Shown here: positions 1 to 64,000 of the stretch, in pieces
Position numbering within the stretch: the first letter of the stretch is position 1
Layout: the number at the start of each line of letters is the position of its first letter
Program-made: the position numbers and the translations under genes
NCBI GenBank assembly: GCA_015680685.1
Contig: MNCI01000491.1
Coordinates: forward strand, 48,335-112,334
DNA from: Gnetum montanum
Lineage: Eukaryota > Plantae > Gnetophyta
DNA length: 64,000 bases
Direction: 5' to 3'
Notes under the pieces: generated by a model
The model's input: the letters and a program-made list of their open reading frames with translations, nothing else
Databases searched by the model: none
Told to the model about the DNA's origin: nothing

Positions 1-159
1 CACCGAGTCGAGGTCGATAGTGAAACACCACAAAATTTTGAGCTTGGTACTTCCCCAGCAAGAAGTAGGTCCCTGGGACCCACGAACGGCCACGGCTACA
101 TTTGGTGTCGCACAGTGCAAATTTGGGAATCAAGAGGCTTAATGTTCACTAAGTATGCA

Positions 160-545
160 CTACTAGCATATACGCCCAGTGTCAACAATGTATACGCCCA
201 GCGTATACGCCCGACATCCCCAGCATCAACAACGTATACGCCCAGCGTAGACATTCGACTTACACGCCCGATGTACACGCCTCACCTATACGCTCGGCAC
301 CACAGATACATACGCCCGACGATAAAGTCTCAATGACAGAATGAAGACAGCACCGAAGAGCAAGAATCTAAGCAAGTTGGCAGTTGCTAGCGTATACGCC
401 CGGCATATACACCCAGCCATTGTCAACGTGTATGCCCAGCGTCCATAGCATCTCCACCCAAGTTCACATACGCCTAGCACGTCCAGCGTATACGCCCAGC
501 GTGTACGCCAGCCTGATGTAGCGTATACGCCTCGCGTATACGCCC
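160..545. repeat. Array of palindromic GCGTATACGC / TATACGCC motifs in E1 LTR U3 (mirrored at ~16330-16705)
   Basis: Many exact and decayed copies of (A)GCGTATACGCC(C) are directly visible. Confidence 0.85.
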
Positions 546-635
546 AGCAGATGTAATATGTTGTATATTTGTAAATTGTATGCACCCGGTCAATACAACA
601 CGTGTCTCCTAACCCGTGTCTAGCATAACAACCGG

Positions 636-642
636 TATAAAA
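636..642 (+). promoter_or_regulatory. Putative LTR TATA box (TATAAAA)
   Basis: Lies mid-LTR, downstream of the motif array. TATA boxes at comparable mid-LTR positions occur on the minus strand in the E2 (~31630) and E3 (~51482) LTRs. Confidence 0.6.
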
Positions 643-1212
643 ACCCTACTTTTGCACTTCACCTGGACGGTCGGCAAACATCCCAGAGCATACCAGATAC
701 ATTTACGCTGCGCACCAGAGCTAAAACCCTCTTACGCTGGAAAGCCCTGTACGTCGTGTACACAGTCTCTACACTCCGCCTACCGCGCGAACCAGCCGAG
801 TCATCCTTGCATCCACCGGGGCTTTTCTTCCGCCTTGTGTTCCCTTACAACTGCGTTAGACCGGTGCACTGTACTTTGACTCTGTAATACCATTGTTTAC
901 AGTTTACGCTAATTTCTTGCACATTTTTCTATTTACGCTCGTTTACATTTACGCTCTGTTCACATCTGCTACGCCGTTTACGCTCTCGTTTATGCCTGTA
1001 TACGCCATTTACGCATAACCCAGCGTATAGCACTTCAGCATACGTGCAGGTAAATCCTTGTCTGATCCACGTGCGGACCACCCAAGGTACTCTACCTTCG
1101 TGTATTCCAGCTCACCCTCATGCGAAGGCAGGGTCTTCTGTGCGCGTCCTGCAATCCCACGGTCTCTATTTCCTTCCAGCCGGTGACTGACGATTTCAGG
1201 TGGTACAGAAAT

Positions 1213-1229
1213 TGGCGCTAAAAGGAGGG
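1213..1229 (+). other. E1 primer-binding site, tRNA-Asn type
   Basis: TGGCGCTAAAAGGAGGG has one mismatch to the complement of the plant tRNA-Asn 3' end (recalled as ...CCCTCCTTCTAGCGCCA). It lies 5 nt after the LTR. Confidence 0.85.
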
Positions 1230-1399
1230 CCTCCCAAAAACCTCGCTCGCAAACTTCTCAGCGTCTACGCTCATTAGCGTTTTCGCTGCCCTACTTCAAA
1301 CTCTGCAAGTCTTTCAGTGTATACGCTACCAACTTCACAAGGACTGTCCACAGAAACCCCAGCATCTACGTAGCCTAGCCTGAAAACTCATCCTACGAA

Positions 1400-1800
1400 C
1401 TGTCCAGCGTCTACGCTGTTCAGTATTTACGTTGTCCCTTGTTTTACGCTGAGCATTCTTTACGCTGCACTCTGTCTTACGCTGTGCCTGTTTTACGTTG
1501 CACTCTGTCTTACGCTGTGCCTGTTTTACGTTGTCTTGTTTTACGTTGAGCCTTGTCTACGCTGTCTTGTTTTACGTTGTACTTTGTTTACGCTGTACTT
1601 CATTTTACGCTCTATCCTGTTCATGTTGTACTCTGTTTACGTTGTACTTTGTTTTACACCGAAGCTGTATATGCTGCCTAGCGTATACGCTGCCTAGCGT
1701 ATACGCTGCACCCCTTACGCTGTATACGCTATCTACGCTGATGCTATACACTGAACGTTGAATCATATACGCTACACTTTGTCCCTTAGTTTACGCTGTA
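1400..1800 (+). repeat. E1 5' leader with degenerate (TT)TACGCT / TTTTACGTTG repeats
   Basis: Short repeats such as gttttacgctg, ctgtcttacgctgtgcctgttttacgttg (x2) and gcctagcgtatacgct (x2). Confidence 0.75.
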
Positions 1801-1852
1801 CCAAGTACACTAATTTCACTCCTCTACCCCATGTCACCCTTAACAATTCATC

Positions 1853-4800
1853 ATGAACCCCGTGAACACCACCGTTGCAACAGCTCAAGTAACCGACGTT
1901 GTGGACACCATGGCTGTCCAACAGCCTGTCATGCAACACCCGGGAGTACAACCCACCATGGGGCCCCACCGGTCCCTAAGGTTGCAAGGGAGAGACCCGG
2001 CCTTCGACATCATAACCCAGGATCAGTATAATTTTATATGCATTAAGATACAAGCTGGATTGGTTGTAGACCGAGCCGAACTAGAGGTAAAGAGGCAGTT
2101 CGAACTCTTTTACAGAGGGGGGCGTGAGTTCATCCCCTCACCATATGACATCATCCCTGTTCCAGAGCAGTATTCAGAGCTCGTCACACAGCTCCTCCTG
2201 CAAAGGAGACACTCCTTGGATCAGCCTGCACTAGAGTCCCAACTAGAGGAAGAGGACGAATTTGCCGCTCAATCTGAACAAGAAGATTCTTACCACACTC
2301 TGAGCCCACAAGCACACATTAACCCCATTTTTCATCCCAGTACAGGGGAGATCATGCCAATCCAACCCCTCAGACTAACTCACACACAAATGCCTCCATC
2401 GCACACATCCTCATTTGCTCATGTGCCACCTCCAAATGATCCGCAATTCAGCATGCTCCCTCTCGCCATCATCCCCGATGCAGCAGTTGGTCCATCTTCA
2501 CATGCACCGCCCCCTCACGATAGCGTGGGAGTGACACTCCCACCCCGAGTGATAGGGATGCCACACGTGATACCGGCATCCACATCCGCTCACTACATCC
2601 CGCACATTCAAACACATACAGCCCCTTCTACCGTCGTAACCCAACAGGGGGTCCCTCCACAAAACGTAGCTGCACAACGGGTAACGATGGGCGCTCAACC
2701 ACAGCAACATCAACCTCCTCACTATAACATACCACCTCGTATAGTTCAACCAGCCAACGTTCCCCCAGTACAACCACCACCACAGCAACCACAGCCTTTC
2801 CCCTATCACGTGCCACAAGTGCAACCCCCCGCCGCACAACTTTCGGCCTTTCAACCCACCGTCCAACAGTCTAACCCGTATAATATAGCACAACCTCAAG
2901 CTGCCATGTTACCGAGTGCCCAAGATTGGGCGGATGCCAAGAAACTAATGCAAGAATTAGCTGACGAGGTAAAACGCCTCAAAATAGCCGCCGATGGGGA
3001 GCTGAAGGTAGTGGACTTCTATCAAGATGACCCCATCAGCTCATCTGTCTCACCCTTAACCTTGCCCAAAGGTGTTTCCTTACCAACACTAACCAAATAC
3101 AATGGGGAGACAAACCCCAATGCACACTTGATAACATTTAGGCTAGAATGTGTGCTGCTCCAGGCATAGCCCCATTCCATTCTCCGAGTGTTCCCCATGT
3201 CCCTCGTAGGGAGGGCACTTGATTGGTATCGAGCCCTGTCAAGGAATTCCATCTTCTCCTTGGAAGACTTATTACACCAGTTCGTGACTCAGTTCAAGTA
3301 CAACTTGAAACCCGAGGCCACCTTGGACAGCCTCATACAGGTTAAGCAAGCACCGCTTGAACCTGTACAGAAATTTATTCAGAGGTGGAGCGCCGCTCTC
3401 AACGAACTACATGAGCCAATCTCCCAAACCTACCTGCTTACTATTCTAAAAGGAGCTGTTAATGATTTCTTTAAATCCAAGCTGTATTACCTTAATGCGC
3501 GTGATCTTAACCAAGCATTTGTATAAATTAAAAACATAGAAGAAGCGGCCCAAAACAGCCATGACCCTACATACCTAGCCTTTAAGAATTAACACACCAA
3601 AAAAGATAAAGAGAAGGCTAAGGTAACTATAGCGACGATAGCAGGGGCGCAACAACAAAACAACCCACCCACAGCCCCTACTAACTACAATAAACCAACT
3701 CCCACAGCCGCGCCAGAGTCATCATCGTCGCAAAACCCAACAACGAACCGTACGCGGAACTTTGAGAGGAAAGAGCCCTCTTAATATACGCCTCTGCCAA
3801 TGAAGCCTTCCCAGCTCTTCGATCAACTCCTGAAGGCTGGGCTGATGAAACATAAACAGTTGTCCCTCGCGGCCATCCAGAGACATGACCGGTTCTGCCA
3901 ACTCGTTCAGAACCCAAGTTTAGCAATGCCGGATGAGCCTCCCGTACCCAAAGGCTTTAGAATGGATCGCTTTTGCGACTACCATCAACGAAACGGACAC
4001 GGTACGGATTACTATTTCACCTTGAAACAGGATATTTAGCGGATGATCGATAAAGGCCAAATCACTTTTGACGAGGCCAACCCAGTCCAACCACAGAACC
4101 AAGCTATGGGGGTGTACAAAGACCCCTTGAACACAAAGAGGCACCATACATCATTAATACAATCTACCTTGATGATGATTCTGAAGCACCCAACATTAAC
4201 ACTGTCTATCCCTAATATAAACAGGAAACACCTAATAGGTCATTTGTAGTTCAGATTCCCCCCGCCGTGTCCACGCCCACGCCTAACACCATGACACGGG
4301 ACAAACCGTATGTAGTGTGTGTCCCTCCCGTCATCCCCTCGAATGCATCAACCCCTCATACTTGGCCTACCCCTTTCATAGTCTGGGTACCACCCGCGAT
4401 CGCAATAGCAGAGGTCCAACCTCCACCAAAACCAACTCCGTATGTCGTTAGGATACCCGAAACTCCTAATGATTACCAAACCTCCATCTCACAAGTGCCA
4501 GGACAACCCAGTCCCTACGTCATTAGGGTCCCTGACCAGCTTTCCAACCAGTCACATCCAATGGCACAACCGCAACCCCGCCCAGCTCCATATGTGGTGC
4601 GAATCCCAGGGCAGCCCGAGGCTCCAAGACCAGCCCCACCTCCACGCCACACACGAGAATGCCTAGCAGATAGGCTTACACGTGAACATGTGGAGAAGGA
4701 ACGCCAACGATTAGCTCTGGGGCCACCTAAGCCCATTCCACTTAACTCTATGCCTATGTCGTTGTCTAACAACCAATCGGACGCATGTAATGAAGGCGAA

Positions 4801-5952
4801 TCATCTGAAAAATATGAACCGCTTAAAACAACAGCTTCAAACAAAAATGACAAACCAACAAAACATGAAATAAAACTGTTGGGCCCAATGGACCCAGTTA
4901 TCATTGATAAAAACGCTCCAAACAGTAAAGATTTAGCAACGGCCTTGACACAAGTCACCCAAGCATTGAAGCAAAAGAACACTTCGTTGAGCCTGTATGA
5001 TTTAGTGCTAACATCCCAAACACATCGAGAAGCTCTAGTACGCATGTTAACATCGATCCGGGTAAGCGAGGACTTGCCCCCGAACGAACCCGCCATCCAT
5101 GCGGTAATGTACTCGTCTCACGGGACCACTCCTAAACCCTTGAGCTTCCATGATGACAACATTAAGGTGGACAAGAAAATAGGGGAAATAACAACAGCTC
5201 CCATGTTCATAATGATACGTATAAACCAATTTAAGATACATAGGGTCCACGTAGACGATGGAGCCGCAACAAATGTTGTACTATATCCCATCGTTGAACA
5301 ATTGGGGCTTACTGAATTGATTAAACCAACTGCGATTACATGTTTAAAGTCGTTCAGCAGGTCACGTGTAATGGTAAAAGGCACAATAACTTTAGATTTC
5401 ATAGCAGGAGACCAATTTCCTACATCTGCTGAATTCCTAGTAGTTGATGAGATGCCAGGGTTCAACCTGATATTAGGAAGACCTTGGTTGGCCCAACTGA
5501 GAGCTGTCTCCTCCCCTGTACACCAAGAGATCCACCTGCCTTATGAAGGCGGTGAAATCATTATACACGGGGAAGCCGCTACGCCTATTATCTCATCACA
5601 CGTGGACGTGGACCAAGGCTCAGAAGTCGAGCTTGAAGAGCCTAAGCAAAACGATAAAAATGCGCACCCACTGGTAAGCAATAAACCTTCGAACATAGAA
5701 CAAGAGCCTCCTAAAACAGAAACACCCGCGTTTGACGTTGTGCATACAACCGCTCCAATGGAAAATAACACAGAACCCCCACCAACTATCGAAACCTCTG
5801 AAAACATTGACATGGAAGCCATTCCATCAGATGTCCCTTGGGCTGAATTACCATTCAATGTGATTAGCGAAGGGGACACTGAATACAGAATCATACCCAT
5901 TGACATATTGCCTAACATTAAAAAGAAGAAAATCAAAAAACTATTACAATAA
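1853..5952 (+). pseudogene. gag: E1 gag-aspartic protease ORF (several stops, one frameshift near 4140)
   Basis: Pro/Gln-rich N-terminus, retrotransposon gag core (KYNGETNPNAHL...FPMSLVGRALDWY), Tat/Ogre-type knuckle CDYHQRNGHGTDY, and protease VHVDDGAATNV...FNLILGRPWL. Confidence 0.9.
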
Positions 5953-6209
5953 TATTGACACTTTAGTCCGAAATAACGTTAAACTACAACTTGTCCGAAA
6001 TGACACTAAACTACGATCAATCGAAGAAAACAAAAAAACATTATTATTACTAAAAAACAATTAAACTCAAAATCAACAAAAAATTTTCTTACATGTGATG
6101 TTGTACAATTACAAGTGTCAACTGTTTTTGTCCATCTCAAAATTTTCAAGTTACAATTCCCGTATAAGTCCGAGTCAAAAAACAACAAAAACTTAAAAAC
6201 TAAAAAAGC

Positions 6210-9200
6210 CTAAGCATCCGAGACGGGAGGATCGTCCCCTTTAGATCCACTAGCATCAGAGGCCCCTGCTCCACTGGGGCCAGCTTCTTAAGCATCATCG
6301 CCACCTTCATTCTGAAAATACCAAAAAGAAGAACCAACATAAGAATAAGTGAATGTCAAAGTTTTAAATACCATTCAGTAAATTTCATAAGGATAAAACG
6401 CTTACCATAGGAGATCCCCCTAAGCCAAACTCCAATCGACGAAGGATTTCTTCTTCTGAAACGCTGGCCCAGTCTATCCCATCTAGGCCTAAGTCAATGT
6501 CTGCCAAAGTCTTTCCTTTGTCGACAGCTGACCAGGTAGGACGTTTCAAAGGGAACTCACCCACCGACACTTCCCCAGAAGTAGTTGTCATCACCCTTGT
6601 AGGCGATTCCATTTCCACAGTTGTATTCTGAGCAAAAGTATCGAAAGCGGAATGCAAACCCAAACCCTCCACAAACATCTCTAGTTGCCATTTTTCAATA
6701 GACACCTCTTTTAGTGACTTCTTGTAGTAATGTTTGTGATTTTTGTCATCTTGACCCCACTTATGAACCTTGGAAGCAAAGGCCTTCCAATCTTGACATT
6801 TAAAGTTCAGGAGATCAATTTGGGCTTTGTGCTCCGCCATTCTCCGAGTCAGCGATGCATGACGATTCAGTAGATTCCAATATCTAGTGTATGTGACCTC
6901 GAACGTTCGCCAGGAGCGATCACCGCTTAGTCTAGCAGCGGCAAACTCATATCGAGCCTTCAGATCGTCACGTTCCACTGACAACTCAGAGACTTCCCTT
7001 TCTTTTGCCTGAATCTGTAGCCAAAACTACTCAATGGAATGTCTACAGGTCCACAACAATTTAGCATTGTGCACAAAGCCTTCTGCAACTCCATCGTAAA
7101 TAGGCCTTAGCACCTGTTCCACTTCTGGGGAAAGTGCGGTTAAACTTTCTATGCTAATGCTTTCAGAGGGATCCCATCTCAATTTAGCGCCTATCCATGT
7201 GAAAAATACAAATGTTAGGACAATATAAATAAGATGTGAAATTCCAAACCTTTAAATAATGTATACCTATGTCAAGGTGGGCCTCCTGGATCCGTTCAAT
7301 GACTTCCTCTGCGAGCCCAGCCACAAAATCCATTTTGCTTGGCATTTTAGACCAAGTAAATGGCTCACGGGTACGGGATGAACTAACCTCAGTGGTCCTC
7401 TCCGGGGGAACCATCTTCATCGGTACATCCAAACGCACCATCCTGGTCTCACTGCCTTCATCTGGACAAGATAAAAACGCAAAAAATAAAACACAAAAAA
7501 AATAAAAATACCACAAAAATGATGAATGACAGGCGAAATTGAAATGAGATAAAGAGAAAAACATACCATGATCCTTGTCACCCTCTGGGGGGTCACCTAA
7601 ATCCAGGTCTCCCTGAAGAAACCTACAAAACACTTGATCGACACTGCCCTGGTCGTCCAGTGGCTCAGTTTCTGTGGTTTTCTCCTTTAACTCCTCCGTC
7701 CCTCTGCCCTGGCTCTTCTCTGTATGTTCCTCCTCGTTGTTCTTCTCCGTATTGGTCTCCTCCTCCTCGGTGATAGTCTCTAGATCCTGCTTCCTCACTA
7801 TTTTAAAATCAAGCCAAAGACATCAATAACATGTAAGCAATTGAAGTAAAAGTTATAAACAAAACGAAAATGACAAAGTAATAAACAGGCGAGGTCCGCT
7901 TACCAGGCATCTTGAAGCGTATCCACTTCACGCATGGCTAGTTCACACCGGAGATTTCCTCAACCGTGCGTTCAGGCCACTTTAGCTTTGACTTAGCTTG
8001 GCCAACGGTCTCCTTGATGACCCGTTCTGCCCTTTTAGCAGTGTAGGGTACCTCGTCTGGCTCCAACCCCAAACTATCACGTGTGCGGATTGAACCGCCC
8101 GATAAACCCCCTGTAGTAATAGAAGCGGATTCATCAATACCTTCAGGTGCATCTTGGGATTTAGCTGTCTCAAACAAGTGATTGATCCACGGGCGGGATA
8201 TTTGACCCTGATCCTGCAAAACAAACTTGTTGTCTGCGCGAACTACCAGGAACTCGGCAAAATGGTGAAGATAACTGGCAAAGAATGCGAAGGTGAAATG
8301 GGATTACGCCTCGACATTCGAACGCAACCGCACTATCTCCTTGTGCATGCCCGACAACAAAAATCGTGCCCAGTTATATCGCATGCCTGTTTCCAAAACA
8401 GTTCGCATGACATGAACAGCCTCAACCCCAAGACATCTCACCTGGTAAAGAGTTTTAGGGAATACCCGTGCTCTGAACAGGGGATATAGTTCGTTCACCT
8501 CCACAACTTTTGCCTTCCCCTGCATCGGGAATCCCTTGGCACCCTTGGCCACGCCTAGCCAATCTTCTAACTCCCAAATCGTTTGGAGCTCTTTATGAGC
8601 TCTGTCTAATACTACATTTAAGCCATCTGCTGGTATGCCAAATAGGTTTGAAAAGAACTCGGGCGACAGATGGAAAACTACCTTCACACCCTTAATCCGG
8701 GTGTTGTAGTATGAGACAGACTCATTAAAAGAGTCTACAATCCCAATCATCTCCCCAATGGAAATGTCAGGACTCGGGAACATAAAAACCTCCATGAGGC
8801 CAGCATTATCTAGGCAACGAGCGAGGGATAGAGGAGCATGATTATGCAACCACTTCTGAGCCTTAGTCACCCCTCCGAACTTCATTGACAAAGTCGTCTC
8901 AGTTCGTCCAGTGGTCACCAGATCCTCACCAGAAGGTACATCAACTGTAAAAGTAATTTAAAATGGTCGTATCAGCGTAAATCAAAACAATTGGACAAAC
9001 CCGTTAACATATCTAGAAAATGTTATCATTTACCATGGGTGGTGGATCTAGATGTGCTGCCAAGGTCATGGAGGGAAGACTGGCCCATTGTCAGTCCAGT
9101 CTTCATGAAGCCACCCACGTGCCTTGCACATCGCAAATGCTCTAGAGAACTGCTTATGAAAATGGACCATCAAACCCTTCGTTTGACCCAGTACGGTCCC

Positions 9201-10656
9201 ACGAAAGGTGGGGCCCATCATGAATGCCTCCAGAGCAGTGCGAGCAAGGGCTAATCCTTCATCTTCAATGAGTGTCCCATCTGGGTTGGTCTTTGGCCTG
9301 TAAGCAAATATGGGTCAAAACAAGAAACAAATGCTAAACAGCGAAAGGAAACAGTAAACTTAAACATTCCTACCTGGCCACTCAATACACCGTGCCAGGA
9401 GGGTTCTGGAATAATGTATGTGCACGGGCAACTATGAACAACGTATTGTTGAGGTAGTCTAACCCTCGCGGAAATAATGCCCACACGTGCGTTAATGGGC
9501 GTGTAGACCGGGGCCCGCGGGTAGTACCATCCTCGTTAACAAGAGGCCCCTCGTCAATGTCCTGTATGAAAACCATGACATCCTCTATAGCCCCCGGTAG
9601 CATCTCCTCAAGCACACTCCGTGCAGTCACCTCGTAGAAGTTTAACCAGATAGCCACCTCGAAATTGTCCAACAAGAAGGATAGAAATCCACATGCGCCT
9701 CCCTTGAACCAAACCTCGTTGTTATCCATGGTCAGATCCGAGGGAACCTCGCCATCCTCAACAGGGCCAACCCATGTTAATACCCCAACAAGTTCGACAA
9801 CGATGAGGAAGCGCTTGCTGTCCCTGCAAACAATCATGATGCCACGACAGATTAGCCTGAAAAGCGAAATTTTACGTCATAGATTGACATTTGAAATCTA
9901 AAGATTCACTAACTGTTTACACTCAGCGTATACGCCAACAAAACTGTTTACACTTAACATAAAAACGTAATTTAAACTCAGCGTATACGCTGTACACTGA
10001 GCGTATACGCTGCCTAGCTCAGCGTATATGCTGACAATAAACTGTTTCACGCTGTCGCCCGAACTTCGTACGCTCAACGTATACGCCCTAGAAATCATTG
10101 GCGTATATGCCCAAGTGCCCTTCCAGCGTAAACAGTCTATGCCAGCGCTGAACAAAATGTTTACGCCAGAAAGATGAAAAAACAAGTTTACGCTGAAAGA
10201 CAACTGCAAATTAATAGCATATACGCCGAATAAACCCTTAGCGTATACGCCATCACAATAAACAGAATTTACGCTGATAAAACAAGCAAATCACGCTGAC
10301 AAGACTTTGCACACAAAAAACTTATGACGTCGTGGCGTACGTTGATATGCTAGTACAGGGAAAATGTTTACGCTGACAAAACTTTACGCTATAAAGTGAC
10401 ACTCGACGTATACGCCGCAAAACCTCATACACCTAAAAACCCCTACGCTCGGCGTATATGCCGAGACTGTCTACACTATAAAAGAAAAAGCACAGAAATA
10501 ATTAAAGGCATAGATCAGAGCCTACCTGTGGGATGTCATGGGCTAGGATGGGATCCTTGGCCTGGGCAGGCCCTGCAGCATAGCTTCCGTCTCCTCCGCG
10601 AAGGTCAAGTCGGGACCCTTCCTCCACTGGCCCTCCACTTCTTTGCCCTTGCCCAT
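6210..10656 (-). pseudogene. Antisense 8-exon accessory gene inside E1: FCP1/NIF-like HAD domain + plant-transposon-like domain + coiled coil (~1065 codons, premature stops)
   Basis: Predicted exons 10656-10526, 9823-9374, 9297-9034, 8944-7904, 7797-7567, 7461-7267, 7190-6406, 6311-6210. All introns are GT-AG and phase-compatible except one 1-nt shift in exon 3. Homologous exons occur in E2 and E3. Confidence 0.8.
9900..10470. repeat. Second GCGTATACGC / TTTACGCT motif array, within intron 1 of the antisense gene
   Basis: Repeated agcgtatacgct/cc and tttacgctg; same motifs as in the LTR and leader. Confidence 0.8.
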
Positions 10657-10914
10657 CTCAGCCTGTTTACGCTAACGATACAAGTTTATGCTGAAGAGAA
10701 AAAGTGTCTACACTGACGCCTAGAAGTTTACACTTTGCGTCTACGCTGGGGTTCAATGCTGCACGTCTCCACTGGGGTTATTCTTCGACATCTACGCTCA
10801 CGAGGAAATTTACGCTTGCGCTAAGGCACTGTAGTTTACGCTTATGCTTTAACAGTTTACGCTGCCGCTTACGCTCTATCGCTTTTAAAGTAAGAAGCAA
10901 ATGGACCCCCCCCC

Positions 10915-10956
10915 TTTTATATAGCACTCCGCTGACGCTGACGCTGACGCTGACGC
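10915..10956 (-). promoter_or_regulatory. Putative internal promoter of the antisense gene: CTATATAAAA plus (GCTGAC)4 containing TGACG motifs
   Basis: Minus-strand TATA at 10915-10924, ~260 nt upstream of the ATG at 10656; tandem TGACG at 10931-10956. Confidence 0.45.
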
Positions 10957-11330
10957 CGCCGTTTAATCCGCCATTGCTCCTTTTTGCCTTTTTCCTTATT
11001 TTTCGCCCAAAAAAAATAAAAAAAATATATATAATAAAAATAATAAAAATTTTAAAAAATACAGATCGCTACGTCTTGGTTCCTCCGTGGACCCCATTTT
11101 ACACGTTTACTCTAAACGTTCTAGTTTAAACCGCCACTTACGGCCCGGTACGGCCGTAAACTGCCATTTCCTAATCCAGTTACGGCCCGATATGGCCTTA
11201 AACTGCCATGTGTCCTGGTGTGATGGTAATCCACCATTATGCATGTACACATAGTTTAAAAGCACCAAAAGACACAGAACGATACCCCTTTTCTTATTTA
11301 GCTCTCTGTTTATTGGTAGGAGCAAGCTCA

Positions 11331-14300
11331 ATGGACTACCAGCATTTAACCACACCGTTAATCATTGATGGACCACACGGCAAAATTACAAGAGACATTA
11401 ACATAAATCTCATCAACTTGAGTTCACTAACGGACAACGCAGTCATAGCCTCAACACAGCAAATAACAGACGATTACAAAGGCATGACAAAATTCCTTGA
11501 CATAGAGGCCGAGAATATCACTAAAGACCCGTTGTCTGAAACTCCCATCGTCATGCCCAATGGAGGAACTAAAATTTTAAAGTTAAGCACCTTATTACAA
11601 CCACCATTAGCCAAAAACATTGAGAACGTGCTTAGGGAAAATATGAAAGCATTCGCTTGGTCCTATACGAACATGCCCGGGCTAGATCCCCGAATTATCC
11701 AACACAATATTATCCTTGACCCAAAGTTGAGACCAGTAAAAAAAAAGCACGAAAGGTTAAGCCCGAGGTGGCATTAGGAGTTCACAATGAGATCACCAAG
11801 CTTTATCAAGTTGGTTTCATTCGGGCTGTTGATTATGCCGAGTGGGTGTCTAACATGGTCATTATTCCGAAGAAGAACGGAAGCATTTGTTTGTGCATTG
11901 ACTTCTAGGATTTGAATGTTGCAACCATAAAGGATGATTTTCCTCTACCCAGCATCAATCAACTTATTGACTCAACTGCTGGGCACGCACTATTATCCTT
12001 TATGGATGGCTTCTCAGGATACAATCAGATACGAATCAACCTGGAGCATCAGCTTCGGACGACCTTTATGACACCATGGGGAACCTTTTGTTACACAATG
12101 ATGCCTTTTGGTCTCAAGAACGCTGGGGCCACGTATCAAAGAGCGATGACATTTATCTTTAGCGATTACATACTACACTCACTCAACGATTACGTGGATG
12201 ACATTATGGTTAAGTCAAAGACGGAGGAACAACATGTACAAGATCTCGATTTAGTATTAAAACGTTGTCTGAAGTATGAACTGAGGCTTAACCCGAAAAA
12301 GTGTGTCTTCGGTGTCAAAACAGGAAAAATGCTTGGATTTATAGCATCAAAAGCAGGGATACGAGCAGACCCTGATAAGGTTAAGGCCATAACAAACCTG
12401 AAACCACCAGGCAACCTTACTGAACTTCGAGGTCTACAAGGTAGATTACAGTTCATCAGGCGCTTCATAGAAAAACTGACAGATAAAATAAAACCCATGA
12501 ACCACCTGTTACGCAAGAATGTACATTTTGAATGGACTCCGCAGTGTCAACAAGCATTCAATGACATTAAAACAACACTTGCCTAGTTACCCATGGTTTA
12601 TCCACCTCAAAACGATAAACCATTCTACATCTACCTTGCTACTTCGGATTCGTCCATTGCATCTATGCTTTGCTAGAGACGTGATGACGGAACCGAAGTT
12701 CCTGTATATTACCTAAGCCACGCATTAGTTTCCCATGAGAAAAAGTACAACGACGTGGAGAAGTCATGTTTAGCTTTGGTTTTTTCTTTAAGAAAGTGGC
12801 AACATTACCTCTTCCGTAACTAGGTTTACATAATTTGCAAGGACAATGTACTAAGAGCCATAACAGGGAATATTTACGAAACAACTCGAATAGCCCGGTG
12901 GAATGCCATGATAGCCAAGTTTGACCTGTACTACATAGCGCAATCATTAGTTAAGGGTCAAGCTATGGTAAATCAAATGGCAACATCACCAACGCGCGAC
13001 CAAGCGACTATAGACCCAGACTTCCCAGATGAGAATATAAGCACCATAGACATAGTGCCTGATGACTACGATGCTATTTTGAAATTTGATGGGGCATCCG
13101 CCTCTCGGGGAGGAAGTGCAGCCGCTGTCATCACCTATCCCTCTAGGGAGATCTGACCCTTTGCCTATCGTTTCAACTTTCCTTGTACGAACAACATAGC
13201 AGAGTATGAAGGTCTCCTTAGAAGACTCGCGGCAGCTCTGGCTTTAAACATCACATGGCTTGTAGTCAGAGGGGACTCACAACTGGTCATAAACCAAGTC
13301 ATAGAGGTCTATACATGCAAAGCCCGACATTTACAACCATACTACGACTTGGCAAAACACCTAATGAGGCAATTCGAAAACATCGATATGCAACACGTCT
13401 CCAGAAATGATAACACCATCGCAGATGCGTTAGCCACATTAGCACTAAACTTATCTCCAAACATGTTCCACACATTGCCAAGCTCCATAACCAGTTGTGC
13501 TGAACCAATCACCGACACCCTTGACACGTTGCCGATTGCATCTGTTAGTTCAACACACGCGATAGAATGGTACGACGACATAAAAGAATACCTTCTACGT
13601 GGCGAAACACCATGACATCTAACAAATGCACAGAGAGACGCAGTGCGGAAACGTTCTAAGCAGTATACCCTGGTAGGGGACACACTGTGCTGAAGATCCT
13701 ACGAAGGCATATTGCTAACATGCGTTAGTAGTACCGATGCCCAAACTATTGTTGAACAGGTACATGAAGGACTATGTGGAGGACACATAGCACCAAAATC
13801 CATGGCAACGAAAATTAGGCGCTTGGGCTATTATTGGCCACACATGGAATACGACTGTCTCACCAAAGTCAAAATATGTAATACTTGTCAAAAACATAGC
13901 AATCTGATACATGTCCCACCGAATGAGTTGCATACAACGCCAATCACATGGCCCTTTCAAAAGTGGGGGTTGAACCTCATTGGTCAGATAACCCCCTCAT
14001 CTTCTGCGGGCCATAGTTTCATTATAACTGCCATAGAATACTTCACGAAGTGGGTAGAAGCTGCTCCCCTTCAAAAAACTACATCCAAGCACGTGTGCAA
14101 TTTCATTCTAGAAAACATTGTAACCCGCTTTGGCATTCCCATGACAATCATCACTGACAACGGGCCATAATTTAGCAGTGCCGAAACCAAAGCCTTTTGT
14201 GAAAATTTAGCGATCAAACACTTGTTTTCATCCCCTTACTATCCTCAAAGCAATGGACAAGCGGAAGCAACAAACAAGAGAATTATTACAATACTTAAGA

Positions 14301-14806
14301 AAATGCTTACCCATAACAAAAGAAAATGGCACGAACAATTGGTGTACGCATTGTGGGCATACCATACTACGCACCGAACTTCGACAGGTAAGTAACCATA
14401 CAGTCTTGTTTACGGTTCAGAAGCTGTTTTACCTTTGGAATTGTAGGTACCATCTTTAACGATCACACTTTCTGGGCTCCTTGACGATGGGCAAAACAAT
14501 GATCTACACGTCGTTGATCTTGACTCAGTGGAGGAAGAACGTGTGCGCGCCCTCAATCAGATTGAATGGTACCAAAAACGACAACAGCAACGACATCGGC
14601 ATGACATCAACAAGTGCCCTATCAAAGAAGGTGACCTTGTGCTTAAAGCCGTTTGGGAACACCCGGACAAATTCTCAGCTAACTGGGAAGGGCCTTACTT
14701 GGTTACTAAAGCATTCGACAATGGAGCATTCAAACTAGCTAACATGGAAGAAAACGAGCTTACCAATCTGACCAATCACTTGTACCTAAAACCGTTTTAC
14801 GTTTGA
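11331..14806 (+). pseudogene. pol: E1 pol: RT - RNase H - additional (archaeal-type) RNase H - integrase
   Basis: RT: KDDFPLP, MDGFSGYNQI, MPFGLKNAGATYQR, YVDD. aRH: LKFDGAS, TNNIAEYEG, GDSQLV, NTIADALA. Integrase: HEGLCGGH..CNTC, TDNG, WEGPY. No chromodomain. Stops and frameshifts are present. Confidence 0.95.
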
Positions 14807-14829
14807 GTACAAGCTCAGGTACGCGCAAG

Positions 14830-15200
14830 TCCTGGAATCATGACTATAAACTGATACCACAACTCGTCCTGGGATCATGACAGTAAACTGATACCACAGA
14901 ACAGTCCTTGGTTATGACTTAAAACTGACGCCACACATGTCCTGGCATCATGACAATAAACTGATACCCCACAATGTCTGCAATGACGATAAACTAGCAC
15001 CCTTCCGGCATGACAGTACACTGCCACCGTCACAACCATCGGAGTCCACTAAAACTATAAACTAGCTTGCCTCCTCATAGTCCGCTAAGACTAAAAACTG
15101 GCAATGTAACGTCCGCCACGACGCTAAACAGGCAATGTCCAACGGGTTAAGACATAAAACTAGCCCATGATAGTCAGCCGAGACTATAAACTGGCAAGTT
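14830..15200 (+). repeat. Degenerate ~30-37 bp tandem repeat (CATGAC..TAAACTG) in the E1 3' UTR
   Basis: About ten units, e.g. catgactataaactgataccac, catgacagtaaactgataccac, catgacaataaactgataccc. Confidence 0.85.
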
Positions 15201-16176
15201 CGTCTTTGGTTCATCAATCTGCCACCACATCTAAGCTTCATCACTGCATCACCTGCCATCAGAGGATCCTACCGACGCTGTTACTACTGACACACAATCT
15301 GCTGCCATGTAAGTCTAAACTCGATCATTCACTCATGGTTTTCTTATCTCCTTGGAGTTGGGTTTGCAGGATGATACCCAAAGGTTTTCGCACAAGAATG
15401 CATTTCATCACAAGCAGCAAGATGGGACAATGTTCACAGCACACATGGCGAGATTAAATCAAACTATTCACAAGTACATCCCCATTCACCGACTCATTCC
15501 CTATCCATTCACAAACACATTTTATTCAATCATACCTCTGATACATCCAGTACACCCAAAACTTTCAACATGCTGTCACATACTGTCGCACATGAGTACA
15601 AAATCAATGCAAAGTTTACGATTTTTTTAAAAAAAAAGCGAGACTTCTGGCACTTCTCATATAAGCCCCGGGCGAGAAGGCAGTTGTCTCAAAACCAAGT
15701 ACTCATGTCTAAAACGGTGAAGAAGCATCTAGCTGCATGGCTTTGGCTCTCTGCCAATGGGTTCCCCACTAAACATTGAACACGGGCCCTATTCCTCCAA
15801 AGCATGTAACACATCTCCCCGTGACTTTGGTCTTGCCAACAAATGCTCTTGAACACTAACCAGGAGCCTTGTTCCGCCAAAGAACGCACTTGCATGTCTG
15901 GACTCCGAGTCTGCTAAATAATGGCTATTAACAAGGACCAGCATGCCGCACGCCCGAGCACCCCATCTCCCAGCATAATTTCTTGGGGAGTCGCCACTCC
16001 CCACAATCTCTTTCCTCCTATCAGGTACAAATTTCCCTTTTTTGATCCCATGTACTACTAAACACGGTGCAAGGACGTCTAGTCAAGTGGCAAAGAATGA
16101 AGTCTATATCAAGTTGCTTGTGGTGTTTTGCACTTCTTTGTCGATGCTTCTCGGGTCGATTCCTCCAAGCGTCAAT

Positions 16177-16185
16177 AAAGAGGGG
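16177..16185 (+). other. E1 polypurine tract
   Basis: AAAGAGGGG just before the 3' LTR; identical in E3. Confidence 0.85.
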
Positions 16186-16189
16186 CCAA

Positions 16190-17336
16190 TGAAACACCAC
16201 AAAATTTCAAGCTTGGTACTTCCCCAGCAAGAAGCAGGTCCCTAGGACCCACGAACGACCACGGCTACATTTGGTGTCGCATAGTGCAACTTTGGGAATC
16301 AAGAGGCTTAATGTTTACTAAGTATGCACTACCAGCGTATACGCCCAGCATCAATAGCGTATACGCTCAGCATATACGCCCGACATCCCCAGCGTATACG
16401 CCCAGCGTAGACATCCGACTTACACGCCCGATGTACATGCCTCACTTGTACGCTCGGTACCACAGATGCATACGCCCGACGATGAAGTCTCAATGATAGA
16501 ATGAAGATAACACGGAAGAGCAAAAATTGAAGTAAGTCGGTAGCCGCCAACGTATACGCCCGGCGTATACACACAGCCATTGTCGGCGTGTATGCCCAGC
16601 GTCCATAGCATCTCCACCCAAGTTCACATACGCCCAGCACGTTCAGCGTATACGCCCAGTGTGTACGTCAGCCTGATGTAGCGTATACACCCCGCGTATA
16701 CGCCCAGCAGATGTAATTTGTTGTATATTTGTAAATTGTATGCACCCGGTCAACGCGCCACGTGTCTCCTAACCCGAGTCTAGCATAACAACTGGTATAA
16801 AAACCCTACTTTTCCACTTCACCTAGACGGTCAACAAACATCCCAGAGCATACCAGAGACATTTACGCTGCGCACCAGAGCTAAAACCCTCTTACGCTGG
16901 AAAACCCTGTACGCTGTGTACACAATCTCTACGCTCCGCCTACTGCGCGAACCAGCTGAGTCATCCTTGCATCCACCGGGGCTTTTCGTCCGCCTTGTGT
17001 TCCATCACAACTGCGTTAGACCGGTGCACTGTACTTTGACTCTGTAATACCATTGTTTACAATTTACGCTAATTTCTTACACGTTTTTCTGTTTACGCTC
17101 GTTTACATTTACGCTCTGTTCACATCTGCTACGCCATTTACGCATAACCCAGCGTATAGCACTTTGGCATACGTGCGGGTAAATCCTTGTCTGATCCGCA
17201 TGCAGACCACCCAAGGTACTCTGCCTTCGTGCATTCCAGCTTGTCCTCAAGCGAAGGCAGGGTCTTCTATGTGCGTTCTGCGATCCCACGGTCTCTATTT
17301 CCTTCCAGCCGATGACCGATGATTTCAGGCGATACA
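16190..17336 (+). repeat. E1 3' LTR (1147 bp)
   Basis: TGAAACACCAC...GATACA, followed by TSD GATAG. Confidence 0.95.
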
Positions 17337-17341
17337 GATAG

Positions 17342-20300
17342 ACCATGATTCGTTGTTCTGGGCTTCGCTTATGGCGTCGGACAGGATCATCCGAAGTGAG
17401 GGTACCTGCAACTCAAGAGGCAATACAGCTTCAAATCCGTAAATAAGACTATAAGGGGTCTTACTCGTTGTAGTTCTGTAAGTCATCCGATAGGCCCAGA
17501 GGACGTAAAGTATTTGCTCGTGCCACCGCCTCTTGCTATTGCTAAGAATACACTTCAGCAAGTTCATTATGGACTTATTTGTAGCCTCCGCCTACCCATT
17601 CGCCTGCGGATAGTAAGGGGAAGAAAGTGATTGTTTAATGCCTAGGTTGCTACAGAAGGTTTAGGTTTCTATACTGCTGAACTGTGGTCCATTGTCGATC
17701 ACGATAGTCTTCGAAAGCCCAAACCTAGTTACGATGTTATCGAGGATGAAACGGCAGATTTGCTGAGATGTCGTTTTCCTCAGGGGAATAGCTTCCACTC
17801 ACTTAGTAAAATACTCTGTGGCAGTGATAATGAAGCTATGCCCTACGGAGGACTTAGGTGTGATAGACCCTATGAGGTCTAGTCCCCATCGTTGGAAGGG
17901 CCATGTAATCTATGTTGGGTGCAGGTCTATAGGTGCTATGTGTATGAGGTTTGCATATCTCTAGCACGTGTTACATGTCTTGACCTTCGACAAGTAATCA
18001 TGCTCCATGTAGAGACAATAGTACCCTAGGCATATGATTTTCACAGCCATAGCCTTGGGTGCTATGTGTCCACCACACAGCCCTTCGTGAACCTCATTAA
18101 CTACTTTTCGTGCTTGCTTACCGCCCACGCATGCCAGCAATATCCCATCATAGGATCATCGACACAAGGCGTCATTTCGTATGAGCACGTATTACCGAGC
18201 ACATTTGCGGATTGCATCTCTTTGAGCTGATGTCAATCTACATGGGGATTCGCCATGCTGTAAATAAGCTTTAATGTTATCGTACCACTCCAGGCTGTCT
18301 GCAACGTCGACAGAGGCCACATGTTCTACCTGATTGATAGGCTCCGTGCATTCTATGACCGTAATTGGCAGGTTTTCCAAGGAATGCGATGGGATGTTTA
18401 ACGCAAGGGTAGCTAAGGCATCTGCTACGGTGTTCTCGTTGTGTGGCACGTTTTGCACATCAGTGGTCACGAATTGCTTCAGTAAGGTTTTTGCTAGATC
18501 GTAGTAGGGTTGCAGGTACGTAGCCTTGCAAGCATAGACTTTGGTGATTTGATTCATGACTAGTTGTGAATCTCCCTGGATCACCAAGTGTTGTACATGC
18601 AGCGCGTGGGTAGTTAAGAGGCATCTGAGTAGCCCCTCATACTCTGCAACGTTGTTGGTGCATGGGAATGCCAATCGATAAGTGGATGGGTACATTTCCC
18701 CAGAGGGGAATGTGATCGTGGTAGCAGTGTGACCTCCTTGCGTGTTTGAGGCACCATCAAAATGTAAGGTTTCCTCGAAATGCCACGGGATAGTGGCAAC
18801 ATTGCTAACATATTCGTCCAATAACTCGGGATCTACGGTTGTTTGGTCATCGACTGGTGAGGCCGCTAATTGGGTTGCTATGGCTTGGCCATTTTGTCAA
18901 TGATTGACTTACATAATGTAGGTCAAACTCTGTGGTTATTACTTTCCATCGGGCTATTCTACTACTTTCGTACAGGTTTTCGGTGATAGCCCGGAGTATG
19001 TTACTTTTGCAAATGATGCTAGTTGTGCTGCAGAATAGATAGTGTAGCCACTTTTTTAGTGCGAACACTAAGGCTAAGTAGTTCCTCTCCACCTCATTGT
19101 ATTTTTCCTTGTATGCTATTAGTGCGTGGCTCAGGTAATATACTAGTATCTCAGAACTGTCGTCCCACTTCTGACATAGCAGTGCGACTATGGATGCGTC
19201 GGAGGTGGCAAGGTATATGAAGAAAGGCTTGTCCCTTTACGATGGGTACACCATTGGGAGGTGTGAGAGCTCCTTCTTCAGGTTGTCGAAGACTTGTTGA
19301 CACTGGGTTATCCACTCAAAGTCAACCCCCTTCTTCAGAAGATGTTGCATGGGGTGTAACTTGTCAGTCAACCTTGCTATAAACCTTCGAATGAATTGCA
19401 CTCTACCTTGTAAACCACGTAACTCCTTAAGATTTGTAGGGGGGGCTAGGTTGACGATGGCCTTGACTTTGTCTGGGTCCACCTGTATTCCTACCTTTGA
19501 TACCACAAACCCTAACATGCGTCCGGTCTTGACCCCGAAGATACACTTCTTAGGATTAAGACATAAATAGTGTCTTTGGTAGCATTTGAGAACTAACTCT
19601 AGATCGCGTGGGTGGTGGGCCGCCTCTTTGGACTTAACCGCTATATCATCCACGTAATCGTTTAACATTTTTAGGATGTAGTTGCTGAAAATGTAGGTCA
19701 TAGCTCGTTGGTATGTTGCTCCAACATTCTTTAGCCCGAAAGGCATCATGGTATAGCAGAAGGTTTCCCATGGAGTCATGAAGGTTGTCGATAGCTGGTG
19801 CTCTGGGTTGATGCGGATTTGGTTGTATCCAGAGAAACCATCCATGAAGGATAGCAAAGCATGTCCAACTGTGGTGTCGATGAGTTGATCGATGCTTGGG
19901 AGTGGAAAGTTGTCTTTGATCATTGCCTTGTTCAAGTCTCAAAAGTCTATACACATTCGTATCCCTCCTGTTTTCTTCGAAACCAAAACGATGTTGGACA
20001 CCCACTTCGAATAGTCAACTGCACAGATGAAGCCTGCTCGGTATAACTTGGTGATTTCGTCCCTAACGGCTAGTGTGATTTCTGGCTTAATCTTACGCGT
20101 CTTTTGCTTCACTGCCCTTACGTGTGGGTCTAGGACAATGTTATGCTGAATTAGCTACGGATCTAGACTTGGCATGTTGTCGTATGACCATGCGAAAACA
20201 TCGATTTGATCCTGCAAAGTTTTAATTATGCCCTCATGTATTTGTGTGCCTAGGAGGGAGCCAAGTCTTAATGTCTTCACCTCCTTTCTTGACATGGTTA

Positions 20301-20517
20301 CGGGTATCTTGACAAGAGGATCTTCGGTTACATCCCCGACCTCTAAATCTAGGGCATGGACCAGGTCTCTGGGCCAATCTGGGGGTGCTTCCAAGGTTGC
20401 TATAGTGTTAATCGTAATCGACCCCCAGTCAATCATGTCAGGGTTCAATTGTCTTGTGAGCTTGCCTTGCAGCCCTGCTAACATTAGAGGCATGGAAAGG
20501 GCATGACAGGTTTCCAT
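17342..20517 (-). pseudogene. pol: E2 pol: RT-RH-aRH-INT (interrupted by E1)
   Basis: ORFs 20155-20517, 19237-19935 (YVDD), 18847-19092, 18192-18821 (LHFDGAS, TNNVAEYEG) and 17325-17567 (TPYSLIYGFEAVLPLE). Confidence 0.93.
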
Positions 20518-21405
20518 TTCTTGCTTTGACCTACCATCATAAGATGAAAGCCTGGGTAAGGGTCATCAGAGATTGTGTGAAACGTAAGTTTGCAAAGCAA
20601 CACTGAGATGCAACTTTCTAAGTAAGGTGATGTGCAGATTGAGAGTTTGCTAGTTTAAGGTCGTGGTGGACCGCCAAGGCATAACAGTCTAGAATTGTTA
20701 AAGATATGTAAATCGTTGATGTGAAGTGTGAAGTTGTGTAACCATTGATATGTGAATGCCAAGATGTTAGTTTAGTGTCATTTCGGACTGCCATATTGCG
20801 AAATGCGATATGCAAGATCTTGATAATAAAAAGAATGGAACTGTGAGTACAAAGGGTATTGAACTACCAGTGTGGGAATAAAGACATGAAACTATTAGAA
20901 AATATGATACCACCTATGCCGAAGCATACGAGGTAACTGCTAATGTAAAAGCGTAGTTAACTTGACGTCATCGCGGACTACGATCATTATGAGTTGAAAT
21001 TACTATTTTTGGATCCTAAGGAGGGTGATCATGCTAGGTTTGTTAGTTTAAGGTCTTTTCAGACCTTCAATTAAAAACAAACATTATTATATTAATTTTT
21101 AGGAAGGCGAGTAATTGGCCTGAAGCATGCCAAGGTTTAAATGCTAATAGTATTGTGATGTCGTGGCGAGCATGCTACGCTGCACGCCGCGCTTAGCATT
21201 AATCAAAGAGAGAGAAAAAAAAGTTTCCACATTTTGCCACTACTGCCATAAATAGGGATTGAACTTTGGTAATTTTGACATTTTTATAGTAAAAGTGTAG
21301 AATTCTCATCGAAGCACTTGGCAATTTCAAAGCGCGGAGCAATTGTGTTAAGCGGTTAGCAAGGCAAATTTCTAAGGCGAATGTCGTAACTCCACAATTA
21401 GGGAC

Positions 21406-24400
21406 ATGGCTCCTAAGACTCAATTGGTGCTCGCGATGGTCAGGGATGCAAAGAAGACCCTGAGGCATGGGCCACAAGCGTGCGTTCCAGCGCAGGAGAG
21501 CACACCATTGACTTAGTGAGTTTTCATGTCTCCTCTATCCTTTTCTCCTTGCACCCTCTACCACTTTCTGCTCTAGTTTTGCATCTCATTTGTGTTGTCG
21601 TTTGTATTTTCTATGACCATGTTGTTTTGGCTTTTGTGTTGCCATGGCCTCTTTTTCTTTTGGTCGTGGCTGTTGTGCAAGGGTCTCGTTGTGATTACAT
21701 GCAAGGCCGTTGCTGTTGTCGCGATTGTTGCGACTGCAAGGCCAAAGCCCTTTAAGTTGCTTGACCTTACCATGCCATGGCGTAAAACCTTCGAGAGGGT
21801 CTTGGTTATGTTTGACGTAGCGCCACAGCAAGCGTTTTTGTTTGAGCATGTTGTTAGTCATTTTACTGCTACGCTAAGCTTCTTCCATGTTCTTGTTAAG
21901 CTAGGCTTTCACATCTTTGCTACACTATAGTGAGCAAAGGGTCATGTTACGCTACATTCGTGTTCTGCTAAGTGCTGCTATGTTGCACATGCGTTGCATT
22001 CAAATTTGATGTCAATATCTGTTGGTTGCATCGTGCAGGGTAGGGCCAAGGTCTATGCTGATCGTCTTGGACCTAGAAGGGGTCCTATGTCATGTGGATA
22101 GACCTATGGCCAATGTTCCTCCTCCTCCAATACGTGTGAGAGAACGAGCGGTTTGGTTCAGGGATGGGGCGCGAGACTTCCTCCAATTCCTTCTCAACCA
22201 TTTTAGTCTCATGGTCTGGTCCTCCTTAGACAAAGAAGAGGCATGTGGCATAATAGAGGCCATACTGCCAGGGACAAATCAGGGTATTTTGAGATACCTT
22301 TCCGACATCGCGTCCACAAGCAGGCCGGGAGGAGGAGGATCTAACCCACAGTCAACATTGTTGAGGCGCCTGGCCTAGATCTGGGATATGCTAGAATACT
22401 AGTGTTATCACCCATACAACACACTGTATCTTGCACTCTAAATGGTAGCCCTCTTTCAAAACCCACAGGGGACCGTCCATTGCATTGGTGGGTGAGTTTC
22501 GCATCTTTGCTTGGTTGTGCAACATTGGCCATACTTGATCGAGTGCTGATAGTGTGTGCTTGTCACTAGGTTCTATATTGACGATGACGGGGTTCATGAC
22601 CATCCAAGTGAGTTGGCCGCAACGTAGCTAGCCCTATGGGAATTTGCTTCTGCCAAGAGCCTACGGGCGGGCATGATTTCTCATTTCGGGAAGGGATACT
22701 GTTCCTACATATACATGCTCGCCTCCCTCTACAGTTATTGTAGGGTGAAGGGTTGGCTGGACAAGGAGTGGAGAGAACCTTTCAAGCAGGTCACACTTGA
22801 AGCGATCTTGCCGACTGAGCTCCCGCTATTCCCCTCACCGTATAGACCTGGTAGGTTAATAAGTGGTTGCCATATGCTCAAGTGTTTTCTTAGTTCATTA
22901 TGCTAAGTACGTTTTGTGATTATTGCTACAGGAGTTAGGAAGCCTTGTGAGGTGATGGTGGTAACTGCCAAGAGGCAAGGGGAAAACATTTAGTTCAAAT
23001 ATGGTGAAGTAGCGATGAGCCAGAGCTGGTTAGAATGAGAGGCTCCTGGCCCCTTGCTCAAGAAAATTTGAATGGCTGGGCTTATGGATTTGTTCATGGC
23101 TCCAAATCCGGGCATCACTGCTACCGAGATGCTTTCCTTGGTCAACTCCTTCTTTGGGCAGGCAAGCCATTTCTGTACATACATGCAGGGTGTGCGGGTG
23201 GTCATTGAAATCAATGATTAGCTATTTGCATATTTGTTTGGCATTCCTACTGATGGCGCTGATGTGATGTCGAAGGGCAAGCAGGAGTTGACCCTTCAGA
23301 AGCAACATGTCGAGGAGTGGCTAAGGCTCACCAAGGCGCGAAAAAGGTTTCCTATGGACAAGCTCAGTGAAGGTCCTACTATGGGGCTATACCCGGTCTT
23401 TTGTGCCTGCACATTCTCTCAATTTCTCACCCAAGGGAAGGTCCTGGGGCTTGAGCAGGCTTGGGTCATGTAGGAAGTCATGGAGGAGGGGGCCCATTAC
23501 AACTGGGCTGAATTCCTATATAGTGGTTTATAGGCTGAAATTTTGGGGCTCCATGAGCCAATGGAGTCCCGCTCTAACATACACTACGCTTTCTACATAG
23601 GGTGTTTAAAGTGCTTCACAGAGTTCCTGGTGGTCCAAGAGGATGGAGTCTAGACCAAGATAGATTGTGACTAGATTCCTAAACCATGGATTCGACAGGT
23701 CCGTCGGACTATGCAAGCCTAAGACCCCCCAAAAGTGGTGGGGAAGTTATTATCTGTAACGACTAAAGGTCTGGCAGTTCGTAGCGCTTACAACCAAGAT
23801 AGCATAGGGGAGACGCCCCTTGCCATAATTGGCAATGTGACACAGGGTGAACGTCTCATAGCTGAGATCGTGCCCACGGAGCTGCGAAGAAAGAGACCTC
23901 CCTCAACTAGGGAAAGTCTTCATGAAGAGGAGGGGCGAAGACTGCGGTTCAAGTTGCGGCGAATGCAACCCCACATTGGTGAGCACTGTATAATATTTAG
24001 TTTATTTTGCTATTGCCTGCTATTTTATGCTTTGTTAGGCAGTGTGCCATAGTGTGGTATTTGTTAGCTTGTCTCGATTTGACATATGTATGCCTTCTTG
24101 TGGGTAGAAGAAGAAGATGATGAAAAAGAAGACGACGAAGGGGTGTCGGCCCTCAGGATGAGGGTGACAAATAAGGACACAGGGGCCCCAGCTTTGGAAG
24201 AAAGGGCCCCAGTCAGGAATAATGGAGCTCTTATCTCCAGGGCAAGGACTCTTGTCATTAGGGAGCCTCTTCCTAACGAAGAGGTACCATCCCAAAATAA
24301 GAAAGACACCACCCTCCTGAAAGGAAAGGCACCAGGGCATGAGGTAGGGGCTTTCATGGATTTGGTCAGGCCTTCTGCCGAGCCTACCATGATTGTGTTA

Positions 24401-25784
24401 CATCGGTAAGAAGAAAGACCACAGCCAGATGCTGGTGAGTTCGGCTTTGCATGTATCTTACCGTAGTTCATTTTGGCCATTGCTGACATGCTTAATCATA
24501 TAACAAGTGCTACTGCTGATGCTTCGGGGCTTCCTCCACCTTGTACGGAGTCATGGGCTGAAATCCTTGACAAATTTGCGTTTGTTCAGGGGCTTGTCAA
24601 TGACATGATCAAACACCTTCAACAGATGGATCCCCGTGCAGGTAAGTAGGAGTGTTAATTGCCCTCATGTTGTCACGTTGCAATTTTCGAGCTTATTGAT
24701 TATGTTAAGCTAACGTGTTTACTACGCTTTGTGCACTTTGAACAGCCTCTCGGCTTAAGTGGGACCCGGCACGACCTATGGAGGTTGGTGCGATGCTCGC
24801 ACTCTCACCTGACATGACTGAGGTGTCTCGTCATACATTTGACGAGGCTTACAAATGCATCTTGCACTCGGTGCACTCTCTGTGGGAGTGTAGACGCACC
24901 AATGAATATCTATGGAAACGGATCCAAAGGGCTGATCAGAGAGAGGCCGAATTGGTCGCTGAGTGGAGAATCTCAGGTTGAGGATCAATTTCCTCATAAA
25001 CCGTAACCCTAACCTTGTCGATTTGCAAAGCGCTAGGGACGACTATGCCAGGTTTTGGACTAGCGTTCATCAAAATGTAGAGTCCACCCACAAAATAATC
25101 GAATAGCAGATGCAGATGGACCTGCTAGCCTAGAAGTGCCAAGATATGAAAGACATCAGCACTAAGGTCTTTGAATGGGGGAAAGCCCAGAGGGATCACA
25201 AATATACATACAAGCTAGAAAACGAAACCCATCGAAGATTGTATAAAGATGTTGTTGTGGAGGCGTTCTCGTACGAAACGTTCGTGAAGGCTATCAGTGC
25301 TTCTGAGGCCTACACCAAGTTTAAAAAGTAGGTGAAGGTCATGGAGTCTCCTAACCTGAGGGTGAACCTTCCTACAGGAGAGACCATAACCGCCTCCCTT
25401 TCCCAGGAACCTCTAAAGTGTACGACCTTGGAAAGGGAAAAAGTTGCTGCTGCGAATGCTGAGCCTAGTGATAGGCATTGGATGGACATTTCAATAGAGG
25501 AGATTGAGCGTTGCCTCAGGCTTGGTCTAGACTAGATACCTCTTAAGATTGACGCAGGCTCTCCTCAGGTTGGTCACTTTAATGTTGTGCTATAGCTAGC
25601 GTTTACCACATTTGTTGCCTTAGCTAACTACTCTATTCTCGGGATACAAGCCCTTAATGAAGGTGTGAGGCCCATGCAGGGAGGAAATAAAGAGCCGATA
25701 AGCGGCAACACAGGAGCAGGCGATGTACAAGTAGGTGAAGCGGGGGCAAATGGCGAAGGCGATGTGAACGGGGATAACCCATGA
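21406..25784 (+). pseudogene. E2 copy of the antisense multi-exon accessory gene
   Basis: Exon 1 MAPKTQ... at 21406-21515 (GTGAGT donor, phase 2). Exon 2 at 22039-22491 has LIVLDLEGVLCH..VWFRDGARDFLQFLLNHFSLMVWSS..FQNPQGT. Later exons match E1 (KGWLDKEW, LFGIPTDG, KVFEWG, SIEEIERCLRLGL). Confidence 0.78.
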
Positions 25785-26080
25785 CAGCATGGGACTCCTC
25801 TCTCTTTTATTAAAGTCTTTGAAAATTTTACAAACATTGCCAACGGGCGAAAATTTTGAATGAAATGGAAAAATTTAGTAAGAAAGCTGGTTTTGTATTA
25901 ACTTATGCATTATGTAAAGTTTTCATGCTCTCGTATGCTAGTTTTAGGTCACTTTGGGTCGTTGCTAGTTTTGGGCCATTCCGGGCCGTTAGCGTAGCTT
26001 GCTGAAAAGACGTCATATTGACGAGACAAGGAAACGACGAATATGCAAGGATAGCAACTAGGTGGGAGGTCGCAAGGTTA

Positions 26081-29000
26081 CTACACTATGCGTAGCTGCC
26101 TCTTGACCTTTCGTGGATTGATCAGAACGTAGGGTCGAGGCGTTGCACCTAAGCCCCTGCTCATAACACTATCCTTCACTTGGAAGGGCAATTCACACCA
26201 TGTGTTTTCAATTTGAGGATCGGCTCGTTGGACCAATCCCTTCGCTGTATGGTTAATGCATGCATGAACAAGTGCTTTATCTTCAAAGGTTGTAACTTCT
26301 GAACCCTGTTCCATGCTTACGTTGCTAATTGCTTATGTTACTACCTCATTGCCATGGATTATCACCTCCTTACCCGCGTATGGTAAGTGGATTTCTTGGT
26401 GTATAGGCGAGGAGATAGTCTTAAGTTGTGCTAACAACAATCTTCCCAAGATCAAGTTAAACCCTGGCATTTCTTCGACCACGACGAACATTGCGTCTAT
26501 GGGGAACTGGTCCCCTGCTCCGAAGTTTACGTGAACTGTGCCCTTCACCAAGACGTATGCCCCGTTGAAGGACCGTAGACACGACATTGCCATTGGTTTG
26601 ATCTGGTCGACCAATCCCAACTTATCTATAATAGGGAAGGAAATGACATTTGTGGCAACCCCATCATCGATGTGTACACTTCGGATCCAGTGTTGGCCAA
26701 CCCGAATCATGATGAAGAGAGGTGCGGTAGTCACTTGACCCCCTTCGAGATCTTCCTTAATGGCATTACTACTGAAATTCAATCGAGGTACTGTAGACTC
26801 TATGGGTACAGAGGGGAGTATGACTGAGTGTATGGCATGTTTTGGTCGACCAAGATCGCCATTAACATGTGGACTAGAGCCTCGCGGTGAGGTACAGATG
26901 TCATAACCAGGTCATACCTTAGGGCTTGCCCAACCTGGGTGAGGGTGTCCAAGAGGTCTTGGCCACCTGTGTGTTTGAAATCTTCCTCCTCCTCGATTCG
27001 TCCTAAAAGATGAATCTCTCGAGGAGTGACAACTTCAGACCTAGGCTCAGATCTTTGTTGGTTAGGTGATGCAGGCTGTGTAATCGCGTCGACCTTCACC
27101 TTTGGTGATGAAGGTGCAAATACAAGGGGTGAAGGCATAGGCTTAAAGATACCTTTGATGGTATTCCCCTTTGATGCCTTGCCCACCAAGTAGGCTTCTC
27201 GCCTGGTTGGGCGAGGAGGTTGTTTAATGTTGTTGCACAGGGTGGGGGCTGTCAAAGATGTTGACCCCCTGATGATGAATGGAGCTAGAGGTGGCAACTG
27301 ACGGGGCTGCGTGGCCTCGCCAACAGGTGATGCAAAGGTAAATGTCTGTGGTGGGACTTTCAAGATGAAGGACGACTGTGAACTTGGACGATCCATTGGT
27401 GGTATTAGTGTACTACGCTGAGGCACACGAATCACAAACGGCTGGAAGGGTGGCTTGGGATCATTGTCAATATCGATGGCATTGATTACGTAACTGGTAT
27501 TATTGGTGTTGACGGGGTCTATATAGACATACATAGATTGATTTTCAGGGCGTACTGGATTACTTTCATCCAACATCAGCTTTCCCAGGTCGATTAATCT
27601 TTGGATGTCATGCTGCAACGACAGACAATAATCCGTGGTGTGACCACATAGTTGGTGGTAGTCACAAAACCTATCTAGCCTGAAACCCCTAGGAACCAGG
27701 GGTTCATTGGGCAGGGCCAAAGAGGGATTTCTAAGGAGCTCACGAAAACGCCAATGTCTTGCATTTGCTTCCTCCGACATCTGCTTGTGCATGATGTATC
27801 CTACTGCCAACAGTTGCTTTAGGAGTTCTGAAGGTTTGAGAGGCATTGGGGTGTATTTTGAATGATCTTTGTGCTCGAAGTTAGGTTTAGTGTATGCAGA
27901 TGCCTTGGGCGCAGGTGCGGCAGGTTGTGATACTTGGCCCAGTTTGGGCGCAGAATTAGTCGTAGGCATGGATGATTTCTTGTTATTCTTGCTTCCGCTA
28001 TTACTATGTTTGGGCTTGGCCTCAGCTGCCATAGTAGCCACCATGGTTTTTGGGGCCTTATCCTTGTTCTTTTTTGTGAAACTGTTCTTGTAAGTGATGT
28101 AGGCTGGGTCTTTGCTCACCTCAGCCGTGTCTTATATGCTTTTCATCTAAGCAAAAGTTTGGCTAAGTGAGCATGGAGCGAGGTAATACAATTTGGACTT
28201 AATGAAGTCATTCACTGCACCCTTAAAGATGGCTAACAAGTGAGCCTCTGCGATGGGCTCACGAATTTCGTTAAGTGTCACGCTCCAACGTTGAATGAAT
28301 TTTTGGACTGATTCTAACGAGTCTTGTTTCACACCCATCAGTTGATCCAGTGTGGTTTCTGGCTTCAAATTATATTTGAAGTGTGTCACAAACTGGGTCA
28401 ACAGTTCTTCCAAAGTCAAAATGGATGAACGTGGCAACGCGCAGTACCAATCTAGGGCTTTCCCAACTAGGGACATGGCAAAGACACGAATGATTGTATG
28501 CGGCCACTGTTGTAATAGTAGAGACTTCGACCAGAAAGTGACAAGATGGGTATTGGGATCCCCTTCCCTGTCGTACTTCATGAAGTGCAGGAGGGACATC
28601 CCAGGTGGTAATATCAAAGTAGGGATTGCAAGGTTGACAGGGTCATCTTGATAAAAGCCCATGACTTGTATCGTATCGGACCCAACAACCTTGAGGCATT
28701 TTACTTCTTTAGTTAGGGTCTGGATGAGCTGAAACGCTTGGTCTAGACTCGGTGACGTTGCAGACAGCTGAGGGACTGCGGAGGCAACTCCTACATGCGG
28801 TATGGTGGCAGTGGCGATTTGACCCATCAAGGATGCCATTGGGACCGCCCCCGCTAAAGGTGCTGTTTGCGTTGTTCACCACCTGGTGGGTGGTATTATT
28901 AGAGCAGTAATAGCGGGTTGAGTAGCTGGATAGGCTATTTGGGCTACCGGTGGGACAAGCCATGGCCCCATGCCAGGATGTATCGTTTGCGGGGTTGGAT

Positions 29001-29839
29001 AGGCCTAAGGGCGAACATAGTGAGACACCTGCGACAGTTGCAGAATAGACGAAGAAGAGAACGGGTTCCACAATAATGGACAAAACTGATGCGTAGGTAG
29101 GAGTCGGCATAGGAGTTAAGTGCAATTGCAAAGTAGGTACTATATGGATATGCGGTAGAGTAGTCGTGATAGGTGTGTTGCGCACCGTGGGAGTGTGTTG
29201 ATAAATGATTTGCGATTGAACAGTTGCTGTGGGGGCAACTGGGGAATGGACGTGATGTTGCGTTGGGAATGTAGCATGGCTACCCATTGCAATTGTGATT
29301 GTAGGCTACTGGAGCATAGGTGTAATGATAAAGGGGGTGATGACAGACAGCGGGTTGCCCTAGAAGGACTGGGTAGACGGGATGGTAATGGGGTTGACCT
29401 GACCTCCTTCATCAGATTGGGAATCAAGTTCCTCTTGCCCATCTTGAAAGGCGTCATCCTGGTTGGACACTATGTCTTGTTGCTCCCTAAGCCTGGTCAA
29501 CTAGATTAGTTGATCTAGAAGCCTTTGGTACTATTGCATTAAAGGAAAAGAAATGCCCAGGGTAGGAACAAATTCCTCCCTGTTGCAGTAAGCAAACTCA
29601 AAGCTACGTTTTTCTTTGAGTTCATGTAAATCCAAGGGCAGATTAGCTTGCACCTTTGCACAAAGGAAACTATAATGCTCGTGTTGCTGGGCCAGCCCCT
29701 CAGGTCCTCGATTTTGGATTCTAAGAGATCGGCATGCTTCCTGCATTAGATTCAATCATTGTTCAGCACCAGTAGTGCCTTGGACCGTGAAAGGCACCTC
29801 CACGTTGAAGGTGTCCATAGTGGTGGTGGTGGAATCCAT
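26081..29839 (-). pseudogene. gag: E2 gag-protease
   Basis: KYDREGDPNTHL, AMSLVGKALDWY, CDYHQLCGHTTDYC, HIDDGVATNV..FNLILGR; collinear with E1. Confidence 0.9.
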
Positions 29840-29924
29840 TGCTAAGCAAGTGATTATGCAAAAAATGCAAGAAAAATGCAATAGAACAGAAGGAAGAAAA
29901 AGTAACAAAAGGGTGACTTTACAT

Positions 29925-30790
29925 CTTGCTGGATTCCAGGGGAATCGCGAGGCGACCGATCTATACCACACAAAGCTTAAATAACTGTAGAGGATGTCAC
30001 ATCTATGCCTGTGCATGATGAGGTACAGAGCACGTGCAAGACTACCATAAGGCAAGCTTAGTTGACAAATTATCAAGAAGGCTTTATGTCCCGCAGGATC
30101 CCGGAGGGACTGTCAAGGTGACTGGTCTGCACCACACAAGGTGTAAACAACCTCCAAGGGTGTCACATTTTCACTTGCACTGGTTAGGGTGCAGAACGCT
30201 TATAGGACTACTATAAAAAGGAAGGGCAAGTTAAATCACCATCGAAAGGCTTATTTTCTCGTAGGGTTCCGGAGGAACCGTTGAGACAACCGATCTACAC
30301 TGTACGACACGTAAACAACCTCAGGTTGGTGTCAAGTCTACACTAATGCAAGCCGAGGTGTGGAAGGCATATGAGACTACTGTAAGATGAGCGAATTAAC
30401 TAGCAATCAGGTAGGCTTTATGTCTCATAGGATCCCGGAGGGACCGTCAAGGTGACCGATCTGTACCACGCTAGATGGGGTACAGAACGCAGGCAAGACA
30501 ACCGTAGGATGGGCAAGCTAGCTAGCAACCAAGCAGGCTTTATGTCTTGCAAGATCCCGGAGGGACTGTCGAGGCGATTGGTCTGTACCACACAGGCTGG
30601 GGTTCAGAACGCATGCAAGACAATGGTAGAATGAGCTAGCTAGTTGGCGATCGGAGGCCTTGTGTTTTGTAGGGTTCCAGAGGAACCGTCCGACCAACCG
30701 ATCTACACAGCACAGAGTGCAAACAACTGCAAGAGGGTGTCACATCTACGCTCATGTGTATCAGGGTGCAGAAGGCTCATAGAACTACCG
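29925..30790. repeat. Six-unit tandem repeat (~120-167 bp period) in the E2 5' leader
   Basis: Core GGATCCCGGAGGGAC(C/T)GTC..G(A)CCGATCT..ACCAC near 29930, 30097, 30264, 30430, 30553 and 30672. Confidence 0.8.
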
Positions 30791-30818
30791 TGACATGCAG
30801 CAAAGGCACCAGAAAGAT

Positions 30819-30834
30819 CCTCCTTCTAGCGCTA
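30819..30834 (-). other. E2 PBS, tRNA-Asn type
   Basis: Minus strand TAGCGCTAGAAGGAGG, 6 nt from the LTR. Confidence 0.8.
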
Positions 30835-30840
30835 GAAAAT

Positions 30841-32606
30841 TGTAGCAACTGAAAACGTCAGTGACTAGAAAAAAAACGTCGGGGGGTTGGCAGACGCGAT
30901 AGTTCCAATCCCGTATCCTCGAAAGGGCAGTGCTGGGTGTGTACGAACATGAGGTGCCTTAAACAGTTTGGTTGATCAGACAAGGACTTACATCGACGTC
31001 GATATAGCCTTTTGCAACGTAAATAATGCGAAATGCAAGGTAATTCTTACAGGTAAATAAAGCGGGAGAGAAACTATGAAAGTGCAACAGTAATACGAAA
31101 TAACACTTAAAGATGAAAAAAACAAGAAATAATGCAAAGAAACAAGATAGCAAATAGGGGTTAAAGTGAAGTATGGTTAGAAAAATGCACCACTCCAAAG
31201 CTACAAACTTGTTCGGTCAGGATGGATACAATTGGCTGCACAGCATGACAGAGTGCAAAGGTTGCAAGAGCAACCAAGGTGTGTCAGAGAAGAGAAAGAG
31301 CTATGCGCTCAGACATGATCTTCACATACAAACAATGCAGGGCTCTACCAAGGTGGTAGAACAGAGATGGGGATCTCAGCCGAAAGAGACTCTTCGTCTC
31401 TAGTGTTAAACAAAAGACTTTGATTATTACAATGTCGACCAGAGAGGAAGTCTTTATTTCAGAATTTCAAAACAAAGTCCCCACTACTTGCAAGCTGCTT
31501 GCTTCCAGAAAGATGCAAACTCTTTTGAAATTGCCAAATTTATCACTTGCTGACTTTTCCCAATTGCGGGTATCTTCTTTTTTTTTTTTGTAAAAAGTCG
31601 CCTCTCGTTACATGTTGTTTGTCGGGATATTTATAGGGCTGAAGGTAAGCAAAAAAAAGTGATTTTGAATGCTACGTGCTACAAGCCTGTGCTTTCTTAC
31701 TGGTGCTACTCGAGCCATCTGTGACCGTTGGGCTTACAAGATTATTGTGATGCGAATCTGCCATGCAATAACTATGATCTACCATGTCGTCATCGTGTCG
31801 TCAGCATCTGGAGATGCATGCCAACGGTCCGATTAGGCACAGTGCATTGATGTCGTGCAACCACCTCTTTGCCTTGCTGTGCTTTGTGACGTAGCATGCT
31901 CAGCGTAGCGTAGCACCTTGTCACATGTTCTGCTATTTGTTATACACTTCCTATGCTATGCTATGCTACGTAGTGTAGCGTAGTATAGCAACTTGCCTTG
32001 ATCGCAAGAGTTTTGTTGATTTGCAAACCATTCTTCTACGATGCAAGTTTCGTGAACTTTGTCATCTTCGCCTTTCAAACTACCTTTTGTCTCTTCCATA
32101 GGATTGCTACGCCTTGCTGCGCCATGTAGCTCAATGTAGTGTAGTAGCAGAGATAGTTCGCCGCTTCCTGATGAAAGAAGGACATCACGGCAGAACTCGA
32201 AATTGGGCAAGGGGAGTGTGTAGTGAAGTCATTACCATGCTACGCTGTGTGACGTCATGTAGCATGGCACTTCGTTCCGCCATTGTCTTCTGAAGCTTGC
32301 TACGCTACATAGCGTAGCGTAGCATAGCAGGCTTTGTGACTTAGAAAACTTGCCGAACTGTTTCTTGTGCATCCAGGATGCTACCACCGATTCTGCATGC
32401 TGTTCCTGAGCAGGCTACCAGCTGTTTAGGCTACTTTGGTGGGTGGGCAGGATGGTATAGAACTTGTCCATGCTCAAAGTAGAAAATTTTCCAAACTGGC
32501 CGACCTGGACTTAGAGCGTTCTTCTCCCGATGAACTACCATTGTGCTGTGTGGACTGCAAGATCCTGGTGAGGCCAGGATGACCCTACATTTTTTAGGAT
32601 GTTTCA
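30841..32606 (-). repeat. E2 5' LTR (~1766 bp)
   Basis: Minus strand starts TGAAACATCC (as in E1/E3 termini) and ends ...GCTACA next to the PBS; internal CTATAAATA. The partner LTR is outside the window. Confidence 0.8.
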
Positions 32607-33074
32607 GTAGTGCACAAGAAAATACTTTGACATCTCAACCTCAAGTATTTTCAGCTGAGCTACTATGTCCCTCATTTGCATGATGTGCTCACACATACCA
32701 TGAGTTTTGATGAGCTTCATGGATAAAAATTTCATTATAAAGGTGCTAGCCACAGCTTTGTTTGATGACTCAAATTGTTCATCAATTACATTTATCAAAG
32801 CTTACACATTGTGATACTATTCTAATGAACTACGTATACCACCCAAGATCTTGGTCTTTATGAACATGACATAGAGGTGATTAGATCGCTCCCATTTTTC
32901 ATAACAATCAACATCATCCAATTGGCTGGTTTCCACAATGATAGGTGATTCATCCCTACAGATAACATAGTCAACATCCATCCAACCTAAATGAAGGAGA
33001 ATTCTCTCCTTCCACATCTTATAATTATCACCCTTTAATTCAAGAATGTTACATTTAAAATCAAAGTAGTTCAC
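32607..33074 (-). pseudogene. gag: Ty1/copia gag N-terminal relic, cut by E2
   Basis: ELKGDNYKMWKERILLHLGWMDVDY...YEKWERSN and ...MCEHIMQMRDIVAQLKILEVEMS..FLVH, typical of copia UBN2-type gag. Confidence 0.85.
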
Positions 33075-33561
33075 AAGTTGTATTAATACATAAATTAAAA
33101 CATGCTCATGTCACTAAATATGAGGTTAAAATACTATATGACATGTTTACCAATGTAAATCATGCAATAAAATATGAATCAAATGACATAGAAATTGCCT
33201 ATGGGCTAAATTTTTAATTCAAACAAATTCATATATCCTTATGATGAAACAATTAAATTATATTCCTTTTCTTAATCCCTGTGAGTAAATTAAGAAAATA
33301 ATTCAATATATCATTCTAATTAATCATATTAAATATAATAAAAATTCATGTGGGATAAAATCTATTATATTACATATGATTAATCACAATTTAATGTCTG
33401 TTTACCATATGTGATCCAAAAACTCTTAATATATAATTCTGCATAATTAAAGATGTTGTGGCTACTCTCTAATGATGTAAAATTATATAAATCACTAATC
33501 ATTTATTTTTATGCATAAAAATTATTTTCTTAATTTATATATCAATATGTCACTTTGTAGA

Positions 33562-34348
33562 TGTGACAACCGAACATGTTGGTGGCTAGAATGTTGAGGG
33601 GTTTGCCAATGCACAGCCTCGACCCTACCTCCACGTGAGGGTCTTTGTTGGGAAATGAAGGCGAAGTGCCCTAGATGGCCTTGTCGATCGAATAGGGACT
33701 TTGCTAGCTGCAACCAAGGTATCAAGTGCAACCAAGGGGTGGCATGGTTAGCCAAAAACACAAATGTTGATGGTGTTCTCAATAGTATTGAGGCTGACTA
33801 GGCTTGAGCGTAGTGAGGTCTCTTAGCATGAGAATAGTGGTGCAAGTGTGCAAAAGACGTGTAAAAACTGAAGTCCAATGTTGCTATGTTAGAGAGCATA
33901 GTAGGATGGGGTAGAGCGTAGCATGGACACTTAGAAAAATCTTACAAAAATTGTAGTCCTTATTCTTGTTATGTTAGCTATGCTCAAGAGCGTAGTAGGA
34001 ACGGTAGATTTAGAAGTTAGATTTGCCAAATGCTTCTTCCATGCTAAACTAGCTTGGTAACTTCTAGCTTGACACTAGTGTAGAGTAGCCACCGAAGTGC
34101 TACTATGCTGGAGAGCATAGCAAGAGGGATGTAAGCATAGCAAGACACCTAGAAAAAGTTTTGTAGCTACTATTGACACTTAGAAAATTTTTCAAATCTT
34201 GTTGTGTTGCATGCTACGTTGGCTATGCTCTAGAGCGTAGCCCCAGCAGTGTCATCATGGGCCAAACACTTTGGAAAAATTTGCCTTGTGTTAACACTTA
34301 GACAAATTTTTTGTTGAAGTCTTGTTGCCCAAATTTGGTCGTGTTTCA
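33562..34348 (-). repeat. E3 3' LTR (787 bp, ~940 bp internal deletion)
   Basis: Matches 50697-~51000 and ~51937-52423; adjoins the PPT. Confidence 0.88.
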
Positions 34349-34352
34349 CTAG

Positions 34353-34361
34353 CCCCTCTTT
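34353..34361 (-). other. E3 polypurine tract
   Basis: AAAGAGGGG on the minus strand next to the 3' LTR. Confidence 0.8.
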
Positions 34362-35979
34362 GTCAACATTTGGAGGAGTCACTCGAGAGACGTCAACAAA
34401 GAATCTAAAACACCATAGCAGACATGGCACAAACATCACTTGTTGGTACCTAATTGAATAATGCTTCACTAGGCTCAAGAGTGCTAAATGTCATGGCATG
34501 CTATAGGTAATGGATGTAGGGAATTGGCTTGGGGATAGCAAGGAAGAAATGAGATGAAAATTATATATCATGCTGCAAGATGCAAAGTCAACATGACTGA
34601 CTATGATCACGACACCAGGGTGGCTTGTCACCAAATGATGACCTCTTGTCGGAATGCTTCTAAGAGAGCCTTCACCCATAGCACCGGGATGGCTTACCCC
34701 TAACATGTTGGCCTCTCATCGAAGTGCTTATGAGAAGGCCATTTGCAAATTCATGGTTGGACCGATTACAAAATTGCAGCTTTGCTAGATTTTTCTTAGG
34801 GATATGTTTTACCCTTTTACCTTTTTTCGAGTTTTATGCTTTTTTCTTTTTTCTTTGTGAAATTCTAGTTGTAGGATACTTATCATCGAGTGGACTACCT
34901 TCCACTTAATGAGCTTTACTTAGAGGTAACCGCATCATGTCTGTAGGATAGGTGTTTCCTCCACGAGATGAGTTGTGTTTCATTCGCTTGGGCTTTGACC
35001 AACCCATAGAAGCTCCCCATGGGATGACTTGCATTACGTCCATCATGGGTTCTATAGTCAACCGAAAGAAGGGTGTCACGTGCATCGAAGAAGCTTGCAA
35101 GAAAAGTAGGAAAATGTAAGGTAAATGGACAAATGTGAGTGGGCTATAGTGGGATAATAGGGATATGCACTCTCGAGTGGCTTGGTGAGTCCAACCAAGT
35201 GCATTGAAGCAATGTGGTGCCCTACCGCTGTGATGAACTGTGCCTTCGAATGACCACCTCTGAGGCTTTGTCTTCCAAACACAATGTAGAGGAAACAAGA
35301 AAATCACACAACCGAAGAAATACGAGCAAACTACTGGCTGCGAGGGTGCTTCAAGTGCCATGAGTGTTGGACCAGTTGCAAGAGTTTACAGTGCCAAAGT
35401 AGGAAGGCTAGTGTAGATGTCAAAGCTAGAAAGCTGCAAAAGCTCTAGTAGCCACATTCAAAGTAAGCACCTAATGGAGGCCAACGAGGTGGCCAAGGGC
35501 GATGGTAATGTAGGTGCTTGAGACTCCACACCAAGGATAAGAGGTTATAAATCCAGTAAGACGATGGTGAGCCATGCTACTAGATGCACTTCCAAGCCCA
35601 TGCAATGGTGAGGGATGGAGGATGGCAGTGTTGTGGCTAGGCCATAGTACTAGTGGAACTCTAGCAAGTGGTGCTAAGAGTGAGAGCCCTAACCACTGGT
35701 GAAACACCCAAGGTTAATGATGCTATTGGCACAACCTAGGGGTGGTACTACTGGCAATGGTGGCAGTAGCTCTGAAAGATTAGCAAAATTCCTAGGGGCA
35801 TTTTTAGAGGATTAGCAAAATTCCAAGGGTGGTGATGCTACAAGTGTTCCAAAGGCTTTTTCTTGACAACATGAAATCCATTCGGGAACTATAATGCCTA
35901 GCCCATCGAGATGTGGGTAGATGACAAAGGATGGGAAGTATTTAGGCTCACTTGTCCACGAAACTATGTACGCTGAGCT

Positions 35980-36445
35980 ATGCATGCTAAACTATGAACC
36001 TAGTTTAAGATCGTGGAAAACCACATGTTGTGCTAGTTTAAGGTCTTAGTAGATTGTGAACCAAGTTTAAGGTCCTGGCAAATAGTGATGTGCTAGTTTA
36101 TAGTCCTAGCAAACTGCTATGTGCTAGTTTAACATCGTAGCAGACTATGAACGTTGTGCCAATTTATCATCATGATGCAAAGATGATCAATGCCAGTTTA
36201 AAGTGAAAGCAGACTATGTTGTGGATGCCAGTTTAGTGTCATAGCCCAAGGACAAGCTATGCCAATTTAAATTCATAGCAAACTTGTTGTGCCAGTTTAA
36301 CATCATAGAAGACAGGTGTGCTATGGGTGTTAGTTCAATGTCATAGCCTAAGGACACTCTGTGCGAATTTAATGTCGTAGCAGACATGCTATGTTAGTTT
36401 AAAGTCATAGCAAACTATGTTGTGGCAATTTATAGTTGTAGCAAA
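35980..36445 (-). repeat. Degenerate tandem repeat (TAAACT(A/G)GC core) in the E3 3' UTR
   Basis: Repeated plus-strand gctagtttaa/gccagtttaa...cat(a/c)gcag units; same position as the E1 repeat. Confidence 0.8.
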
Positions 36446-36486
36446 CTCTCGCTTACCTTGCTTTGTCATTGATGTGGAGTTGCATG

Positions 36487-39400
36487 TTAGGTGTAGTATA
36501 GCTTCAGTTATGAATGATTAATCGAATTGGCGAACTCATTGCTATCTAGATTAGTAAGCTTGAATGCTCCATTGTTATAGGTCTTGGTAACCAAGAAAGG
36601 CCCTTCCTAATTGGCTAAGAATTTATCCACGAGTTCGCGAATGGCCTTAAGGACTAGGTCCCCTTCCTTGATCTAATGCTACTATTGCTTATGGCAGTGC
36701 TTTTGTTGTTGCTTCTATTGGTACCATTCAATGCGATTAAGCGTCTACATGCACTCCTGCTCTATAGAGTCGAGGTCAATGGCTCTCAACTCATTGTTTT
36801 GGACCTCATCAATGAAGCTCAAGAGGATTACATGAAGTGATGGGACCTACAATTCAAGAGGTAAAATTGCTTCAAACCCATATACAAGGCTATATGGCAT
36901 CTTACCTATTGCTATTTTGTGTGTTGTGTGGTAAAGCCATAGTGTGTAGACCTACTGCTCGTGTCATTGTCGTTTTCTGCTACTAAGCATCTTCTTCATA
37001 AGGTTGATAATGACCTTGCTTATGGCCTCTGCCTAGTCATTCACCTATAGATAATATGACAATGAGAAGGAATGCTTGATGCTAAGGTATTCACATAAGG
37101 CTTTGGTTATTGCACTGCTAAACTATGGCTCGTTGTCTATGACTATGGTCATGGGTAAACCAAATTAGGTCACTATGTTGTCAAGGATGAACTTGCAAAC
37201 CTGCTGTGATGTGATCCTCCTAAGAGGAATGGCTTCAACCCATTTGGTAAAATATTCAATTATGGTTATGATGAAGCTATGTCCTATAAAGGACTTAGGT
37301 GTGCTGGGCCATATGATATCCAACTCCCAACATTGCAACGACCATGTGATCTACATGGTGTGTAATTTGGTGAGTGGCACGTGCATTAAGTTGTCATGCC
37401 ATTGGCACACATCGCACATCCTAATCCTGGAAACACAATCATGCTCCATGTAAGGCCAATAGTAGCCTAGGTGTCTAATTTTTTATGTCATTACCCTGGG
37501 TGCTATGTGGCCTCCGCACAATCCCTGGTGGACTTGATCAATGATGATTTGCACTTCACTATCGCTAACACAAGTTAATAGTATGCCACCATAGGATCTA
37601 CGACATAGTGTGATATCACCTATGAGGATGTACTATCATAACCATTTTTGCACATCATCCCTTTGGGTAATGGTCAAATGCTACAGAGGCTTACCCTATT
37701 GAAGGTATGACTTGATGTTATCATACCACTCTTGTGCATGAGCTGTGCTTGTTGTGGCTATGAATGCAATGTTAGTTATGTGTATGATAGTTTTGGTGCA
37801 ATTCATTACTGAGATGGATAAAGCATGAAACATGTTGGGTGTAATTCTTAAGGCTAATGTGGCTAATGCATTAGCAATGGCATTCTCATTGTAGGGAATA
37901 TGTTGGATATCTATGGTTGCAAACCATCAAAGCAAGTGCTGTGCCAAGTCATAATAAGATTATAAGTGTTATGCTTTGCAAGCGTAAACCTCCATGACTT
38001 GGTTGATGACCAACTACAAATTGCCTCGGATTACTAGGTTTTGGATTCCTAGGTCATGGGCTACTATAAGACCTCTAAGGAGACCTTCATACTCCACTAT
38101 GTTGTTAGTGCATGAAAATGTAAAATGACAAGCAAAGGATCAGATCTCCCCCAAAAGGAAATGTGATTATTGTAGTAACACTACCTCCTTGAGACATTGA
38201 AGTGTCATCAAAGTGTAAAATTACCTCAAAGTTGGCATGAACTTGGCTTATACTACTAACATGCTCATCTACAAATTCTAGATCTATAGTTTCTTGATCA
38301 TTTATTGGTGAAGCCATGAGTTGTGTGACTATTTCTTAACCTTTGGTTGATGCTTGCACTATGTAGTGTAGGTCAAACTCCACGATTATTACTTTTCACC
38401 ATGCAATTTGATTACTTTCATAGATGTTCATTGTGATTACCTGAAGTACCTTGCTTTTGTAGATGATGTTTACCCAGCCGCAGAAGAGATAATACCTCCA
38501 CTTCTTAAGTGCAAAGACTAAGGTGAGGCAGTTCTTTTCCACATCATTGTATTTTGCTTCATGGGTCACTAAGACATGGCTTAGGTAGTATACAGGGACC
38601 TCTGGACCATCGTCCCACGTTTAATAGAGTAGAGAAGTGATGGATGTATTAGAAGTTGCAAGGTAAATGTAAAACGATTTATCTCTTTGTGGAGGTAGAC
38701 TATTGGAAGCTGAGCCAGCTCCTGTTTGAGGTTGTAAATGCCTCTTGGCATTGAGCTGTCTACTCAAAGTGGACTCCCTTTTTAAGCAAATGTACATTGG
38801 CTAAAGCTTATTAGCCAACTATGCTATAAATTGATGAATGAATTGCAATATGCCCTATAACCCACATAGCTCCTTAAGGTTAGTTGGCAGTGCTAACTTG
38901 ATGATGGCCTTAACCTTATCAGGGTTTATGCGTATGCTTATTTCTAATATCACAAAACCTAGCATGTGACCCATCTTAATGCCAAAGACACACTTCTTAG
39001 CATTTAGCCTAAGGTCATGTCTAAGGCAATGTTTGAGTGTGTGTTCTAAGTCATTTTTGTGATCATGTGTTATTTTGGACTTAACTGCTATGTTGTCAAT
39101 GTAGTCATTACGCAAGTCTAACAATTCATCACTGAAGATGTACATCATGGCACGTTGGTAGGTTGCTCTTATGTTCTTTAGTCTAAAAGGCATCATTATA
39201 TAGCAAAACGTAACCCAAGGGGTCATGAAGGTGGTACTAAGCTGGTGCTCTAGGTTGATCCAGATCTAGTTGTAACTAGAGAACCCATCCATGAAGGACA
39301 ACAAGGCATGACTAGCCATGGTATCGACTAATTGATTGATGCTAGGAAATGGAAAATTATCTTTGATGGTCACCTTGTTCAGGTCCTTGAAGTCTATGAA

Positions 39401-39946
39401 AATGCATATTCTTCCATTTTTCTTAGGTACAACTACAATGTTGGAGATCCAATCCACATAGTCAATGGCTAGGATGAAACTAGCCTTGTAAAGCTTGGTG
39501 ATTTCATCGCAAACTACCAACACCACCTTAAGCCTAACCTTACAAGCTTTTTATTTAACTATTTTTATGTGAGAGTCAAGAATGATATTGTGCTACACTA
39601 CATAAGGATCTAGGCCTGGCATGTCCTCATAGGACCATGCAAATTCCTTGATTTTGTCACTAAGTGTCTTTGTGATGCTTTGGATGTGTTGAGGCTCTAA
39701 CAAGAAACTAAGTTTCAGTGTTTTCACCTAGCCACTAAGTGTTGCTACAGGAACTTCGACAAGGGGATCCTTAATGACATCACCTACCTCTAGATCGAGA
39801 GCCCTAACTAGATGGTTAGGCCAATCTAGCGATGCTTCTACAGATGTTACATAGTTATCACGAGCTATGGGCTCAATGCATTGGATGAGGTCATTGTGAG
39901 GTCTAGTGAGGACCAAGGGTGAACAAAGACACTCGTATGCACTCAT
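36487..39946 (-). pseudogene. pol: E3 pol: RT-RH-aRH-INT
   Basis: KDNFPFPSINQLVD, MDGFSSYN, MMPFRLKN, YIDN, ILHFDD, and an integrase tail collinear with E1; many stops. Confidence 0.9.
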
Positions 39947-40529
39947 GTTGTATTCCTATGACATATCCTACAAAACAACCAAAAAAAATGTCAAGCCACA
40001 CCTGTCTTAATAGAATCAAAATGCAAAACATGAGGAAAGAAATGCAATTAATATTTGCCTAAACATGCAAAAGTGAACGTTTGAAAAGCAAGCGTGTAAA
40101 CCAGTTTTGGGCCTCGATAGGCCACGATTGCTAGTTTAAGGTCTTAGCAAACTATGATTTGCCAGTTTAAGGTCTTAGTGGACCATGATTTATGCAAGGT
40201 GCATTAGTTCAAACCAGGAATATCTAAGAAATTTTCTAAGTCTAAGATTGTTAGAAGAAATTTAGAAATTTTTCTAACTCCGGCTGTTATGCTCACCCTT
40301 TGCTATGCTTGCCCCTTCTTGCTACGCTCCATAAGAAACTTAGGAAAATTTTCCTAAGTGTGGGAGTGTCAATGTGGTAGGTGGTGCATTTAATTACCTC
40401 AAGAGGGTATATATGCATGATTCACTGAGGGTAAACTATCATTTTCAAAGTGTGAACAAGAAGTTATAGAACGTAGTGTAATTTGAAATGACAACTAAAG
40501 CATAGTAAGTAAAGCATAGAGACCAAAGC

Positions 40530-43500
40530 ATAGCACCAAGATGATGCACCGAGTGACCATCAACACCTCGAACTTGCGAGTGTGGAAGATGAAAGGTGAG
40601 CCCTATAACGCCTACCATAAGTGTAGATGGAGAAGAGGAGAGCATTGTTGACTGCCAAGTACACTCACTACACTTGTCCCTTTTTATACCATTTTTCTTT
40701 GCATTTCAGCTTTTCTTTCTTGTGTTGGGGTTTGGATCATGGGGCTGCCTACCTTGGTAGGGACTACCATTGCCTTAGCTACCTTAGTAGCCACAACTAG
40801 GAGGAGAAGACGTGCATGTGGGTTGTGGGTCTCTATTGATATATTGTTTTATTGTGATTATCTTCATTGATTGTCTACAGCAAATGGAATTAGGGGCAAC
40901 GCATGGGTTATGATGAATTTTGTACATTTATTTCCAAGGAATGTAGCGCATGAGGTGAGGGAGAGGGAAAAAATAGGGGTTTTTTCTCAACAATGGATTA
41001 GGATTTCCCTCATTGGGGCCATGCCATGTGGAAGACACACAATGGGACAAAAATGGCCATGGCCAAGGCGTGTGTGGCTAGAGTTTCTTTATCCCTTTCT
41101 CTTCTTTATTTTGTTTTGTCTTTATGTTAGTGCATGGGTAAGGACGATTGGTAGATTGGAACAAGGGTTATGACTAACATGGCCATAGCCAGGAAACAAG
41201 GTTTTAGCACTATTTATTATTATATATATTTTTTATTTTTTTGATGTGAGGGCAATGCAAGGAGAGGACAAAGGAAGGGTTAGACATCATAGGGACACAT
41301 GAGGAGGAGGCCATAGAGACAAGGAAGGGGACGCTGAAGTGGTCACGGGGACGATAGCCACGGTGAGGGGGTAAATGGGGTAAGGGAGATTGCTTAGGCC
41401 ACGGCCATGGTGAGTACCCCAGCACATGTTATTGGCATGCAGTGATACTGGGTGGCACAGTGAATGAGATGTCATGATAAGAGCTTAGAGCCAACACTTT
41501 GTTTCCAAATGCAATGGGATGTTATGCTCCCGATAGTTAGAAATTGTTTGTTTATTAATTTTTCACTTGTTTTGAAGCTATGCCCCCCCTTAGAGAGCGT
41601 AGTTGGCAATAGAAAATTTTGGTGATTTTTTTACTACAATCCCTAGAGAGCATAGTAGATAGTTAGAATTTTTTTGGATATCAGGCTACACCGCCTAGAG
41701 TTAGAAAAAATTTTGAGAAAATTTGAAAAAGGTTACTAAGTGCAAAACTAGAATGCCAAATGCGCAAGATGCCAAGTGTAAAAATGCCAATGGTAAGAAT
41801 GCCTTATGCGAAACAAAATGCTAAATGCATGTAAGCTATGCTAAAATACTAATTTTGCAAGTTAGATGTACAAATGTTAGAACATGCAAACCATGTTGGT
41901 GAAAATGGTATGAATGTAAAGTAAAATGCTAATGTTACGTTATTACTGTACCCCAATGAGCACCAGGAACGTCAAATATGTATTAACGTCCTATGCTCGT
42001 GGGGCCCCATGGGGGATCCTAAGGATATATTTCTAAGTTATGCTATTTTAAGCTAAGTTTGCTAATTTTGCTAAGCATAAGGTAATATTTTATGCCAAAA
42101 TGCAATCTACTATGTGCTAATGCTACATTCATTTGTTGTTGTGCAATTGTAGGGTGTTACTGAAACCTGTCTTAGTGGTTGTGGAGCTCATTAGCATCAT
42201 GTCTTGCATCAGCCAGCACATACCCAACACACCTACACCCGACATGAAGTTGGGCCATCATATGGTGTGGTTTCGACCAAGAGCAAGAAAATTCCTAGCT
42301 TACCTACTACAACACTTTAGTGTGATCATGTGGTCACACTTGGCAGTGGAGGCTGCAAGCACCATCATCAAGACATTGTTGGTTAGGGAAAACTGGGACA
42401 TACTATGATTCATGTCTGATGAGCCTATGATTAGTGGTGATCAAGCATGTGGCCCAAGACTAGGCCCTAGGAGTGTTTATCCCTTAGTCGGGATCTAGAG
42501 CATGCTACAATTCTCATATTATAATAAGAGCAACACCCTTTTCATAATCATGTATGTGCATAAAGTCTTCCAAGACCCACCTGGGACTGTATATTATGCT
42601 GGAGGGTATGTGCTATTTCTTTTCTCTATATCTCATTCTCATTAGCCATGCTAGATTTGCTAACTATTGACTGCAGATGTCCAATGCTAGAATTAAAGTT
42701 GATGATGAAGGACTCCATGACTAGATAGGGGCCCTTGCTTTAACCTGTACCATGCTAGAGGCATTTTCCTCTAGTCCGAGCTTTCAGGAGGTAGTTATTG
42801 AATAGGTGGGAGAGGACTTAGAGAACTACCCCACCTAGTACCTGAAGGCATTCGAGCGATGGTAGACCTACAATTGACTTGATGAGGGATGGGCTAGCAA
42901 TAAGCCTATCGTTGGAGAGCTTATTATGCTACCACATGCATCACACATGCCATTTGTTCCATGTGAGTATTCGTTATGTTGGCTTGGCTCTTATTGCTCT
43001 CATGCACGTATTGATTGCACAGTGCTAACGTTGCATCTACCTATATTATAGCTATCATTACTTCAGGAGAAGTAACAGTGGTCACCACTGGTTGTAATGA
43101 GGTCACCCTCATCATGAAGTATGACAATGTGGAGGGGGCATAGGAGTGGCTATGAGATCAAGCCTCAAAGGCTCTGACTGGTCATCTTGCATGTGCTGGG
43201 TTGATGGACCATTTCTTGGCCCTTAGCCCAAGCACACTAGTGGCCAAGATGGTGACCATCGTTGACTCCTTTAGCCATGATGCCTACTACTTTATTGCTT
43301 GTGTGCATGGAATGAAGGTAGTCTTGAACCTCAATGATCCCTTCTTTGTTGACTTCTTTAGTCTTTCCTCTGTGAGCTCATCGATCATTGATAAGCCCAA
43401 TTTATAGGTGGATCAGAGAGAGGAGATTAAGGAGTGGCTAGGGACCACCCACTCTCAAAAAGGCATCATGGTTTGGAATGTGCATGTGCTTGAGGTTCAA

Positions 43501-45777
43501 AGGCTTTACCCCCTTTTCTGTGCCCACACCTTTCCTAAGTTACTCTCCCAAGGAAAGGTTCTTGGAGTGGAGAAGGCATGAGTGATGTGGGAAATTATAG
43601 AGAAGGGCACCAAGTTTAATTGGGCCTCTTCTATCACTACCAAGTTACAAGTAGAGATTATTAGGATTCGCCATAATGTCCATGCAAGATCTCATTTTCA
43701 CTTTTCATTCTTTGCAACCCATCTGCAAAGGCTTACATAGTTCTTGGTGATCAGGGACAATGGGCATTAGGTCATGTAGGATCGTGCGTAGTTGTCCAAG
43801 CCATGGATTAAGCATTTGTTTGCCACCACTCATGCACAGGATCCCCTAGAGGGGATTGAAAAGTCATACTCAGTTATAATGAAGGCACATCTAGGGAGGT
43901 CATAGTTACCATATTCCCATGATAGCATAGGCAAGTGTCCACCAACGGTTATTGGGGATGAAAAAAAGGTGGAGTGGTATATTGTGGAGATAGTGGGGTC
44001 CTCCAAGGTAAAAATCAAGAGGCTACACTTGACAGAGGAGACTCCCCTTACAGTTGGGCAAGCAGGTGTTAAGAAAGTCCACCTTAAGATACCCACACTC
44101 CATTTGGTGGTTGTAGGTTAGTTCACATCATATATGAATTTGGCTTATATTATTATTATTATTTGTTTTTGGTTTATTATGCTATGCTAGTACTACTACA
44201 CTATGTGGGTCAGGCAAGAGGGTTGCTAAAGAAGTAGTAGCAGCCATAGCGGGAGCAATGGACATGACCCCTCCTCAAGTTTAAGAGGAGGTAGCTCATA
44301 GGGGGGAGCCACCAAAGGCCCCAAAGATCTCCCATCAATTTGATGTGGAGGGGTTGTTCCACCCCAAGGATGACTTCACCAACCTCTTCAATGATGTGTA
44401 GCTAGGAGACCCATCCACACTGACATCTGAGGGCTTGCTTGGTAAGCACTTTGTGTTACCATTTACTTTTTCCTTTTGCTCTTAGGCCTTTAAATACTCA
44501 ATTATTACTAAGTTTTGCGTTGTTTTTATATTGCAGTCTTAGACCTTCCTGCAAGTGATCCACCACTAGTGCCTACCCATCACATGAAACCATGGGCAAA
44601 GACACTAGATAAATTCACCTTCATGGAAGGCATTGTAAAGGACATGGTGGACCACATACAGGAGGCAGATCCTAAACTCTATATGCTTGTTATTTTGCAT
44701 GAACTATTTTACCGATTCTATCACTTAGCCTATTGCTAATATTGGCTTGTTCATTGTATGTTAACAAGCTCTAAGCTTCACTAGGATCCAAATTGGGAAG
44801 CTCACATAGATGTCATTCTTGAGTATCCCCTTGAGGTGGAGCAAGTGTTGTCATATGTATAAAGTAGTGAGCAACTGCATACTTTCTAGTGTGAAGGCGT
44901 TGTGGACCTGTAGGTGCTCAAATGAGCACCTATGGAAACATGTGCATGACTCCAGGAGGTAGTGGGGAGCCTGACAACAAAGAACAAGAACCTCTAGTCC
45001 CATTATGATTTCTTATCAACTCGAGCATAGAAAGATGATACTTGGTGGACATCATAAATAGATTACGACAGGTACTGGTCAACACTCCGAGGTAAGAATG
45101 AGGCTACCTAAGAGATCATTGAGTAGAGGCTATAAAGGGATCTACTCTCCTAAAAGAATGAGGAGTGGAAGAGCTTTAGTGCCAAGGTGTGCAAATGGGG
45201 TCATATGCAAAAGGATCATAAGTGCCACTACAAGTAAGAGTATGATGCCTACTTACAGCAGCTTAAGGACAAGTTTATGAAGGCTCATCGCCTTGAGATG
45301 TTCATTGAGATAATTGGTAGGAGTTGAGCCTTTGAGCTATTTGCCCAGCATACAATGGTTAGCAATTCTCTAGAGTGAGAGATTACCTTATCATCAAGGG
45401 AGACTTCTATGGCCACCTTTTTTAAGAAACCTACTGCATGGACTGCTATGAACAAGGATAAGATCCTTGTAGATGTTGACTTCAACCACAATGACTGGAC
45501 ATGGTTATCAGAGGTCAAGATCCTCTAATACTTGGAGGAGGGCCTTGATAGATTACCTCCAGAGTTTGATGCAGGACCCTCTCAAGTTAGTTTTTCTTTT
45601 TTTTTATGATTTTTTATGTGTCAACTTTTCTCATTGATTTTATATTATAGTTTTGCACTTGCTAATTAATTGGTTATTTTGCATTGTTTTGAGACAAGCA
45701 CTAGGCAATAGTGCAACCCCAGCAGAGCAATAGAGGAGGAGGAAGAACTTCAACCCCTGCCAGACATCACCAACTAA
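40530..45777 (+). pseudogene. E3 copy of the antisense multi-exon accessory gene (exon 1 boundary uncertain)
   Basis: Exon 2 at 42153-42605 (LVVVELISIM..VWFRPRARKFLAYLLQHFSVIMWS..NTLFI..FQDPPGTVY). Later exons are homologous to E1/E2 with GT-AG sites at equivalent positions. Confidence 0.7.
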
Positions 45778-45949
45778 GCCAACCTAATGTAGCCTTGCTG
45801 TTGGGAAATTTTGCACTTTGACCATTTTTATTGCATGGTCATGCTATGTACTCTTTTTGATAAAGATATAATAAAATTTATGCCCTTTTGTAGTGAGGAT
45901 TATGTGTGAATTTTCATGTTTACATTACTACCTGTTTAATGTGGGTAAT

Positions 45950-46310
45950 GCAACTAGTTGGTGTAGTTAGGCCCCTTGTGGACCTCATGCTAGTTTAAGG
46001 CCATGGTGGCAGGCCATTGCTAGTTTCAGGCCATTTCAGGCCATGGAAATTGCTAGTTTAAGGTCATATTGGGTCACGAATAAAAGGAAGCAGTAGCTAG
46101 GTTTAGGCTACGGTAGGCTGTGAGGTGCCAGTTTTAGACCATGATGAGCCATATGCTAGTTTAAGGCCTTTTCGGGTCGTGGCGATGCGAGATAGGTTGC
46201 GAATTTTAGGCTATGATGGGCCATGAAATTGTTTAGGGCCTTTGCAAGGCTATGGGCTAGTTTAAGCTCTTTTTGAGCCACGCGTTAGATTAAGGCCTTT
46301 TTGGGCCAAG
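45950..46310 (-). repeat. GCTAGTTTAAGGCC-type degenerate repeats just downstream of E3 gag-protease
   Basis: Repeated gctagtttaagg(c/t)c units, same core as the 3' UTR repeat. Confidence 0.7.
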
Positions 46311-46499
46311 TGCCCCCTTTTTTTGCAATTTTAGTTTTATAATTTTTATGTGTTTTTTAATGTCTTATTAATGCATAAAAGACTAAATGAAAATCCATAA
46401 GCAAAAGAGGTGAATGCACAACAAGGAAAATAATGCAAAATGCAAGCAACCATGTGAAGCGTACCTATGCAAGCAAAGGCTAATGAGGCATGAAAAACA

Positions 46500-49400
46500 T
46501 TTAGGGCAAGTAAGCACTTAACACATGCTGCACTAAGGGAGTACCTTAGCCATGTAGTTACTTCCTAACCTAATGTGGGTTAGGGGGTGCATAAGGCCTA
46601 GGCAGCATGAGAAGATATTCACCTACACCTTCATCATTGATGCTAAAGGGAAATTCTACCCAAAAGCTTCCTCAAAGAGGGTATTAGCCTCCTTTGGCTC
46701 TTCAGATGGGTCTACCGAACAAGCTTGACTCTTATCCTCAATGGGCAACATGTCATTGGGGAACTCTACGTTCAACCCTTGGTCTGCATCAAGGTTTTTG
46801 ATGGTTGGAGGAACCAAGTTGTCACCATGTATGATCACCTCTCCACCTTCATATGGAAGGTGGACCTCTTGATGAATGGGTGAGGAGATGGCTTTTAATT
46901 GGGCTAGCCAGGACCTTTCCAAAATTAGGTTGAACCCAGGCATCTCCTTAATGATAATGAATTCAGCTATAGTCAGGAATCACTCCCTTGCCACAAAGGC
47001 TATTATGACCATTTCCTTCACAATGACGCATGACCTATTAAAGGACTTGAGGTATGTTGTCTTTGTGGTCTGGATTTGGTCGACCAGACTAAGTTTGTCA
47101 ATGACTAGAAATGGGATGACGTTAGTCACCACCCTATCATCGACATGCATCCTACGAATCTTGCATTGCCCTATGTGGATGGTTATAAACATTAGTGTAA
47201 TGGCGACTTGACCCTTTTCAAGGTCTACCTTGATTACCTCATCACAAAATGCTAGAGGCGTTGGACCTAATTCCTGAGGTGAACAAGAAAGCATTACAGT
47301 GTGGATGGCTTGTTCATCTGCTAGGATGTCCTTCTTAATAGGAATGGAGGCCAACATGTGAACTAATGCTTCATGATGAGTGGAGAAGGTCATCACCAAG
47401 TCATATAGGCTCAAATTTGTATTTTTTTTGTTTAAGAGCTTACTTAACTTGCTCCAACACATCTAGAAAGTCCTTACCACTGTCAATGGCCTTGTTAGCC
47501 TTCATCTCCTCCATGCGATCCAAAAGGTGAATCTCTTAGGGAGGAGATTTGAACTTGTTTTGTTATGCCTACCTGTGAGCCTTAATGCTTGGTTGTTGAT
47601 AGCTTGTGGTAGTGGCTTCGGCTATTGTAGCCATAGGAATAGAAAACAAGAGGATATGCTTAGGTAGACCTAACGACATGCATTCCCTCATCATTCGGTG
47701 AATGAGGTGCTCATTTGGCCTTCTAGGCTACCACCTTGACTACCTAGTGTTGTATGCAAGATAAGGCCTCGAGTGAGCAAGGCTTGTTGCAGTGCCCACC
47801 ACCAGACCTTGCAAAGGGTCCACATGTTGTGACACCCTAATGACAAAGGATGTCTCGGTTATAGTCACCACAATGTACTAGAAGGCCCTAACCACAAAGG
47901 GTGTCATGGGTGCCTAAGGTGGTGCTTTAATAACAAAAGGGATCCTTGGACTAGTTGATGTCAAAGAGACCCCAATGTTGTGAAAGGGCACATGAACCAT
48001 AAATGGTTCTCGTGCCAATCCTACGTCGTCATCAATGTTGATGGCATTGATGACATAGGCTGCACCACTTGCGTTGAAAGGGTCTTTGTAGACCTTCATT
48101 GATTGATTTTTCAATCAAACTTGGTTAATTGAATCAAGAACCAATTGGCCCTAGTCAATCATGCATTGTATGTTATTCTGAAGGTCATGCAGAAGTCTAT
48201 GTCATGGCTAGGTAATTGATGATAATGGAAAAATTAATCCAACCTAAATTTTTTTGGGACAAGAGGCTCATCTAGTGCAGTTGCTAATGGGTTTTTGATG
48301 AGGTTGCAGTAGTGATCATGATGCTTGCAAGCTTCTTTAGACATTTGCTTGTACTAGATGTTCCCAACACTAAACAACTGATCCAACAATTCCAATGGTT
48401 TAATGGCCAATGGTGTATACTTCAAGCAATCCTTGCACTCAAAGTTTGACCTTGGGGTAGCTTGCTTCATGGTCATTGATAATGTAGGTTGGTTGGTTAC
48501 CGTAGTGCCAGAGTCAATTTCCTTATTGTTGGTTGAGGCCTTAGTTGCCTTACCTGTTGGTTTGGCATTACTCAGCTTGGCCTCATTGGCCACCGCTACA
48601 ATGGTTGTTGTTACTTTTCCCTTCTCCTTGTCTTTCTTTACATATGCATTCTTGTAGGTCACATAGGATAAATCCTTACTAGGTTCCACCACATCCTAAA
48701 TGCTCTTCATTTGAGTGAATGCTTGGCTCATGAAATGCAGGGTAAGATAGTACAGTTTCAACTTAATGAAGTTGTTCACTACACCTTTGAAAATGGCTAG
48801 TAGGTGAGTTTCCATGATAGGCTCATGGATTTTGTTAAGTGTAGCTCTTCATCATTGGATGAACTTTTGAATGGGCTCTATGTGGCCCTACTTGATCTAC
48901 ATGGGTTGGTCTAGGGTCACCTCAGGCTTCAAGTTGTACTTGAAATAAGTGACAAATTAGCTAAGCAAATCCTCTAATGAATATATGGAGTCCCTGGGGA
49001 GCATGCGATACCAATCTAGTGCCTTGTCGATTAGGGACATGGCAAACATGTGAATGATCACATGTGGTCATGCTTGCAACAAAAGGCATTTAGACTAAAA
49101 GGCCACTAGATGGGCATGGGGATCCCCTTCACCATTATATTTGGTGAACTGGGGAAGTTGAATGCCAAGAGGCAAGGTTAGTGATGGGACAACAGGACTA
49201 ATGGGGTCATCCTAGTAGAAGTCCATCACTTGGACAATATCAAAAGAGGTGGCCTTCAGCCATTTAATCTCTTCAGTGAGTGTTTGAATGAGCTAGAATG
49301 CTTGATCCAGGCTCAGTGTGGGTGTGGCCAACTACATTGGTTTTGTAGCCTGTTGTGCTATTAGCATGGTCCATGGCCCCACCGTAGGCTATGCAATCAT

Positions 49401-50272
49401 GTAGGATGCTTGTTGAGTGTACTATTGTAAAGGTTGTTACACATGCTGCCATTACATGTGTTGTGCCTAGGGCACAAAGACAGGGCCCCACCACATGGTT
49501 GTGGCTTCAGCTATCATAGGGGATGCCACAGAGACAGGTGGGATGTACGATGCCTGACCCACATGTGGCTAGAACATTAGCATTGTGTGCACGTAGGGCT
49601 AAGTTGGCATCATGGATGCCAAAATAGAGGATTGCATAAACTATGCTAAAACCACAAAGGGTAGGGTAACAAATATTCCTACACCCTAATGTGTATGCAC
49701 TTGATGGCTTACCATAATGGGCATTAGTCTAGGTGGTGACAAGGGAGATGTTGCTGCCTCAAAGAAGGAAAATGGCTGATACTATGAAGGTGCGACATTA
49801 GACGTGGGTGGAAGGAAAGAGACATACAATGGATTCTCATTTTTTGAGTGAGCCTCAAATTCTTCTTTCCCATCCTATAGGGGCTTGTCATAGTTAATTG
49901 TTGCATTATGCTTGTTTGACCCACTTAGTCAAATGAGTTGGTCGAGCATCCATCGAAAGGTCTCGATGAGGGGGAGGAGATCATTAGGGGTAGGGAATTA
50001 CTTCCTCCCATTCTGATGTATGAGCTCATAACCTCACTTTGCCTCCAACTCTTAGTGATCTAAGGGAATGCCTACATGGAGCTTTGCATAAAGGAAGTTG
50101 TATTTGTCTTTGTCAAGCATCATGTGCTTGGGAGATTGGTTACAGAGCCTAAGGGGTTGCCTTTCCATGAAGATGGGCCTTCCAACTCTAGGGATGTCAT
50201 TGTAAATCCTTGCTAGACAAGTTAAACAATGACTGCACCTAAGGTAGATGTTAAAGGCTCTTCAGGATTCAT
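46500..50272 (-). pseudogene. gag: E3 gag-protease
   Basis: Starts MNPEEP (E1: MNPVNT); gag core at ~48700-49200; HVDDRVVTNV..MPGFNLILERSWL. Confidence 0.85.
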
Positions 50273-50673
50273 GCTACTATGAAAAAATGCAAAAGGTGCA
50301 ACGCTGGAAAAGAAGCAGTTAAGTATAATAAGTGATGAAAATGGCTAAGTATAGAAATGTTAAAATGATAGCCAAGTCTGAGAGTGTTGCTAGAAAAAGT
50401 ATCTAACTCTGGTGCTACACTAGAGCTTGCTACACTCTTATGCTAGGGGCAACCTATGCTCTTCCTAGCACATAGATTTTAGGATCCAAGTGCAAGAGAT
50501 ACACTTTGGCTTCTGTCCTACGGGGTTCTAGGGGAACCGACAACTAGGACCAATCTACACCAACTAGATTGTAGAAAACCATAGGGGTGTCATGTCTATG
50601 ATAGTTCAAAGCTAGTAACAGAGGTGCAGAGAGCACATGTGACTCCCACTAAATGTAGAAGGAAATGGTAAGG

Positions 50674-50690
50674 CCCTCCTTCTAGCACTA
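50674..50690 (-). other. E3 PBS, tRNA-Asn type
   Basis: Minus strand TAGTGCTAGAAGGAGGG, 6 nt from the LTR. Confidence 0.78.
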
Positions 50691-50696
50691 GAAAAC

Positions 50697-52423
50697 TGTC
50701 ATGATAAAAAATGTCAACAAATGGAACGTTAAGGGGTTTATAGGCACACAGCCTCGACCCCACCTCCGCGTGAGGACCTTTGTTGGGAAATGGAGGTGGA
50801 GTGCCCTAGATAGTCTTGTCAATCGAATAGGGACTTTGCCGACTACAACCAAGGTATCAGGCATGACCAAGGGGTGGAGTGGTTAGCCAAAAACATGATC
50901 ACTAATGGTGTTTTTGGTAGTACCGAGGCCAACTAGTCCTAAGCGTAGAAAGGTCTCTCGGCACAAGAACAATGATGCAAGTGTGCAAAAAACATGTAAA
51001 ATAATGAAAAAATGTGAATGTGATACTGAACGTCAAAAAAAAGTGCCTGAGATGTAATGAAGGAAATGCTTAAAATGCAACGGAGTTTGAGAGAAGGAAA
51101 GAATGGTACCACCCTGGATGGGGAGTGTAACAATTGCAAATGAGCTTTGTAGAGGTGCATGGTGTATAGACAGGCACAATAGTAGTGTAGTCAAAGTCTC
51201 TAGGGTGTCTTGGGATGAAGACTAACATCTATTGCAAGGTCTGTGCCTACTGGGTTAACTACCATGGTGTCTTGTAGGCTTGCAGTGCACTGCAGTGCTG
51301 AGTGGGATGCAAAGGTGCTGCCAAGGTCCTAATACACTCTAATGTACAGGGTGCTCAAGGTGCTTTGGGTGCCAAACAGTGCTCTAAGATGCTAAGTGTG
51401 GCTTGGATTTGCTAACCAAATGCTTCAAATGCCCAACGCTAGAATGAATTTCCAACCCCTAGAGCATGGAATATCAGGGTATTTATAGGCTTAGGGTTGG
51501 CATGAAGTGTGAATTAAGTGCCACGTGGTGAAGGGGTAGGTAGGGCTACACTAACCTTTGCTATGCTCCCACTAGAGCAACTGGTGCTATAGTTTGATAT
51601 GCTCCCTTGGACCCTGAGAGACTACCAAACTGGCTATGCTACTAAGACTGCATGTGCCAAGATCGTAATGTACCTGCAAATAGTGAAAAATAGTGCAATT
51701 TGGAGGCTATGCTTTGGGACTAAGTTCTTCCCTCTTTCGAGCAGGATTAAGCATAGGTACAATTTTTGGACATGTAGGGGGATATGAAAAGAGTGTAAGT
51801 TGTTGATCCTACTTGCCATAGGAGTGCTGGAGCTAAAATAAAGACCTGTGCTGAGCTTTGGAAGCTTTTGGAGGTAGTTCCTTGTTGCAATGCTAACCAC
51901 GCTTTGGAGTGTAGCATAATGGTTAGGCAATTCTTGCAAAAACTGAAGTCTAATGTTGCTATGCTAGAGAACTTAGCAAGATGAGACAAAGTGTAGCATG
52001 GAAACTTAGAAAAATCTAGCAAAAATTGTAGTCCTTGTTCTTGCTACTCTGGATACACTCAAGAGTGTAACAAGAAGGGTAGCTTCAGAAGTTAGATCTA
52101 TCAAATGCTTCTTCCATGTTGAGCTAGCTTAACAACTTTTGGCTTGACACTAGTGCAGACTGGCCACTAGAGTGTTGCTATGCTTGCTATACTAGAGAGC
52201 GTAGCAAGAGGGATGTGAGCATAGCAAGACACTTAGAAAAATTTCTACAACTGTTGTTAACACTTCGAAAATTTTGCAAATCTAGTTGTGTTGTATGCTA
52301 CACTTTAGAGCATAGCCCTAGTAACAAGATCATGGGCCAAACACTTAGAAAACTTTTGCCTTATGTTGACACTTAAACAAATTTCCCATCGAAGTGCTAT
52401 TGCCCAAATTTGGTGGTGTTTCA
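50697..52423 (-). repeat. E3 5' LTR (1727 bp)
   Basis: Minus strand TGAAACACCACC...GACA; flanked by TSD and PBS. Confidence 0.9.
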
Positions 52424-53322
52424 GTAGATATATACAAAAATTAATTATACATAAAATTAATTATTTCTAAAATAAGTTACCAAATTCTAACATTGCTTAA
52501 TAAATATGGTATTAAAATAAAAATAATTTTATTTTATAAATATTAATTAATAAGCAACTTTATGCATTTCTAAATGAATTACCAAAATTTTAAAATCCAT
52601 AAAAATTTTGGTAATTTTAATCACCAACCAATATTTTAGAAATGCCAAAACATTAATTTGGAAGAATTAAATCAATTCTAGCATACAATTATTTTTCAAA
52701 CTTTTATCTAATCTAAATGACAAAATTTTGAATTTTACAAAATTCGAAAAATTTTATTTTGCATGATTCCAAAACAAAATATGCAAATTTATACAAAAAA
52801 AAAGTTTAAAATTTTAATTTTTAAAAAATTTCAAAAATTGACTCCATAAAATGATGTGTCATTTTGGCAAAGCACTGTGTGTTTCATAATTTCAAAACAT
52901 CATGTCATTTAGCTATTGTAAAATCAACATCGTTTTAAAGCTTCCTTAAATGCAAATCTATACCCCTCGAAATGACATCATTTTGATCTTGCTTAAAAAA
53001 TGAGTTGTCATTTTGTTCAAAATGACTGTAGCCTTCAACCATGTCCTTTAGAAATACGACATGTTTTCAACCTTTGACCTAGTCAATTTGACCCATTTTT
53101 AACCTAGTTGCCAACCTGGTTGTTTTTTCTCATTTTAGCATCATTTTTGATGTTTCAAATCATAGAATTGTTGGAAATTTAATTTCCTAATGATTTCTAA
53201 CATTAATTTTCACAAATAATTGTTGAAAAATAAATTCTACAAATTTAAACCATTGTTGAAAACTTTGTTAACAGAAACCTCATCCAAACAAGTTCTAAGC
53301 ATCAAGACAGAGACCTAACCTA

Positions 53323-53334
53323 GCTCTAATATCA
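53323..53334 (-). other. Degenerate tRNA-iMet PBS of the copia host
   Basis: Minus strand TGATATTAGAGC versus consensus TGGTATCAGAGC; 2 nt from the LTR edge at 53337. Confidence 0.65.
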
Positions 53335-54649
53335 TATGTAAGAAAATTTAATGTAAAACATTGATCAAAATGTGCATATAACCAAATTGCAAAAAATCAT
53401 CAAAATGTAGAAATAGACCAAAAACTGACCTCTAGTCATTGATGCTCTCATTTGGACTACATGAACGTGTTTCAAAGAGTGTTTTGGATTCTTCTATCAT
53501 ACTAACGCTTAACAATGATGGTGTATATAGACTCTGAGTGTTTGTGATAGGGACCAAAATCTATAACACTATCGTGAGTTTGATATATTCTAGTGCAAGA
53601 TTTGTTCTCCCATCAAGAACATTTTATAGGCTAGAAAAAAATTACCAAGGATTAACTTCTAGTTTGAATGTAAAATATGAGATCATTCATGTGAAAATTG
53701 TTATAAAAAATTAAAACAGTTTCAAATTTTAACCGTTTGTTTTCCATAATGTGTAAATTGTTAGAATACCATCACTCCTACTGCTGACCATAAAAGGAAT
53801 CATGTCTTTGCATGGTATGATTCCCATGAAAAACACACACACACATACAACACAAGAATTCAAAGCATACCCTTTAGACTAAATCATGGGTTACAAGCAC
53901 TGGTTATGGGCCTAGAAAGACATGTTACCCATGCCTAAAGGCACTCCTCTAACTAAGGTCCTATTTACTTTCTTCTTCTCTTTTCTTCTTATCTTGAAGT
54001 GGTGATGCTTGTCCTTTGGAGTTTTCCTACACTTGCGATCAATGTTTCAAGGGGTATATGTCAATGTGAGATCACTGGAATGGAATGGACCTGATCTTTA
54101 GTTGGAATGGATGGATATCAGATCATCTTAATCATGAATTCCACCAAGAATCTTTTGCAACTAGGATGCTAATAATATCTTCCATATTCTTTCTCTACCA
54201 TTTATTCATTCATGGCTTACCACCTTACTACCTCATATCCTAGGGAACTATTTAATTTGTTGCCAAATCATATAAACCTTAAACAATTATCTGCAAATGT
54301 GGGATTTAACTTCATACTAACCATTCATCATTCTTGGGGCCCACAAACCTCTATGATGAAGGTATTCAAGGACACGTGATACATCTACCTACTTTGGGAA
54401 GGACCCACTTACATTCCTTTGGTTTCCCTAATGTTAAATTTCCTACCATAGGTCATTAGTTTAATCCTTCATTTGAGTAGCATTAAAAACATTTAGTTTT
54501 TCTTTATTTGACACCCCAACTTCATCCAAATTCCACTCTAATCACTTCTTGTAAGCCTAACTAACCCTCTTCTATATTATTATGATTATTCTCCACCTTT
54601 ATAGCTTTCATTGACCTCTTGTCTTGTCCTCAAAATTGTACGATCCTTC

Positions 54650-57600
54650 TTAGAGCTAGCACCAAAAGAGGTCCACATGCAATTGCAAGGATCTCCCATG
54701 TAGCCCATTCTCTCTAATAATAGAGACTGGTACATGGGAAAGACCTACATGTTTTGGAACAACCAATAAGAAGATGCGTTAGTGAAAATTAAAGGCATCA
54801 CAATCTTCTACTTAGTTGAGACCATTACGAAGGCCCTTGGTTTGCACAACATAGGGGAAAAATTGTTAGAAATCTCACCGTAAGAAAACCTAGAAGTTAA
54901 AAAGGAGTAGGGTAAGCAGCACTATGGGGTAGATTGTAAGAAGTATGGTCCTCTCACAAAGGGCAAGAAAGCATACTTTAAAATTGCAACTTATCATCTA
55001 AACCCAACAATGAGGCCTAATAAAGTTACAGCTTTCTCTACCTAAGCATGTGCTACTTTGAGTGGAAAGGTCCTAGTCAACCTTCCCCAACACATTTTTC
55101 TAGAGATTGAGAAACATTTTAAGGAAAATGAAAAGGGAAGAAAGATATTACCCTTTCCATGTCTCATCTGTAGTTGTGAAAAAGACAAAGAATAACTTGC
55201 TATTCCAGTGATGTGGTCCATCATGTTCCTGTTGCATCTTGGCATGAAATGATGAAAGACAAGGGAAAAGCTAAGCTACAAGAAGAGGAGTAGCCCCCAC
55301 CATCACTTGTAACCCTAGGGACTACACCATAGGTGCTAACAACTACCAAAAGAATCAAAACATTTTGGGAATAGCAACTACAATAACAATAAAGCTCTAG
55401 AGTTGGTGTGAAGTCCTCTATTTACCATTTAGCCATGAGTCATTTCAATGAGGTTGCAAAAATCATTAGCTAGTTGGATAGTGAAATAGCCTCACTCTTA
55501 TTAGTGCAAAGGAATGAGGCATCCACGAGGCCCAATCCAAGTGCTAGGGAGATCATAATGTTCATTCCTAAACAAAAATTCCTTAAGATTTTAGGAAATG
55601 CTACAACCTTCTCTATCATGTTGGAGGAAGGTGAGGGCACAAGGTGGGGGTTGATAAGGTAGTGAAGTTGTCAATGCTCCTACAACATTATTACATGACA
55701 TTACCACAATGGCTGACATTAATATGTCCGTAAGAGTAGGTAGTGATCAAATGAGCACTACCTAACAAAAGAAGCTATTAGAGAGACTACTTAGAGTTGG
55801 GCAATCACTTCTAAAGATATTTGATCTTTCAAATGAAATCACCACAACCCAATCATAGTTGCTTGAGAAAAGGGGCAAGTTGTTGACTATCAACACATAA
55901 TTGGAGGAAGCCACCTTAGACAATCAATGGTTGGCCACTAAAGTGACTGAGTTGTAAGCTCATCTATCTAAACCTACCATTTCTAGGCCTGAGCTTACAA
56001 GAGATGAAGCTTTCTAATAACTTTAATTGAAACTCCAAGAGGTTGAGAATGCAAAGGAAGCTAAAGTTTTCAACATATCCTTTTTAGAAGCCATGGCTAA
56101 GAACACTAATAAGGACATTGATGAATGGCGAGGTACCCCTACACTCAACCATACGAATATGAGCATTACATGCGTGATCTGGTTGAACTCCACAGATAGA
56201 CTAGTTGTGGTATCTAGACAGTTAGCCTTAGGTCGCAGTTCACTATCTTCCCACCTAGACTAGTATTAGCTTTATCACGTATGGTTTAGTCCAAGGTGAG
56301 GTGTATGATGTGTTTCTATACTAATGCTACTTCTGAAGACGATGGAAGATAATATTATCTAAGCTAAGAGAGAAAGGGTGAGAGAGAATCTAACTAGCCT
56401 AAGTGTGATGAGCATCCATTCCTTGATTATCCATACACATCTTGGACTTCATGCACGACTACCACTCGGATTACCAAGCACAAATCCTAGGTACACTACT
56501 GGGTTACCAAATAGTCACACTTAAATGCTTGTAATCAAGTCGTACTCATTCCGCATTTAAAAGGAGTTTAAGGGTGAAGAGAGATTAACTAGGAAAGCAG
56601 TAAATAGCAATTAAATAAATAAATGATTAAACTAAGTGAATGCTACAATGATGAAGTAATCTCGATCTTTATTTCTGGTCATGTGCATGTCCAAGTACAT
56701 CACACTCGAATAAAGGATGTCGTACAATTACATTCAACACACTGCAAGCATACACTGGAAGGAAAAGGGTTGAGAGGAAAAACAGAAACTAAAATCAAAA
56801 CTTAACACTAAAAACTAATGACTTCCTGATGGAACTGTCTACCTCTTATTTATAGATGAGGAGACAGGCTACGATATCGTGTATGCAATATCGTGGCTAG
56901 GCATGGGATATCGCAGTGTACAAAAATGCGACTCATCAAACATGTCATAGGTTCACAAAGAAAACTTAATCCTCACAAAGGATAACCACCACCTACAGAA
57001 TGTTGGGCAACAAAAGAACTAGATGGTCGAATTCATATGGCAGCAGCATGAGTAGCTCGCAAAGATTAACTTGGATCATAGGAGGATGGTAGCAAAAACT
57101 CACAATCTCTTAGTGGAGAAAGTCTAAGCTCTTCACCAAATGACCACAATTAAGATAGCCACTTAGATTAATGAGACCCTAAAGTTCCACTGTGTGAAAA
57201 TTTACTATAAAAGCTAGGTTGGGCTACTCAATGAAGTTAATGAAAAGGAAATCTAATTAACAAAGGCGAAGATGAACAAGGCCCTCCAACAAGTCCAACA
57301 ATGAGATGATGTATGGTAGCCCATCTTTGATGAACTAAATGCATACAAGAAGGTGGAGATTTTCCTAAAGGAGTTGTAAATTGAATAGATAATAGAGTAT
57401 ACGAAGATTGCTAATCTTAGTTATGCAAACTTGATAATGTTGATAGTGGGGAGGTTGAGGACTCGATTGGAGAAGCAAGTTACTAGTTCCTACCTTCTTT
57501 ATGAGCCAAAATTTAAGCTTCACAAAGAGATCAAACAAAAGTTGGAGATAGCCAACGTGGAGCTTAAAGTTCTCATGAGCAAATTCACTTATCAATAGTT

Positions 57601-57925
57601 TGTTGCTAAGAACCTAATAAAATAGATGAATGACTATCAATAGATGTAGAATCTAGTAAAGACATTAGACATTAAACATAAGTAATTCATAGCCTAGTTT
57701 ATCAATGCAAAGGAAATGTTTCTTTCAATACCATGCCTGTGGGATATCCCTACACCAATTCACATTGGTAAAGCTACTTGGACCATCTATGATCCATGGA
57801 GCATGGAGGAAAAGATGAAAGCACTTCTAGATGCTTTCAAGCTTCCAATGGTAACAATAATAGCAACAAGTCAACCTCAACCTCCAATAACACCAAGACA
57901 AGATGAAGGACCATCAGAGCCATAG
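54650..57925 (+). pseudogene. Very decayed retrotransposon accessory ORF (plant-transposon/Athila env-like type domain, then charged region), interrupted by a solo LTR
   Basis: Fragments LVKIKGITIFYLVETITKALGL and LSGKVLVNLPQHIFLEI...KILPFPCLI at ~54780-55175; boundaries approximate. Confidence 0.5.
56119..56938 (-). mobile_element. Solo LTR (820 bp), Athila-like, related to the 62465-63394 LTR
   Basis: TGATGA...CTCATCA termini; both ends match the reverse complement of 62465-63394; TSD GACAT/AACAT (4/5). Confidence 0.85.
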
Positions 57926-58188
57926 GAGCTTGCCCCTCCAAGCACTATCTAAGAATTCATCATAACTTTGGCTATCTTACAGGCATTTACTGAAATTATA
58001 CAAAGTGTCCAATTTTATTGTAATGGGCACTCACTTTTTATAAAAAAGTACAATCTAGCACTTAGAGTTATTTAGAGTTACTCAGTCTATCTTCTCATTA
58101 ATAAATTACATACTTCCCTAAATTTTGTAAGAGGCTCGATCCTAATTTTATTCACTTGAGTATGAGTTTTCAGTCAATCATCGGGGTA

Positions 58189-59082
58189 TGATGAAATGTC
58201 AATAAAACAGGCTATGTCACTACATACTTGTCAATGCAGCCCTATCAACATATTCCCATAGATGCATGGTAGGATGTGTTGATGTAAATACATCAACACT
58301 AATGTAGTTATTACCTATATAAATGCACTTAACCCTTGCTTTTATGGCACCTTTTGGTCATAGAGTTAGCTAAATTCTTGTAGTTTCTTCTTTCCAGAGT
58401 TAGAATATTTTCCTTTAAGTGCCCACAGCATGGATATATGAGATTATATGGAATTTTATTTGAGTTCTCATGTACCTAAACACATTCACATGATCAACAT
58501 TGAAATTGAGATTTCCTATATCCATTGCAACACTTAGAATGGTTTACTATTTCCTTTCAGTACTTTACTTTACTTTATACAGAATTTAATTCCATGTTCT
58601 TAGTTAATTAATATGATTAATCATAAGTATGTGAGTATGACCACTTTGAGCATAACATACTAATGTTTGGTTATCCTAGTAGTGGGTACTTGGTACACCT
58701 AGTATTATACACTTAGTAACCTAACACGTTCGTAAAAGTTCACGATGTGTATAGTAAGTGGGAATGGTTGCTTCACGTTAGGTTAGCTTACTTAGGAATT
58801 AGTTATTAAATTTAATTACTAAATCTATATTTCATCATTAAGCAATTAGGAGAAATTATAATAAAAATAGTTATAAAAATACATATCTTATGTCTTAATC
58901 ACACTTAACCATACATATAGTTATACAAAAGTGTGAATTAAGAAGACAACAACTTGCAACTTCACTATTTACTATTAGGAATATTGGCTACTTAGTTAAC
59001 TAAATCTATGCAATTTGATTGGGTCATTGACGAACAATTATAATTCATATGGTTTGGCATAGGGAATACCTACTACTCATCA
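58189..59082 (+). repeat. Athila-like LTR relic (no PBS or TSD seen); an extra LTR-end copy terminates at 59438
   Basis: TGATGAA...CTACTCATCA termini; shares cctatataaatgca and ttccagagttaga blocks with the 60171 LTR. Confidence 0.65.
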
Positions 59083-60170
59083 AAATTGTGATCAAGTTGT
59101 GATATGTCAAAAATTGAGAAAAAATTAGCTTGTCATCATCTAGCAACAAACTTGTGACTAGTTATATTTATTAATTACAATCTCAAATTAGTTAGATTAA
59201 TTTGTTATATTTAATAGTATTTAATTAGTGATTGAGAAATATCAGTTATCATGTATCTTAGCTATACTGAACTATCTATATTAAGAGCTACTATGTGTAT
59301 AATTGGGAAGTCAAAAACCTACTATCTCATGTTTAAGTGTTGAAATACCACACTAGTTCTATCTATGAATTATAACATAGTCTACTATGACACTTGTAGA
59401 TCATATGGTTGAGAATTGGGAACTCTCACTACTCATCAAAATGAAATAAGATTTTATGAGAACAATATTTATGTGAAAAAACATCATTTTCTATTATCTA
59501 ATCCAAAAAGTTTGTATTCAATCTATAATTTCTACATATACTAACAATATGCCACATAAGGTAGGATATGTCATGTATAATAACCTTACGAAGCATTACA
59601 TTATGCCATCAAAAAGAATTCTTCCAAAAACATCACTGTTAGTCAAAAATGATTAACCAACATATGAAAAGGAGAAACCACAACCCTTGTTGATAGTTTT
59701 GTATTACGAATAACACCAAAATAAATGCAAACAAAAGCAATCATTGAAAATGTATGTTAGTAAATAATGCTTAAACCTAGCTTAGGGAGAAAATGGTGGA
59801 GCAATATAGCTAGTATGGAATATCTAGATTATTAACTACTATTATATAGAAATCAAGCCAAGTACAAATGTATGCAACCAAAAATAAAGGGAAAACAATT
59901 TTTTTTTACATAATATTTCCAAGTAATGTTATGTTTCAACTATGTTGGTGATGAACAATAGAGTAGACCTTACATCCAACCATACAAATCACAAGTGTGA
60001 ATGTGCAATATAGTCAAATTTTGTAGATTGAAACTAGTTTAGATGTCTAGAAAAATAAATGTTAGATCATTGATCACTATCTTTCTGATCAAACTTGTGT
60101 GCATTTAATTCATATGGTTAAGTATGAGTGAGATACATGATTGAAATATTATTATTTAAAATATTAAAAT

Positions 60171-62464
60171 TGATGAATTGTTGCAAGTTTGACTGCATTA
60201 ACATGATCCCATTGACACGTACCCATCAACACATGATTTCATGCATCAACCCATACACGTCAATGGAGTGTCTAGTTTTGCCTATATAAATGCATGCACC
60301 CATAGCATTTATGGCATTCATTGATTGATAGCTTGGTTGAACTCTTGCATTCTGGTTTCTTCCAGAGTTAGATTATTTTCTAAGTGCCAACAATAAGAGT
60401 GAGAAGTGTACAAATACTTATTCAAGCATCGATGTACCTGGACACCTCGGTATGAATGGTAATAAAGACAAGCTTTCTTCACAAACCTTCCAACACTTAA
60501 ACTTAGTGCAATATTTATTTTAATGAATTTATGATTCATGCAATTTATGTTCAAGAATTTAAGTAATTAATTGAATTTAGATAATTGATACAAATAAGTA
60601 CGACCATCTCAAGGATACAATTAATACTTAATAATTCTAGTAGCACTTAACACTTGGTAAGCTAGTAGCATTGCAATGTGTTCAAGATGTGTATGGCAAA
60701 TGAGAACAAATACTTATTTTAGGATTAGTTAAAACATTCATTAGTTATTAGATTAATTAAACAATTAATTTATTTATTTTTGGCATTCAGGAAAATTAAA
60801 AGAAAAGCATAAAAATGATAAAAAATCATATGCCTCAGTTACACTTAACCATGCCACTACACTTCACAAGTGGAATTGGGAAGACAACGATCACATCTTT
60901 GAGATTCACTGCCTAGGCAAACTAGACTTAGAGAGCTAAAGTCTATGGAATTCAGCCATCTAGCTTAGTGAATGCTAGTGACTTGTATGGTTGGATGTAG
61001 GAACTACCCACTACTCATCATTAGTATCGTTGCCAGGACTTTAGTTTTTGCTTGTAACCAGAAATATGCTAAACATTGCAAAGGCCATGAGGATTCCAAA
61101 AATTCATGTGAAAGATAGTTAAATTAAATGGTTGGACATGAACAATGTCCCCAAGTTCAAAGGGGAATACAATTTTGATCCACAGAACCATCTCCAAGTA
61201 TTTCATGATGCATGCACCTTACAAAACATTAGGGACAAATTGCAAAAATTAAAGTTATTCCCTATGATGCTCATCAAGGCTAAAATCTAGTATCGATCCT
61301 TAGAACCAAAATCAATTAGACAATGAAGTACAATGCTTGAGCTCTTCAATGACAAGTATCAAATGTAATTTCAAGTGTCTAATTTGAGGAATTAGATCCA
61401 AGGATGGAAGCAAGTAACACATGAATCCTTGGATGTAGCCATGGACAGATATTACTCTCTATTGCATAGAAGCCTAATACATGGCTTTTCTCAAAGGAAG
61501 GAAATCTACCATATCATATATGTGCTTAGGATAGAAATGAGGAGAACTCTTACGGTCTATTCCCAAGGGAGACCTTCAGAACTAAGAGCCCAGCAAATCC
61601 AAAGGTTGATTGAGCAAGTGGCCAAAGAAGAAGGTGAGTTAAGAAAAAGGGAAAATATAGAGGAGTACAACCAGGACCCTTCTATCCACAAAATGGAGGT
61701 TCAATTTTGTGATAATGAGGACGCACCACTTGATGAAGTGGTGTAACACAAGACCTCGCCAATACAAAAATTTGTTTCTAAAAGATTCACTAAGGTAGAC
61801 AAAATGTGGAACTCTTTGGATGAAACATTCCAAACCGCTCTCCGAATTACATAGAACTCCAAAGAACAAGGTAGTGGTTGCGACTAAAGGAGAATGAAGG
61901 AAGTTGAACATGCCCATCAAAGGGATAAGGGCAAAGTTGATATCATTGAAGAGGTTGTGGATTCTGGGACAAATGATCCTAAATAAAAACATCCTAAAGA
62001 ATGTTATCCAATTGTGTCACACTTGCAAGATCCTAGGGTGTATACACTGAATCCTAGATTGGCAAAAAGGAAAACACCCAAGTGGTTGCCTTATCCTCAA
62101 GGCAACTATAGATAGTTTCACCAACCAGCCTACTATTTGAGTGGAGCTCCACCTCAACCTCATGAGTAGTATTAGTAGTAGCAACATCCACAGTTGTGGG
62201 GGATGGTACCACCAAGGTAGCAATACCCTTACTAGCAACCAGATCAATATGGGGACTATGTTTAAAAGTTGATTTCTCTGTGTGACTCTACCAATCACAC
62301 CCCTTTCCAACACCACTACTACCCTCCTACGTATTAAAAAGCATAATCTCCAAGAATAAAATCCCCATTTTCTTATTACCCTTCTCATCCTTCTACACCT
62401 TTACCTCTACCCTCAACTTAGTTACCACTAGCTTCATCCATGCAAGATGAAATTCTAACCCAAC
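60171..62464 (+). mobile_element. 5' part of an old Athila-like element: LTR 60171-61020, degenerate tRNA-Asp PBS 61022-61038, gag relic ~61130-62460
   Basis: TGATGA...CTCATCA LTR; PBS TAGTATCGTTGCCAGGA; gag-like FKG..DPQNHLQVFHDAC..LKLFPMML..YRSLEPKSI. Confidence 0.75.
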
Positions 62465-64000
62465 TGATGAGACGTGACATCGCATGCACCACGATATCGC
62501 ATACGCGATATCGCGATCCACCACAAAATCTATAAATAAGAGGCGACACTCCCCTCATTTCTCATCCTAGGCTAGAAGTAGTGAAGCTCTAGCAGTTTAG
62601 TCACTCCAAAGATAGAATATTTTCCATGTGCCCACAGTAGGAGTCCCCAAGTGAACGGATCTTTATTCGAGCAGCTTTGTACCTGAACGCAAGTTGTGTA
62701 CGGCAATAAAGACGAGCTTTGTGGATAAACCTTGCAGTACATGGCATAGGTTTATTATCTGTTATTTCTTACCTATCATTTATTACATGCATTAGCGCAG
62801 CATGAGTATGACTTGGTTATGAGCATTGACGAATGTGTACGGCTAACCAAGGAATCGGCTACTCATCACGATTAGATTCTCTCACCCTTATCTTCTAGAA
62901 CGTGGGATGAGTACGACTTGATTACGAGCATCTATGGATGTGTACAGCTAGTCAAGGAATTGATTGCTCATCATCCTTAGGCTAGTTAGGTGCCTCAATA
63001 CGACCACTTTGAGCACATGTGTTACATGTGATGATCCCAGTAACAATTAGCGTTTGGTAGCCACAGTTGCATAGTTCAGGGTGTGTACGGTAAGTGGGAA
63101 CGGATGCTGACGCTAGTTAATTTAGACTTAGGTCCTTAGTTAGAGTTAGTTAGTTTCTCAACCCTTCACCCTTTAGCATAGGACATAAAACCATAAAAGA
63201 CCAAAAAAATCATATACCCCAGACTTACTTAACCATACACCATGGCAACAACAAGTAAGTCTGGAAAGACAACGAATGATTAACCCCAAGTGTTCCATGG
63301 GGCGTTTAGGCATTTAGTCCGCATATTTCGACCAGATCATGCATGCTACGCTCATTTCGTATGGTTGAGTGTAGGGGTACCTCACCACTCATCATTGGTG
63401 TCGTTTCCGGGGACTAAGTGTTTGTGCACCGAATAGAACATAAGGGATATCACTCACATTGTTGTGAGCCTTAACGAACCTTCAGATGAATCAAAAGAAA
63501 ATTTATATAACAGTGAAATTAGCACACCGATAAAAATGCCTTCTTCTCATAAGAGCAACTCACCACCTAAGGACCACACACAAGACAATCGACAAGATAA
63601 AAAACATAACCAAAATCAGCCAAGTCCTAAGCAATATAAGATGACATATACTCATCCCGATGAGTATATTCCAGATTTTACTTGTATTCTCCATTAGGAC
63701 GAGCAACTACGGTGGAGAAATTTGCAAGGTAACATTGTGTTACCCCCAGATTGATCAGTCTCTCGCATGCTTTTCCATGCCTTGGCATAGATTGGCATGC
63801 AAGAATTATTTGCTGAATACATTGTAGAAGACTCTAACATGAGGGACTATTATCCCACAGATGCCCAACGTATGAGAGACTTAAGGTAGGAGAGTCAACA
63901 TGCACTTTTGAAGGGCAAGGTCCTGCACGTCCTTAGCAAAATAGGAGACGAGGAACCCTTTATCACGGGTTCTTTAGCAAAGGATGTTCCCCCTCCTAAC
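62465..64000 (+). mobile_element. Younger Athila-like element inserted in the previous gag: 5' LTR 62465-63394, tRNA-Asp PBS 63396-63413, start of internal region (truncated by the window)
   Basis: TGATGAG...CTCATCA inverted termini, TATAAATA at ~62531, PBS TGGTGTCGTTTCCGGGGA (Athila consensus TGGCGCCGTTGCCGGGGA). Confidence 0.85.

Follow-up and report, generated by a model that had tools for sequence, protein, structure and literature searches.

Self-comparison of the 64,000-nt window (the whole stretch of DNA that was analysed) by blastn and tblastx resolved three collinear LTR elements, here called E1, E2 and E3. E1 lies on the forward strand at 21-17336, flanked by the target-site duplication GATAG (16-20 and 17337-17341). 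Its 5′ LTR (21-1207, with TG...CA ends) and 3′ LTR (16190-17336) are 88% identical, with a blastn self-match of 21-1209 to 16190-17338. The insertion site of E1 is the integrase of E2, an element on the reverse strand that extends, by self-comparison, from 17342 to approximately 29800. E3, also on the reverse strand, is delimited by LTR pieces at 33612-34352 and 50747-52427. The LTRs had been described as largely dissimilar, and blastn self-comparison indeed gave no cross-match between the LTRs of different elements. At the protein level the three share 61-66% identity in RT, 62-66% in integrase (INT), 50-60% in gag and 53-56% in protease (tblastx).

The E1 gag-protease coding region (1853-5952, forward strand), which gives collinear tblastx matches to E2 and E3, contains a Retrotrans_gag domain (3188-3526; Pfam PF03732, E=3e-8) and, within the ORF at 4267-5952, a protease with the active-site motif Asp-Asp-Gly-Ala. 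This ORF closes with a genuine stop after a conserved Trp..Glu-Leu-Pro-Phe tail. Such a stop is present in all three elements, and in each of them pol opens as a separate frame. E1 pol (11331-14820, forward strand) carries RT, RH, aRH (RVT_3) and integrase, as identified by tblastx and by Pfam matches to RVT_1 (E=3.8e-24), RVT_3, Integrase_H2C2 and rve; the frame is interrupted by many frameshifts. The aRH domain (RVT_3 / RNase_H), found at 18192-18821 in E2 (E=9.4e-16) and at 13349-13615 in E1 (E=2.3e-5), is located between RT/RH and the integrase.

The best RT matches are Tat-type plant sequences. In a midpoint-rooted RT tree, E1 and E2 belong to a clade (97/89 support) that also holds rows from Ginkgo, Taxus and Cryptomeria; loci bearing an Ogre ORF1 are placed in the second main clade, apart from E1 and E2. 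E1, E2 and E3 are Tat-clade Ty3/gypsy elements (non-chromovirus OTA), with the domain order RT-RH-aRH-INT and protease fused to gag.

Self-comparison, tblastx and splice-site reading confirmed the central claim of the preliminary description, that protease and RT lie kilobases apart in all three elements with the same antisense gene between them. In E1 the spacer runs from the gag-protease stop to the pol ATG (5953-11330, 5.4 kb); the corresponding reverse-strand segments are approximately 20518-26083 in E2 (5.6 kb) and 39947-46560 in E3 (about 6.6 kb). Among 80 retrievable RT relatives, the protease-RT distance is 0.5-1.9 kb in all 38 that hold both domains, and the antisense gene is absent from all 80. 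The Ogre-type loci that were fetched have gag-protease/pol gaps of 136-433 nt. Strong tblastx matches between the three spacers occur only in antisense orientation relative to the elements, with amino-acid identities of 27-47%. The introns and the remaining spacer are no longer alignable among the three; the gag-protease tail and the start of pol are conserved up to the spacer. At the spacer edges of E1, E2 and E3 we found no separate LTRs, terminal inverted repeats (TIRs) or target-site duplication. Clusters of hairpin-like motifs are seen at both ends of every spacer, which also contains motif arrays, including arrays common to the LTR and an antisense intron.

The opposite-strand gene comprises at least six conserved exons and approximately 1,000 codons. 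Six introns with GT-AG borders and pyrimidine tracts, the sites being read from sequence, occupy corresponding positions in the three copies; they measure 71-129 nt, and one donor is lost in E3. On the reverse strand of E1, the exon with a NIF/FCP1-like domain (9374-9823) has an eroded DxDxT motif and an in-frame stop at 9384-9382. Exon 3 (9034-9297) closes in one frame at 9068-9066 and reaches its donor in another, which indicates a frameshift. Exon 4 (7904-8944), a domain of 347 codons, matches E2 and E3 at 36-47% in tblastx and contains stops at 8306-8304 and 7940-7938. It is followed by exon 5 (7567-7797; splice sites), an acidic low-complexity linker, exon 6 (7267-7461; tblastx and splice sites), and a last exon (6385-7190) with a charged C-terminal region, an in-frame stop at 7029-7027 and the natural stop at 6387-6385.

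The E2 copy (22039-25445, forward strand) has exons at 22039-22491, 22570-22850, 22932-23978, 24108-24434, 24508-24641 and from 24746 onward. The E3 copy (42153-45510, forward strand), in which the donor was lost, has them at 42153-42605, 42677-42962, 43067-44116, 44214-44441, 44537-44679 and from 44769 onward. Both contain many stops, and with their stops and frameshifts all three copies in the window are dead relics. Exon lengths are nonetheless nearly equal in E1, E2 and E3, at 450/453/453 and 1041/1047/1050 nt. Eight exons had been counted earlier. A tentative first exon in E1 (10526-10656, reverse strand), with an ATG at 10656, a donor after 10526 and an in-frame stop inside, fits that count, but a homologue was sought in E2 and E3 and none was found. 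The gene thus has at least six conserved exons and probably seven or eight in all.

The three copies carry a clear record of coding. The E1 exons contain 0-2 stops each in the coding frame, against 10-25 in the other frames of the long exons; for exon 4 the figures are 2 in the proposed frame and 13-25 in the others. Between copies, mismatch at codon positions 1, 2 and 3 is 0.49, 0.31-0.40 and 0.65-0.67, so that third positions mismatch about twice as often as second positions. The ratio pN/pS is 0.48-0.53 in the proposed frame against 0.59-1.47 in the five other frames, a comparison that cannot be read as a dN/dS value since synonymous sites are saturated (pS ~0.81), and one in which pN is biased downward because the blocks were picked by tblastx in the proposed frame. 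The codon-level comparison of the copies shows the signature of past protein-coding constraint on the gene. That the conservation stems from cis-acting signals in RNA or DNA, or from an antisense RNA that does not code for protein, is a far weaker reading: several retroelements are known to produce non-coding antisense transcripts (PMC7264820) and the spacers do hold motif arrays, but the codon-position and stop-codon patterns, an exon nucleotide identity of only ~50% between copies and a recognised protein domain make it very improbable.

The encoded protein begins with the NIF/FCP1-type domain, followed by the 347-residue domain, the acidic linker and the C-terminal tail. Database searches with the spliced gene model were run exon by exon. 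Pfam recognised NIF (PF03031) in E2 (E=9.8e-8; 32.3 bits, above the cut-off of 21.8) and, below the curated cut-off, in E3 (E=1.5e-3, 18.7 bits). The E1 exon gave no match in Pfam or in a word-indexed sequence search; in the Atlas, NIF accounts for 29 of the 30 clusters closest to it, with a score of 0.91. At the place of DxDx(T/V), E1 has Glu-Leu-Val-Gly, E2 Asp-Leu-Glu-Gly and E3 Glu-Leu-Ile-Ser, so the catalytic motif is not kept. These residues suggest that a HAD domain of NIF/FCP1 type, lacking the catalytic DxDxT aspartates, likely served as a pseudophosphatase used for binding. Searches of PDB sequences, using either the E2 piece or a profile built from all three copies, matched no solved NIF structure, the AlphaFold2 model of the NIF exon was poor (pLDDT 45), and Foldseek with this low-confidence model returned only noise.

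For the 347-residue domain, no relatives were found in the word-indexed search or among metagenome and viral contigs, and its AlphaFold2 model was also poor (pLDDT 38). An exhaustive search of 1.84 billion representatives gave a sole match, a bacterial Calx-beta repeat protein, which we judged spurious. A PMD-like stretch, Phe-Gly-Ile-Pro-x-Asp-Gly, had prompted the idea of kinship with PMD. This kinship was supported neither by Pfam, which matched no piece of the domain, nor by hhalign, which gave a probability of 0.2% against four Ogre ORF1 domains with both profiles very shallow. Atlas offered PMD and DUF1985 as weak leads only (0.84). Across the pieces of the antisense gene, Pfam gave no signal for PMD or Transposase_28.

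Comparison of the three copies shows a gene whose predicted exon-intron structure is conserved and whose divergence follows that of the three element families. We consider that these elements probably represent a Tat lineage in which the gap between protease and pol became a segment of 5.4-6.6 kb carrying an accessory gene on the opposite strand. The shared place and orientation, the co-divergence, the coding constraint, the conserved introns and the lack of separate ends argue that this gene is old, belonged to the element as an integral component and was once under selection. This agrees with the preliminary description, which had proposed an old, selected gag-pro / antisense gene / pol architecture.

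The strongest competing account, though an unlikely one, is that a host gene with introns was captured once into the ancestral protease-RT gap and then carried without serving the element, the similarity being a remnant of shared ancestry. NIF is a cellular domain, the catalytic motif is eroded and all three copies are broken, as such a history would allow. Over an RT protein difference of 34-39%, however, both the reading frame and the splice sites of a neutral passenger would be expected to decay. What was kept are the exon lengths, the intron positions and the codon-position pattern, while the introns themselves and the rest of the spacer ceased to align. Furthermore, the eroded motif is common to all three copies, which points to an old retained state and not to recent decay. 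We give very little weight to separate insertions, in each retrotransposon, of a mobile element bearing the gene: nested insertions are common in the window, as E1 within E2 illustrates, and hairpin-like clusters do mark both spacer ends, but position, orientation and order are identical in the three elements, gene divergence tracks that of the host elements, gag-protease and pol are conserved right up to the spacer, and its edges lack the LTRs, TIRs or duplication of an independent insertion, for which the preliminary description had suggested looking.

The accessory gene would have been transcribed from its own promoter, between the 5′ end of the gene and the start of pol, and its mRNA would have been spliced at the sites read from the sequence. 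That antisense introns survive reverse transcription is an established argument, to which the preliminary description had appealed. Here the introns would read CT..AC in the genomic RNA of the element and so would not be removed, but copied at each round of retrotransposition. The protein may have acted as a regulator for the element, for example in transcription or anti-silencing.

How pol was produced is a finely balanced matter. In E1, a pyrimidine tract and an acceptor-like TAG/G site precede the pol ATG (11300-11333, forward strand; a reading of the sequence), and the same arrangement of acceptor-like site and ATG recurs on the reverse strand in E2 (about 20545-20515) and E3 (about 39990-39944). 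The whole spacer could have been a giant, Ogre-like sense intron. We lean slightly towards the other possibility, that a subgenomic RNA served for translation of pol from the conserved ATG of that frame; this RNA would either have used a splice donor further upstream or have begun within the spacer. In E2, the stop codon overlaps a GT that is in phase with the acceptor-like TAG/G, with a one-in-three chance of accident; in E1 the donor candidates and the acceptor-like site are out of phase. No conserved sense-strand donor was found at the end of gag-protease when a crude scoring matrix was applied.

A more elaborate version, which we regard as rather doubtful, has three units as in a complex retrovirus: gag-protease from the LTR; pol, starting at a codon of its own on a subgenomic RNA; and an antisense accessory gene, itself spliced, whose product binds a host phosphoprotein. 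The antisense promoter would then face away from pol, the phosphoprotein bound by the pseudophosphatase to the element's advantage might be a silencing factor or the tail of RNA polymerase II, and the hairpin clusters at the spacer ends, with the arrays common to LTR and antisense intron, could be control sites.

Plant LTR retrotransposons are usually described as a gag-pol unit with an optional extra ORF at one end. The preliminary description did not recognise the layout as one already described, and our limited literature search likewise found no description of an antisense multi-exon gene between protease and RT, the antisense extra ORFs encountered being exclusively 3′ of pol. Extra ORFs have been scored only where they lie upstream or downstream from the polyprotein, with antisense ones 3′ of pol (PMC7264820, PMC6317226, PMC4408406, PMC11963269, PMC13468544, PMC12786077), and a December 2025 review still singles out Ogre and EVADE as the exceptions of note that bear introns (PMC12786077). 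The present elements indicate that host-style genes can be carried by such retrotransposons over many cycles of reverse transcription, and that several kilobases can lie between gag-protease and pol. Standard pipelines, which seek extra ORFs of at least 250 codons upstream or downstream from the polyprotein, will overlook genes of this kind. In addition, the NIF-type pseudophosphatase offers a concrete candidate for an element-encoded regulator. If the family is abundant in this genome, its members may also find their way into gene annotations as contaminants.

The nearest parallel in organisation is Ogre (Tat lineage IV; pea, Medicago and other angiosperms), which likewise has a gag-protease ORF, a separate pol ORF, aRH between RH and INT, and a segment between the two ORFs that must be bypassed to make pol. 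In Ogre this gap is an intron with a mean of 274 bp (PMC6317226), short and plain, whereas here it spans 5.4-6.6 kb with a gene on the other strand. A further trait of Ogre is an ORF1 in sense orientation, with PMD/DUF7745, located 5′ of gag; DUF7745/PMD was matched in the Ogre-type loci of our metagenome scan, but the corresponding regions here (E1 1853-3169 and the upstream ORFs of E2) contain no Pfam family. Moreover, the RTs of E1 and E2 group with gymnosperm sequences and not with Ogre, and a conserved ATG opens pol in E1-E3.

Antisense accessory genes are, as in E1-E3, also a feature of other Tat lineages, with PMD or PMD-coiled-coil encoded in lineages III and V and Transposase_28 in Retand; further examples are gene23 of maize Grande and the gene of RIRE2. 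All are conserved within lineages, and Grande's is transcribed from its own promoter (PMC7264820, PMC4408406, PMC11963269). They occupy the stretch from pol to the 3′ LTR and have been described as intronless single ORFs; the gene of E1-E3 is situated between protease and RT, comprises six exons or more and opens with a NIF-like domain. Gymnosperm Tat lineage III differs further in having aRH downstream of the integrase, which in E1 and E2 it precedes, and an antisense PMD at its 3′ end. In Retand (Tat VI) an antisense Transposase_28 ORF lies in a long region that separates pol from the 3′ LTR, whereas E1 has only ~1.4 kb between integrase and 3′ LTR, without a long ORF. Transposase_28 was seen only in one metagenome locus, L031.

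Outside plants, HBZ of HTLV-1 is a spliced antisense gene encoding a regulatory protein; it is located at the 3′ end, where the 3′ LTR drives its transcription, it contains a single intron, and its product is of bZIP type. As proposed for the gene of E1-E3, it survives replication in a reverse-transcribing element because it is antisense to the genomic RNA, though it has no sequence relation to the gene of E1-E3. HBZ has been named as an antisense retroviral gene (PMC7264820, PMC11963269). A possible functional parallel is MAIN/MAIL1 with PP7L in Arabidopsis, where a transposon-derived domain and a catalytically doubtful phosphatase-like protein act jointly in the control of transposons and genes (PMC7156037); the fold of PP7L is of PPP type and not HAD/NIF, and MAIN/MAIL1 and PP7L are host genes and not borne by an element.

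Blastn self-comparison of the window and tblastx of E1 against the rest of it revealed three collinear LTR retrotransposons of the Tat clade of Ty3/gypsy, termed E1, E2 and E3. E1 lies on the forward strand between LTRs at 21-1207 and 16190-17336, which are 88% identical, start with TG and end with CA. It is a complete nested insertion in the E2 integrase, flanked on both sides by the 5-bp target-site duplication GATAG (16-20 and 17337-17341). E2 occupies 17342 to about 29800 on the reverse strand, and its remainder (the integrase end and the 3′ LTR) must lie to the left of the window. E3, also on the reverse strand, is bounded by LTR pieces at 33612-34352 and 50747-52427. The parts follow the same order in all three: an N-terminal extension of gag, gag itself (Retrotrans_gag), protease, a long spacer and a pre-RT stretch, followed by RT, RH, a further RNase H (RVT_3; aRH) and integrase. 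By tblastx, the E1 proteins are 61-66% (RT), 62-66% (integrase), 50-60% (gag) and 53-56% (protease) identical to those of E2 and E3, and the self-comparison gave no cross-matches between LTRs of different elements. The dissimilar LTRs and diverged proteins of the preliminary description are thus upheld, and E1, E2 and E3 are three distinct old families. E3 is much older than E1, since its LTR pieces are only 78-81% identical to each other; about 930 nt (51008-51935) are present in one E3 LTR and absent from the other.

In each element the gag-protease frame closes with a real stop behind a conserved tail, and the spacer from this stop to the pol frame measures 5.4 kb in E1 (5953-11330), 5.6 kb in E2 and 6.6 kb in E3, close to the 5.4 to 6.5 kb first described. 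Strong translated matches between the spacers (27-47% identity; tblastx) are confined to the strand antisense to the elements. Together with matching splice sites and exon lengths, these show that the same antisense gene lies in all three spacers, as had been proposed.

Exon and intron borders were read base by base at the edges of conserved blocks and then located by pattern. Numbered in the direction of the gene, the E1 exons, all on the reverse strand, are exon 2 (9823-9374; NIF-like domain), exon 3 (9297-9034), exon 4 (8944-7904; a middle domain of 347 codons), exon 5 (7797-7567; an acidic linker), exon 6 (7461-7267) and exon 7 (7190-6388; stop codon 6387-6385), with a coding length of about 1,000 codons. 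All introns open with GT and close with a pyrimidine tract followed by AG, and E2 and E3 have the splice sites at equivalent positions, the single exception being a donor lost in E3. The five introns between exons 2 and 7 span 71-129 nt. The NIF exon (exon 2) measures 450, 453 and 453 nt in E1, E2 and E3, and exon 4 measures 1041, 1047 and 1050 nt. A sixth conserved splice site is the acceptor preceding the NIF exon, and at least one further exon therefore precedes it. A candidate with an ATG is present in E1 (10656-10526, reverse strand), for which a counterpart was sought in E2 and E3 and not found; if this tentative exon is real, the first intron would be longer, about 700 nt in E1.

Independent insertion of the antisense gene into each element is very unlikely, because the spacer edges carry no terminal direct or inverted repeats, the place, orientation and exon order of the gene are identical in the three families and its divergence follows theirs, and the flanking gag-protease tail and pol start are conserved right up to the spacer. 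Such repeats had been named as evidence against the spacer being an integral part of the element, a reading that their absence favours.

The proposed frame of E1 contains 0-2 stops per exon; for the two long exons, the five alternative frames contain 10-25. Codon positions were compared in ungapped aligned blocks of 1.4-1.6 kb per element pair, in which nucleotide identity is merely 48-51%. Mismatch at positions 1, 2 and 3 was 0.49, 0.31-0.40 and 0.65-0.67, respectively. Of the six frames, the proposed one had the lowest pN/pS ratio (0.48-0.53; the five others 0.59-1.47); it is favoured by the choice of blocks, which were selected by tblastx in this frame. As synonymous sites are saturated, no dN/dS value is trustworthy. 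Introns no longer align between the copies, while exon lengths, splice sites and codon periodicity are retained at this deep divergence, which is the pattern left by past purifying selection; the selected gene of the preliminary description is supported to this extent. The antisense copies in the window are dead: E1 carries in-frame stops at 9384-9382, 8306-8304, 7940-7938 and 7029-7027 plus a frameshift in exon 3, and the E2 and E3 genes have many more disruptions.

Protein searches of the antisense gene were run exon by exon. The first conserved exon encodes a NIF/FCP1-homology domain, for which the E2 copy scores 32.3 bits in Pfam (E=9.8e-8; curated cut-off 21.8) and the E3 copy 18.7 bits against the same cut-off. 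The E1 copy gave no Pfam match; in the protein-language-model Atlas, 29 of its 30 nearest clusters are NIF families (score 0.91; 178-193 shared features). The catalytic DxDx(T/V) motif is lost in all three copies and a later acidic motif is replaced too, and for this reason the NIF-like domain is most likely a binding module instead of an enzyme. For the 347-residue middle domain, no relatives emerged from a word-indexed protein search, from metagenome contigs or from viral contigs, and an exhaustive search of 1.84 billion representatives returned a bacterial repeat protein as its sole match and no relative. The Atlas gave weak leads only, at 0.84-0.88, to plant hypothetical proteins, DUF1985 and PMD. 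For comparison with PMD, Ogre ORF1 domains from fetched loci, Pfam-confirmed as DUF7745/PMD, were aligned into a profile; hhalign with the middle domain returned a probability of 0.2% for both halves, which lends PMD kinship no support, the profiles being very shallow. Structure models were of low confidence (pLDDT 38 for the middle domain and 45 for the NIF exon), and the fold search with the NIF-exon model returned noise.

The best RT matches in a collection of 5.8 billion proteins are only 56-64% identical, the closest named ones being from Ginkgo, Cryptomeria and Taxus. In the RT tree, E1 and E2 pair with two ENA sequences within a clade containing the Ginkgo, Cryptomeria and Taxus rows, and the other clade contains the loci that carry an Ogre ORF1 or a Retand-type Transposase_28 ORF. 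A gymnosperm host is therefore probable. Eighty loci of RT relatives (46-58% identity) were taken from metagenome contigs; none of the 80 holds a homologue of the antisense protein, and protease and RT are 0.5-1.9 kb apart in all 38 that contain both. Among them are several classical Ogre-type elements, whose two ORFs are 136-433 nt apart, whereas the distance in E1-E3 is 5.4-6.6 kb. For the sense ORF1 of classical Ogre-type loci (L004:1031-3211, L032:2037-3713 and L016:3847-5274), DUF7745 is a stronger Pfam match (E down to 5.7e-64) than PMD.

The domain order RT-RH-aRH-INT agrees with the “retroviral structure” of a 2026 Tat survey, reported from Ginkgo, Taxus, conifers II, gnetophytes and angiosperms; antisense genes, introns and extra ORFs are all unmentioned there (PMC13468544). 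The antisense extra ORFs already known from Tat elements (PMD, PMD-coiled-coil, Transposase_28, Grande gene23, RIRE2) are plain ORFs between pol and the 3′ LTR (PMC7264820, PMC4408406, PMC11963269), whereas the antisense gene of E1-E3 lies between protease and RT, is multi-exon and encodes a NIF-like domain. Ogre carries its ORF1 in sense orientation, and its intron is short (PMC6317226). The REXdb survey scored extra ORFs only on the upstream or downstream side of the polyprotein, with a minimum of 250 uninterrupted codons (PMC6317226), and the notable plant elements with introns in a December 2025 review are Ogre and EVADE (PMC12786077). The literature searched, whose coverage is incomplete, contained no description of the protease / antisense gene / RT layout, which the first reading had likewise not recognised. 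From this comparison, E1-E3 are Tat elements with an accessory antisense gene, itself a known arrangement; what is new is where the gene lies, that it has several exons and that it encodes a NIF-like domain.

How pol is made across such a spacer admits two readings from the sequence. In all three elements a pyrimidine tract with TAG|G precedes the ATG opening the pol frame by 10-25 nt (E1 11300-11333; E2 20545-20515; E3 39990-39944), and a Pro-Leu-hydrophobic-hydrophobic motif follows 8 or 9 residues after the pol start. The spacer would fit an Ogre-like sense intron of giant size. Of five Ogre-type loci inspected, three (L004, L016 and L023) have a G directly before the gag-protease stop TAA, placing the stop inside a GTAA donor-like site. 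In E2 a GT overlaps the gag-protease stop (26085/26084) in phase with the acceptor-like site, the chance of an accidental phase match being one in three; E1 has no candidate donor in phase with its acceptor-like site. Translation of pol from a subgenomic RNA, beginning at the ATG of pol itself, would also fit; such an RNA would arise either by splicing from an upstream donor or by initiation within the spacer. Between the antisense 5′ end and pol lies an AT-rich stretch of 0.7 kb that could act both ways.

Two repeated motifs were also noted. The hairpin-like GGCC-N6-GGCC-NN-AAACT occurs in 14 copies at ≤2 mismatches (1.0 expected), all on the element sense strand and conserved across the three diverged families. 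It clusters at both spacer ends, just behind the gag-protease stop and just ahead of the pol start (E1 11142-11204; E2 20652-21065 and 25940-25987; E3 40103-40184 and 46022-46307), the protease end of E1 (about 5965-6010) having more degenerate copies only. One possible role is to draw the two spacer ends close to each other, another to delimit the antisense unit. The palindromic AGCGTATACGC, with 49 copies at ≤1 mismatch (0.37 expected), is confined to E1, where it occupies both LTRs, the leader and the antisense gene's first intron or upstream region (165-544, 1260-1707, 9925-10747 and 16334-16704). E2 and E3 carry short motif arrays of their own at the matching place. Control sites may be common to the LTR and the antisense unit.

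Tandem repeats were also observed directly after the E1 integrase (37 nt x 3.9; 14826-14968) and upstream of E2 gag (122 nt x 2; 30400-30643). The stretch 52500-64000 is AT-rich (GC 0.29-0.42), and its only three ORFs of 100 codons lie at 61429-62388.
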